Assembly (NCBI GenBank): GCA_002269645.1
Contig: NIVC01002608.1
Span: forward strand, 93,082 to 157,081
Direction: 5' to 3'
DNA: 64,000 nucleotides
From: Macrostomum lignano
Taxonomy: Eukaryota
Below, in pieces: positions 1 through 64,000 of this stretch; the first letter of the stretch is position 1; each line of letters starts with the position of its first letter. The notes beneath the pieces were generated by a model that had not been told where the DNA came from, did no database searches, and saw only the letters and a list, made by a program, of their open reading frames with translations. Both the position numbers and the translations under genes were made by a program.

Positions 1-1514
1 TCAATGAACCAAGAAGCACTGGCAGAGAAGTATGAATAATTCAACAGAAAATTTAGCAAGTCAATCACGACCACCTTAGCTGGTGGCATCTTGCCGCTCT
101 CGTCAGCCGTTGTCCAAGAAGATTGCTGCCTCTGCTGCTCCCGAATCGATTCTTCTACGGCCTTCTCTTCCGGGCACTTTCGTTTAATGAAACACTTGCA
201 ACAGCAGATGTTCAGGTAGAAGGCTTTGAACAGCATAGCGGTTGGCTCGCCAATCTTTGTTAGAAAGAGCAGCATGAGTGGAATGCCTAAGATGGCGTAG
301 ATCATGCACACGATCTGGCCCCAGGATGTTCCTGGCGCGATGTGACCGTAGCCTTGAATTGCGGTGCATAGAGAAGGTTAATACTGTGAGCATTATTTTC
401 ATGAATAAGTTTTAACTTGTACTCTCATGTCAACTTGGTGATAGACAAGAAGCTACTGACAAACTATTGCTGAAGCTACTGACAAAGCTTTGTTGAAGCT
501 ACTGACAAAGCATTGTTGAAACTACTGACAAAGCATTGTTGAAGCTACTGACAAGCCATTGTTGAAGCTACTGACAAATCATTGTTGAAGCTACTGACAA
601 GCCATTGTTGAAGCTACTGACAAATCATTGTTGAAGCTACTGACAAAGCATTGTTGAAGCTACTGACAAAGCATTGTTGAAGCTACTGACAAAGCATTGT
701 TGAAGCTACTGACAAATCATTGTTGAAGCTACTGACAAATCATTGTTGAAGCTACTGACAAATCATTGTTGAAGCTACTGACAAATGATTGTTGAAGCTA
801 CTGACAAACCAATGCCCCTCACTCACCAATAGTAGTGATCACAGTCACGCAGAAGTAGGCTGCATTAGCGAAATTCCAATAGGGAATATTGTCGCCCTGC
901 CCCAGCGTAGAGCAGTTCAGCCGCGGGTCCATGCTCAGGGTGTAAATGTCCTTAGCAAAGTCGCTGATTTCAGTAAATATGCTGGCTTTAGCTGCAACCG
1001 CGTTCTTGCCATTCTGAGCCATATTGTAGATCCGATCAACCGCTTCGTTTCTTTTTGACAAGTACTTGTCGTACTTTGTCTGACAGCTTGACACCTCGTT
1101 TTCAACTTCAAGGTATTGGAATAGAAAGCCGCCCATGACCACGTAGAAGATGACGATGACAAAGGTGCCCAGCTGGGACAGCATGATGGAGCCGAAGCGC
1201 TTGCAGCATTTGCGGCATTTGCTCTGACTCGCTGCGTCCTGAGCTTTCGCTGAGCTGTCGGGCGCTCCGTTGTGCTTCACCACCGCCGCGGTGTCCGTCT
1301 CCACGTCGAAGCCGCGAAAGCCCCAAACGCCGCCAGCGTGATGGAATCGGCTGGTGCTGACCGCGGCAGACTTTAGCGGCGGCTGACGCTGCGCTGTGGA
1401 CTTCGCCTGGTAGCTGCCGTCGAACATGTCAGCCTCGAAGCCACCGTTTGAGTACATCGCTGCTGCAGTGATTGAGCATTGTTGGAATAAACTCTGTGCG
1501 TTCTCGAATGCCAT
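1..1514 (-). CDS. Two-pore-domain (K2P/TWIK/KCNK family) potassium channel, 5' part; exons 1514-827 and 352-(~75 or window edge); gene continues beyond position 1
   Basis: ORF 819-1514 has a TM1 (LGTFVIVIFYVVMGGFLFQYLE), a cap region and the pore helix WNFANAAYFCVTVITTI. The donor ATTG|GTGAGT at 827/826 and acceptor ttcaag|GC at 353/352 join to give the K+ filter TTIGYGHIAP, followed by TM2 (GQIVCMIYAILGIPLMLLFL). Confidence 0.93.
448..812. repeat. 23-bp minisatellite (GTTGAAGCTACTGACAAA[G/T]CATT)n in a K2P intron
   Basis: Direct tandem copies visible between the two K2P exons. Confidence 0.95.
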
Positions 1515-1551
1515 AGGTGATTGGACAATTATTGGGGATATGAATGATACT

Positions 1552-2275
1552 TCTCAATCCTACAGGTGACGTCTTTCAATCCTACAGGTGAAGTCTCTCA
1601 ATCCTACAAGTGAACGTCTCTCAATCCTACAGGTGAAGTCTCTCAATCCCACAGGTGACGTCTCTTAATCCTACAGGTGACGTTTCTCAATCCTACAGGT
1701 GACGTTTCTCAATCCTACAGGTGACGTCTCTCAATCCTACAGGTGACGTCTCTCAATCCTACAGGTGACGTTTCTCAATCCTACAGGTGACGTTTCTCAA
1801 TCCTACAGGTGACACACCTCAATCCTACAGGTGACACTCCAATACTACAGGTGAAGTCTCTCAATCCTACAGATGACGTTTCTCAATCCTACAGATGACG
1901 TCTCTCATCCTACAGGTGATGTCTGTCAATCAATCCTACAGGTGACGTTTCTCAATCCTACAGGTGACACACCTCAATCCTACAGGTGACACTCCAATAC
2001 TACAGGTGAAGTCTCTCAATCCTACAGATGACGTTTCTCAATCCTACAGATGACGTCTCTCATCCTACAGGTGATGTCTGTCAATCAATCCTACAGGTGA
2101 CGTTTCTCAATCCTACAGGTGACGTCTCTCAATCCTACAGGTGACGTTTCTCAATCCTACAGGTGACGTTTCTCAATCCTATAGGTGACGTTTCTCAATC
2201 CTACAGGTGACGTTTCTCAATCCTACAGGTGACGTCTCCCAATCCTACAGGTGACGCCTCTCAATACTACAGATG
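1552..2275. repeat. 21-bp minisatellite (TCTCAATCCTACAGGTGACGT)n upstream of the K2P ATG
   Basis: About 30 tandem, slightly variable copies. Confidence 0.95.
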
Positions 2276-3219
2276 CCACGTTTTATTCTATACTGTACAC
2301 ATAGGTAATGCCTCTTAATCATAGAGAACGGTTCACTTTTCAATCACACAAAGGTTCGTTAGTAGCTAGTGTTTTCTACCTGGTTGAATAACAGAGACAT
2401 TCGCATTTACCTTTTCAAGTTTTTATCCAGAATTTCCGATCAACGTTGCGTTGCAAATTTAAACAACTAATTTCAGTTCCTTATAAGTGTAAGACTCAAT
2501 TCAGTCCAGCTCGTTAAATCTGAGATGTCCGTAAATTTTCAAGATATAGATACAGGTAGCTGCATTGTATATACTCCTTCGATAGTCAAACAAAAAACTG
2601 AATCGGTTTTGGCTCCAATGAAATTCGCACACGATGAAGGCTGCTTGGTTGCTAAAGATTCTATTGGCTACAAGCTGAGGAGGGCTACATATGGCTTTTG
2701 GACGTTTAACTGGCTTAGTATTCACGTACGTGTGTATTTAGTTTGCGACGTACGAGCTAGGCTGCATGCCCAAGTTGGTATAGAAGGATGCAGGCCCCAC
2801 AGTTTGGTGAGCAAACACGAGGGGAAGCATACACGATTTCTGGGTGTGGGAGAGCGAGGTAAAGGGAGTTGAGAACACAACTCTATGGAAATTGGGAAGC
2901 TGCGGATGGCGTGCGCCCCGCTAGTTTTCTTTTTTCCCTTTCTACCAGGTAGTTTGCTGGAGTCTGCAGGAGTGGGAAAAGCGAAAAGATCCGCATGGCG
3001 CATGCGTCCCATAGCAACCAGTAAGCCGGAAAAGCGCTTTGTCATTAGCAACGCATACACAGAGGCGGCCTGGAACTGGCTGCTGGAAAAATAACCCCCA
3101 CTGCAAACAGTGGTTGTGCAGCTACAGCTCAGGACATGAGGTAGCTTTAGCCTCAGCTCTCCGGCCAAACAGAAAGCAGCAGATCCGTGTGTTTGTGCTC
3201 GTTCTACCTCCTTTACCCT

Positions 3220-3500
<281 letters not shown>

Positions 3501-4075
3501 AGGGTTTACTAAGGGTTTAGCTGGATCTACTATATCTTAACCCTTAACCTGCTAGGTAAACTATACTCCTCTGTGTTGTATAATTATTTATTTTTGAGAT
3601 CTAACAACAGTGGCAGGTTCTCTAATCTCAATAAATTAATTTTTGTTTAAGCAGTGTTCACTCCAATAGCTTGCAGTGTGTCTGACTACCCAGAGGTTAT
3701 TTGGCCATAGATTTTCTGGTAGATCGGGGGACAAAACCAACAAGAACCCTGAACGGAAAATTCCTTGATTATTAAGCAGGGACTCCAGGTGTTGGCAAAG
3801 TAATTTTCCGCGCCACCCACAGGCACTCATTTTGGTGCTGCAGGTACTTTTTGAAGGCAATGGTGCTGTGACTCGGCCTGATCATGTGCCAACAGCTAGA
3901 CGATCCCTTCAGCGGACAAGCCTTAAGGATCGCTTCAGTCGGACTTGACTTCAATATATAGCTGAGCGTGAGATTGCGTCAAGACACCGAGTCAGTCCAT
4001 CCCTATACAGTAGTGTACGTAGATCCCACAACTCAAACAACGTTCCTGAAGAGAGCTACATGTAGTATACATGTA

Positions 4076-4802
4076 CCTTTTTGAGATCTAGTTTGCCAAA
4101 ACTGTGCCAATCAATTTTGCCCGCGGAAAAATATCACTTATTATTTTGCTGTCTAGGCCAAGTCTGCTCAGTCGATCATGACCAGAGTTTCAGCCACAGA
4201 CAACTCCGAAAACTGCAAAAATTTTTGCCAAAACTGCGACCTAGTTTGCCCATAGCAAGCCAAGAAGAATTTTATTAAGAATCAATTCGGAAGTGTGACG
4301 AAATACACTGTAACAGTGAACAATAAACAGCGAGTTTATAATGGTAGACGTAGGCACAAATGTTCTCAATCATAGCATTGTTAAGGGACCTCCGCTTGGC
4401 ACCTCCGCGAGGCAGAGGCTCTATACGACCGGTTGCATTGAATTGTCCAACTATATGTAAGTCACGGTTCTTCGTGAGATGCCCAACACAGCCTACTGAA
4501 ATCTTACCAGTCCTCTCCATCCTGATATGCTTGAATCAATCGCTGCCGGTCCTTCGCTGAAATCCCGTTATAAGGTCCACGCTGGGCCATTCTTTGATCT
4601 TGTTATGTATGTCTGTGGTGTTTTCTTTGCTATGGGCAAACTAGGTCGCAGTTTTGGCAAAATTGATTGCAGTTTTCAGAGTTGTCTGTGGCTGAAACTC
4701 TGGTCATGACTGAGCAGACTTGGCATAGACAGCAAAATTATAAGTGATGTTTTTCCGCGGGCAAAATTGATTGCAGTTTTAGCAAACTAGATCGCAAAAA
4801 GG
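4076..4802. mobile_element. Non-autonomous Tc1/mariner-type element (MITE-like) with ~180-bp TIRs and TA TSD
   Basis: Left end TA|CCTTTTTGAGATCTAGTTTGCC (TA at 4074-75) and right end GCAAACTAGATCGCAAAAAGG|TA (TA at 4803-04). The inverted match extends over ~4076-4258 vs ~4627-4802. The interior minus-strand peptide TGRIEPLPRGGAKRRSL resembles a Tc1/IS630 N-terminal segment. Confidence 0.8.
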
Positions 4803-5964
4803 TATATTACCATGCAAATTAAGCTAAGCAAACTCACTGTTAATTTTCTTCGAAGACCGCGGTAGCTATATACTTCACGGTGCCGGTGGAGCGAGGCAAA
4901 GCGGCCGAGTGGTTTCTTATGTTAGTGCGTTTCATGTTGTAAATTGAGTCATCAAGATATAGGTTCCACAGGCGCGCGATCTCCGTCGCTCACCCCAACA
5001 TATTTTATATAATTTGTCACATCATCCCTCGACACCGCGGCCCAAACGGCAACTGCTATTTCTCGGCTGTCGATTGGTCGGCAAAAGCGCGTACACAACG
5101 AATAAACCATAACTGAGGAAAGGGGGGACGCGATCGACGGGCAGTTTTAGCCAATCATCACAGAATGCGGATCGTGGACGGTCACAGCTAGGGGGCTGGC
5201 GTGTAAAACATCTTAGCATTTAGCAATTGGAGCCACCAGACAAAGCGGGAGATGGTGCATGGGCACGTGAGGAAAGGTTCATGGGTGCACCCGAATAGTC
5301 GCTTGATCAACAGTGCAAGTGCACGCCGGTACAACAAAAAATAGGCAAAAATTCTTGATTTACATGTACCATCTTAATGCAAGTGTCCACCCAACGGCAA
5401 TGCCCTGTGTTTACCAGCTAGACCCACATTAACTTATTTGCCCAATAAAATATTAGCATTGGCTTTACTGATATACTTGAGAAAAAAATCAAATCTGTTT
5501 GACTTTATACATGTAACTCCGTTTTAAATGTCAATTAAGTTTATAACATTATCATCGCTAAGGCATTCCTTTTCCGGGTAGTGTTTTTGGGCTTATATTT
5601 TTCGTTTTATAGTATGCTGTAGGAGCCGACAAGTGTAGAAAAACGTTGAAAATATAACAAATAGAACTTTTTGCGATTTTCAATTTCTATAGATTTACGG
5701 GTTTTTAAGCAACCGATGATGACGTAGTTACCGAGATTGTATTCTTTCAAATAGCATATTTTCGTAGATTGTAATTTCCGAGTGAACACCAACCACACCG
5801 CACTTAGGGCTAGGTCTTGAGGCTGATTAAACTGGTAATAGCCATTTAAGATATTATAAAAATTGTAGTAGCAAGATAATTTTTAATACAGTGCTGATTG
5901 AGTTACTAGATCTTTGACTGCAAAACAGTACTTCAAATCTCTTCTCTTGCTCTGTATTTTCAAG

Positions 5965-8900
5965 ATGCTTCGTGAAGTTTTTTCAAAAGGAAAGGATTTA
6001 GCTGAAAAAGTGTAAGTGCAACTCGTTTTTTGTTGAAAAAATGCTGTTTTTTCGGATTTTGTTTAAGTTTTCATGAAGTAGCTCTGTTTTGGGCCATTTA
6101 GGTTTAATCAAATTACAGCATTTTTATAACTATTATAATATGAGGCCTATAGTCAATGTCTTTTCACCCATTAATTTTGAAAAAGATTTAGAGGAAATGA
6201 ATTTAATGACCTGCAGATAGTGAATGTGAATTTATGTGATCAGTTTAATTTTGCTTTTTGTTTTTTGCATTTTGCATTTAAAATTATTATAAAAACTACA
6301 TTTTAGTAGGGTAGAACAAATAAATTATTTTATCAACTATGGCAAAAAATGACCTTTTTTGCTAGAGGAAGTGCTTTATATAGATGCATAGTCACTATAC
6401 TATAAAAATAATCCAATAATAATAATATGGTGCCATGGCAATTGTGACAATAAACTATATAAGCTATCTTATTGAATATAGAACATTTCAAAACTAATGA
6501 TTATACTTATAACAAAATTTGATATATTGACATGAATGATAAATCATTGCTAATGTGACTAAAAAATCATATTGTTTTACTTTGGTGGGCTAGATAATCT
6601 TTTACTATAAAGGTTATTACAATTTACTTCCAAGGATATTGAATATATCTCTACTTTTTTGCTTGTGTTGTGATATAATAATATAATAATAATGCTCAAA
6701 ATAAAAAAAAATTATATTATTTATAATATTGCATATATTTTTGTATTTCTAGAGACTACTTTACTGCAACAAAATACTTAGACATATTTAGTAAAAAAAT
6801 TAGCTTTTAATCATGTTAGGCAATAGTGTTGCCATATATTAAATATTAATAATAATATTTCTTTTTGTAACAATAATCTATTCCATATACTAAAAATGGT
6901 CTGTGTGTGTGTGTGTGATCAATTTTAGCAAAAACGGCTCAACCAATTTTGTTCAAACTTGCACTGTTTGATTAGAAATTTTCTGGTGACGGTACATGCA
7001 ACGTGGCTAAGAAATTGCTCTATGCTAAAGGGATTAAATATTCGAAAAACATGCTTTTTTGCAAAGGTCAAGCAACTCTTTCGACTTGAAATGCATTGTA
7101 AGAATGCTAGAGAAAAAACTGACTGGTTGAATTCTGATTCTGAAATAGATTGCATCATCACAATAGGCTTTTTTTATCGTCTGTGTATTGGCTAAATTTT
7201 GACACTGAATTGAATTGCGTGACAGTATTGAATAACGCAGTGTGGAAGCATAGCACAATAATTGATTTATATTGCGTAACCATATTGCTAACTTTAATAG
7301 AGACTGGTACTGACTTGCCTAAGAAATTGTCATAAATGCTTCGTGTGACTTTTACTCAATTGACTTGGTATGAGTATTGCATTATATAAGTGCTACAAAT
7401 TAATTTATAATTTCAATGAGAGCTAGCCTAGATGTGAACACACTGGACTGCTAATGCAGCAACCTGGGTTCAAATCTTAGTAATGTATTAAAAAATATAA
7501 GTAGCATAAATTTTTTATAATTAATTAAAAAGACCTGGATTATGGCGCTGGATAAACCAAGGATTATTGCACTTGATAAGCCAAGGATTACTGCACTTGA
7601 TAAACCAAGGATTATTGCACTTGATAAGCCAACGATTATTGCACTTGATAAACCAAGGATTATTGCACTTGATAAGCCAAAGATTACTGCGCTTGATAAA
7701 CCAAGGATTATTGCACTTGATAAGCCAAGGATTATTGCACTTGATAAACCAAGAATTACTGCACTTGATAAACCAAGGATTATTGCACTTGATAAGCAAA
7801 AGATTACTGCGCTTGATAAACCTAGGATTATTGCACTTGATGAGCCAAGGATTATTGCACTTGATAAACCAAGAATTACTGCACTTGATAAACCAAGGAT
7901 TATTGCACTTGATAAGCAAAAGATTACTGCGCTTGATAAACCTAGGATTATTGCACTTGATAAGCCAAGGATTATTGCACTTGATAAACCAAGAATTACT
8001 GCACTTGATAAACCAAGGATTATTGCACTTGATAAGCAAAAGATTACTGCGCTTGATAAACCTAGGATTATTGCACTTGATAAGCCAAGGATTATTGCAC
8101 TTGATAAACCAAGAATTACTGCACTTGATAAACCAAGGATTATTGCACTTGATAAGCAAAAGATTACTGCGCTTGATAAACCAAGGATTGTTGCACTTGA
8201 TAAGCCAAAGATTACTGCGCTAGACAAACCAAGGATTATTGCACTAGATTAGAAAGGGCTATTGCACTAGCCCAGACATCGAGTTTTGGACTTGATGAGT
8301 AAAGGATTATTGCACTAGCTGAGAAGCTGATTATTGCGCTGTCTAAAAAAGAGATTATTGCGCTCGCTGAGACGTGGATTGTTTCACAACCTGAGAAAGC
8401 GGTTATTGCATTAGCGGAGGTAACATTTGTACTAGCTACTTGCTGTCTCGTGGATGCTTGCTATCTGGAGGATGCGTGCTCTCAAGGGGGGATACTTGCT
8501 ATTTGGGAGTTGGGGGGTACTGGCTACATGTATGGGATTCTTTCTATCCAGGGATGCTTGCTATTTAGGTGGATGCTTTAACAATATCTGGGGGATGCTT
8601 GCTATCTGGGTGGATGCTTCAATCTGAGGGATGCTTGATATCTGCAGATGCTTGGTATCTTGGGTGATGCTTGCTATGAGCATTAGAGGATGCTTGCTAT
8701 CTGCAGTTGTTTACTTTTGGAGGGGGTGCTTGCTGACTTGGGAATATTTTCTATTTATAGGAAGCTATATTTTGTTGTCTGTTTGTTAATTTTAGAGAAA
8801 AGGTGATACTTTCACTTTGCAAACACCTTTGTCCGTGGCAATTTTACACGAATAAGGTGATTTATAAAAGTGAAGAAGGAATGGGTGTTTAAGAAAATGT

Positions 8901-11900
8901 GCTTTTTTATTGTTTTCCATGAACTATTTTTGCTCCTTTCTTTTTGGGCGCCCCGAAGGGGGCCGCACTAGATTGCTATTATAGTTCTATCTTTGAATTA
9001 AGAAATTCTCACTTTAGACTCTGGCTTAAATGTTACTAAACTGAACTAAACTAAAAGTAGGCCTAGTTGTTTTCTATGGGTTTATTTATAAATGCCATAG
9101 GTACCTATTTTTTGCAGATGCAATAGTATTCTATAGCCATAGCTAGAATTAAATTGAAATGCTAGTTTTATTATATTTTAAGCTAGGCTTCTATTAGGCA
9201 CAGAAGTTAAAATAGTAAATGGATCTTGATCTCTCTGAGTTCTAATTGTTAATTCTATGGCACTATTGTCAATCTAGCCAATTTATTACCCCAAACTGAA
9301 CCCTGCCTGCAGCACCAATGTGGTGATGAACTACACGGAGCTGGAGGGCAAGGTAAGAGAAGCCACAAACGATGAAGCCTGGGGTCCACACGGCGAGGTG
9401 ATGCAAGAATTGGCCAATGCTACCATGAGCTACGAACAGTTTCCTGAGGTCATGGGCATGCTCTGGAAACGGATGCTTTTCGATAATAAGCGAAACTGGC
9501 GCCGTGTTTACAAGGTTTGTTTGATTGCTGAATCCGCCTCTGATCTCTCAGTCCTTGAGAATCTGCCTCTGATCCCTCAGTCCTTTGAGAATCTGCCTCT
9601 GATCTCTCAGTCCTTGAGAATCTGCCTCTGATCCCTCAGTCCTTGAGAATCTGCCTCTGATCTCTCAGTCCTTGAGAATCTGCCTCTGATCCCTCAGTCC
9701 TTTGAGAATCTGCCTCTGATCCCTCAGTCCTTTGAGAATCTGCCTCTGATCCCTCAGTCCTTTGAGAATCTGCCTCTGATCCCTCAGTCCTTTGAGAATC
9801 TGCCTCTGATCTCTCAGTCCTTGAGAATCTGCCTCTGATCTCTCAGTCCTTGAGAATCTGCCTCTGATCTCTCAATCCTTGAGAATCTGGCCTCTGATTC
9901 CCAAGTCCTTGAGAATCTGCCTCTGATCTCTCAATCCTTGAGAATCTGGCCTCTGATTCCCAAGTCCTTGAGAATCTGCCTCTGATCTCTCAGTCCTTGA
10001 GAATCTGCCTCTGATCTCTCAGTCCTTTGGGAATCTGCCTCTGATCTCTCAGTCCTTTGGGAATCTGCCTCTGATCTCTCAGTCCTTGAGAATCTGCCTC
10101 TGATCCCTCAGTCCTTGAGAATCTGCCTCTGATCTCTCAGTCCTTTGAGAATCTGCCTCTGATCTCTCAGTCCTTTGAGAATCTGCCTCTGATCTCTCAG
10201 TCCTTTGAGAATCTGCCTCTGATCTCTCAGTCCTTTGAGAATCTGCCTCTGATCTCTCAGTCCTTTGAGAATCTGCCTCTGATCTCTCAGTCCTTTGAGA
10301 ATCTGCCTCTGATCTCTCAGTCCTTTGAGAATCCGCCTCTGATCTCTCAGTCCTTTGAAAATCTGCCTCGGATCTCTCAGTCGTTTGAGAATCTGCCTCT
10401 GATCCCTCAGTCCTTTGAGAATCTGCCTCTGATCCCTCAGTCCTTTGAGAATCTGCCTCTGATCTCTCAGCTCAGTCCTTGAGAATCTGCCTCTGATCTC
10501 TCAGTCCTTGAGAATCTGCCTCTGATCTCTCAGCTCAGTATTTGAGAATCTGCCTCTGATCGCTCAGTCCTTTGAGAATCTACCTATCCGCTTCCTCAGT
10601 TCTGGATGCCACCCCCTATATTCAACAGTCCCTCCTGCTGCTCACCTACCTGATTCGACACGGTTCGGAGCGAGTGGTCACCAGCGCCCGAGAGCACATC
10701 TACGACCTGAGAGGGCTCGAGTCCTACCAGTTTGTTGATGAGCGCGGCAAAGATGAAGGAATAAATAGTGAGTGCACAGGGTGGCTTACTGGAAGCTGAA
10801 AACTTGAGATTTGCTTTGAATATTCTTTCTTACCTGCTGCGGTGCGGATTGTTAAAGCCTAAATGAAGCATTTTTCTGTAAAAACCACAGAATGCGAGTA
10901 TACCCATCCCCTCTCTAGAATCTCCCCACTGTCTTTAAAGTCTACCAATGATTTTAAGATGTTCCCCATTCCGATAATCTCCCCATTATGAGATGAGAAT
11001 ATTCCCACCCATCAGAATATCTCTAAATTTTGAAATGCTTTTTTGTCCTATACACTCTATCCTATACCATATTCTTTACCCTTATCCTATACCCCTATCC
11101 TATGCCCCTATCATTTACCCTTATCCTATACCCTTATCCTATACCCCTATCCTTTACCCTTATCCTATACCCCTATCCTATACCCCCAATCATACTCGTA
11201 TACCCCCATCCTATAACCCAATCCAAAACCCCTTATCCAATACTGTATACCCCTATCCTATACTCCCCTATCCTATACCCCCTATCCTATTCCCCGCTAT
11301 CATATGCCCCCCATCCTATACATCCCTATCCTATACTCCCCTATCCTATACCCTCCTATCCTATACCCCTATCCTATACCCGCAGTTCGGCACAAGGCCC
11401 ACGAGCTGGTGGAATTCATTCAAGACGACGACAAGCTTCGCGAGGAGCGCAAAGCTGCCCGCAAGAATCGTGACAAATATACTGGCTATTCGGGCAACTC
11501 CTTCAGCGGCGGTAGCGGCTTTGGCAGTGGCGGATACGGAGGTACCTGGGAAAGCTGGTTTACCTGGGCATAATACCTGGTTTACCTGGGCATAATACCT
11601 GGTTTACCTGGGAATAATACCTGGTTTACCTGGGCATAATACCCGATTTACCTGGGAATAATACCCGGTTTACCTGGGAATAATACCCGGTTTACCTGGG
11701 CATAATACCTGGTTTACCTGGGCATAATACCCGGTTTACCTGGGCATAATACCTGGTTTACCTGGGCATAATACCTGGTTTACCTGGGCATAATACCTGG
11801 TTTACTTGGGCATAATACCTGGTTTACCTGGGCATAATACCTGGTTTACCTGGGCATAATACCTGGTTTACCTGGGCATAATACCTGGTTTACCTGGGCA

Positions 11901-14900
11901 TAATACCTGGTTTACCTGGACATAATACCTGGTTTACCTGGGCATAATACCTGATTTACCTGGGCATAATACCTGGTTTACCTGGGCATAATACCTGGTT
12001 TACCTGGGCATAATACCTGATTTACCTGGATTATCTGGGCTACCTGGTTTACCTGCGCTATCTGGGCTATTGATGGTTTACCTGGGCTCACTTGCGTTAA
12101 TTGTTTTACCTGATTGGGCAAGAGTACGAGTGTAGCTAAGCGCCCACATTAACTTAGGGCTCATGCACGAAGATTGGCTGGGAGGAGGTTGTCAATGCGA
12201 TTGATGGGCTTTCTAATGGGACTTTCTAATATTTGCAAAATGCCTACTGTAAAACATACTATTTAGTGTAAGAAAATGTAAATTTCCATTTATTCAAGGC
12301 GGCGCCTTCTCCGACAACTATGGTGGCGGCGGTAGCGGCTGTGGCGGCAGCCAATTGGGCGAAATAGACGACTGGGAGGGTGGCCGGTACCGCACGATGA
12401 AGGACGACGTGATTGACCGGGTCAAGGACATCTGGAGCGCTCGCCGGCCGCCGGTAGACGAAGATTTCAAGTGAGCCTCTGTTGCTAATAGCATTCGAGC
12501 ACTTTTTTGAGCGCTTGTTTAATTTATGGTGAGGCATTGTCTTTTCAAACTTTGAAAAATGTCTGAATTCTCCAAAGGAATCTGTCTGAATTCCCCATAA
12601 GAATCTGTTCTGAATTCCCCATAAGAATTTTTCTGAATTCCCCATAAGAATCTGTCTGAATTCCCCATAAGAATCTGTCTGAATTCCCCATAAGAATCTG
12701 TCTGAATTCCCCATAAGAATCTGTTTGAATTCCCCATAAGAATCTGTCTGAATTCCCCATAAGAATCTGTCTGAATTCCCCATAAGAATCTGTTTGAATT
12801 CCCCATAAGAATCTGTCTGAATTCCCCATAAGAATCTGTCTGAATTCCCCATAAGAATCTGTCTGAATTCCCCATAAGAACTTGTCTGAATTCCCCATAA
12901 GAATCTGTCTGAATTCCCCATAAGAATCTGTCTGAATTCCCCATAAGAATCTGTCTGAATTCCCCATAAGAACTTGTCTGAATTCCCCATAAGAATCTGT
13001 CTGAATTCCCCATAAGAATCTTTCTGAATTCCCCATAAGAATCTGTTTGAATTCCCCATAAGAATCTGTCTGAATTCCCCATAAGAATCTGTCTGAATTC
13101 CCGATAAGAATCTGTCTGAATTCCCCATAAGAACTTGTCTGAATTCCCCATAAGAATCTGTCTGAATTCCCCATAAGAATCTGTCTGAATTCCCCATAAG
13201 AATCTGTCTGAATTCCCCATAAGAATCTGTCTGAATTCCCCATAAGAATCTGTCTGAATTCCCATAAGAATCTGTCTGAATTCCCCATAAGAATCTGTCT
13301 GAATTCCCCATAAGAATCTGTCTGAATTCCCTATAAGAATCTGCCTGAATTCCCCATAAGAATCTGTCTGAATTCTACATAAGAATCTGTCTGAATTCCC
13401 ATAAGAATCTGTCTGAATTCCCATAAGAATCTGTCTGAATTCCCCATAAGAATCTGTCTGAATTCTACATAAGAATCTGTCTGAATTCCCCATAAGAATC
13501 TGTCTGAATTCCCATAAGAATCTGTCTGAATTCCCCATAAGAATCTGTCTGAATTCCCCATAAGAATCTGTCTGAATTTCCTATAAGAATCTGCCTGAAA
13601 TCCCCCATTAGAATCGGCCTGAAATCCCTTAAAGTATCACCCAGATTTGATATAAGTTGAGTTTGAATATGACCCACTAAACTTCACTGAAGACATTCCT
13701 TTATATTGTTGTTTTTCTTCCCCTAAACTACCCATGCTACTATATAAGTAGCAAAGGCAGCAGAGCTCACGGCAATGCAAACAATGCAAAGCCTGTGTCT
13801 GGCATAACATTTGATCCGCCCTGCATGGCCCAAGGCTACAGAAAGTTTGGGTTTGTAATCTAGCTGAGAATCAAATCTTGACTGCCTTAAGCTTAAATTC
13901 GGAGTTAACAATAAGCAGCATGATTTGATTTGCTAAACGTTCACATAAATAACTAATCAATAGTGTGATTGAACACTGGCAAGTCTATTTGTTATCTACT
14001 TCAACTTTTAAGTCAAATGCACTGGCTGTTTTATCTGGCATAAACGGGATATCCGCAAATGAATTTCTATGATTTCTATGACTAACACGGGCACTTTCGG
14101 GAATGTTTAAAAAATTCTCATTTTTGTAGGTCTACTACAATATCTTATCTTCATTTGAGCAGCTGTGAACAGAGTTATTTATGAAAAAAGTTGAATATTT
14201 CAGCTTTTAGTTTTACCCCAATCTGAGTCATTCATTACTCTCGGTTTTTTAATTCTTGTATGATAGTCAATATGTGAAGCACCGTTCCAGAACCCAAACT
14301 ACCGAAACCACCACATACCCCATACTACCACATCATTCCCCACACCTCACAGGCCCATCATTCCCCACACCTCACAGGCCCATCATTCCCCACACCTCAC
14401 AAACCCATCATTTCCCACACCTCACAAACCCATCATTCCCCACACCTCACAGGCCCATCATTCCCCACACCTCAGAGGCCCATCATTCCCCACATCTCAC
14501 AGGCCCATCATTTCCCACACCTCACAAACCCATCATTCCCCACACCTCAGAGGCCCATCATTCCCCACACCTCACAGGCCCATCATTCCCCACACCTCAC
14601 AAACCCATTATTTCCCACACCTCACAGGCCCATCATTCCCCACACCTCACAGGCCCATCATTCCCCACACCTCACAAACCCATTATTTCCCACACCTCAC
14701 AAACCCATCATTCCCCACACCTCACAGGCCCATCATTCCCCACACCTCAGAGGCCCATCATTCCCCACACCTCACAGGCCCATCATTTCCCACACCTCAC
14801 AAACCCATCATTCCCCACACCTCAGAGGCCCATCATTCCCCACACCTCACAGGCCCATCATTTCCCACACCTCACAAACCCATCATTCCCCACACCTCAG

Positions 14901-17900
14901 AGGCCCATCATTCCCCACACCTCACAAACCCATCATTCCCCACACCTCACAGGCCCATCATTCCCCACACCTCAGGGCCCATCATTCCCCACACCTCACA
15001 AACCCATCATTTCCCACACCTCACAAACCCATCATTCCCCACACCTCACAGGCCCATCATTCCCCACACCTCAGAGGCCCATCATTCCCCACACCTCAGA
15101 GGCCCATCATTCCCCACACCTCAGAGAACCATCATTCCCCACACCTCAGAAGATCATCATTCCCCACACCTCAGAGACCCATCATTCCCCACACCTCAGA
15201 AGATCATCATTCCCCACACCTCAGAGAAGCATCATTCCCCACACCTCACTGGCCCATCATTCCCCACACTTCACAGGCCCATCATTCCCCACACCTCACA
15301 GGCCCATCATTCCCCACACCTCAGAGACCTATCATTCCCCACACCTCAGAAGATCATCATTCCCCACACCACAGAGAAGCATCATTCCCCACACCTCAGA
15401 GGCCATCATTCCCCACACCTCACAAAGCCATCATTTCCCACACCTCAGAGAAGCATAATTCCCCACACCTCACTGGCCCATCATTCCCCACACCTCAGAG
15501 GCCCATCATTCCCCACACCTCAGAGGCCCATCATTCCCCGCAACTCGAACCTACACCCTAGCTAGCATGAACCGCACCCCACACCACGCTACCCCAGCGA
15601 GTACGAGCGCGGCGGCACCAGCATTGGCATTCCGGACAACGGCAATGGAAGCGGCGGCAACGGTCACCTCCAGCGGCAGTCGGAATTCGGCTATCGCGAT
15701 CACGAACCCACCTCCGGTTCCTCCTCGGTTGGCAACGGCGCCAATCGCCGAACAGCTCGAATTCAGCAGCCGCGCCAACGCGTCGATTTGAGCGCCGCAG
15801 CCGCCGGCTTGAGTCGTGGCGGAGGCGCCAGCGGAGGCGGAAGCGCCGGGCGCCAGGTCATCGATCTGTCTGGCAGCGCAAGCGCCGGAGCCAACGACGA
15901 TGGCGACGAGTTCGCCGATTTTCAATCGGCCGGCGCTCAGGCGCAGCTGTCTAAGCAGCAGAAAACGGGCGAGGATCCGTGAGTGTGGGGTAGATCTGGG
16001 GGTGTCGGGTAGATCTGGGGGTGTGGGGTAGATCTGGGGGTGTGGGGTAGATCTGGGTGTGTGGGGTAGATCTGGGGGTGTCGGGTAGATCTGGGGGTGT
16101 GGGGTAGATCTGGGGGTGTGGGGTAGATCTGGGTGTGTGGGGTAGATCTGGGGGTGTAGGGTAGATCTGGGGGTGTGGGGTGGATCTGGGTGTGTGGGGT
16201 AGATCTGGGGGTGTGGGGTAGATCTGGGTGTGTGGGGTAGATCTGGGGGTGTGGGGTAGATCTGGGGGTGTGGGGTAGATCTGGGGTGTGGGGTAGATCT
16301 GGGTGTGTGGGGTAGATCTGGGGGTGTCGGGTAGATCTGGGGGTGTGGGGTAGATCTGGGTGTGTGGGGTAGATCTGGGTGTGTGGGGTAGATCTGGGTG
16401 TGTGGGGTAGATCTGGGTGTGTGGGGTAGATCTGGGTGTGTGGGGTAGATCTGGGGGTGTGGGTTGGATCCGTGAGTGTGGGGTAGATCTGGGGGTGTCG
16501 GGTAGATCTGGGGGTGTGGGTTGGATCCGTGAGTGTGGGGTAGATCTGGGGGTGTGGGGTAGATCTGGGGGTGTGGGGTAGATCTGGGGTTGTGGGGTAG
16601 ATCTGGGTGTGTGGGGTAGATCTGGGGGTGTGGGGTAGATCTGGGGGTGTGGGGTAGATCTGGGGGTGTGGGACAGATCTGGGGGTGTGGGGTAGATCCG
16701 TGAGTGTGGGGTAGATCTGGGGGTGTGGGGTAGATCTGTGAGTGTGGGGTAGATCCGTGAGTGTGGGGTAGATCCGTGAGTGTGGGGTAGATCCGTGAGT
16801 GTGGGGTAGATCCGTGAGTGTGGGGTAGATCTGGGGGTGTGGGGTAGATCTGGGGGTGTGGGGTAGATCTGGGGTTGTGGGGTAGATCTGGGTGTGTGGG
16901 GTAGATCTGGGGGTGTGGGGTAGATCTGGGGGTGTGGGGTAGATCTGGGGGTGTGGGGTAGATCTGGGGGTGTCGGGTAGATCTGGGGGTGTGGGACAGA
17001 TCTGGGGGTGTGGGGTAGATCCGTGAGTGTGGGGTAGATCTGGGGGTGTGGGGTAGATCTGTGAGTGTGGGGTAGATCCGTGAGTGTGGGGTAGATCCGT
17101 GAGTGTGGGGTAGATCCGTGAGTGTGGGGTAGATCCGTGAGTGTGGGGTAGATCCGTGAGTGTGGGGTAGATCCGTGAGTGTGGGGTAGATCCGTGAGTG
17201 TGGAGGTAGATGTGTGTGGTAGATCTAAGTGTTGGATTGTTGCGCTCATAGAGCACTATCGTCCAATAAAAGTCAGGAAATTGTAAATTTTCATTCTCAA
17301 AGCGAGCTCCTGTGGTCGGACTTTGCCTCGACTCGGTCAACAGGCCAGGGGCAGCAGGTGGACCTGCTGGTGTCCCCTACCGAATCCGAACCAATCGGTG
17401 CAGGGTAAGCGTATTGTAATATTTTCTAGGCGAATTTATCAAAAAAAGATCATAAAAAACGTTAGCTGCCGCTTATATCTGTCGTCAGTAGTGTAGAACG
17501 ATAGAAAACTTGGGCTAATAATAAATGATAAATATATTCTGCAAATTGCAGCGCAACCGATAGCGGATTTGCCGACTTCTCCAATATGACAACAACGGAC
17601 GGCGGCGCCGTTGCCAATAGCAACAGCAGCAAAAATAGCGCCGATTTGCTGACGGGCCTCGACTTTGGCAGCGGCGGTGGCGGCGGCGGCGTCCCAGTTG
17701 CCGTTCAGCAGTCGCTCGGCCCGGCGGCTGTGCCGCTGCAGCCGCAGCCAGTAGCTTCAGCTGGACGGGGTCTGATTGGGCAGCCGGCCATTGCTCAGGT
17801 GTACCAGCAGCAGCAGCAGCAGACTCTAGCTGGCCTCGGCGGGCAGCAGCAGCAGCCAGTGCAGACTTTGCTACAGATGCAGGCGTCTCAGATGAGTGCT

Positions 17901-18581
17901 GGTGAGCGATTTTAGGGAACAGCCATAAGAATCGCCCCTGAGCCAGACATAAGAATCGCCCCTGAGCCAGCCATAAGAATCGCTTCTGAGCCAGCCATAA
18001 GAATCGCTCCTGAGCCAGCCATAAGAATCGCCCCTGAGACAGCCATAAGAATCGCCCCTGAGACAGCCATAAGAATCGCCCCTGAGCCAGCCATAAGAAT
18101 CGCCCCTGAGACAGCCATAAGAATCGCCCCTGAGCCAGCCATAAGAATCGCCCCTGAGACAGCCATAAGAATCGCCCCTGAGACAGCCATAAGAATCGCC
18201 CCTGAGCCAGCCATAAGAATCGCCCCTGAGACAGCCATAAGAATCGCCTCTCATCCCCAATGTCAAAGACTCGGCTCCCGAGCACCAGCAACTCACAATT
18301 CTCTCCTGCTATTCAACGCAGGTCCCGCAGGCCCGCAGCCTTCGCCGTTCGCGGCCGCAGCTCCGGCTGGATTCGGTCAGCAGCAGCCGCGGCCGGCCGT
18401 CTATCAGGCTCAGCCAGCTGCCGCACCCCAGTTGAAGTCGCCAACATCGCCAACTTATCCGACCAGCGTCAACTGGGGCAGCGGCGGCGCCGGATCTGGC
18501 GGCATTGGCGGCGCCAGACGAGCGCCAAGTCTGCAAGCGAAAGCGGACCAAGCCTTTGCCGATCTGGTCTCGCTGAAGTGA
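5965..18581 (+). CDS. CLINT1: Clathrin interactor 1 (epsinR/enthoprotin), ENTH-domain adaptor, ~602 aa; exons 5965-6011, 9313-9514, 10629-10767, 11386-11541, 12299-12470, 15598-15978, 17303-17404, 17552-17901, 18322-18581 (last acceptor could be 18283 or 18289, same frame)
   Basis: The ENTH sequence VTNVVMNYTELEGKVREATNDEAWGP...DNKRNWRRVYK|SLLLLTYLIRHGSERVVTSAREHIYDLR...GKDEGIN|IRHKAHELVEFIQDDDKLREERK matches the epsinR type. All introns are GT-AG and phase-compatible (1809 nt total). The tail has adaptor/clathrin-type motifs EFADF, WSDF, GFADF and VDLL, and ends QAFADLVSLK*. Confidence 0.95.
7545..8250. repeat. 24-bp minisatellite (GCACTTGATAA[A/G]CCAAGGATTATT)n in CLINT1 intron 1
   Basis: Tandem copies that produce the spurious ALDKPRII ORFs. 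Confidence 0.95.
9527..10575. repeat. ~29-30-bp minisatellite (GAGAATCTGCCTCTGATC[T/C]CTCAGTCCTT[T])n in CLINT1 intron 2
   Basis: Tandem copies fill almost the whole intron, starting ~12 nt after the donor. Confidence 0.93.
11045..11380. repeat. Degenerate (CCTATCCTATACC)n repeat in CLINT1 intron 3
   Basis: Pyrimidine-rich tandem repeats run up to the acceptor cccgcag at 11385. Confidence 0.9.
11545..12060. repeat. 22-bp minisatellite (GGTTTACCTGGGCATAATACCT)n in CLINT1 intron 4
   Basis: Tandem copies start immediately after the donor at 11542. Confidence 0.95.
12575..13625. repeat. 23-bp minisatellite (GAATCTGTCTGAATTCCCCATAA)n in CLINT1 intron 5
   Basis: About 45 tandem copies. Confidence 0.95.
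14315..15540. repeat. 25-bp minisatellite (CACACCTCACAGGCCCATCATTCCC)n in CLINT1 intron 5
   Basis: Tandem copies ending ~55 nt before the acceptor at 15597. Confidence 0.95.
15972..17230. repeat. G-rich 19-bp minisatellite (TAGATC[C/T]G[TGAG/GGGG]TGTGGGG)n in CLINT1 intron 6; the unit includes the exon-6 splice donor
   Basis: About 65 tandem copies with two main variants. The first copy overlaps the exon/intron junction GATCC|GTGAGT. Confidence 0.95.
17920..18250. repeat. 24-bp minisatellite (AGCCATAAGAATCGCCCCTGAG[C/A]C)n in CLINT1 intron 8
   Basis: Tandem copies. Confidence 0.95.
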
Positions 18582-19499
18582 CGCGGCAACTACTGCTAGT
18601 AGTAAACTGTTGCTTGGTTAATCGGATTATTTCAAAAAAATGTGTTTTAATAAAATCAATAATCCGAGAGGCCCCGACATCTTTCTCTCTCTATTTTGTT
18701 GTTAATTTTTCTAGCACCACCTCGGGCTGTGAACTGCAACTTCATTGGCAGGATATTCGTGTCTGAGTCTGTTTAATTCACTCTCGCTCACACAGCTGCA
18801 TCGCCCCTGCCCCCCAGCCTCCGTATTGCCTTTAATTCTTATATTGATTTGAATCGGAATCAAAAGCTTTATACTATATGCATATATTATACCACTATTA
18901 TTACTATTGACTATCGCTGTTTCATGTGTTTTGTTGTCACCCAAATTTTGGTTTTCATAGTACAATATCTATACATATACTACTGCTCTACTTGTGCGCA
19001 AAAGTAGTATGTGTTAATCGGGCAATTAGCTGAGCAGCAATCGGACTCTTACTACGGCCTTGTAAAATTTTAGTTGAAAGCGTGTTTTTGTATCGAATTT
19101 TTCATATTTATTGATTTATTAAATAGAACTAATGTGCCATTTTATTATTTATATGCCTATCAAAAGCCCCCCCATAGCAAGCGGCTAACTCTGCAGATCT
19201 GCGTTGTCTTTTTCCTCTGCCCCGTGTGCCAGGCTTTGAATAATGACTGAATTTTCACGCTGGTTAACTAATTGCAGGAACAAGAGTTTTGCAAATAACT
19301 GTCTTGCTTTTTTGTAGCTCTTCTCTTCGTTTAAAGACAACTCTTGTTTATCTCTGCTATTCGTGTTGGTTAATTTTTGTGCCTTAGGAGAAACGTTTCC
19401 TTTAATAATTTGTTTAAATCATTGGTCAGGCTTGAATTTATGCTTTTTGTTCATGCAGGTTCTGTGGAAAAACTTCAAGACAAACTGGTTGCATACATG

Positions 19500-20715
19500 T
19501 ACCCACAGACAATTGGTGTCCAAGCCACAGACAATTGGTGTCCCAGCCACAGACAATTGGTGTCCGAGCCACAGACAATTGGTGTCCCAGCCACAGACAA
19601 TTGGTGTCCAAGCCACAGACAATTGGTGTCCCAGCCACACACAATTGGTGTCCCAGCCACAGACAATTGGTGTCCCAGCCACAGACAATTGGTGTCCAAG
19701 CCACAGACAATTGGTGTCCCAGCCACAGACAATTGGTGTCCCAGCCACAGACAATTGGTGTCCAAGCCACAGACAATTGGTGTCCCAGCCACAGACAATT
19801 GGTGTCCCAGCCACAGACAATTGGTGTCCAAGCCACAGACAATTGGTGTCCCAGCCACAGACAATTGGTGTCCCAGCCACAGACAATTGGTGTCCAAGCC
19901 ACAGACAATTGGTGTCCCAGCCACAGACAATTGGTGTCCAAGCCACAGACAATTGGTGTCCCAGCCACAGACAATTGGTGTCCAAGCCACAGACAATTGG
20001 TGTCCAAGCCACAGACAATTGGTGTCCAAGCCACAGACAATTGGTGTCCAAGCCACAGACAATTGGTGTCCAAGCCACAGACAATTGGTGTCCAAGCCAC
20101 AGACAATTGGTGTCCAAGCCACAGACAATTGGTGTCCCAGCCACAGACAATTGGTGTCCAAGCCACAGACAATTGGTGTCCAAGCCAGAGACAATTGGTG
20201 TCCAAGCCAGAGACAATTGGTGTCCAAGCCACAGACAATTGGTGTCCAAGCCACAGACAATTGGTGTCCCAGCCACAGACAATTGGTGTCCAAGCCACAG
20301 ACAATTGGTGTCCAAGCCAGAGACAATTGGTGTCCAAGCCAGAGACAATTGGTGTCCAAGCCACAGACAATTGGTGTCCAAGCCACAGACAATTGGTGTC
20401 CAAGCCACAGACAATTGGTGTCCAAGCCACAGACAATTGGTGTCCAAGCCACAGACAATTGGTGTCCAAGCCACAGACAATTGGTGTCCAAGCCACAGAC
20501 AATTGGTGTCCCAGCCACACACAATTGGTGTCCCAGCCACAGACACAATTGGTGTCCCAGCCACAGACACAATTGGTGTCCCAGCCACAGACACAATTGG
20601 TGTCCAAGTCACAGACAATTGGTGTCCAAGCCACAGACAATTAGGGTCCAAGCCACAGACACAATTGGTGTCCCAGTCACAGACACAATAGATGTCCCAG
20701 CCAAGGACACAATGG
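19500..20715. repeat. 22-bp minisatellite (CACAGACAATTGGTGTCC[A/C]AGC)n downstream of the CLINT1 stop
   Basis: About 55 copies. The 22-aa periodicity in all six ORF frames is a repeat artefact. Confidence 0.95.
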
Positions 20716-21784
20716 ATGTCCATTTAGCAATAATTTTTAACTGCTGTATTTCGTGTTTTGTCCAGCCATCGTCTTAAATTCCGAATCGGTCCCGAGGCAT
20801 TCTAAAATCACCAAATTTCAATTAATCGTCTATTTTTTTACGTTGTAACTTTCTGCAGTGCTCTGTCTGTTGTGCTCAAACCAGAGGTTTGTTTTTAATA
20901 ATCATAATCTGCCGTTTTCTCTATGCGTGAGTTTCGTTTCTGTTTTATGAAGCTGTGATTCTTGCTGCACGCCTGTTTACTGATAACCGCCATCCCATTA
21001 ATCCAGTTCTGGAGGTTACACAACTTCATATATATATATTTTTTAATCTCAACTCTGACCAGCCACCATCACTGTACTTAGGGTTTTAAGCTGTTTTACT
21101 ATGCGACACAGGACCAGTATGAATACTTTAATTTGATCCAATAGATTTTCTTTTATAACCATTGCACGCTATTCATAGTAGTGTCGCTTCAGCCAGCCGA
21201 GAGCGACTGCGACCATCTCCTATTTTTATTTGAACACCCACCCGAGCACCAAGACTTGATCTTTGTAAGCCAGCCACGCAAGCAATAAAATATTATTTAT
21301 ATTTACTATAATAATAACAAGCCCGGATTTATAAGTTAGCTTCGAAGCCAGTTAATAAAAATTGGCGACACTAAAAGTCAATTTTTTTGTCATCAATCAA
21401 TGTTACTAAGTATGCAATATTAGTGACTGTCAGATACTATACCAGTGTAATATGGGTATTAAACAGGTTCTAAATAATATTATTTAAATTCAACAACGCG
21501 ACAGTGAAATGTTTAAAAATTACAAGATAAATTAACTATCAAATTAACTAATTACGTGTAATTTACGGATTCGTTTAATAAAACCACAAGATGATGTAAT
21601 GTATGAGTAATACAGTAGCTGCCGAGAATTGAGTCACAAAAAGTTTACAAGCAACAAATTTGAGTGCAGCAGAGTCGGAGCACAGGTTCAGATTTATAGC
21701 GCGAATTTCAATGGCCTTTATTTATACGTAATATATTTATATGCACTAGCAGAATTGAATTCCTACAAGTAATTATTCTGCGAG

Positions 21785-22265
<481 letters not shown>

Positions 22266-22488
22266 CCAACCAGTATCAGCAAGACCCATGAGTGCACACG
22301 CACAAATTGGCACAAAAATGACTCCATAATTTAAAGAACCGCACTAGGTTAAAACGACTACTACAATGATTCAACCAAACAAATAAAAGAAACTGCTATT
22401 GCGACACGTAATTCAAATCAGTCGCACAATCAAAATGCACAATAGCGTGTTTATAGTGTGGGCTGGCAGATCATTTGTTCTTCTTTCA

Positions 22489-23589
22489 TCAAGTAGCCGC
22501 TGCCCCCTCCTCCGCCGGCTTTTCCACCGGAACCGCTTCCGCCTCGGCGGCGCCGGAATCATCGCCGCCAAACCTGGCCGCCCGGGCGCGCTTCTTGGCT
22601 GCCACTTCCTCGGAGTCCTCGTTGTCGACGTCCTTATCGGCGGCCGTAAGCCCCTCGGGCTCCTTCATCAGGGCCGGCGAAGTGACAACGCCAAATCGTT
22701 CGGCGCGTTTGCGCATTTTATCAACGTCTCCAGGCGCCAAACTGGCGCCGTCGGATTGGCGCGAGCCGCGCGCCCCGGCTGGTTTTGGCGATGCGTAGTC
22801 GGAGGCGTCGCCGAATCGTTGGGCGCGGGCGCGCTTTCGCGACTCGATCTCCGGGTGAGTGGTGTCGGCGCTTGACGAACTGGCCGGCGCCGCCGGATCG
22901 ACGCCGAATCGTTTGGCGCGCAATTGGCGCCGTTCATCTTCGGTAAGTTCGGCCAGGCCGGCGGCTTTCATTGGGGCGCGCAGGACACCTTCGAGAGGCT
23001 GCGGCGCGGCGGCTTCGGCTTCTTCGGACTTGCTGGCGCCCATTGAGGCTTCGGAGTCGATTTCGATGGCCGCGACATCCACTGATTGGCTGTCTGAAGG
23101 ATCAGTTGGGGTGGTTGTCGCTTTCTCTGTCTCCTTGGTTGGCTCTGATTGGCTGACCGGGTCAGTTGGGGCGGGCTTCGATATTTTCGTCTCCTTGCCC
23201 AGCTCTGATTGGCTGGCAGGGGCGGCTGGGGTTGGCGTCGCAGCATTAGTCACCTTGGCGGCCTCTAATTGGCTACCAGGCACTTTAGGCTCTGGTGGCG
23301 GCGGCGAGGGCGGCACAGAAATTTTGCTGTCCTCATCAAGTTCGCTGCGCTCTTCGCCACTAGTAGCCAGGCTAACTGAGGCGGCGGTGGCCGAATTCTC
23401 GGCCAGAGCATCCTCAGACAGGAGTAGAGACTCTTCGTCAGCCCGAGTAACCAAGTGATTGCGCAGGCGCTGAACCAGTTCCTTCTTGGATCCAGTCACT
23501 GGCAGGCAATATGACTTGCAACGCTCTTTGAGTTCTTTAAGCTTCAGGGAGCTGAGCTGCTCCACTGTGGGCACATCTGCTGACATCAT
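22489..23589 (-). CDS. SARNP: SAP-domain ribonucleoprotein (SARNP/CIP29/Tho1-like mRNA export factor), 366 aa, single coding exon
   Basis: N-terminal SAP domain (LSSLKLKELKERCKSYCLPVTGSKKELVQRL), an acidic Pro/Ala/Ser linker, and four R-x-x-R-F-G motifs (RAKRFG, RAQRFG, RAERFG, RAARFG) typical of Tho1/SARNP C-termini. Confidence 0.85.
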   Translation of the reverse strand: MMSADVPTVEQLSSLKLKELKERCKSYCLPVTGSKKELVQRLRNHLVTRADEESLLLSEDALAENSATAASVSLATSGEERSELDEDSKISVPPSPPPPEPKVPGSQLEAAKVTNAATPTPAAPASQSELGKETKISKPAPTDPVSQSEPTKETEKATTTPTDPSDSQSVDVAAIEIDSEASMGASKSEEAEAAAPQPLEGVLRAPMKAAGLAELTEDERRQLRAKRFGVDPAAPASSSSADTTHPEIESRKRARAQRFGDASDYASPKPAGARGSRQSDGASLAPGDVDKMRKRAERFGVVTSPALMKEPEGLTAADKDVDNEDSEEVAAKKRARAARFGGDDSGAAEAEAVPVEKPAEEGAAAT

Positions 23590-23848
23590 GCATTGAGAAG
23601 TGGTTTGTTATGCTTAGTGATTTATTTGAACTCTGATTTATGAGCCATGATGTAGAACTTGGACAAACTTGTAAGCTCTGTATTGTCAGTCACACAATAT
23701 ACTAAATCTCAATAATCGAACATGCCTACATTATATTCTACAATAGCACTTAATTAATATTGTTTAAAATTTAAACATGCACATTTTCCTGAAAGACCTA
23801 CATGAAAGATTTTATGGAAGTTTATGTATGTTTTAGTGTAGGCATATA

Positions 23849-25151
23849 CAAGGGGTGATAAAAAATTTTGTGCAACCTTTTGTTATAGAATCGGCAAAAG
23901 CCAAACACTTACAAATATGTGGCTATATCTGTTTGCTATATTTATATGCATTTTTGGCTTCCAAATGTGCACCAGTCAAATTTTGCAGCCATATATTTTC
24001 CATGTGTTTTCAGTAGCTGATGGAAACATCAAAAGACAGTGTTTGCTTCTATATCTTTATGTGCATGCAACTTGGTTGCAAAGTGACTGAGATTCATATT
24101 GATCTGGTGAATGTTTTAGCTGACTCTGCTCCATCATTTGATACAGTTGCCCGCTGGCTGCGCCTTTTCTTAGAAGGCTAGGACAGCTTCAACTGTGAAC
24201 CAAGGTCTGGCTGACCCTGGACATCCATGATCGAAGATGTCGTGGCCCATGCCAATGCAATATTTTGTGAGGATTGGAGCATTACGTTAAGATTCCTTGC
24301 CTATGAGCTTGGTGTCAGCTATGGAAGTGCTTATAACATTATGCATGAGCAACTGGGCTGCACAAAGACCTGCGCTCAGTGAGTACCCATCTTCTCACTC
24401 TAGAGCAGCAAACAGAGAGGGTGCATATCTGTCGCTTGTGGGTGCAAATGTTTGAGCCCCACAGCCCACAATGACTGTCGGATGTCATCACAGGAGACAA
24501 ATGTTGGATCTCCTTCTTTTACCATGAAGGATAAGCAGTCCAACATGGTCTGGCTGGCAGAAGATGAGCCCAAGGCCCAAGGTGCTGAAGACTGGATTCC
24601 TCAGTTAGAAGCGGATATTCACCATTTTTTTTACTTTCAAGGTGTTGTATCGATAAACATCCTTCCAGTGGGTGCCACAGTGACTGCCAAGTACTATACA
24701 GACACTGTTTTGCCAGGTGTGCTACAGGAGTGGCAGGAATGTGCATGAACCAAGCATGAACCTCGACTCCTGCTGTACCATGACAATGCGGCACCACACA
24801 GAGCAGCCTCAACCATAGCGTACCTAGAGCAGCAGGGGGTCTGGCTGCTGCCCCATCCACCCTACTCTCTAGACCTAGCACCATGTGACTTTTGGCTCTT
24901 CCCAAAGATCAAATCCATTATTTCTGGGAGGCCATTTTCACGCATACAAGACTTTGCCCAAGTGGTAAATTCAGCTCTATAGGGTATACTAACTTGGGAA
25001 TACCATGACTGCTTTCAAACATGGTGTATACGCATTGCGATAGTATATAGATAGTGGTAGAAAGTACTATAAGGGAATATGACATTGATTAGAACCATGG
25101 TTTCTATAACACTGAGTTATGTCACTTGCAGAACTTTTTGATCACCCCTCA
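23849..25151 (+). mobile_element. Decayed full-length mariner (DD34D-type) element, ~1.3 kb
   Basis: TIRs TA|CAAGGGGTGATAAAAAATT and CTTTTTGATCACCCCTCA|TA. Fragmented transposase motifs: ITGDKCW, LLYHDNAAPH, PHPPYSLDLAPCDFWLFPKIK. Multiple stops and frameshifts. Confidence 0.92.
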
Positions 25152-25707
25152 TATATACCACTTTGGTCTCATTCTTATACTTTTAACATTTTTGATTAAT
25201 TATCAACCATTTTCATTCTATAAACTTTATAAATTTTTTGTTATAAAGTTATAAATTTTATAACAAAAAAGCCTTAAAGTCATATAATATAAAAATTTAG
25301 ACATAATATACAGGTAATTACATAATAAAACAAATTAGCATTTTCCTTAGGCTAGGGCCTACATAGTATGTAGCTCTTAGTTACCTTTGGAATTTGCCTT
25401 TTGGACTTGATTTGTAATTACACAAGTTAAAAAAGTCATTATAGGTTTAATAGGGGCCTAAAATAACTTAGGCCTAGTCCAAACCTAGTCTATTTATAAA
25501 TTTTTAGCCCCTAGGCCTAGGCCTAGGTTTGAAATACAAGTTTTAAGAAAATCAGTTGAGCTATTTTTCTTAAACCAATCAGATATGCCAATATAGTCAT
25601 AGACAGACAAACCATTTTAGTGCAGGCCTAGTGTAGCCAGTGTAGGCCGACATAGCCAACGTAGCCGACATGGGAGTAGGCACACGACTACAACTATATA
25701 TGAGGCC

Positions 25708-27041
25708 TGAGGGTTGTTTGGAAAGTCGACAATCAAACATGCATATCCTTTTTGAGTCACTACTTTGTTTTGAAACTTTATAGGCCTACCATAGACAAAT
25801 ATCATACCCTGAATGTTTTAAATCAAGAGTGGTCTTGTTTGAGCCAGGAATTTCCTTCTTGCAGTGTTTTTAGTCACATAGGAATTCTATCACTATGCTG
25901 AATAATGAAGAAGCAAAGTGAAGTGTCATTTGGTTTTTGTGGAAACAAGGAAAGTGACAGGCAGAAATTCTTTACAAGTTGCAAGCAACATATGGCAAAT
26001 GTGCACCATAAAAAACAATGGTCAACAAGTGGGTGCAGCATTTTGAAGACAGCTAAGAGACAGTCGATGACCTTCTATGGAGTGGCCGGCCTGCCACCAC
26101 AGTCAACAGGTCAAACATCGAGCTTGTGCATCGTGCTCTAGATGTTGACTGCCGAGCTACAGTGCGAGAGTTGTCAACCATTACTGGCATCTCATCAATG
26201 GCCATTCATTCAATCCTGACGGTTGAGCTTGGTATGTCACGCATTGACCATTGTTACATGTTGGGTCCCGAAACTTCTGACTGACCAGCAGCAGCGAGAG
26301 CGGGTCCAGGTGTGTTGGCAGCTCCTCTAGTCATATCACAGTGATCCCAACTTTTTGGACCAGATTGTGACTAGGCTAGGGATGAATCCTAGTTTCATTA
26401 TAGTGAGCCAGAGTCCAAGATACAAAGCAGTGTGTGGAAGGCCAGCCATGAGCCCATACTTGTCAAGGCCCTGACTGCACCTTCAGCTGGCAAGCAAATG
26501 GCCACCATCTTCTGGGACAAGGAGGGTATTCTGCTCATCGAATGGCTTTCTCGTGGTGCCACAATAAACAGTGACTACTACATCTAAGTCTTACAGAAGT
26601 TGCGTGAAGCCATCAAGGCCTAGCGGCATGGCAAGCTGAGCCATGGCATCCTGCTTCAGCACGACAATGCCAGGCCGCACACCAGCCAGGCAACAATGGC
26701 TGCCATTTCAGACCTGGGCTTCAAGGTGCTGCCATACCCACCCTACTCACTGGACCTCGCACCCAGTGACTTCTGGCTGTTCGGAGAGATGAAAAAAACC
26801 CTCCGAGTCCGAGGTTGCCAGTATAGCTCCCTACAGACCCTGGCATCGGCCATCAGCCAGTGGGTCAGGGGGTCACCTGCCAATTTCTATGCTGCCAGCA
26901 TCGAGAAGTTGCCTGAGAGGTGGCACAAGTGCATAAGCCTCAAGGGTGCCTACGTTGAGAAGCAGGAGGAGTAGCGTTACATTTGTTCAATCCGTTAAAC
27001 TGTTAGACACGTTTGATCGCGGACTTTCCGAACAACCCTCG
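25708..27041 (+). mobile_element. Second decayed mariner element (different subfamily), ~1.33 kb
   Basis: TIRs TGAGGGTTGTTTGGAAAGTC and GACTTTCCGAACAACCCTCG|TA. Transposase remnants WVPKLLT, IFWDKEGILLIEWL, LLQHDNARPH, YPPYSLDLAPSDFWLF, interrupted by stops. Confidence 0.92.
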
Positions 27042-27766
27042 TATTTGCATTATAAAGTAGGCCCTAGCATTTACAAAGAAAAGAACAGCGAACAGAACAG
27101 GGAAATTAAATTAATTAATAGGCCTAGTAAATACTAGATAGGCTAGCCATAATAGCCAAATGCCCTGTAGGAATGATAGATAAATACGTTTAAGCAGAAT
27201 CACACTGAAAGAAAGTTGCCCCGTCCCGTGGGTCAACTAACTGAATGACAAATTGAAATTAGGCCTAAGTAACTACAACATCGCACCGCGGGAATAATAT
27301 GTATAGCAAAAAATGCTAAAACGAGGAAGATACTTTTTTAAGGCCCAACCCCGGCCGGGCCAGATTTTTCGATTTAAAATTTCTAAAAGATAAACAAAAA
27401 AGCGACTTAAAATTGGGAGGTATTATTGCATGATAGGCATTAAGGAAGTTCCTAGAGTTCTAAAATAGTATTAAACACATTCAAGCTGTGTTTAGGGCTT
27501 TAAAATTAGCGTCACATATTTTTGAATTTTTGGCATGAATACCGCGGCCAGGCCAAGCCAGGGCAGCCATTTGGCATCCATTGCTTATTCAAGCTCAACC
27601 ACACTAAGCTTCACGAAACTAGTTGCAGCCCATTTTTGTTTTATAATTATTATTAGTACAGACTTGCGTTTTATATTTACTCAGTTTATATTTTGCGTCC
27701 TCCCTTACTTTTTCTAAATATTATACTTACTTCTTCTCCCTGCAGTAAGCAGGTATCGGTATAGCC

Positions 27767-30700
27767 ATGGAGAAGCATCAAAGAAGATTAAATGCTAGAA
27801 CACTTGGTCTAGGATATGCAGAAGCGGCGAAGCTGCTGTCAGAGAATGATGCCAACGATGGAATTGAAAGGTCCAGCATAGCTAAATTTACAGTAGAATT
27901 AGACGCTCTAAATGGCTATAGGTACTACTTCATTCCTGCAAATGAGGAGTTCAAGGACGACTGGAAGTACGATGCATTTCGGTGGAAGTCTCAAGGAACG
28001 GATACAATGCCAAGGTACATAAAGAGAACTGTTTCAAACAGACATACTTGTCTTTATTTTGATTAACGAGCATGTAGCAGTTTTGTGTACAAATGGACAA
28101 TGTTCTGTGGCTCTAAAATTACTTTTGACTTGTTAGATAGACTCACAGTTGGAAGATACTTTTTTCAAGCCCAAACTTTAGGTTGATCATGTTGATTAGA
28201 ATATCTGAAAGACATGGCATTTCACAAAGATTCTTACTTCACTTGGAGACTTTCGTGTACGTAGTGAGATTTTGTAATTTTCTGTTTTATATTATTCATT
28301 TAATTCTATATAATCTTGAAAGCAGGGATCCAGTGGATAGAATTTCAATTACAAATGCTGAATTGAATAAAGTTGTGCACTACTTTTTCTATTGAAAATG
28401 GTGCGTAAAAATTTGATAACATTTTTGCATCATTGCAGCATAATTATTTTTTATGGAAAAATATCACAAATCAAGAATTTTTATGTATGTATACGCACTC
28501 ATTTACCTCCCTTACCACGCATTCGCAGGCAACCTAATCAAAAAGGCCTTGCTCCAGTACTGTACAAGTACAAATACATTGCACTAAATGCATATCAACA
28601 GCATTTATCATTCTGGAGATGTGCATTCTGCCTTTTTCGATCAGATGGCAATGTTGATCAAAGGTGAGATATGTGGAAATGGCTTGAAAAAGAATGAGTA
28701 ATACTTTGCATACAGGAAACACTAAGCTTACTTTGGTTCTCCTCCCATTTCAGTATCACGCTGGTTCACTACTTTGGAGACCCCAACGATTGTCCTGCAG
28801 CCTTGATTCGGGGGCCTCAAAAGCCAGTAGACCAGGACAGTGACGACGAAGATGCCCCGCAAAGCAGCGACAATCAACAATCGAAGGCCAATCGGTTTCG
28901 GACTTGCCCCTCGACAATGAGGGCAATGAAGAAAGAATTGAAGTTAAAAATGCCTGCTGCCGTCTATAATCAATTTATGGCGCAAAACTCGGTAGACGCT
29001 AATCCGTCGTATCTGCCTCGAGATCCCAAGCAGGCGGCCAATGCCAAGTACCGCTCCTCAAAGGCTACTGGACTGGCAGATCAAATGCTGGCTGTCGCTG
29101 CGCTGCAGAATGAGGTGCCAGACTACATCCGGCATTTCACAGGTCTGCCTTACACTGCGATTGTTGTCGGGCAGAGGAATTTGCTGGAGCAAGTGAATAG
29201 AATGCTGCTGTTGAAGCCGAAGAAGCTGCTGATGTCATACGACACTGGCTTCTCTGTGTCAGATGTGCTGGTCTCTGCACTTGTCATACGACTGCCAGTG
29301 TTTGAAGGTGACACTGCCCCTATTGTGGCCCCATTGTACCTGATTCACGACAAGAAAGTCAGTCAGGTTCACCGCATTTTCTGGGAGGCAGCTAGCGAGG
29401 CTCTACCAGCTCTGCGTCAGGTTTCAACTACCTGCGTTTTTGATGGCGAGATTGGGCTGCGGCGGTCTTTACCAGAGTTGCTGCCCAAGGTCAAGATTCT
29501 TGGCTGTTGGAACCACTTGAGGACTGATGTCAAGAGGTGGTTGCAAAAGCACAGGAATCAAAGCACCGAGTTCCGCAAGGATGTCGACAATCTTCTTTGT
29601 TGTGAGACTGAAGACGACTTCCTGGATCTAGAGGCCACGCTGCATGAGAAGGAACACTGGACTGCAAGAGTGGTCAAGTACTATGAAGGCACAATAAGAC
29701 CGGCAATCGTGAAGTACAGCGGCCGCTGGATACTCGGACAGCATTACTGGGACAAGTCAGGCATAACGCAAAACCAGTCGGAAGCTCTGAACGCGCTTCT
29801 TCGAAGACACTTCAACTCGCAGCGTCGTGTTGGCATGATGCAATGCCTCATTGGCCTTCATGCACTCTCGATTGCAAGGCATAACGAGATTGCTCGCAGT
29901 CTAATGGGGTTTGGACGCTACCAGCTGAAGTCCAAGTATGCCTCTCTGAAGAAGGAAATCGGCGAGTGCAATATGCTGCAAGTACCAAAGTACGACACTC
30001 TGATGCAAGCAATCGTATCTGGCGTCACAGGAATGAGCGAAGAATTCGTTGCTCAACTAGTGATGGAACTGTCGGAGAAGAACCAGTCAGCCAGCCAGCC
30101 AGCAAGTCAGCCAGCCAGCCAGCCAGCCGAGGAGCCAGCAAGTCAGCCAGCCGAGCAGCCAGCCAGCCAGCCAGCAAGTCAGCCAGCCAACCAGCCAGCC
30201 GAGCAGCCAGCAAGTCAGCCAGCCAGCCAGCCGGCCGACTCCAGTGACGACGATGAAGATGACAGCAGTGGCGGAGACAGCAGCAGTGAGAGCAGCAGCG
30301 ATGACGAAGGCAAGAATGAGCGTCTGGCCAAGTGCAAAGCTCTAGGCTACAGCTTGGCCGAAGCTGATGACGGCAGTTACATTGTGACTAATACAATAAA
30401 CGCGCGGTTCGTTGTCTACTTCGCTGGCGGCCAGGCCTTATGCTCGTGTCCGATGCAGACTAAGTGCACCCATATTGGATTCGTCGGGTGCATGAAGAAT
30501 ATTCCGGTTGTATCGGACGGTCTGCCAAATGTAACGCGCATTTTGCAGAGGCCTAAAGGAAGAAAGACGCGACCTGGAAAGCCTTACACCAGAGAGGAGA
30601 CTAAAGACCTCAAGAAAATGAAACGGACTAAGATAAAGTCGAAGCTGCCGTCAAGACGAGACGCGAAGCCTGCCGATGGGCCCCCATCACCACCAGCAGT

Positions 30701-32513
30701 GCGCGTGACAGGAATTCCCATTCCTACCGTACCTGGAGGAGTGCGCCTGACAGGTGTTCCCGGAGGAGTGCGCCTGACAGGTGTACCCGGAGGAGTGCGC
30801 CCGACAGGTGTACCCGGAGGAGTGCGCCTGACAGGTGTACCTGGAGGAATTCGCCTGACAAACATACGTGCGTCATCTGCTCCAGTACCCGGACTGCGCT
30901 GCACACAATTTCGCGTTTTTCGCCAGCCGGCTAGGCCGCCTCCTCCTGCTTATCCAGGGCATACTACGCCAATGGAGAGCCGGCCACCCGACCAGTCAGC
31001 CAGCCAGCCAGCCAGCCGACCAGCCAGCCAGCCAACCAAGCAACCTGCCGAACAGCCGACCAGCCAGTCAGCTGGCCAGCCGACCAGTCAGCCAGCCAGC
31101 CAGCCAGCCGACCAGTCAGCCAGCCAGCCAGCCAGCCGACCAGCCAGCCAGCCAACCAACCAACCTGCCGAACAGCCGACCAGACAGTCAGCTGGCCAGC
31201 CGACCAGCCAGTCAGCAAGCAAGCCAGCCAGCCGACCAGCCAGCCAGCCAACCAATCAACCTGCCGAACAGCCGACCAGCCAGTCAGCTAGCCAGCAAGC
31301 CGACCAGTCAGCCAGCCAGCCGACCAGCCAGCCAGCTAGCCAGCCGAGCCGTAAGCGAGTCAGCCAAAGTTACGAGGAGACGTTTTTGACTGACCTAACC
31401 AACCTACCAGCTAAACGGCGTCAAAGTTCTGCATCGGTGGATACGGAGCGAAAGCTGTTCACCGTCAGAACTGACAGATCGGACTACGCTATCTGGACCT
31501 ATGAGCGTGACAGCTTGCATGGCACACGCTGGATTTCAGCAAGTGTACGTGTCGAAACTGAATCACTCGTTGATGATTAAAATTAAAATCTCATCATGCA
31601 TTCCCCTCGTTCACTGCTGCAGATCCCCAACGCCTACATAGCTGTACTGGCATGTCAGGCTAAGTGTGGCATTACGCCTCTGTACAATTACGAGGTGGAC
31701 ACACTAGGGGACGCCATCCTGCAAGACGAACTTCAGACGAAGCTTGTGAATGCTAATAGGAAGGCAGGCTCCCGCATTCTTGTCGGCCCTCTGCTACTTA
31801 GCCATCACTTTTGCCTGCTCATCATAGACTTACGACTGCGCAGTCTCGTTGTCATTGACCCGAAGGTCAGGCAGAGCGACGAGCTGACTAAGAAATTCGT
31901 TATCGCTGTCAAGTAAGCTAAAGTTCTGTTGAAACAGTAAACTTGCTCCATTTCGACATGAAGGTCCAAAAGTTTGCGAAACACCCACATTGCTACTTAC
32001 CCCTAAACACCCACCTAATCTGCACGCAGCCAACTGCAACATCTTACTGGCTGGCCGACCCTGGACAAGCCTGCACGCATGCCAGGGCACTTCGTTCAGG
32101 AGGACAGCTACAGCTGTGGCATCCTGGTGTGCCTCTTTGCGGAGAGCGTCATTTATACGAAGCACACCGTCCTGCCAGAAGTCGTTCACAACCTCCCTTA
32201 CCAGAGACTGCGCATCTGGAATACCTTGGTGAAGGCCGCCATCGGCTCGAGTGGCCTGTGCTTCACCTGTGGCGAGGAGGAAGTTTTTTCGACTCGGCGG
32301 CACAGGAAGCCGGATGAATGGGTAAGAAACATTTGCACACAGCAGCAGTACACGTGTCAAAATTACCTTCCCCATGCCCCTTTATCTTCATCACAGATTG
32401 CCTGTGATTCCTGTGAAGCCTGGCATCACCAGTTCTGCGTTGGAATCGCAAAGCTAGCACCGTCAAGGGTGTGGCACTGCCCCACTTGCCGGCTCGGAAG
32501 GCAGACAGACTGA
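27767..32513 (+). CDS. MULE transposase fused to SWIM zinc finger, Ulp1/C48 SUMO-peptidase-like domain and PHD finger, ~1,290 aa; exons 27767-28014, 28529-28663, 28754-31544, 31623-31912, 32030-32321, 32397-32513
   Basis: All five introns are GT-AG and phase-compatible (3,873 nt, no internal stop). N-terminal DDWKYDAFRWKSQG...LVHYFGD (WRKY/GCM-like). DDE core MSYDTGF / VFDGE / GCWNH / NQSEALN. SWIM CSCPMQTKCTH. Ulp1 motifs RWISAS|IPNAY, HFCLLIID, VIDP, QEDSYSCG. PHD CFTC...W|IACDSCEAWHHQFC...WHCPTC. Confidence 0.9.
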
Positions 32514-33398
32514 TTGACGAATGGTAATTATCATGATCTGACTAGTCTGTTTCGAGTATCAGCTTGCAGCATTTACTTGCAGCAATTTATAAGTACAACA
32601 CTTCTCTATAAAATCCACTGAAGTCGTTCCATTTTTGTCTTTATTCAACCGATAATTTTACGCAAGCATTAGATACAAAAATAAGTATGTCGAAAAAAAG
32701 TCATCACGATTAATTATGTTACAAAGTGTCTTGAATTTCATTAATTCAAGAATAAATTCATTTTGTTGGAGACCACTCAGTTGCGACATTGTCGTTTTTC
32801 ACCGTTTATTACTGACATGCCCAGTCCTCTTATGTTTTATCCACAGAACTTACACAAAATGCTCAATCAGCGTTCTCTTTTTAGAATAGAACTGAGTAGA
32901 AATAGATACGCGCTCACACTACTTTGTTGATGAAGAGGAATGAGTAGCCATATGTTAGTCTATGGCCAAAACATCGGGGTTTTCGCGAGTGTCTATGAGG
33001 CGAAGGCTTAAAGTTAGTTCTGTGTAAGTTCTGTGGTTTTATTTGCTGTTTAACGTAATGTTATCTTCATCAACTGATTGCAATCTTTTGTCGTCAATGA
33101 CTATATTTTCTTAACTTGTAATAACAAATACATCGATAACGAAGGCTGAATAATTGAAAACTACGTTCGCATATAACACGAGAGATTAAGAAAAAGAACA
33201 TAAATTACACGTACGAATTTTACTGGCTTAATTGAGTTTAAAGGCAATAAAAACAGGGACTCAGCATACCAATAGCATATAAAAATGATAGCGCCCTATT
33301 GTTGTCAAAATCAATTACTGACACTGCGAATGTTGCACATTACTGAAAACAATTATTGCTAGCTTCATTACAACAGTTATGTGCTTGCGACCTGCCTT

Positions 33399-34604
33399 TC
33401 ACTTTGATGCCGATCTGCCGGTGGCCTTCGACTTCGATCCTGATCCGCCGGTGGCCTTCGACTTCGATCCTGATCCGCCGGTGGCCTTCGACTTCGATCC
33501 TGATCCGCCGGTGGCCTTCGACTTCGATCCTGATCTGCCGGTGGCCTTCGACTTCGATCCCGATCCAGTGTTAGCCATTGATTTGCTGACGACGATGCTG
33601 CTTTTCTGCCATTTAGTTTTGCATGCTCTGTTTCTTATTTTCGTAGACGGAAGACGAGCAGCTTCCGAAGCTTCTCTTACGGCAGCTTCCGAAGCTTCTC
33701 TTACGGCAGCTTCCGAAGCTTCTCTTACGGCAGCTTCCGAAGCTTCTCTTACGGCAGCTTCCGAAGCTTCTCTTACGGCAGCTTCCGAAGCTTCTCTTAC
33801 GGCAGCTTCCGAAGCTTCTCTGACGGCAGCTTCCGAAGCTTCTCTTACGGCAGCTTCCGAAGCTTCTCTTACGGCAGCTTCCGAAGCTTCTCTTACGGCA
33901 GCTTCCGAAGCCTCTCTTACCGCAGCTTCCGAAGTCTCGCTTACGGCAGCTTTCGAAGCCTCTTGAATGTCATCATGATCTTGAAACTCTAGAGAAGCGG
34001 TTTCGTCACCTGCAGACTCAACATTTTCATTGATCTCGCAGTCGTACGTGCTTTTGCGGAACTCAATTTCGGAAGCATTACCAGAATTTATACTAAATTT
34101 CGTTGCTTTAACGCACTCTGCTTGAATCTGCTTAGTGCAGGCGATTGAAGCTCGAATGAGGCCTGCCAATGCAGGAGAAGCAAACGACTCTGCTCGCCTT
34201 AAATTCTTTAACGCCTTGATGATTAGTCCGTTAGCCATACCATCATCGTTACGCTCAATTACATCTACGCGCTTCCAATGGTGACCTTCAAGCCAGTCTC
34301 TGCCAGCCTCAACAGCACGAAGACGGTTCGAATAATCTTGTCTCGCGTCGGACGATGTCTTTTTTCGAAAAACAGCTACGCCATCTACTAACGCCAAAGA
34401 AAGGCCTCCACAACTTAGATATTTGATGTCACTCCCAGGAACTGTTCGCAGATTGGATTCTAAAACATTAACACTCAGATAATGAGCTGCTTCGCGTACG
34501 TTGCTAACGTTGACATTTAAACCAACAACTAGATCGACATCAGGGCAATCGCGCGGCAAGGGCCCCTGAGCTTCGAAAATGACGAACGGATCTTTGACGA
34601 ACGC
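33399..34604 (-). CDS. MULE accessory ORF of unknown function (>=400-aa exon, convergent with the transposase), with EASEAAVR x~12 and GSGSKSKATG x~5 repeats; start codon not located
   Basis: Open frame from the acceptor atttatttcag|GCG at 34605/34604 to TGA at 33399. About 230 aa of non-repetitive sequence precede the repeats. Lies inside the TIRs. Confidence 0.6.
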   Translation of the reverse strand, partial: AFVKDPFVIFEAQGPLPRDCPDVDLVVGLNVNVSNVREAAHYLSVNVLESNLRTVPGSDIKYLSCGGLSLALVDGVAVFRKKTSSDARQDYSNRLRAVEAGRDWLEGHHWKRVDVIERNDDGMANGLIIKALKNLRRAESFASPALAGLIRASIACTKQIQAECVKATKFSINSGNASEIEFRKSTYDCEINENVESAGDETASLEFQDHDDIQEASKAAVSETSEAAVREASEAAVREASEAAVREASEAAVREASEAAVREASEAAVREASEAAVREASEAAVREASEAAVREASEAAVREASEAAVREASEAARLPSTKIRNRACKTKWQKSSIVVSKSMANTGSGSKSKATGRSGSKSKATGGSGSKSKATGGSGSKSKATGGSGSKSKATGRSASK

Positions 34605-34670
34605 CTGAAATAAATTTTAGAGCAAATTTTACTGCACGATACTCACTCAGTACAAAAAAACATTGATACT

Positions 34671-35590
34671 ATTGATACTGGTAAACAAGGCATACTTAAG
34701 GTGTTTAGGGCTAGTTTTATTCTAATCAAGCATCTAAGGTAAGAATGGACCTGCACATTATAGTAAACATATGGAAACATGAAAGCATGAAAATATTGTG
34801 TTTTCATGTTTAGTACTATATATAGATAGTTTAAAGTAAAGAAGGTATTGATACTGGTAAACAAGGCATACTTAAGGTGTCTAGGGCTAGTTTTATTCTA
34901 ATCAAGCATCTAAGGTAAGAATGGACCTGCACATTATAGTATACATATGGAAACATGAAAGCATGAAAATATTGTGTTTTCATGTTTAGTACTATATATA
35001 GATAGTTTAAAGTAAAGAAGGTATTGATACTGGTAAACAAGGCATACTTAAGGTGTCTAGGGCTAGTTTTATTCTAATCAAGCAGCTAAGGTAAGAATGG
35101 ACCTGCACATTATAGTAAACATATGGAAACATGAAAGCATGAAAATATTATGTTTTTATGTTTAGTGCTATATATATAGATAGTTTAAAGTAAAGAAGGT
35201 ATTGATACTGGTAAACAAGGCATACTTAAGGTGTCTAGGGCTAGTTTTATTCTAATCAAGCATCTAAGGTAAGAATGGACCTGCACATTATAGTAAACAT
35301 ATGGAAACATGAAAGCATGAAAATATTGTGTTTTCATGTTTAGTACTATATATAGATAGTTTAAAGTAAAGAAGGTATTGATACTGGTAAACAAGGCATA
35401 CTTAAGGTGTCTAGGGCTAGTTTTATTCTAATCAAGCAGCTAAGGTAAGAATGGACCTGCACATTATAGTAAACATATGGAAACATGAAAGCATGAAAAT
35501 ATTGTGTTTTCATGTTTAGTGCTATATATATAGATAGTTTAAAGTAAAGAAGGTATTGATACTGGTAAACAAGGCATACTTAAGGTGTAT
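34671..35590. repeat. 176-178-bp tandem repeat, five full copies plus a partial copy, inside the MULE
   Basis: Units start at 34671, 34847, 35023, 35201, 35377 and 35555 (ATTGATACTGGTAAACAAGGCATACTTAAGG...), nearly identical and AT-rich. Confidence 0.95.
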
Positions 35591-37531
35591 AATATTTAAT
35601 GATAGGCCTAAGCGTAGAAAAGGTAGACTTTTGGAAATATAGGAAAAGGGTAAAGTAAGTTTCATAAAATGGTATGCATGGCTTTCATTATATTTCATTA
35701 TGTATATTATTATCTAATAACCTATTGAAATAGGTGTGATATGCCATTCAAGTCTAGAAAGAAAGCAATAATGAAAGAATAGTTTTATAAAAAGGTAATC
35801 AATTCATATTTATTTAGATTTTAGTACTAGGTTTGCTAAAAAGAACATTAAATAATTAAATAATTTTATTCAAATTGTTATTAGTGGCAATGTTTTGAGC
35901 TTTGAGATTTGACAAATAAATTTATATAGCTTAGCTATAAAGTACAGGAGAGTAATATCCCTCTTAGCCTAAGAGAGTAAATAAAGGCCTATACAAAGCA
36001 TAACTTTTTTATAAATGTTAAAGTCTAAAGCTTAATATGTAACATGTTGGATGGATATATAATATAGTTGAAAGAAAAAATGATATTTGTGTAATGCCAA
36101 AGCTCATGTAAGACTTTGCTTTATACTTAATGTAATAGTAACAGACATAGATACCTACCGACAAACCATTTTTAGTTTTGGGGGGGGTTGAATGTAAAAC
36201 TTAAAATATGTAAAACCTATATAAAGTAAAGGCAGATGCATTTTTCTTAGAACCGGTAATAACTAGTAACTAACTATTACTTTTTAATAAACATAATTAG
36301 TACGACAAATAATTATGCTTATAAGACATTCAGATAGGTATGCTCCAGTCCTATCGGACAACTTACATGCTATTTTTTTGTTTATCTTTGAGAAATTTTA
36401 AATCGAAAAATCTGGCCCGGCCGGGGTTGGGCCTTAAAAAAGTCACACCCCTAAAACGAAAACTTGAATTTTAATTCTAAAATACCAACATATTTAAACC
36501 CAACAGAAATTTATATAAAGTATGTTTTAAAAAAGTTTCGTGCAATTGAGTGCGGTTTCATACCTGTAAAATGCTTATACTAGTAACTAGGTAATGTATT
36601 TTTTTAACTAAGTAAAAAGTTCTCAGAAAAGGTTTTAAATTTTGTATGTATGGCTTTTATTTTCCATGTCGTCGCCGCAGCAAATAATTACTGTATAATG
36701 AACGACGACAATGTTCAAGTTATTTTTTCGAATGCGTAATAGGTCTAGCGTCTAAATTTTAAAACATTGTTAGTGAAATAGACAGAGAATATACAGTAGG
36801 CCTAATGTATTTACAAGATAATATGGACAAGGTTACTACATAAATCATAAATGCACAATCGAAATTAATTTTAATACATATGCTGTGGATTTATTATATC
36901 TAGCCATTACAGATCATAATGTAAAACTTAGATATTTTATTAAATATGTAATGTATAGGCCTATTTATGGTCACTGGTCAGATCGTCATATTCCATTTCA
37001 TCATATCGGATGACGAAGTGACCAGAAGCAAAGTAGCTTGAAAAATAATAATTTAATATGACGAAGTGACCAAATATTTAGTTTATGCTGGATACTTCGT
37101 CATCAACCAATCAATCTATGCGTGATTCGAGCTAGTGTAGGCTATTTTTTGTTTAATAACTAAAAGCTACAGCAAGCAGAACTGATCAATTGACAGGTTT
37201 TATCAATCGAGATGACAAAATGACTGGGATCATTAGGATTCCAACAAGTAAATATATTTTATTGCCACAATAATTCACTAGAAGTTGGAACTAATTGGAT
37301 GATGAAATGACTCTCTTCAGAAGTTCAGGTAGTGCATATTAATTAAGATGACAAAGTGACCATAGTCGAGGGCGAGGTGAGCACCCCAGACATCCAGATG
37401 ATGAATTGACTAGGAACCCTATTTATTACATAGGGGCCTAATTCTGATTATTCTGTACTTATTAATTATACAATAACTTTGATTAAAATAGATGACTGAT
37501 CTAATCAGACAAGATGAATAGTTGATTTAAA

Positions 37532-38119
37532 GGCAGTGCTTATCCCCACGGTACCATAGGAATAATTTCTGTCTTATTCCAACGGTACCATGGGGATAAT
37601 TTTCTGCATATCCGCATGGCACACTGACGAGATAGCTGCCCTATCTTCTACATATGCCGTGGGTTCATAATTTAGTTTAGTACTTACGGTTTGAGTGCAG
37701 TATAACAACATAACTTTGCTTGGCCATTATTTTAATAGAAGTAAAGATTTAATGGCCGTTTTACGCAAAAAAACACTTTTTTATGACGTATGATTTAAGA
37801 TGAATTGCTCTAGTAATTGTTTACAATTTAAGAACTTTTAGCAACTAGTCTAATCCCGACATCCCCGAAAAGTCCATTGCCGCTGCTTCTGTAGACTTCT
37901 TACTAGACATGTAAATTCTCAATTTGTTTGTATAGATTATTGCATTGCTTCAACAATTCACCCGTGCGGATAAGCAGAAAATTATTCCCATGGCATATGT
38001 AGAAGATGGGGCAGCTATCTTGTCAATGTGCCGTGCGGATAAGCAGAAAATTATCCCCACGGTACCGTTGGAATAAGACAGAAATTATTCCTACGGTACC
38101 GTGGGGATAAGCACTGCCT
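37532..38119. mobile_element. MITE with ~135-bp TIRs (GGCAGTGCTTATCCCCACGGTACC...) and 8-bp TSD GATTTAAA (hAT/P-like)
   Basis: Long inverted repeat at ~37532-37665 vs ~37985-38119. GATTTAAA occurs at 37524-37531 and 38120-38127. No ORF. Confidence 0.82.
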
Positions 38120-39399
38120 GATTTAAATACTGAATCCTTATACTAAAACCGACGCGATGTTTGTCTGTCTGTATGTCTGTCTGTCTGTATGTAGCAAGTG
38201 AACTCCTACAATTCTGCCAAGTCAACGTCGAAACTTATATGGGAAAACTGCAAATTTTCCGGAGCAGGCTTTAGGCTATTTTAATTTTTAATTTTCACAT
38301 TTTAACATCCCTAAAAAAGCAGAAAACTGCTTTTTTAACCCCCAATAACCTTCTTTGGTCACTCTGCCTGGGGCTTCAGCCAGTTTGTAAAAATAGCCAC
38401 CCCAACCTCCGCCCGCGGGCCGCTGTGTATTGAGGGGTGGTGGGTGCGCGTGTTCTGCGTTCAATGCAAATAAAACCCCCGCGTGTTGGGGGGTCGAGTT
38501 AAATTTAATGCTTCCCCAGAACGGGGGTTGGGCTTGGGCTGAGTGTACATAGCAGTTGTACAGTGTAAATAGATAGACTGTGTCGAGATTCATTTGGTTT
38601 TATTATTGGCAGCCCTGTGTATTAGTTTGGCAGTGAAATTCAATGAATAAACTTGCGAGCTTCTCTAGCAAGCAGTCGGGAAATTGGTAAATTTCAAACG
38701 CTAACTGTTCCTCGAGTTTTAAACTTTGAGAGGAGAGACTTATATTGCTAGAAAGATCTTGCAACGCTGAGTTCGGGGATATAAGTTGTATGCTTTAAAT
38801 ATGAAAAGAAAAAGCACAGCATTTAAAAAACTATTTCCATACTTTTAACTTTCTGCAAAAATTGTACTCAGTTTTGCGAGACGTAATAGATAAAGTTGGG
38901 CGTATTGGAAGGGGGTCTGCCGCTGCGTATTGGAGGGTTGATTTAGATTGCGCAACCGTTTATTTAACTTTAAATAAGACTGATACTGTCTGACTGAGAA
39001 ATGGTTTGCGCAATTAATTGATTCAATTAATTCAACACGCAGCTCTGTGCAGCTCTAACCCTAACCCTAACCAATGAATTCTGAGAGTTAAGTTCTTTTT
39101 GACAGAGAAAATTTCGATTGAGTCCAGTTTCACGGAGTATTCTGATGGTTTTCGGTTTCACGGAGAGGATTTCTTTTTCGTGGAGAGAATCTAGATGTAT
39201 TTCTGTTTTACGGAGACGATTTTGATGGATGTCAGTTTCACTCAGAGGATTTCCATGGAGCCCAGTTTCACGGAGAGGATTTCTGTTTGGCGGATTGGAT
39301 TTCGAAAGGAGTCCAGTTTCACGGAGAGGGTTTCTGTTTCATGGAGGGATTTTGATGGATTTGGTATCTTCAGTCAGTCAGTAAAGAGAGTAAAAAGAA

Positions 39400-39800
39400 G
39401 AGTGAAAAGAGAAGAGAGAAGAGATTATAGAAAAGAGAGTAGAGATGAGAGAGGACAGATTAGACATGACAGATGGGAGAGAAGAGGGGAGTAAGGCGGG
39501 AACGAAGAGGGAGAGAGAAGAAAAGAGGAGAGAGGAGATGAGAGGGAAGATATGAGATAGCAGAGGGAGACAGGAGAGATGAGAGGAGAGAGAAGAGAGG
39601 AGCTGAGAGTAGAGGAGAAAGAAATAGTGAGATGAGGCATGAGGGATGTGAGATGAGAGAGGAGAGAAGAGAGGAGAGAGGTGAAAACAGGGGATAAAGG
39701 AGACAGGAGAGAAAGACGAAAGATGAGGGAGAAGAGATAAATAAGGTGGTAGAGATGAGAGACGTGAGAGGAGAGAAAAGAGAAGAGAGAAGACAGAAGA
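39400..39800. repeat. Purine-rich (GAGAG/AGA) low-complexity tract
   Basis: Direct reading. Confidence 0.9.
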
Positions 39801-40704
39801 ATCTGAGTCTGGACAATGGCAGTCAGTTTTTGCGAACAGGGAAAACAAGATATGGTAATGGAAAGGCTTTACAGAGGATTTGGAGATGATTTGGAAGATG
39901 GGATTCAAGTCATGGAATTTCAGCTGATGGATTTCAGGGAATGGAATTCCGGTGATGGGAGTTCTTCCCCTTTCTCCTCCAGAGGAGGAGTTGGCCTCGT
40001 GAAATATAATTATAGGCCTATAAAAAATGGAAGTGCTTATCCCCACATTCCCATGTCAATAATTCCAGTTTTATCCACATGGATCCATGTCAATAATTTC
40101 TAGGCCCTAGCTTATCCCTATGGCAGCTTATTGAAATAGCTAGGTTAGGCCTTACCACTATTCAAGTCTATATTTAATATAATAGGCTATGTCAATAATT
40201 CTAATTTTATCTATACAGATCTGTGTTGATACTTTTAAGCTTATCCCTTTGCCTGGGTTTTTTGTGGGTCATATTGGGTTTTTTTGAATTTTTGGCTCCT
40301 TTAAAATCTTATTGGCAACTAGATTTTGGCATCAGAGGTCAATTTGACAACTATAATTCTCCGTGCCAGTTGCCAATTTCAAAAAATGATTTTGTAAATG
40401 TAATAAAAGTGCCATGTGAATCAATATGATAGAATTATTATTTTATTATTGTATATTGTTTTCAGCATAGATAGGCCTAACAATCTTAGAGTTGAGAGAA
40501 CAAATTTCTGCTTTTTTAACATAGTATGACAGTTAACTAGTGGACTCAAAATTAACTGACAAAGACAAATACAGCAAAGGCAAATTTTGTAGCAATAGCA
40601 CTTGATGGTAATAGTGAATGATGCAAGCAGTGGCTGCAGTTTTTATTTATTGTAACCATATAAGTGGATAGTTAGGGCTTGTTATTATCAATTCCATCTG
40701 GGCA

Positions 40705-43700
40705 CACGGTTGGGCTGGAATAAGATTTCGGGGTAAAAAAATGCCCAATAAAATGACCACTGCAGTGTGATAGAGGAACATCTCAGCTGCTAGGGGAATA
40801 TTTTCCTAAAATGAAATCGGTTTGTCCTGACCAGTTATGCCTAATTATGTTAATTAGCTAGCATAATTAATTTATGTACTCGAAATTAGGCGCTTCCTTC
40901 GTGTGAAATCGCCTAAAAACTGCTTTTATGGCCTGGTCTGCTTTAATGTTTTTATGATATAAACTGCTATTATACTGGATGAGCAGTTGCTAATCAGAAT
41001 GTATGCAGCAGCCAATGCTCTGCTCTAGCTTCAATATGAACTGTTGTGCTCTAGGTCTCACGCACTCTCTCTGCTCAATATTGAAATCAGCACATGAACG
41101 TACGTTCGTACTGTTCTATTTCATATGCGTCGGACTGTCAGATGTACATTAATTATTGCAACTTTCATAGCCAACTCATATCAGCACTCAAATAAATATC
41201 ACAACCAATACTCAAGTCAAGGCCAAATTCAAAACATTTGTCTCTTGCATCAGTGGCCAGCGATCAATTTCAGAATTTCAGAATATGCCGAATGCAAAAA
41301 AATCACATGAGGAGTGCAGAGAGAGTCTGTGTTTGCTCTGTTTGCGGAAAGCCTCGCGCTCAATTTGGTCGGTAGCAAATTTTTCTGCTGAGGATTTGGT
41401 GCCGAATTTCGCCTCTGTACAGCACATTCTGCCGACCGGCTTGTGTGACGGGTGTCGACGCATCATTTCATCTCTATCTGGTCCAGCGCCTCGTGAGTTG
41501 CCACCAAGGCTAAACTATGAGCAGATGGTTGCCGACCTGCAGAGTCTGCCTCCGTCCACAAGAAATAATCCGCATTGCTCTTGCGAACTGTGCGAGCTTG
41601 CCAGATCGAAGAACAGCAGCAAGTTGACAACTTCTGTCAGCTCTTACAGTACTGGCGCTGCTGCATCTCGTCCAGGACGACCTCGAAAACATCCATTGTC
41701 GGCAGCTGATGCAGCACAACCACAGTTCATTTGCTCGTTTTGTCGATCAGAAATTGGCCGTGGCAAGAAACACAACTGCTCAAGAGCAACGCGACTGACT
41801 AATCTGCAGCAGGGCGTCAGTCCTGATATGCAGGACATGCTGGCCAGCAGCTGCATATCAACAAAAGCTGCAGCAAGTGGCTCCAGCTGTGTTTCCTTGT
41901 CACGGATGGAAGGTGGTCGCCCAATGCGCGTGACTGTTGGTGCTAGTGTGGGCAATGGAGCAACCAGCTTCCCTGCAACTTCTATCAGCACAATGAAGAC
42001 ACTGAAAGGTGTGCTGAATCTTAGCAACAATCAGACGCTGCAGGTCGCGCAGGTACTGAGAGCTGGTGCGAGCTCTTTGCGAGCAGTTGAATCTAGGCTG
42101 AAAGATTCATTAGTGACTCAGAATCGTGTATTGGAAGACTTTTTTAAACTTCAGACACTTCAATTCGAGCTGTCATCTTCTGCCATTGGTGATCGTGCTG
42201 CTGTCCTCTGCACTGATGCTTCGCGCCTCATTGAATTTATTGTCCAACAGCGAGGAGCCTCTAACTTCGAATGCCGGCTGGGGCTTGATGGTGGCGGAGG
42301 TTTTTTTAAGATTTGCATGTCTGTCGTTGCGTCCACGTCTGACCATCAGGCGCACGGCGGTGCTGCTGCAGTTCACGAAAGTGTGCGACGCCACTCACAG
42401 TTCAATGACGCTGGAGTGAAAAAAATTATAGTTCTCGCAATCGTCAACGACATCTCAGAAACGTACAAAAATGTAAAAACACTGCTACAGGCTGTTTCTG
42501 TGGTGGAGCTGTCTGCTGTGACTGTCACAGACATGAAGCTAGCAAACATTCTCTGCGGACTCCAGCCTCACTCGTGTGCTCACCCATGTCCGTACTGCGA
42601 GTCTACTGCACCACTGACGACAAGCGGCAGGCCACGAACCCTTGGTAGAATTCGGCAGAAAGTGCAGGAGTTCAATTCTGCTGGACGAGTTTGGAGCAGA
42701 GCGAAGCAGTTCATGAACTGTGTCAATCTGCCGCTGCTGGCTGGTGATGATGACGAGGAAGTGCTGATGCTGCTGCCCCCTCCTGAACTGCATCTTCTGC
42801 TCGGAATCAGTAACAAATTGCTTGATTCTTTGAACGAAGCTTGGGGCGAAGACCGCGGATTTGCATGGCTACAATCTTACGGCATCGTGCGAGCGGGGTA
42901 CCGCGGCGGCACAATGGAAGGCAACGCTTGTCGCAAATTGCTGCTGATGGCTGAGGACCTGAGGTTCTTCTTGAAGACGTTCCTCATGAACTACAGCCCT
43001 TCGTCCAGTGCTTGATTTGCTTCAACAGCGTTGTTAATGGAGCATTTGGCCAGGAATTGGCCCCGGATTTTGGTGAGCGAATCGAAAATTTTGGAGCTGC
43101 ATACCTGGCACTGGGATTGACTGTCACGCCCAAAGTGCATGTTCTCCTTTGCCACGTGAGCGACTTCTGCCATCGCACTGGTCGTGCACTTGGAACTTGT
43201 TGCGAACAGGCAGTAGAGAGCGCACACTTGGATTTCCAGCGGACTTGGCAGCGCTACAGGCTGCCAGCCGATCACCCACAGTTCGGCAATAGGCTGCTGC
43301 AGGCAACAGTGGTGTATAACAGCTGGCATATCTAATGCAGTGACATATTTAATGCGGTGATGGCTTTTCATTTGACTAAATTTACTGTCGTGTTGTGCAG
43401 CCTACTTTGCTGCATGCTGTTGTTACCAGCACTACTACATGGATGAAGAAAAACAGTATAATAGGAGCAATATTTCCATGACTATTTGTGAAGGGATCTA
43501 TCTAAAAGTTCAACATCCAAAAGTTTGAATATTGATTCTATTGGCAATGGAAGTAATTCAAAAGAAATATTCAATATCTAAAAAAACTTTTGACCCAGAC
43601 TTTTCTGCTCAGATTAGCAATATTCTCTTCTACATCTGTGACATGTATCTCGTAGTACCTGCATGCTAAAACATAAACTGATCATGAATTGCTATAGAAG

Positions 43701-44167
43701 TTATATTATAATTATATCATATATTTAATTTTATTGATATAAATTTTAATAGGTGCTATCCAAATGTCCAACCTGCTGCTCAGTTTTGAAGAGACCCTTT
43801 CTCTGAAACGCTGGATATTTCTATTTTTTTCTTATGATTTTTGAGTACTAATAATATGAACTACAAAGTGCTCACTTTCTATAACTAATACTAAATATAT
43901 ATTGATATTAAATAGCTACAGATTTTAATACGAACACAGCTCATAAAAGCAGTTTTTAGGCGATTTCACACGAAGGAAGCGCCTAATTTCGAGTACATAA
44001 ATTAATTATGCTAGCTAATTAACATAATTAGGCATAACTGGTCAGGACAAACCGATTTCATTTTAGGAAAATATTCCCCTAGCAGCTGAGATGTTCCTCT
44101 ATCACACTGCAGTGGTCGTTTTATTGGGCATTTTTTTACCCCGAAATCTTATTCCAGCCCAACTGTG
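40705..44167 (+). mobile_element. Chapaev (CMC superfamily) DNA transposon, 3,463 bp, 226-bp TIRs, 4-bp TSD GGCA
   Basis: CAC...GTG termini. TIRs 40705-40930 vs 43942-44167 with only two mismatches seen. GGCA at 40701-04 and 44168-71. Transposase has a Chapa-type N-terminal zinc finger. Confidence 0.85.
41285..43335 (+). pseudogene. Chapaev transposase, ~680 aa, split by a single 1-nt frameshift near 42960
   Basis: H-x7-C-x2-C...P-x2-L-C-x2-C at the N-terminus (HEECRESLCLLC...PTGLCDGC), then CSCELC, GLDGGGG (D), TDMKLAN (D), CPYC, PPELHLLLG, KVHVLLCH and EQAVES (E). The frame after GACCT continues as EVLLEDVPHELQPFVQCLICFNSVV into ORF 43012-43335. Confidence 0.85.
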
Positions 44168-45205
44168 GGCAGTTAATAGAAATGGGCCAGAGTATTTGTT
44201 GAATCTGTAAGGAATGCACTGGGTAGCTATACAACAATAAGATAGATGATAGATGATAGAGCAAGTTGATAAGCCTGAGGCAATGGCGACAATATGATGG
44301 CAGTGATTGTGTGACGGTGGTACTTTTAGCAAGAACCCTTTACAGAATGGTAGTAGTGGCATTATTAAGAATTGGCAGTGGCAGTGGCGTGACTATGACT
44401 TGACAAAGGCATGGTTTAGAACTGTGGTAGAGTGAGGCAGAGAGAGAAAATGTAAACAAATAAACAAAGGTATGAAAAACAAGGGTCTAACCCCAGGTGC
44501 CCTAGCCAGACAGGACTGATAAAGAGCAGGCTGGGGATAGGTGTGCAAGGAGAGCTTAATTTCAAGCTAGCATAATTTATGCGCAGCTTTTCTATTGGCC
44601 AGCAAGAAAAACCAACTTGAAAACAGAAATTATCAATCACATTGTACAAAGGCTTTACAAATGCACACAATGTTGTTTAAAATTCTTTGGGCATTACTTT
44701 AAGTAGACATTAGAGTACAAGGCCACTCAATTAACAATATTATAGATTGGCACTGCTTTCGCTAAAATGGCCCCTAACTATACCTAAAATATACCTCAAC
44801 TGACAATGTTACAATAGCTTTAAAACATTGTCAGTCTTGGAGAATTTGGCTAATTGCGAATGGGCAACTGAAAATAGCTATTGGCAACTAGATTTTGAGC
44901 CCCAAAGACCAGCTAGCAACTGGATTTCTAACCTTAAAAAACCCAGTCCCCATGGCAGCTTATTGGAATAGAGAACCTTAAAATAAATTTGTTCAAAACT
45001 ATTTTTTTGTTTTCACTGTTTTACAAATCTTCCAAATAAAATACTGGATACTAAATAGTATCAAATAGGGCCTACTTTGTTAAAACTTTTTTTGTCATTA
45101 AAAAGGTTAATTTTAAATATTTGTTTAGTTGCCAGTGTCACTTAGAAAGATTAAACAACCCTTAGATTAAGGCAAATAAGGCTTGCAAAATTCAAAATTC
45201 AAAAT

Positions 45206-45236
<31 letters not shown>

Positions 45237-46601
45237 TATTGATTTTGGATAGAGAGTTAGCAAGATATTAAAATGACATTGTCATACTATGGCACTGGCA
45301 ATTTAATGGAAAGTCATACAGCATTGTATATTTTAAGCTACACTATATGTTACAATAAAAAAACGAGTAGCATCATTTAAAAACAGTATATAAACTAAAC
45401 AAACAACTGCACAATCTTAGCCATGGGGATAAGCTAAAAATTATTGACATGGATCCTTATGGATAAAATTGGAATTATTGACATGGCATATAGACTTAAA
45501 TAGTGGCAGCTATTTTAATAAGCTGCTGTGGGGATAAGCTGGAAATTATTGACACAGATCCATATAGATAAAATTTGAATTATTGGCATGGGACTTTAAA
45601 GATAAGCATTTTTATAAAAAATACATTGAAGGCCTAGGTTCAATTGATTTTCAAAATCAATTGACAATATTATAAACCCATTGGTATTACTACCATTGGC
45701 ATTGAGGTAGGCAAGGATAAACTATTTTTGGGCTTGGTCATACCCAAAAAGATAGGCCTCTAGGCCTAACCTTTTTGTTTTTTATTATTTTTATTGAACA
45801 TTAAAGTCAGAATCATTCATGTCCTTAATTCCTAGATCTAGGTAGACTAGGTCTATAAATAAATATTATATATAAATATTGGGATTCTGAGATTTAGAAA
45901 GTTTTTTTTGTAATTTTTGTTTTGATTTCTTAAATTTATTTGTTTAAGTAAAATAAAAAGACAACTTGTTCTTAAAAATGGCAGTTGTTGGGCTTATTGT
46001 TATGGTAGCCCCTCTATTATATAAATACTGAAACAGTTAGGCCTATTTTTAAGGTCAACAAATAAGACACTATCTGGGCTTAAGCAATTAAGGTTTGAAC
46101 TCAATGTAAACTTTTAAATTGCAAAGCAATTATTTTATAGTCACTATATATGAAGCAAAATAGCTATTTTTAGGCCTTATAGGTCTAGTTATAGCTGAAA
46201 AGGCTCCATTTACATTAATAATTAACAATTATATTTAAGCTAGTCTAGCTAAGAATTAGCTAAAAATAGCTAAAAACAAAAATTAGCTATTGTTTTTGTT
46301 ATAAATAGTAAAATAGTTGTTTTCATAGTCATTAGACAAAACAAATATGCTTATAGTATCTTAGTTTAAAGCAATACATTAATTTAACATCTAAATATTG
46401 AATCAATTATTTTTTAGTCATCCCCATATGACTAAATGGAATCACCATTTTTTAGAGATTTTAAGATAGGATATTAGGATCTTATTCTATAGGCAGATTA
46501 CTTAAAATTTAAAAAGAATAGAAATCTATAAATCTAATCATAAGAACTTAAACTACAAAAATAATATAATAAGCATTTTGCTTGGAAAAATAAACTGACA
46601 C

Positions 46602-46680
46602 TGCAACTATGACAACAAAGCTAAAAGCCTGCTGAGCCAGCTGCAGCCTAGCTTCGAGCAGGACAAGCTTGACAAAATGC
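46602..46680 (+). pseudogene. 79-bp diverged duplicate of part of TADA2B exon 2, located upstream of the gene
   Basis: Aligns to 48589-48667 (GACTATGACAA..AAGCT.AAAGCCTGCTG.GCCAGCTGCAGCC.AGCTTCGAGCAGGAC.AGCT.GACAA). Confidence 0.85.
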
Positions 46681-46966
46681 CACTTTATGATGATAAAGTT
46701 AATGTTAATTATGCACACTATGACATAAGAAGCAGGCTTTTTTTGCCTTAATTGTCACATTCCAAGGCAGTCCTTTAAAGCATCTGCTAAGATATATAGC
46801 TTAATATAAGATTTATATTAAGCTTTCAAACTTGTAGTGCAAAAATCCTAATTAATATTTAATGATCAGCAGAAAAGTATCTTATAACATGAGAAACATA
46901 ATTGGTATTATTGGTATTGCATATTATAAAATATATTAATATCTGCTGCTCAAGCTGTCAACAACC

Positions 46967-49900
46967 ATGGATGAAATTGACCCTGATGCATGTCGTTACT
47001 GCCTGCGACGCTTGCGTTCGCCCTACATCGCCTGCTCTGACTGCCGCTTGCCGTCTCACCCGGCTCTGCAGCAGCAGCAGCAGCAGCAGAAGCGCAGGAT
47101 TGTTCGCCTATGCGTTCGCTGCTTCGCCAGCGGAGCCGAGGCTGGCAAGCACTCGCGTCGTCATGACTACCGATTAGAGACAGTGCGCGACTGGGAGAAG
47201 CAAGCGATTTTCCATCCGGCCACTGACGCCGCCGCCGCTCATTGGTCCTTCGATGAGGAGACCCGCCTGCTGGATTCTATCGACGTTTATGGCGTCGGCA
47301 ATTGGAGCGACGTTGCGTCGAAAGTTGATGGTAGAACTAGCGATCAGTGCATTGAGCACTACTCTAAGTATTATATGCGCGGTGTTATCGGGGCCAAGAC
47401 TTTTTTGCCTGTTGCTGCCTCCGCAGCCACTACAGTTGCTGAGGAAAAGCCGCTGGAGATACCGCTGGGTCAAGTTGAAGACTTGACAGCTGCGCCTGGG
47501 GCGCCTCTGTCACCGTCACTGTTTCAGGTACTTTTGCTTGAGACCCTAATTAATTAGTTACTGCTGCACTGATCCCATTTCAACCCGTACCCCACTAATT
47601 TGCCCCACACTTATCAATTAATCCCATACCCTATAAATCCCATATTCACTGAGTGATCCATCCCATACACCTATCAATCAAACATTGATCATCCCATACC
47701 ATCATAAATTCCACACTGCTGTTCATCCCATAATTGATAAATCCCACACTGAGCATCCCATACCCCATAAATCCCACACTGATCATCCCAAACCCCATAA
47801 ATCCCACACTGATTATCCCATACTCCATAAATACCACACTGATCATCCCATACCCCATAAATACCACACCGATCACCCCATACCCCATAAATACCACACC
47901 GATCATCCCATACCCCATAAATACCACACTGATCATCCCATACCCCATAAATACCACACCGATCATCCCATACCCCATAAATACCACACTGAGCATCCCA
48001 TACCCCATAAATACCACACTGATCATCCCGTACCCCATAAATACCACACCGATCATCCCGTACCCCATAAATACCACACCGATCATCCCATACCCCATAA
48101 ATACCACACCGATCATCCCATACCTCATAAATCCCACACTGATCAATGTGATCATCCCATACCCCATAAATCCCACACTGAGCATCCCATACTCCATAAA
48201 TACCACACTGAGCATCCCATACCCCATAAATCCCACACTGAGCATCCCATACTCCATAAATCCCACACTGATAATCCCATACCCCATAAATCCCACACTG
48301 ATAATCCCATACCCCATAAATCCCACACTGATAATCCCATACCCCATAAATACCACACTGATCATCCCATACCTCATAAATCCCACACTGACCAATGTGA
48401 TCATCCCATACCCCATAAATCCCACACTGAGCATCCCATACTCCATAAATCCCACACTGAGCATCCCATACTCCATAAATCCCACACTGAGCATCCCATA
48501 ACCCATCTCACAGGCCCTGCCGCCGGCCGACCTGACTCAGGAGGAGGCCCAGCTGCTCGGCTTTATGCCTCTGCGAGGCGATTTCGAACGCGACTATGAC
48601 AATGAAGCTGAAAGCCTGCTGTGCCAGCTGCAGCCCAGCTTCGAGCAGGACGAGCTCGACAACGCGCTGCGCGTAGCCCAAATCGACATGTACACCGGCC
48701 GGCTGCAGGAGCGACAGCGTCGGAAACTGATTGCTGCTAGGCACGGCCTGCTGCACCAGGCTATGCGCTGCATCCTGGCCAGGGGGGTCGGCGGCCGCCC
48801 GCCCGCCTCAGCCCCGTCTGTTGGCCCCAGCCCGGGGCCTCGGAGGCGGCACGCCGTCAACTACAATGCGTTAGACGTTGACGATCGATTGAAGCCATTC
48901 CTGCGGTATCTCGGGTCAGCCGAGGCCAGGCAGTTCTTGGCCGGCGTGGAACGGGAGGAACGGCTTAAATGGGAGATTAGTCAGCTGTTGAGACTGCGGA
49001 CTGCCGGGGCGAAACGCCTGCCGGGTGAGTTACCGCGTCAGTTGGCGCCATTGGCTTCCCTGTCAGTTGGCGCCATTGGCTTCCCTGTCAGTTGGCGCCA
49101 TTGGCTTCCCTGTCAGTTGGCGCCATTGGCTTCCCTGTCAGTTGGCGCCATTGGCTTCCCTGTCAGTTGGCGCCATTGGCTTCCTTGTCAGTTGGCGCCA
49201 TTTGCTTCCTTGTCAGTTGGCGCCATTCTCTCCCGTGTCAATTGGCGCCATTGGCTTCCCAGTCAGTTGGCGTCATTGGCTTCCTTGTCAGTTGGCGCCT
49301 TTCTCTAGTGTCAGTTGCCGCCCTTCTCTTCCGTATCATGTGGCGCCATTCTCTCTCTTGTCAGCCGGCGCCATTCTCTCTCTTGTCAGCTGGCGCCATT
49401 CTTTCCTGTACCAGTTGGCGCCATTCTTTCCCGTATCAATTGGCGCCATTTTGTCTCGTGTCAGTTGGCGCCATTGGCTTCCCAGTGGTTTTCGTTATTT
49501 TTTTATTAGCGCTGCTTTCTGAAATTCCGGTTTTTGAGCAGCATAAAAAATCCAATTACAATTTTCATCTAATAAGCGTGTTTTATTACTTACAACAACC
49601 CCCATTCAGTAGCATTATAAGTTAATCGATTTTTTCCGCAGTCGATTTCTTCCCGCCGGCCAGCGCACTCGCTGCCACTAATGGCGGTGGCGGCCGTGGC
49701 CGAGGCCGGCCCCCGCCTCCGCTACGCTGTCCTCGAGCTCGTCTCGGCTGCCGTATTCTCAGCAGCATGAGCGGCATCAATTAGTTCGGTGCCATCGCTG
49801 GTTCCTGCCAGTGTCAGTCTGCTCAGTATGGCAGCAGCATCATCTGCATCGGCGAAGGGACGGCGGCAGCTCGCAGGATGGCGTTGATGGTCATCAGCAT

Positions 49901-51135
49901 CGGCTGCAGCTGCGTGAGCATCAGCATCAGCAGCAGCGACTGCATCGTCGGGGCGGACGTCGGCAGCAAGATCATCAGGTGTCTGACCAGCTTGTATCAC
50001 CCGAGCTCGATCGAACTAATGGTGAGCTTCTGGAATGGGTGTCCATGATGCTGGAATAGGTGTCCATGATGCTGGAATAGGTGTCCATGATGATGGAATA
50101 GGTGTCCATGATGATGGAATAGGTGTCCATGATGATGGAATGGGTGTCCATGATGCTGGAATAGGTGTCCATGATGCTGGAATAGGTGTCGATAATGCTG
50201 GAATAGGTGTCCATGATGATGGAATAGGTGTCCATGATGCTGGAATAGGTGTCGATAATGCTGGAATAGGTGTCCATGATGATGGAATAGGTGTCCATGA
50301 TGATGGAATAGGTGTCGATAATGCTGGAATAGGTGTCCATGATGCTGGAATAGGTGTCGATAATGCTGGAATAGGTGTCCATGATGATGGAATAGGTGTC
50401 CATGATGATGGAATGGGTGTCCATGATGCTGGAATAGGTGTCGATAATGCTGGAATAGGTGTCCATGATGATGGAATAGGTGTCCATGATGCTGGAATAG
50501 GTGTCGATAATGCTGGAATAGGTGTCCATGATGATGGAATAGGTGTCCATGATGATGGAATGGGTGTCCATGATGCTGGAATAGGTGTCGATAATGCTGG
50601 AATAGGTGTCCATGATGATGGAATAGGTGTCCATGATGCTGGAATGGGTGTCCATGATGCTGGAATAGGTGTCCATGATGATGGAATAGGTGTCCATGAT
50701 GCTGGAATAGGTGTCCATGATGCTGGAATGGGTGTCCATGATGCTGGAATAGGTGTCCATGATGCTGGAATGGGTGTCCATGATGCTGGAATAGGTGTCC
50801 ATGATGCTGGAATAGGTGTCCATGATGCTGGAATAGGTGTCCATGATGCTGGAATAAGAATCGTATGTCCATTTAAAATCAGCTGGGTTACATTTCCAGG
50901 CTTAACAATCAAGGTAACGCGGCGCAACGGGCACTGCCTGAACGGGTTCGGCTCCTATCGGGTGTCCCCAGTCAAGCTGTCCGCCCTTCGTCGGGGCTTC
51001 GCTTCCGATTCTGCTTCCGCGAGCGCGGCCGCTGGTGCAGCTTCCGGTGGCGCGTCGGCGCCCGCGGCGCCTAAGCGTCGGCACCGTCACAAGACCCGGT
51101 TCGCGCACAAGAAGTCGCGCACAAGTAGGTCTTGA
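46967..51135 (+). CDS. TADA2B: Transcriptional adaptor 2-beta-like (SAGA subunit); secure exons 46967-47527 and 48514-49024; tentative 3' exons 49812 (or 49642)-50021 and 50900-51135
   Basis: ZZ zinc finger (CRYC...CSDC...LCVRCFASGAEAGKHSRRHDY), SANT (WSFDEETRLLDSIDVYGVGNWSDVA), the Ada2b-type PLSPSL linker, and Ada box (LGFMPLRGDFERDYDNEAESLL...DMYTGRLQERQRRK). Junction CAG|GTACTT...cacag|GCC is in frame. Confidence 0.85.
47690..48505. repeat. 30-bp minisatellite (ATCCCATACCCCATAAAT[C/A]CCACACTGAGC)n in TADA2B intron 1
   Basis: Tandem copies run up to the acceptor. Confidence 0.95.
49030..49480. repeat. 25-bp minisatellite (GTTGGCGCCATTGGCTTCCCTGTCA)n in TADA2B intron 2
   Basis: Tandem copies start just after the donor at 49025. 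Confidence 0.93.
50030..50855. repeat. 21-bp minisatellite (GCTGGAATAGGTGTCCATGAT)n filling a probable TADA2B intron (50022-50899)
   Basis: About 39 copies bounded by G|GTGAGC and catttccag|G. Confidence 0.93.
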
Positions 51136-51224
51136 ATTCTGGCCGAGTTAAAATTGCAATGATTTGTTTAACTGCATTGTCCTTTTTTGATATCTCTGTG
51201 TCTGTCTCTTGCAGACTTGTTGCT

Positions 51225-51940
51225 CTGTTTTCTATTTCTCCCCATCTATCTTTCTATTTCTCTCTCCATCTATCTTTATATTTCTCTCCCCATCTATCTT
51301 TATATTTCTCTCCCCATCTATCTTTATATTTCTCTCCCCATCTATCTTTCTATTTCTCTCCCTATCTATCTTTCTATTTCTCCTCCATCTATCACTCTAT
51401 TTTTCCCCATCTATCTTTCTATTTCTCTCCCCACCTATTTTTCTATTTCTCCCCATCTATCTTTCTATTTCTCTCCCCATCTATTTTTATATTTCTCTCC
51501 CCATCTGTCTTTCTATTTCTCCCCCATCTGTCTTTCTATTTCTCCCCATCTGTCTTTCTATTTCTCCCCCCCATATGTCATTCTATTTCTCCCCCAATCT
51601 TTCTTTCTATTTCTCCCCCATCTGTCATTCTATTTCTCCCCCCATCTGTCTTTCTATTTCTCCCCCATCTGTCTTTCTATTTCTCCCCCATCTGTCATTC
51701 TATTTCTCCCCCATCTGTCATCATATTTCTCCCCCCATCTGTCTTTCTATTTCTCCCCCATCTGTCATTCTATTTCTCCCCCATCTGTCTTTCTATTTCT
51801 CCCCCCATCTGTCTTTCTATTTCTCCCCCATCTGTCATTCTATTTCTCCCCCCATCTGTCATCCTTTTTCTCCCCCCATCTGTCTTTCTATTTCTCCCCC
51901 ATCTGTCATTCTATTTCTCCCCCGTCTATCTTTCTTTTTC
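51225..51940. repeat. ~23-bp pyrimidine-rich minisatellite (CCCCATCTGTCTTTCTATTTCTC)n
   Basis: Degenerate tandem copies. Confidence 0.92.
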
Positions 51941-52724
51941 CTATGGTTTCTGCTTCTATTTCTTAATCTCATGTTTCAGTAGTTTAAAATCCTTTAATAA
52001 TAATTTAAAAGTTTAAAATCCCTTTTTACATATGTTTCCAGTGTCCCTTACTGATTTGCCAGTTTAGTTAATAAAAAATAATGGCATGTTCCATGCTAGC
52101 TGCTCAATAGGTCTAACTTTAGTAGTATTCAACGAAAACATGCTAGTGGTATATGAATTATTAATAAATAGCTATTTAATTACTTTGACATGCTAGCTTA
52201 ATACTCCTAGATCGTTGAATACGTTTTAGAAAGTATTATTATAGTTCACTACTACTTGCTTGCCTGTCCAAGTAGTCAGAGGGAATTTTTGTTACTTTAG
52301 TGCAGCCTTGTTTGTTATATTTGTTGTTAATGAAAATGTACTATATGTGTACATTACCGTGGCATTAATATATTGCTGTATTACTTGTCAAAACTTTTGT
52401 ACCTGTGTACACTTGTGACTTGCATTATTTTTCATCTAATATTATCATTAGAAATAATTGTTAATTAATATTTGAGGCATTTTTTGTAATAAATAAACTC
52501 TTCAAACGGAGATCTGTTCCATCTGGACGGAGGTTAATTGTTGTCCTCTGAGCTTGCTGTCCACAAGTCTGTATAGTTTATCAGCCCATGCTACTGTTTG
52601 CTACAATTAATTAAATTGCATACGGACGCTTCTAATATAACAAAACAAAAAAATATAGTTTTTTTACTTTTATTATTTGTTTATCTTGCAATCGGGAAAT
52701 TCAAAACACAGTCGGAATTTATTT

Positions 52725-53175
52725 TTGGTCACTCAGCAGACAGTGTGGGCTAATTAATGTGTCAGATTGGTCACTCAGCAGACAGTGTTTGCTAATTAAT
52801 GTGTCAGATTGGTCACTCAGCAGACAGTTTGGGCTAATTAATGTGTCAGATTGGTCACTCAGCAGACAGTTTGGGCTAATTAATGTGTCAGATTGGTCAC
52901 TCAGCAGACACAGTGTGGGCTAATTAATGTGTCAGATTGGTCACTCAGCAGACTGATAGTGTGTGCTAATTAATGTGTCTGATTGGTCACTCAGCAGACT
53001 AATTGTGTGTGTGCTAATTAATGTGTCTGATTGGTCACTCAGCAGACTGATTGTTTGTGCTATACACCATTTGCTGTCACTCAGCAGACTGATTGTTTGT
53101 GCTATACACCATTTGCTGTCACTCAGCAGACTGATTGTTTGTGCTATACACCATTTGCTGTCACTCAGCAGACTG
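52725..53175. repeat. ~40-46-bp tandem repeats anchored on TCACTCAGCAGAC (two successive subtypes)
   Basis: About 11 copies. The unit switches from ...CTAATTAATGTGTCAGATTGG to ...GCTATACACCATTTGCTG. Confidence 0.88.
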
Positions 53176-54343
53176 GTCTTACACACTAAAGTATGGCAGA
53201 GACGGTATCTCATTCAGTAATAAAGAGCAGCAGGAATGCCAGCTAGGCGTCACTCTTATCTAGCTACTAATTTCGCCGCTTGCTGTTTGAGTAAATTGAA
53301 AAAGGTCTACGCCGATTCAAAGAATTCTGTGGCAAATAAAGCACGGAGCTAGTTGGAAGTAGAAAGTGCCGCAATGGTTGGATCAGCTATGCCTACGATG
53401 TGTACTCGTAGCAAACGCCTCTGCAATTCTGGAGCGTAAAGGGCGTCGTTGCATGGCAGCGCTAAAGCAGTACACCATGGTGCAACCTGAATCGCGACTA
53501 TACACAGTCGACTGTTTTGCATCGGCACTCTTGCGCTCCAGAATTTCTAAGAAATGAAAGATTAATTCCAACTATAGATAGTGCCAGTACTGTACGTAGC
53601 TGTGTCAGCTTGTTTTTTTCAGTACTTACGCTTATCTTTACAGTCATACAGTTGCTAAAAACCTACATATTTGCGACTCACTCAACGTCTCATCTCTAAG
53701 ACCTTGTGGGTAGCGTATTTTGTTAGTTGGCAAAAACTATGTAAATGAAGCACCGATGCATGTCTCACATTTTTAGTGGGCTTTAACTTTGAGAGGTTGA
53801 TCAATATTAGGACATGTATAAGATAACGTTCGATGTTGCTTGTTCTTTCACATGTAATCTGATAAATAATCAACTTGTTTGCGAGATAGTCGTTTCACTT
53901 TGCGTCTCTTGTATGTTCGCCATTCTTACCAGAATTTGAACGCACTCCGCTAGCTAACAACTTAAGCGATTTCAACCATATGCGATTAAATTTTTGTAAA
54001 AACCAGCTGGTGAAAAAAGCAGACTTGATAAATTCTGCTCAGGATGCAGCAATAAAAGAAATATACCGCCTGCGGGGCAACGCAAATCTTGACTCACGAA
54101 GTTTTTAGTTAGCACAAAAACTACGCAGTCAGCAAAAGGCAAGAAGGGTACAAAGACTCAAAACACGAGTTGATACCCCGGTCAACGCCACGCCGAAAGA
54201 TAAGCCGCGACTTCTTAATGACGAATTCACAAAATGGGCAGGCCAAAATTAAACAGGACCTCAGCACTAAAATTCTGAACTGAAAAAGTCTTTCTGAACA
54301 GCACTGCAACCTGAATGCAAAGGCAGAGATCACAACCGAGAGA

Positions 54344-54541
54344 ATGAAGACGTACTCAGCCGCCGTTCTCCTCGGATTAGCTCTGCTCATCGCCACAGTA
54401 GCCTTCCTGCAGTACAACCGGCAGAACAACGCAGCAACAAAACTAACAACTACTTGGCACAGGCGGCACAAACAACCAACAAAAAAAGCACAATTTACAA
54501 CAATTTTATGCAACACCCTACATCAACACTCAAAAACGTAA
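54344..54541 (+). CDS. Short ORF starting with a signal-peptide-like sequence; possible 5' end of the mucin-like gene
   Basis: MKTYSAAVLLGLALLIATVA has basic n-region, hydrophobic h-region and small-residue c-region. It lies ~150 nt upstream of the repeat array but is not in the same frame. Confidence 0.35.
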   Translation: MKTYSAAVLLGLALLIATVAFLQYNRQNNAATKLTTTWHRRHKQPTKKAQFTTILCNTLHQHSKT

Positions 54542-54641
54542 ACAGAACGATACAGTTTCTACTACAAAGAAAAAACACTATATACATCAAACGCTACCAA
54601 AGTGAAAAATAAAAGCAAACATAGAGTCAAACAGACATTAA

Positions 54642-57600
54642 AAACCGATATTCACCACTGTGCACAACCAAATACTTGCTAAAAATTCTGCACCGCCGCC
54701 GACGGAGAGCAGCAGTACTACTGGCACCACCGACGAGGCAGTGACGCCGTCGGAGGAGTCGACTTTGACAACAGAGCCGTCGACTGCGGACTCTTCGTCG
54801 GCTACTATTAGCTCCTCGGCTTCACCGGAAGCGAGCACAGAAGCCAGCACAGAAGAGAGGACAACAGCCGGTCCCGAGGCTACTACTGAGACTGCACCGC
54901 CGCCGACGGAGAGCAGCAGTACTACTGGCACCACCGACGAGGCAGTGACGCCGTCGGAGGAGTCGACTTTGACAACAGAGCCGTCGACTGCGGACTCTTC
55001 GTCGGCTACTATTAGCTCCTCGGCTTCACCGGAAGCGAGCACAGAAGCCAGCACAGAAGAGAGGACAACAGCCGGTCCCGAGGCTACTACTGAGACTGCA
55101 CCGCCGCCGACGGAGAGCAGCAGTACTACTGGCACCACCGACGAGGCAGTGACGCCGTCGGAGGAGTCGACTTTGACAACAGAGCCGTCGACTGCGGACT
55201 CTTCGTCGGCTACTATTAGCTCCTCGGCTTCACCGGAAGCGAGCACAGAAGCCAGCACAGAAGAGAGGACAACAGCCGGTCCCGAGGCTACTACTGAGAC
55301 TGCACCGCCGCCGACGGAGAGCAGCAGTACTACTGGCACCACCGACGAGGCAGTGACGCCGTCGGAGGAGTCGACTTTGACAACAGAGCCGTCGACTGCG
55401 GACTCTTCGTCGGCTACTATTAGCTCCTCGGCTTCACCGGAAGCGAGCACAGAAGCCAGCACAGAAGAGAGGACAACAGCCGGTCCCGAGGCTACTACTG
55501 AGACTGCACCGCCGCCGACGGAGAGCAGCAGTACTACTGGCACCACCGACGAGGCAGTGACGCCGTCGGAGGAGTCGACTTTGACAACAGAGCCGTCGAC
55601 TGCGGACTCTTCGTCGGCTACTATTAGCTCCTCGGCTTCACCGGAAGCGAGCACAGAAGCCAGCACAGAAGAGAGGACAACAGCCGGTCCCGAGGCTACT
55701 ACTGAGACTGCACCGCCGCCGACGGAGAGCAGCAGTACTACTGGCACCACCGACGAGGCAGTGACGCCGTCGGAGGAGTCGACTTTGACAACAGAGCCGT
55801 CGACTGCGGACTCTTCGTCGGCTACTATTAGCTCCTCGGCTTCACCGGAAGCGAGCACAGAAGCCAGCACAGAAGAGAGGACAACAGCCGGTCCCGAGGC
55901 TACTACTGAGACTGCACCGCCGCCGACGGAGAGCAGCAGTACTACTGGCACCACCGACGAGGCAGTGACGCCGTCGGAGGGGTCGACTTTGACAACAGAG
56001 CCGTCGACTGCGGACTCTTCGTCGGCTACTATTAGCTCCTCGGCTTCACCGGAAGCGAGCACAGAAGCCAGCACAGAAGAGAGGACAACAGCCGGTCCCG
56101 AGGCTACTACTGAGACTGCACCGCCGCCGACGGAGAGCAGCAGTACTACTGGCACCACCGACGAGGCAGTGACGCCGTCGGAGGAGTCGACTTTGACAAC
56201 AGAGCCGTCGACTGCGGACTCTTCGTCGGCTACTATTAGCTCCTCGGCTTCACCGGAAGCGAGCACAGAAGCCAGCACAGAAGAGAGGACAACAGCCGGT
56301 CCCGAGGCTACTACTGAGACTGCACCGCCGCCGACGGAGAGCAGCAGTACTACTGGCACCACCGACGAGGCAGTGACGCCGTCGGAGGAGTCGACTTTGA
56401 CAACAGAGCCGTCGACTGCGGACTCTTCGTCGGCTACTATTAGCTCCTCGGCTTCACCGGAAGCGAGCACAGAAGCCAGCACAGAAGAGAGGACAACAGC
56501 CGGTCCCGAGGCTACTACTGAGACTGCACCGCCGCCGACGGAGAGCAGCAGTACTACTGGCACCACCGACGAGGCAGTGACGCCGTCGGAGGAGTCGACT
56601 TTGACAACAGAGCCGTCGACTGCGGACTCTTCGTCGGCTACTATTAGCTCCTCGGCTTCACCGGAAGCGAGCACAGAAGCCAGCACAGAAGAGAGGACAA
56701 CAGCCGGTCCCGAGGCTACTACTGAGACTGCACCGCCGCCGACGGAGAGCAGCAGTACTACTGGCACCACCGACGAGGCAGTGACGCCGTCGGAGGAGTC
56801 GACTTTGACAACAGAGCCGTCGACTGCGGACTCTTCGTCGGCTACTATTAGCTCCTCGGCTTCACCGGAAGCGAGCACAGAAGCCAGCACAGAAGAGAGG
56901 ACAACAGCCGGTCCCGAGGCTACTACTGAGACTGCACCGCCGCCGACGGAGAGCAGCAGTACTACTGGCACCACCGACGAGGCAGTGACGCCGTCGGAGG
57001 AGTCGACTTTGACAACAGAGCCGTCGACTGCGGACTCTTCGTCGGCTACTATTAGCTCCTCGGCTTCACCGGAAGCGAGCACAGAAGCCAGCACAGAAGA
57101 GAGGACAACAGCCGGTCCCGAGGCTACTACTGAGACTGCACCGCCGCCGACGGAGAGCAGCAGTACTACTGGCACCACCGACGAGGCAGTGACGCCGTCG
57201 GAGGAGTCGACTTTGACAACAGAGCCGTCGACTGCGGACTCTTCGTCGGCTACTATTAGCTCCTCGGCTTCACCGGAAGCGAGCACAGAAGCCAGCACAG
57301 AAGAGAGGACAACAGCCGGTCCCGAGGCTACTACTGAGACTGCACCGCCGCCGACGGAGAGCAGCAGTACTACTGGCACCACCGACGAGGCAGTGACGCC
57401 GTCGGAGGAGTCGACTTTGACAACAGAGCCGTCGACTGCGGACTCTTCGTCGGCTACTATTAGCTCCTCGGCTTCACCGGAAGCGAGCACAGAAGCCAGC
57501 ACAGAAGAGAGGACAACAGCCGGTCCCGAGGCTACTACTGAGACTGCACCGCCGCCGACGGAGAGCAGCAGTACTACTGGCACCACCGACGAGGCAGTGA

Positions 57601-60600
57601 CGCCGTCGGAGGAGTCGACTTTGACAACAGAGCCGTCGACTGCGGACTCTTCGTCGGCTACTATTAGCTCCTCGGCTTCACCGGAAGCGAGCACAGAAGC
57701 CAGCACAGAAGAGAGGACAACAGCCGGTCCCGAGGCTACTACTGAGACTGCACCGCCGCCGACGGAGAGCAGCAGTACTACTGGCACCACCGACGAGGCA
57801 GTGACGCCGTCGGAGGAGTCGACTTTGACAACAGAGCCGTCGACTGCGGACTCTTCGTCGGCTACTATTAGCTCCTCGGCTTCACCGGAAGCGAGCACAG
57901 AAGCCAGCACAGAAGAGAGGACAACAGCCGGTCCCGAGGCTACTACTGAGACTGCACCGCCGCCGACGGAGAGCAGCAGTACTACTGGCACCACCGACGA
58001 GGCAGTGACGCCGTCGGAGGAGTCGACTTTGACAACAGAGCCGTCGACTGCGGACTCTTCGTCGGCTACTATTAGCTCCTCGGCTTCACCGGAAGCGAGC
58101 ACAGAAGCCAGCACAGAAGAGAGGACAACAGCCGGTCCCGAGGCTACTACTGAGACTGCACCGCCGCCGACGGAGAGCAGCAGTACTACTGGCACCACCG
58201 ACGAGGCAGTGACGCCGTCGGAGGAGTCGACTTTGACAACAGAGCCGTCGACTGCGGACTCTTCGTCGGCTACTATTAGCTCCTCGGCTTCACCGGAAGC
58301 GAGCACAGAAGCCAGCACAGAAGAGAGGACAACAGCCGGTCCCGAGGCTACTACTGAGACTGCACCGCCGCCGACGGAGAGCAGCAGTACTACTGGCACC
58401 ACCGACGAGGCAGTGACGCCGTCGGAGGAGTCGACTTTGACAACAGAGCCGTCGACTGCGGACTCTTCGTCGGCTACTATTAGCTCCTCGGCTTCACCGG
58501 AAGCGAGCACAGAAGCCAGCACAGAAGAGAGGACAACAGCCGGTCCCGAGGCTACTACTGAGACTGCACCGCCGCCGACGGAGAGCAGCAGTACTACTGG
58601 CACCACCGACGAGGCAGTGACGCCGTCGGAGGAGTCGACTTTGACAACAGAGCCGTCGACTGCGGACTCTTCGTCGGCTACTATTAGCTCCTCGGCTTCA
58701 CCGGAAGCGAGCACAGAAGCCAGCACAGAAGAGAGGACAACAGCCGGTCCCGAGGCTACTACTGAGACTGCACCGCCGCCGACGGAGAGCAGCAGTACTA
58801 CTGGCACCACCGACGAGGCAGTGACGCCGTCGGAGGAGTCGACTTTGACAACAGAGCCGTCGACTGCGGACTCTTCGTCGGCTACTATTAGCTCCTCGGC
58901 TTCACCGGAAGCGAGCACAGAAGCCAGCACAGAAGAGAGGACAACAGCCGGTCCCGAGGCTACTACTGAGACTGCACCGCCGCCGACGGAGAGCAGCAGT
59001 ACTACTGGCACCACCGACGAGGCAGTGACGCCGTCGGAGGAGTCGACTTTGACAACAGAGCCGTCGACTGCGGACTCTTCGTCGGCTACTATTAGCTCCT
59101 CGGCTTCACCGGAAGCGAGCACAGAAGCCAGCACAGAAGAGAGGACAACAGCCGGTCCCGAGGCTACTACTGAGACTGCACCGCCGCCGACGGAGAGCAG
59201 CAGTACTACTGGCACCACCGACGAGGCAGTGACGCCGTCGGAGGAGTCGACTTTGACAACAGAGCCGTCGACTGCGGACTCTTCGTCGGCTACTATTAGC
59301 TCCTCGGCTTCACCGGAAGCGAGCACAGAAGCCAGCACAGAAGAGAGGACAACAGCCGGTCCCGAGGCTACTACTGAGACTGCACCGCCGCCGACGGAGA
59401 GCAGCAGTACTACTGGCACCACCGACGAGGCAGTGACGCCGTCGGAGGAGTCGACTTTGACAACAGAGCCGTCGACTGCGGACTCTTCGTCGGCTACTAT
59501 TAGCTCCTCGGCTTCACCGGAAGCGAGCACAGAAGCCAGCACAGAAGAGAGGACAACAGCCGGTCCCGAGGCTACTACTGAGACTGCACCGCCGCCGACG
59601 GAGAGCAGCAGTACTACTGGCACCACCGACGAGGCAGTGACGCCGTCGGAGGAGTCGACTTTGACAACAGAGCCGTCGACTGCGGACTCTTCGTCGGCTA
59701 CTATTAGCTCCTCGGCTTCACCGGAAGCGAGCACAGAAGCCAGCACAGAAGAGAGGACAACAGCCGGTCCCGAGGCTACTACTGAGACTGCACCGCCGCC
59801 GACGGAGAGCAGCAGTACTACTGGCACCACCGACGAGGCAGTGACGCCGTCGGAGGAGTCGACTTTGACAACAGAGCCGTCGACTGCGGACTCTTCGTCG
59901 GCTACTATTAGCTCCTCGGCTTCACCGGAAGCGAGCACAGAAGCCAGCACAGAAGAGAGGACAACAGCCGGTCCCGAGGCTACTACTGAGACTGCACCGC
60001 CGCCGACGGAGAGCAGCAGTACTACTGGCACCACCGACGAGGCAGTGACGCCGTCGGAGGAGTCGACTTTGACAACAGAGCCGTCGACTGCGGACTCTTC
60101 GTCGGCTACTATTAGCTCCTCGGCTTCACCGGAAGCGAGCACAGAAGCCAGCACAGAAGAGAGGACAACAGCCGGTCCCGAGGCTACTACTGAGACTGCA
60201 CCGCCGCCGACGGAGAGCAGCAGTACTACTGGCACCACCGACGAGGCAGTGACGCCGTCGGAGGAGTCGACTTTGACAACAGAGCCGTCGACTGCGGACT
60301 CTTCGTCGGCTACTATTAGCTCCTCGGCTTCACCGGAAGCGAGCACAGAAGCCAGCACAGAAGAGAGGACAACAGCCGGTCCCGAGGCTACTACTGAGAC
60401 TGCACCGCCGCCGACGGAGAGCAGCAGTACTACTGGCACCACCGACGAGGCAGTGACGCCGTCGGAGGAGTCGACTTTGACAACAGAGCCGTCGACTGCG
60501 GACTCTTCGTCGGCTACTATTAGCTCCTCGGCTTCACCGGAAGCGAGCACAGAAGCCAGCACAGAAGAGAGGACAACAGCCGGTCCCGAGGCTACTACTG

Positions 60601-63600
60601 AGACTGCACCGCCGCCGACGGAGAGCAGCAGTACTACTGGCACCACCGACGAGGCAGTGACGCCGTCGGAGGAGTCGACTTTGACAACAGAGCCGTCGAC
60701 TGCGGACTCTTCGTCGGCTACTATTAGCTCCTCGGCTTCACCGGAAGCGAGCACAGAAGCCAGCACAGAAGAGAGGACAACAGCCGGTCCCGAGGCTACT
60801 ACTGAGACTGCACCGCCGCCGACGGAGAGCAGCAGTACTACTGGCACCACCGACGAGGCAGTGACGCCGTCGGAGGAGTCGACTTTGACAACAGAGCCGT
60901 CGACTGCGGACTCTTCGTCGGCTACTATTAGCTCCTCGGCTTCACCGGAAGCGAGCACAGAAGCCAGCACAGAAGAGAGGACAACAGCCGGTCCCGAGGC
61001 TACTACTGAGACTGCACCGCCGCCGACGGAGAGCAGCAGTACTACTGGCACCACCGACGAGGCAGTGACGCCGTCGGAGGAGTCGACTTTGACAACAGAG
61101 CCGTCGACTGCGGACTCTTCGTCGGCTACTATTAGCTCCTCGGCTTCACCGGAAGCGAGCACAGAAGCCAGCACAGAAGAGAGGACAACAGCCGGTCCCG
61201 AGGCTACTACTGAGACTGCACCGCCGCCGACGGAGAGCAGCAGTACTACTGGCACCACCGACGAGGCAGTGACGCCGTCGGAGGAGTCGACTTTGACAAC
61301 AGAGCCGTCGACTGCGGACTCTTCGTCGGCTACTATTAGCTCCTCGGCTTCACCGGAAGCGAGCACAGAAGCCAGCACAGAAGAGAGGACAACAGCCGGT
61401 CCCGAGGCTACTACTGAGACTGCACCGCCGCCGACGGAGAGCAGCAGTACTACTGGCACCACCGACGAGGCAGTGACGCCGTCGGAGGAGTCGACTTTGA
61501 CAACAGAGCCGTCGACTGCGGACTCTTCGTCGGCTACTATTAGCTCCTCGGCTTCACCGGAAGCGAGCACAGAAGCCAGCACAGAAGAGAGGACAACAGC
61601 CGGTCCCGAGGCTACTACTGAGACTGCACCGCCGCCGACGGAGAGCAGCAGTACTACTGGCACCACCGACGAGGCAGTGACGCCGTCGGAGGAGTCGACT
61701 TTGACAACAGAGCCGTCGACTGCGGACTCTTCGTCGGCTACTATTAGCTCCTCGGCTTCACCGGAAGCGAGCACAGAAGCCAGCACAGAAGAGAGGACAA
61801 CAGCCGGTCCCGAGGCTACTACTGAGACTGCACCGCCGCCGACGGAGAGCAGCAGTACTACTGGCACCACCGACGAGGCAGTGACGCCGTCGGAGGAGTC
61901 GACTTTGACAACAGAGCCGTCGACTGCGGACTCTTCGTCGGCTACTATTAGCTCCTCGGCTTCACCGGAAGCGAGCACAGAAGCCAGCACAGAAGAGAGG
62001 ACAACAGCCGGTCCCGAGGCTACTACTGAGACTGCACCGCCGCCGACGGAGAGCAGCAGTACTACTGGCACCACCGACGAGGCAGTGACGCCGTCGGAGG
62101 AGTCGACTTTGACAACAGAGCCGTCGACTGCGGACTCTTCGTCGGCTACTATTAGCTCCTCGGCTTCACCGGAAGCGAGCACAGAAGCCAGCACAGAAGA
62201 GAGGACAACAGCCGGTCCCGAGGCTACTACTGAGACTGCACCGCCGCCGACGGAGAGCAGCAGTACTACTGGCACCACCGACGAGGCAGTGACGCCGTCG
62301 GAGGAGTCGACTTTGACAACAGAGCCGTCGACTGCGGACTCTTCGTCGGCTACTATTAGCTCCTCGGCTTCACCGGAAGCGAGCACAGAAGCCAGCACAG
62401 AAGAGAGGACAACAGCCGGTCCCGAGGCTACTACTGAGACTGCACCGCCGCCGACGGAGAGCAGCAGTACTACTGGCACCACCGACGAGGCAGTGACGCC
62501 GTCGGAGGAGTCGACTTTGACAACAGAGCCGTCGACTGCGGACTCTTCGTCGGCTACTATTAGCTCCTCGGCTTCACCGGAAGCGAGCACAGAAGCCAGC
62601 ACAGAAGAGAGGACAACAGCCGGTCCCGAGGCTACTACTGAGACTGCACCGCCGCCGACGGAGAGCAGCAGTACTACTGGCACCACCGACGAGGCAGTGA
62701 CGCCGTCGGAGGAGTCGACTTTGACAACAGAGCCGTCGACTGCGGACTCTTCGTCGGCTACTATTAGCTCCTCGGCTTCACCGGAAGCGAGCACAGAAGC
62801 CAGCACAGAAGAGAGGACAACAGCCGGTCCCGAGGCTACTACTGAGACTGCACCGCCGCCGACGGAGAGCAGCAGTACTACTGGCACCACCGACGAGGCA
62901 GTGACGCCGTCGGAGGAGTCGACTTTGACAACAGAGCCGTCGACTGCGGACTCTTCGTCGGCTACTATTAGCTCCTCGGCTTCACCGGAAGCGAGCACAG
63001 AAGCCAGCACAGAAGAGAGGACAACAGCCGGTCCCGAGGCTACTACTGAGACTGCACCGCCGCCGACGGAGAGCAGCAGTACTACTGGCACCACCGACGA
63101 GGCAGTGACGCCGTCGGAGGAGTCGACTTTGACAACAGAGCCGTCGACTGCGGACTCTTCGTCGGCTACTATTAGCTCCTCGGCTTCACCGGAAGCGAGC
63201 ACAGAAGCCAGCACAGAAGAGAGGACAACAGCCGGTCCCGAGGCTACTACTGAGACTGCACCGCCGCCGACGGAGAGCAGCAGTACTACTGGCACCACCG
63301 ACGAGGCAGTGACGCCGTCGGAGGAGTCGACTTTGACAACAGAGCCGTCGACTGCGGACTCTTCGTCGGCTACTATTAGCTCCTCGGCTTCACCGGAAGC
63401 GAGCACAGAAGCCAGCACAGAAGAGAGGACAACAGCCGGTCCCGAGGCTACTACTGAGACTGCACCGCCGCCGACGGAGAGCAGCAGTACTACTGGCACC
63501 ACCGACGAGGCAGTGACGCCGTCGGAGGAGTCGACTTTGACAACAGAGCCGTCGACTGCGGACTCTTCGTCGGCTACTATTAGCTCCTCGGCTTCACCGG

Positions 63601-64000
63601 AAGCGAGCACAGAAGCCAGCACAGAAGAGAGGACAACAGCCGGTCCCGAGGCTACTACTGAGACTGCACCGCCGCCGACGGAGAGCAGCAGTACTACTGG
63701 CACCACCGACGAGGCAGTGACGCCGTCGGAGGAGTCGACTTTGACAACAGAGCCGTCGACTGCGGACTCTTCGTCGGCTACTATTAGCTCCTCGGCTTCA
63801 CCGGAAGCGAGCACAGAAGCCAGCACAGAAGAGAGGACAACAGCCGGTCCCGAGGCTACTACTGAGACTGCACCGCCGCCGACGGAGAGCAGCAGTACTA
63901 CTGGCACCACCGACGAGGCAGTGACGCCGTCGGAGGAGTCGACTTTGACAACAGAGCCGTCGACTGCGGACTCTTCGTCGGCTACTATTAGCTCCTCGGC
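54642..64000 (+). CDS. Giant mucin-like Ser/Thr/Glu/Ala/Pro repeat protein (68-aa unit APPPTESSSTTGTTDEAVTPSEESTLTTEPSTADSSSATISSSASPEASTEASTEERTTAGPEATTET), >3,100 aa, partial
   Basis: One + frame has no stop through the whole array, while the other two + frames stop in every unit. About half the residues are Ser/Thr. Absent from the ORF track because it lacks a stop within the window. Upstream in-frame TAA at 54639; N-terminal junction unresolved. Confidence 0.6.
54689..64000. repeat. 204-bp tandem array, ~45.6 copies, almost perfectly homogeneous, runs off the right edge
   Basis: Period is 204 nt. The only variant noticed is A>G at 55981. Confidence 0.98.

What the first reader, a model, noticed from the sequence alone, without database searches (positions are those of the whole stretch)
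27316..36459. Intact Mutator-like transposon whose transposase is fused to a SUMO-protease-like (Ulp1) domain and a PHD finger: candidate self-encoded anti-silencing machine
Seen: exact 9-bp TSD, 77-bp TIRs, and six phase-compatible exons giving one ~1,290-aa protein ordered WRKY/GCM-like DNA-binding region, MULE DDE core, SWIM, long disordered linker, Ulp1/C48 with His (HFCLL), Asp (VIDP), Gln and Cys (QEDSYSCG) all present, then a C4HC3 PHD. The PHD only becomes canonical after removing a 75-nt intron. Established: Ulp1-like domains occur in some plant MULEs and some animal MuDR-type elements; SUMOylation is needed for piRNA-guided transcriptional silencing in animals; PHD fingers read histone H3 tails. 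Inference: a transposase carrying its own deSUMOylase and chromatin reader in cis could counter SUMO-dependent silencing or steer integration. The intact ORF and retained CpGs suggest a young, possibly active copy.
Basis: partly seen in the sequence, partly recalled or inferred. Interest (0 to 1): 0.82.

Follow-up and report, generated by a model that had tools for sequence, protein, structure and literature searches.

The report
Intact flatworm Mutator transposon with protease-PHD tail
This is a real, recently mobile Mutator-like transposon of the flatworm Macrostomum lignano whose transposase carries a SUMO-protease-like domain and a PHD finger, but the same layout recurs in many animal relatives and was noted in the literature by 2010, so it is a well-preserved new member of a known kind rather than a new machine.

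Summary
There is an exact 9-bp TSD (CTAAAACGA), 77-bp TIRs (72/77 identical) and six GT-AG, phase-compatible exons giving 1,290 aa.

A second full copy on another M. lignano contig begins and ends at exactly the same bases. It has its own 9-bp TSD and differs by 0.8%, so the element moved recently.

On its own, the window protein passes only Pfam PHD. C48 falls just short (19.5 vs 20.7 bits), and MULE and SWIM give no hit. A profile search found 976 relatives. The long ones carry CG-1-like N-terminus + MULE DDE + SWIM + Peptidase_C48 + PHD. Models built without the window protein align to it across all five splice junctions.

His1120, Asp1137, Gln1178 and Cys1184 are present and near-invariant in the family. 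The modelled core is RNase H-like and best matches the IS256 transposase ISCth4.

A spider-mite relative is also an intact element with TIRs and a 9-bp TSD.

The element is not Rehavkus by sequence, despite its PHD finger and subterminal minisatellite.

Ulp1 domains in animal Mutator transposases (hydra, lancelet), and Ulp1+PHD on a transposase, were published in 2010. The anti-silencing idea is untested here, and the CpG argument is weak.

Verdict: new member of a known kind; moderate-low interest.

The parts
27316..27324 (.). Left target-site duplication, CTAAAACGA
   Evidence: Identical 9-mer at 36451-36459 directly outside both termini. Homology to the second copy stops exactly inside it.
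27325..27401 (+). Left terminal inverted repeat, 77 bp, tip GGAAGATAC
   Evidence: 72/77 identical to the reverse complement of the right TIR. 70 nt are 99% complementary. The tip is identical in copy L005.
27767..28014 (+). Exon 1: start codon and first part of the CG-1-like DNA-binding domain
   Evidence: First ATG after an in-frame stop; donor AAG|GTACAT. The N-terminus aligns with the N-termini of relatives.
28151..28174 (+). Internal direct copy of the left terminus (22/24 nt), inside intron 1
   Evidence: Repeat family D10; sequence shown. Its role is unknown: it could be a subterminal binding site or the remnant of a rearrangement.
28529..28663 (+). Exon 2: middle of the CG-1-like domain
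   Evidence: Acceptor ttcgcag|G, donor AAAG|GTGAGA, phase compatible. The leave-window-out N-terminal HMM aligns aa 53-137 across both junctions, 41.3 bits.
28754..31544 (+). Exon 3: end of the CG-1-like domain (to 28781), DDE core, linker 1, SWIM, linker 2 and start of C48. Core = aa 183-570, 28917-30080, with D291 at 29241, D358 at 29442, C379-x2-H382 at 29505-29516 and E471 at 29781. SWIM C691-x-C693-x5-C699-x-H701 lies at 30441-30473.
   Evidence: The core profile finds 976 relatives. D/D/E and CxxH are near-invariant. The AlphaFold model has pLDDT 80 and an RNase H-like fold. The top fold match is the ISCth4 IS256 transposase. The SWIM leave-out HMM scores 22.5 bits, and the family profile hits MEKK1 SWIM at E 4.7e-5.
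30083..30238 (+). Coding microsatellite in linker 1: (CCAG)n-derived, encodes SQPA-type repeats
   Evidence: Tandem repeat. In copy L005 this array is 92 nt longer, which breaks the reading frame.
30729..30860 (+). 27-bp coding repeat x4.9, encoding VPGGVRLTG units
   Evidence: It lies between SWIM and C48.
30978..31351 (+). Coding microsatellite in linker 2 (CCAG-type, SQPA/SQPT repeats)
   Evidence: It is 124 nt shorter in L005. It is also the break-point of the truncated third copy, L006.
31623..31912 (+). Exon 4: C48 N-terminal half with His1120 (31806) and Asp1137 (31857)
   Evidence: The exon 3/4 junction rebuilds the conserved W-[LI]-x4-I motif (RWISAS|IPNAYI). Pfam Peptidase_C48 gives 19.5 bits and SENP1 E 8e-4.
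32030..32321 (+). Exon 5: C48 C-terminal half with Gln1178 (32097) and Cys1184 (32115), plus the first half of the PHD (from Cys1232, 32259)
   Evidence: The family profile hits SENP1 at E 8.7e-29 and Ulp1 at 7.6e-23.
32397..32513 (+). Exon 6: second half of the PHD finger, and the stop codon
   Evidence: Pfam PHD is full length only in the spliced form, 29.2 bits against a cut-off of 24. C4HC3 spacing confirmed.
33394..33963 (.). 30-bp (x5.8) and 24-bp (x12.8) tandem arrays in the 3' non-transposase half
   Evidence: The 24-bp array is 216 nt shorter in L005.
33399..34616 (-). Convergent open frame on the minus strand, annotated in GenBank as BOX15_Mlig003807g2 (PAA56541.1; partial, no start codon); orphan, no Pfam domain
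   Evidence: The GenBank annotation of this assembly is built from RNA-seq transcripts (PMC5730564). The frame is also present in copies L005 and L006.
34670..35588 (.). 176-bp subterminal minisatellite, 5.2 copies
   Evidence: It is expanded by 2,391 nt in copy L005.
36374..36450 (-). Right terminal inverted repeat, 77 bp, tip GGGTGTGAC on the minus strand
   Evidence: Identical tip in L005.
36451..36459 (.). Right target-site duplication, CTAAAACGA

Best explanation
The feature is a 9,126-bp autonomous cut-and-paste DNA transposon of the Mutator (MULE) superfamily. It sits in Macrostomum lignano contig NIVC01002608.1.

Its single spliced gene encodes a 1,290-aa transposase from a widespread animal MULE clade. 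The ancestral layout of that clade is: CG-1-like (WRKY-related) DNA-binding domain, DDE/RNase H core with the MULE C-x2-H motif, SWIM zinc finger, low-complexity linker, Ulp1/SENP-type C48 cysteine protease, PHD finger.

Shown:
- The structure, the gene model, the family membership and the completeness of the catalytic residues.
- Recent mobility: two full copies at different sites, each with its own 9-bp TSD, 0.8% apart.
- The window copy is the one with an unbroken frame.

Inferred mechanism:
- The N-terminal domain and SWIM bind the TIR or subterminal DNA, and the DDE core excises and integrates with a 9-bp stagger.
- The PHD finger most resembles H3K4me3-reading PHDs. It tethers the enzyme to histone H3 tails in open chromatin.
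- The C48 domain removes SUMO, or a related ubiquitin-like modifier, from proteins at the donor or target site. Candidates are the transposase itself, repair factors or silencing factors. The effect would favour transposition.

Which substrate is cleaved, and whether the effect is anti-silencing, is not known.
For: Boundaries: TSD and TIR. A second copy (L005) has homology that starts and ends exactly at 27325 and 36450, with its own TSD GGTTCTGGT.

Organism: exact ORF look-up to GCA_002269645.1, and papers tie that accession to M. lignano.

Gene model: canonical splice sites and phases. HMMs built without the window protein align across all five junctions: C48+PHD 47.4 bits over aa 1048-1284, N-terminus 41.3 bits over aa 53-137.

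MULE:
- 976 relatives at E<=1e-3; 25 of 35 long relatives hit Pfam MULE and 5 hit Transposase_mut.
- D291, D358, E471 and C379/H382 are near-invariant.
- The model has pLDDT 80 with D291 on beta1, D358 after beta4 and E471 after an all-alpha insert.
- The best fold matches are ISCth4 (IS256 family) chains, probability 1.0.

C48: the family profile hits SENP1 at 8.7e-29 and Ulp1 at 7.6e-23. His is kept in 29/29, Asp in 26/29, Gln in 29/29 and Cys in 29/29 sequences.

PHD: Pfam 29.2 bits. The nearest solved PHDs are mostly H3K4me3 readers: PHF2, TAF3, PHF8, PHF13, PHF23, DIDO1, BPTF, Spp1.

Shared architecture: of 35 long relatives, 27 have the C-terminal module, 34 have SWIM and 24 have the N-terminal domain. 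The T. urticae relative is itself an element with 41-nt TIRs and the exact 9-bp TSD TCAAATGTT.
Against: - The window protein alone does not reach the Pfam thresholds for MULE, SWIM or C48.
- Phe1121 replaces the Trp that follows the catalytic His in 25/29 relatives. In SENP1 that Trp helps clamp the Gly-Gly tail (my own knowledge), so activity or specificity may differ.
- No transcript evidence for the five junctions could be obtained. No transposase protein of this element is in the annotated proteome; GenBank submission excluded transcripts overlapping repeats.
- The second full copy has a broken frame caused by length changes in the coding microsatellites. The family may therefore be decaying, or the assembly may be wrong there.
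- No biochemical data exist for any transposon-encoded Ulp1 domain in the papers I read.
Confidence: 0.82

Rival explanations
1. Anti-silencing machine. The cis-linked deSUMOylase removes SUMO from piRNA- or heterochromatin-linked silencing factors at the element's own chromatin, and the PHD brings it there. The element thereby escapes SUMO-dependent transcriptional silencing.
For: The catalytic set is conserved across the clade, which argues that catalysis is under selection. In Arabidopsis, VANDAL MULEs whose anti-silencing gene VANC carries a captured Ulp1 domain (KIU) cause hypomethylation of related copies, although the role of the Ulp1 part is unknown (PMC13317346). The dependence of animal silencing on SUMO is established knowledge, not tested here.
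Against: There is no evidence here about substrates, localisation or silencing. The PHD most resembles readers of H3K4me3, a mark of active rather than silenced chromatin. Ulp1 and OTU domains also sit on unrelated transposases (Ginger1, Crypton, Helitron), where authors proposed repair- or ubiquitin-pathway roles.
Confidence: 0.2
2. Self-processing protease. Like other clan CE proteases that cut after Gly-Gly, the C48 domain cleaves the transposase's own linker. It would separate the DDE-SWIM part from the protease-PHD part, or it would mature the protein.
For: The linker between SWIM and C48 holds five tandem VPGGVRLTG units, each with a Gly-Gly. The long linkers are disordered in the model (pLDDT <50). 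Gly-Gly specificity of clan CE viral proteases is from my own knowledge.
Against: The Gly-Gly repeat is a recent 27-bp tandem expansion. The closest relative, P0001, has PGARLPGVP/CGVRL there without Gly-Gly. Linkers of other relatives are not alignable. Nothing was tested.
Confidence: 0.08
3. The protease and PHD exons are not part of the transposase. Introns 3-5 are not spliced as modelled, the transposase ends at the stop at 31578-31580, and the C48/PHD frames are separate or dead.
For: There is no RNA evidence for the junctions. Without splicing, the long frame ends at 31580.
Against: All sites are canonical and in phase. The exon 3/4 junction rebuilds the conserved W-[LI]-x4-I motif and the exon 5/6 junction rebuilds a canonical C4HC3 PHD. 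Relatives encode the same order in one uninterrupted frame.
Confidence: 0.06
4. [quoted passage not shown]
For: All three descriptive traits are present: 9-bp TSD, C-terminal PHD, and a 176-bp minisatellite 786 bp inside the right TIR with variable copy number between copies.
Against: A profile of six Rehavkus DDE domains (supplement of PMC6446971) scores at most 20 bits on any relative and does not hit the window protein. The family profile scores at most 9.5 bits on Rehavkus. The motifs differ: D[AS]TGS and [CD]-x-AH-x2-K in Rehavkus, against SYDT[TG]F and CWNH here. Relatives hit Pfam MULE directly.
Confidence: 0.04
5. It is a domesticated host gene or an assembly duplicate rather than a mobile element.
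For: [quoted passage not shown]
Against: The two full copies have unrelated flanks and different 9-bp TSDs, and homology ends exactly at the TIR tips. TIRs and TSD are present. A truncated third copy also exists.
Confidence: 0.01

Closest known systems
MuDR-type transposons with a Ulp1 domain from Hydra magnipapillata and Branchiostoma floridae (Repbase Reports 2008/2009, cited and aligned in Bao, Kapitonov and Jurka 2010, PMC2836005)
   Same: An animal Mutator-superfamily transposase carrying a C-terminal Ulp1/C48 domain. [quoted passage not shown]
   Different: The text does not say which Mutator entries carry the PHD. No flatworm member is mentioned.
Tetranychus urticae element encoding XP_015792073.1 (LOC107368716)
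   Same: Same clade (core E 2e-25). It has Pfam MULE and Peptidase_C48, and the family C48+PHD model covers it end to end. It has 41-nt TIRs starting GG and an exact 9-bp TSD.
   Different: It is 3,963 bp with a single uninterrupted ORF. It has no minisatellite, no second open frame and no microsatellite linkers. The window element is 9,126 bp with five introns.
Rehavkus (Repbase; Dupeyron et al. 2019, PMC6446971)
   Same: 9-bp TSD, PHD finger in the transposase, and a tandem-repeat array before the 3' TIR with variable copy number.
   Different: The DDE domains are not significantly similar and the catalytic motifs differ. No Ulp1 domain is mentioned for Rehavkus in the papers read.
Plant Ulp1-carrying MULEs: Kaonashi/KIU in Arabidopsis VANDAL elements, CUMULE of melon, and rice and grapevine MULEs
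   Same: Mutator-superfamily elements that carry a Ulp1-like C48 domain. KIU-carrying VANDALs have anti-silencing activity.
   Different: In plants the Ulp1 domain is a captured host fragment in a separate gene (VANC-type), often in non-TIR elements. It is not fused behind DDE-SWIM and has no PHD. The role of the Ulp1 part is unknown there too.
Ginger1-9_HM (Hydra)
   Same: A DNA transposase with a C-terminal Ulp1 domain followed by a PHD finger.
   Different: The catalytic domain is a Gypsy-integrase-type DDE and the TSD is 4 bp. It belongs to a different superfamily.
ISCth4 / IS256-family bacterial transposase (PDB 6xg8, 6xgx)
   Same: Best structural match of the modelled catalytic core: RNase H fold with an all-alpha insertion. 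Pfam Transposase_mut hits in 5 relatives.
   Different: It is prokaryotic, without the CG-1-like, SWIM, C48 or PHD modules. Identity is 12-17% and TM-score 0.25-0.39.

Membership tests
Mutator/MULE superfamily | Target-site duplication of 9-11 bp | tested here: met
   Exact 9-bp TSDs in the window copy and in copy L005, and in the T. urticae relative.
Mutator/MULE superfamily | Long terminal inverted repeats | tested here: met
   77-bp TIRs, 72/77 identical.
Mutator/MULE superfamily | DDE triad with a C/D-x2-H motif after the second Asp, on an RNase H fold with an alpha-helical insertion | tested here: met
   D291, D358, C379-x2-H382 and E471 are near-invariant in 51 sequences. The model places them on beta1, after beta4 and on the helix after the insert. 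The top fold match is an IS256 transposase.
Mutator/MULE superfamily | Match to the curated profiles Pfam MULE (PF10551) or Transposase_mut (PF00872) | tested here: inconclusive
   The window protein has no hit at E<=10. Of 35 long relatives, 25 hit MULE and 5 hit Transposase_mut. The link to them is E 1e-51 to 1e-25.
Peptidase C48 (Ulp1/SENP) | Catalytic His-Asp-Cys plus oxyanion Gln in the conserved order and motifs | tested here: met
   H1120, D1137, Q1178 and C1184 align with the invariant columns. The family profile hits SENP1 at 8.7e-29 and Ulp1 at 7.6e-23.
Peptidase C48 (Ulp1/SENP) | Pfam PF02902 gathering score on the protein itself | tested here: not met
   19.5 bits against a cut-off of 20.7, E 9.4e-4, covering profile positions 86-185. 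A leave-window-out family HMM gives 47.4 bits.
Peptidase C48 (Ulp1/SENP) | Cleavage of SUMO or another ubiquitin-like modifier | not testable with these tools
   Needs a biochemical assay. Phe1121 in place of the usual Trp is a caution.
PHD finger | C4HC3 spacing and the Pfam PF00628 gathering score | tested here: met
   29.2 bits against 24, full profile length, in the spliced form only. Spacing confirmed.
PHD finger | Binding to a histone H3 tail | not testable with these tools
   The nearest solved PHDs are mainly H3K4me3 readers. That is similarity only.
SWIM zinc finger | C-x-C-xn-C-x-H signature and a profile match | tested here: met
   C691-x-C693-x5-C699-x-H701. The leave-out family HMM gives 22.5 bits. 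The family profile hits the MEKK1 SWIM structure at E 4.7e-5. Pfam SWIM does not hit the window protein itself.
CG-1 / WRKY-GCM1-type DNA-binding domain | Profile match of the N-terminal domain | tested here: inconclusive
   The window N-terminus has no direct Pfam hit. Of 28 aligned relatives, 23 hit CG-1 (best 1.4e-13) and one hits WRKY. The leave-out HMM scores 41.3 bits on the window. WRKY structures appear only at E 0.1-0.8.
Rehavkus | 9-bp TSD, PHD finger, minisatellite before the 3' TIR | tested here: met
   definition.
Rehavkus | Transposase DDE domain related to Rehavkus transposases | tested here: not met
   The profile of six Rehavkus DDE domains scores at most 20 bits on relatives and does not hit the window. 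The reverse search gives at most 9.5 bits.
Active (currently mobile) element | Intact transposase frame, intact ends, and more than one recent insertion | tested here: met
   The window copy is intact. A second copy is 0.8% divergent at another site with its own TSD.
Active (currently mobile) element | Observed excision or insertion polymorphism, or an empty site | not testable with these tools
   No searchable eukaryotic genome or read collection was on hand.

The most novel reading that the evidence does not exclude
The PHD-Ulp1 tail conserved in this animal MULE clade is a chromatin-directed deSUMOylase. It lets the transposase either strip SUMO-dependent silencing marks from its own copies or license integration at H3K4me3-marked promoters. 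M. lignano has an intact copy and working transgenesis, so it would be the first animal system in which a transposon-encoded SUMO protease could be tested in vivo.
Probability: 0.15. Interest if true: 0.75.

Novelty: new member of a known kind. Interest (0 to 1): 0.3.

Why it matters
Why transposons of several unrelated superfamilies (MULE, Ginger1, Crypton, Helitron with OTU) carry ubiquitin-like-modifier proteases has been an open question since at least 2006-2010. In the papers I read, no such domain has been tested biochemically.

This locus adds no new architecture. It does offer a structurally intact, recently mobile copy in an animal where transgenesis by microinjection works (PMC5730564), so the question could be addressed by experiment there. 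An autonomous endogenous cut-and-paste element could also be useful as a genetic tool in this flatworm.

A side result may interest people who study transcription-factor origins. The N-terminal DNA-binding domain of the clade is a homologue of the CG-1 domain of CAMTA transcription factors, and I found no open paper making that link.

Tried and rejected
1. Pfam on the unspliced ORFs and on the spliced protein gave no MULE or SWIM hit. This was resolved through the exhaustive profile search.
I did not try to get round this, so the geometry of the catalytic residues is unmodelled.
Look-ups of the unspliced ORF pieces and of the SAP-domain ORF found nothing.
4. The word-indexed homologue search found only one relative, P0001. 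Repeating it with the 51-sequence alignment again returned only P0001, probably swamped by low-complexity words; that search was wasted.
5. Cluster look-ups gave an organism name for only one relative, T. urticae, so the taxonomic spread of the clade remains largely unknown.
6. Rfam found nothing in the window.
7. Rehavkus membership was considered because of the PHD, the minisatellite and the 9-bp TSD. It was rejected on sequence.
8. The CpG-retention argument was rejected as uninformative, because the flanks are tandem repeats.
9. Substitutions between the two copies (6 synonymous, 8 non-synonymous, mostly in the linkers) are too few to say anything about selection.
10. A literature search for the annotated locus name found nothing.

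Full report
**1. What is in the sequence**

The reported boundaries are exact. The 9-mer CTAAAACGA lies at 27316-27324 and again at 36451-36459, directly outside two inverted termini. The termini (27325-27401 and 36374-36450) are 72/77 identical, with 70 nt at 99% complementarity. The five mismatches fall at positions 3, 4, 6, 7 and 61. The element is 9,126 bp long.

**2. Source organism and other copies**

A 576-aa ORF elsewhere in the window is on record, letter for letter, on NIVC01002608.1 of assembly GCA_002269645.1. That assembly is Macrostomum lignano Mlig_3_7.

Searching the minus-strand open frame inside the element returned three annotated M. lignano proteins on three contigs. One of these contigs, NIVC01002284.1 (locus L005), holds a second full-length copy of 11,288 bp:
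- Its homology to the window starts exactly at 27325 and ends exactly at 36450.
- The flanks are unrelated to those in the window.
- It has its own perfect 9-bp duplication, GGTTCTGGT.
- It has the same unequal tips, GGAAGATAC... and ...GTCACACCC.

The two copies differ by 70 substitutions in about 8.9 kb (0.8%) plus length changes in tandem repeats. A third copy, L006, is a decayed fragment truncated at its 5' side inside a coding microsatellite.

The element is therefore a true mobile element that moved recently. The copies are not an artefact of the assembly's known redundancy, because their insertion sites differ.

**3. Gene model**

| Exon | Coordinates |
|---|---|
| 1 | 27767-28014 |
| 2 | 28529-28663 |
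| 3 | 28754-31544 |
| 4 | 31623-31912 |
| 5 | 32030-32321 |
| 6 | 32397-32513 |

Together they give an uninterrupted 3,873-nt frame of 1,290 aa. The five introns are 514, 90, 78, 117 and 75 nt, all GT..AG and all phase-compatible.

I could not obtain RNA evidence. Three independent observations support the junctions:
- The exon 3/4 junction rebuilds the conserved Ulp1 motif W-[LI]-x4-I (RWISAS|IPNAYI).
- The exon 5/6 junction turns a partial PHD match (profile positions 10-47, 24.7 bits) into a full one (1-47, 29.2 bits, cut-off 24).
- Hidden Markov models built from relatives without the window protein align to it continuously across all five junctions. The N-terminal domain aligns over aa 53-137 at 41.3 bits, and C48+PHD over aa 1048-1284 at 47.4 bits.

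Most relatives encode the same order of domains in a single frame.

**4. Domains**

On its own the window protein is divergent. Pfam gives only PHD above threshold. Peptidase_C48 falls just below it (19.5 vs 20.7 bits, E 9e-4). MULE and SWIM give nothing. A sequence search of solved structures finds SENP1 at E 8e-4.

An exhaustive profile search with the core (aa 183-570 plus the one close relative, P0001) found 976 proteins at E<=1e-3 and 57 at E<=1e-30. The 35 relatives of at least 750 aa were checked in two ways.

By Pfam:

| Pfam family | Relatives hit (of 35) |
|---|---|
| MULE | 25 |
| Peptidase_C48 | 19 |
| PHD | 8 |
| CG-1 | 6 |
| Transposase_mut | 5 |

By family models:

| Module | Relatives with it (of 35) |
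|---|---|
| SWIM | 34 |
| C48+PHD tail | 27 |
| N-terminal domain | 24 |
| All three | 17 |

*Catalytic core.* The family alignment shows D291, D358, E471 and C379-x2-H382 as near-invariant. An AlphaFold model of aa 183-770 (pLDDT 80, pTM 0.70) has the RNase H order of strands and helices. D291 sits on beta1, D358 follows beta4, and E471 lies on the helix after an all-alpha insertion. Its best structural matches are the four chains of the IS256-family transposase ISCth4 (probability 1.0), followed by Hermes. IS256 is the bacterial counterpart of Mutator, so this agrees with the MULE assignment.

*Protease and PHD.* The family C-terminal profile hits SENP1 at 8.7e-29, SENP2, yeast Ulp1 at 7.6e-23, and PHD fingers at about 1e-8. 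The catalytic His, Gln and Cys are invariant and the Asp nearly so (26/29). The window protein has all four: H1120, D1137, Q1178, C1184. One deviation stands out: Phe1121 follows the catalytic His where 25 of 29 relatives have Trp.

*SWIM.* The full-length family profile also hits the MEKK1 SWIM structure (E 4.7e-5). The window has C691-x-C693-x5-C699-x-H701.

*N-terminal domain.* This is best described as CG-1-like. Of 28 aligned relatives, 23 hit Pfam CG-1 (best 1.4e-13) and one hits WRKY. WRKY structures appear only weakly, at E 0.1-0.8.

**5. The rest of the element**

After the stop codon at 32513 come about 3.9 kb without transposase coding sequence:
- a 30-bp array and a 24-bp array;
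- a convergent minus-strand open frame (33399-34616), annotated in GenBank from transcript data as BOX15_Mlig003807g2. It is partial, without a start codon, has no Pfam domain, and has relatives only in M. lignano;
- a 176-bp minisatellite of 5.2 units.

The arrays vary between copies. In L005 the 176-bp array is 2,391 nt longer and the 24-bp array is 216 nt shorter.

The two linkers of the transposase are themselves coded by CCAG-type microsatellites. In L005 these differ by +92 and -124 nt, which breaks the frame. The window copy is thus the intact one of the two. The coding microsatellites look like a built-in weak point, or else a place where the assembly is unreliable.

**6. Comparison with known elements**

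Rehavkus is defined by a 9-bp TSD, a PHD finger and a minisatellite before the 3' TIR, and all three are present here. However, six Rehavkus DDE domains taken from the supplement of PMC6446971 show no significant similarity in either direction. Their catalytic motifs also differ. The element is a MULE proper, and the resemblance to Rehavkus is descriptive only.

The fusion itself is not new. Bao, Kapitonov and Jurka (2010) state that Ulp1 domains are encoded in Mutator transposons of hydra and lancelet as well as plants. [quoted passage not shown] C48 domains also occur in Cryptons.

A RefSeq protein of the spider mite Tetranychus urticae belongs to the same clade. I found that it sits in a 3,963-bp element with 41-nt TIRs and the exact 9-bp TSD TCAAATGTT.

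I found no paper describing this family in M. lignano.

**7. How it probably works**

Shown: the anatomy, the family, the conserved catalytic residues and the recent transposition.

Inferred: ordinary MULE cut-and-paste by the DDE core, with the CG-1-like and SWIM modules recognising the ends. The PHD finger most resembles H3K4me3-reading fingers (PHF2, TAF3, PHF8, PHF13, PHF23, DIDO1, BPTF, Spp1). It most likely tethers the enzyme to H3 tails in open chromatin. That would fit the known preference of Mutator elements for gene 5' ends, which is established knowledge and was not tested here.

The C48 domain has kept its catalytic residues across a deep clade, so it is most likely an active isopeptidase for SUMO or a related modifier, acting at the site of transposition. 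Whether its target is the transposase, repair factors or silencing factors is unknown.

An H3K4me3-type PHD would point to active rather than silenced chromatin. A self-processing role is a further possibility, because there are five VPGG repeats in the linker. Those repeats are a recent expansion absent from the closest relative.

**8. Verdict**

- The element is a new member of a known kind.
- Its main value is practical. It is an intact, recently mobile copy in a flatworm where transgenesis works, which makes the old question of what transposon-borne Ulp1 domains do testable.

Noticed in passing
window 27902-28781 (spliced aa 46-137); alignment A6: The N-terminal DNA-binding domain of this MULE clade is homologous to the CG-1 domain of CAMTA transcription factors. 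Of 28 relatives, 23 hit Pfam CG-1 (best E 1.4e-13), sharing the E-x3-IL, P-x2-P-x-GG, D-x3-W, F-x-R and VLIHY motifs. Similarity to WRKY is only weak. A full-text search found no open paper linking CG-1 to transposases.
   Followed up: partly
window 28151-28174: A third, direct copy of the left terminus (GGAAGATACTTTTTTCAAGCCCAA, 22/24) lies 826 bp inside the element, within intron 1. It matches the left tip, not the right one. Its role is unexplained.
   Followed up: no
window 33399-34616, minus strand: A convergent open frame inside the element is annotated from transcripts as BOX15_Mlig003807g2 (PAA56541.1; partial, no start codon). It has about 200 unique residues followed by EAAVREAS and GSGSKSKAT repeats, no Pfam domain, and relatives only in other copies of the element. 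The layout recalls the convergent mudrA/mudrB pair of maize MuDR, but its function is unknown.
   Followed up: partly
window 30083-30238 and 30978-31351; L005: The transposase linkers are coded by CCAG-type microsatellites that stay open in all three forward frames. In the second full copy their lengths differ by +92 and -124 nt, which breaks the frame. The third copy is truncated inside one of them. This is either a fast route to inactivation or an assembly error.
   Followed up: partly
L003 7798-11778 (Tetranychus urticae HE587328.1): The spider-mite relative XP_015792073.1, annotated only as an uncharacterised protein, lies in a 3,963-bp element with 41-nt TIRs and the exact 9-bp TSD TCAAATGTT. 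It is an apparently intact element of the same clade.
   Followed up: yes
L004 5574-7205 (ENA ERZ1700621 contig): Directly upstream of another clade member (P0089: Transposase_mut + C48) lie two short called genes with ubiquitin C-terminal hydrolase (UCH, PF00443) hits. This may be a second, different deubiquitinase associated with a transposon.
   Followed up: no
window 54688-64000: A 204-bp unit is repeated 45.7 times at 99% identity (GC 61%) and runs off the window end. It is open as a 3,090-aa frame on the minus strand, and it could be either a very homogeneous coding repeat or a satellite. More generally, the window is packed with 19-30-bp minisatellites (27 arrays scoring above 300).
   Followed up: no
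window 41285-43015: A 576-aa single-exon ORF that starts with Cys-rich CxxC motifs has no Pfam match. It is on record as a called gene on the same contig.
   Followed up: no
window 819-1514(-), 22489-23589(-), 46967-49308(+): The host genes around the insertion are a two-pore-type ion channel fragment, a SARNP-like SAP/Tho1 protein and the transcriptional adapter ADA2. The element lies in repeat-rich intergenic DNA between them.
   Followed up: partly
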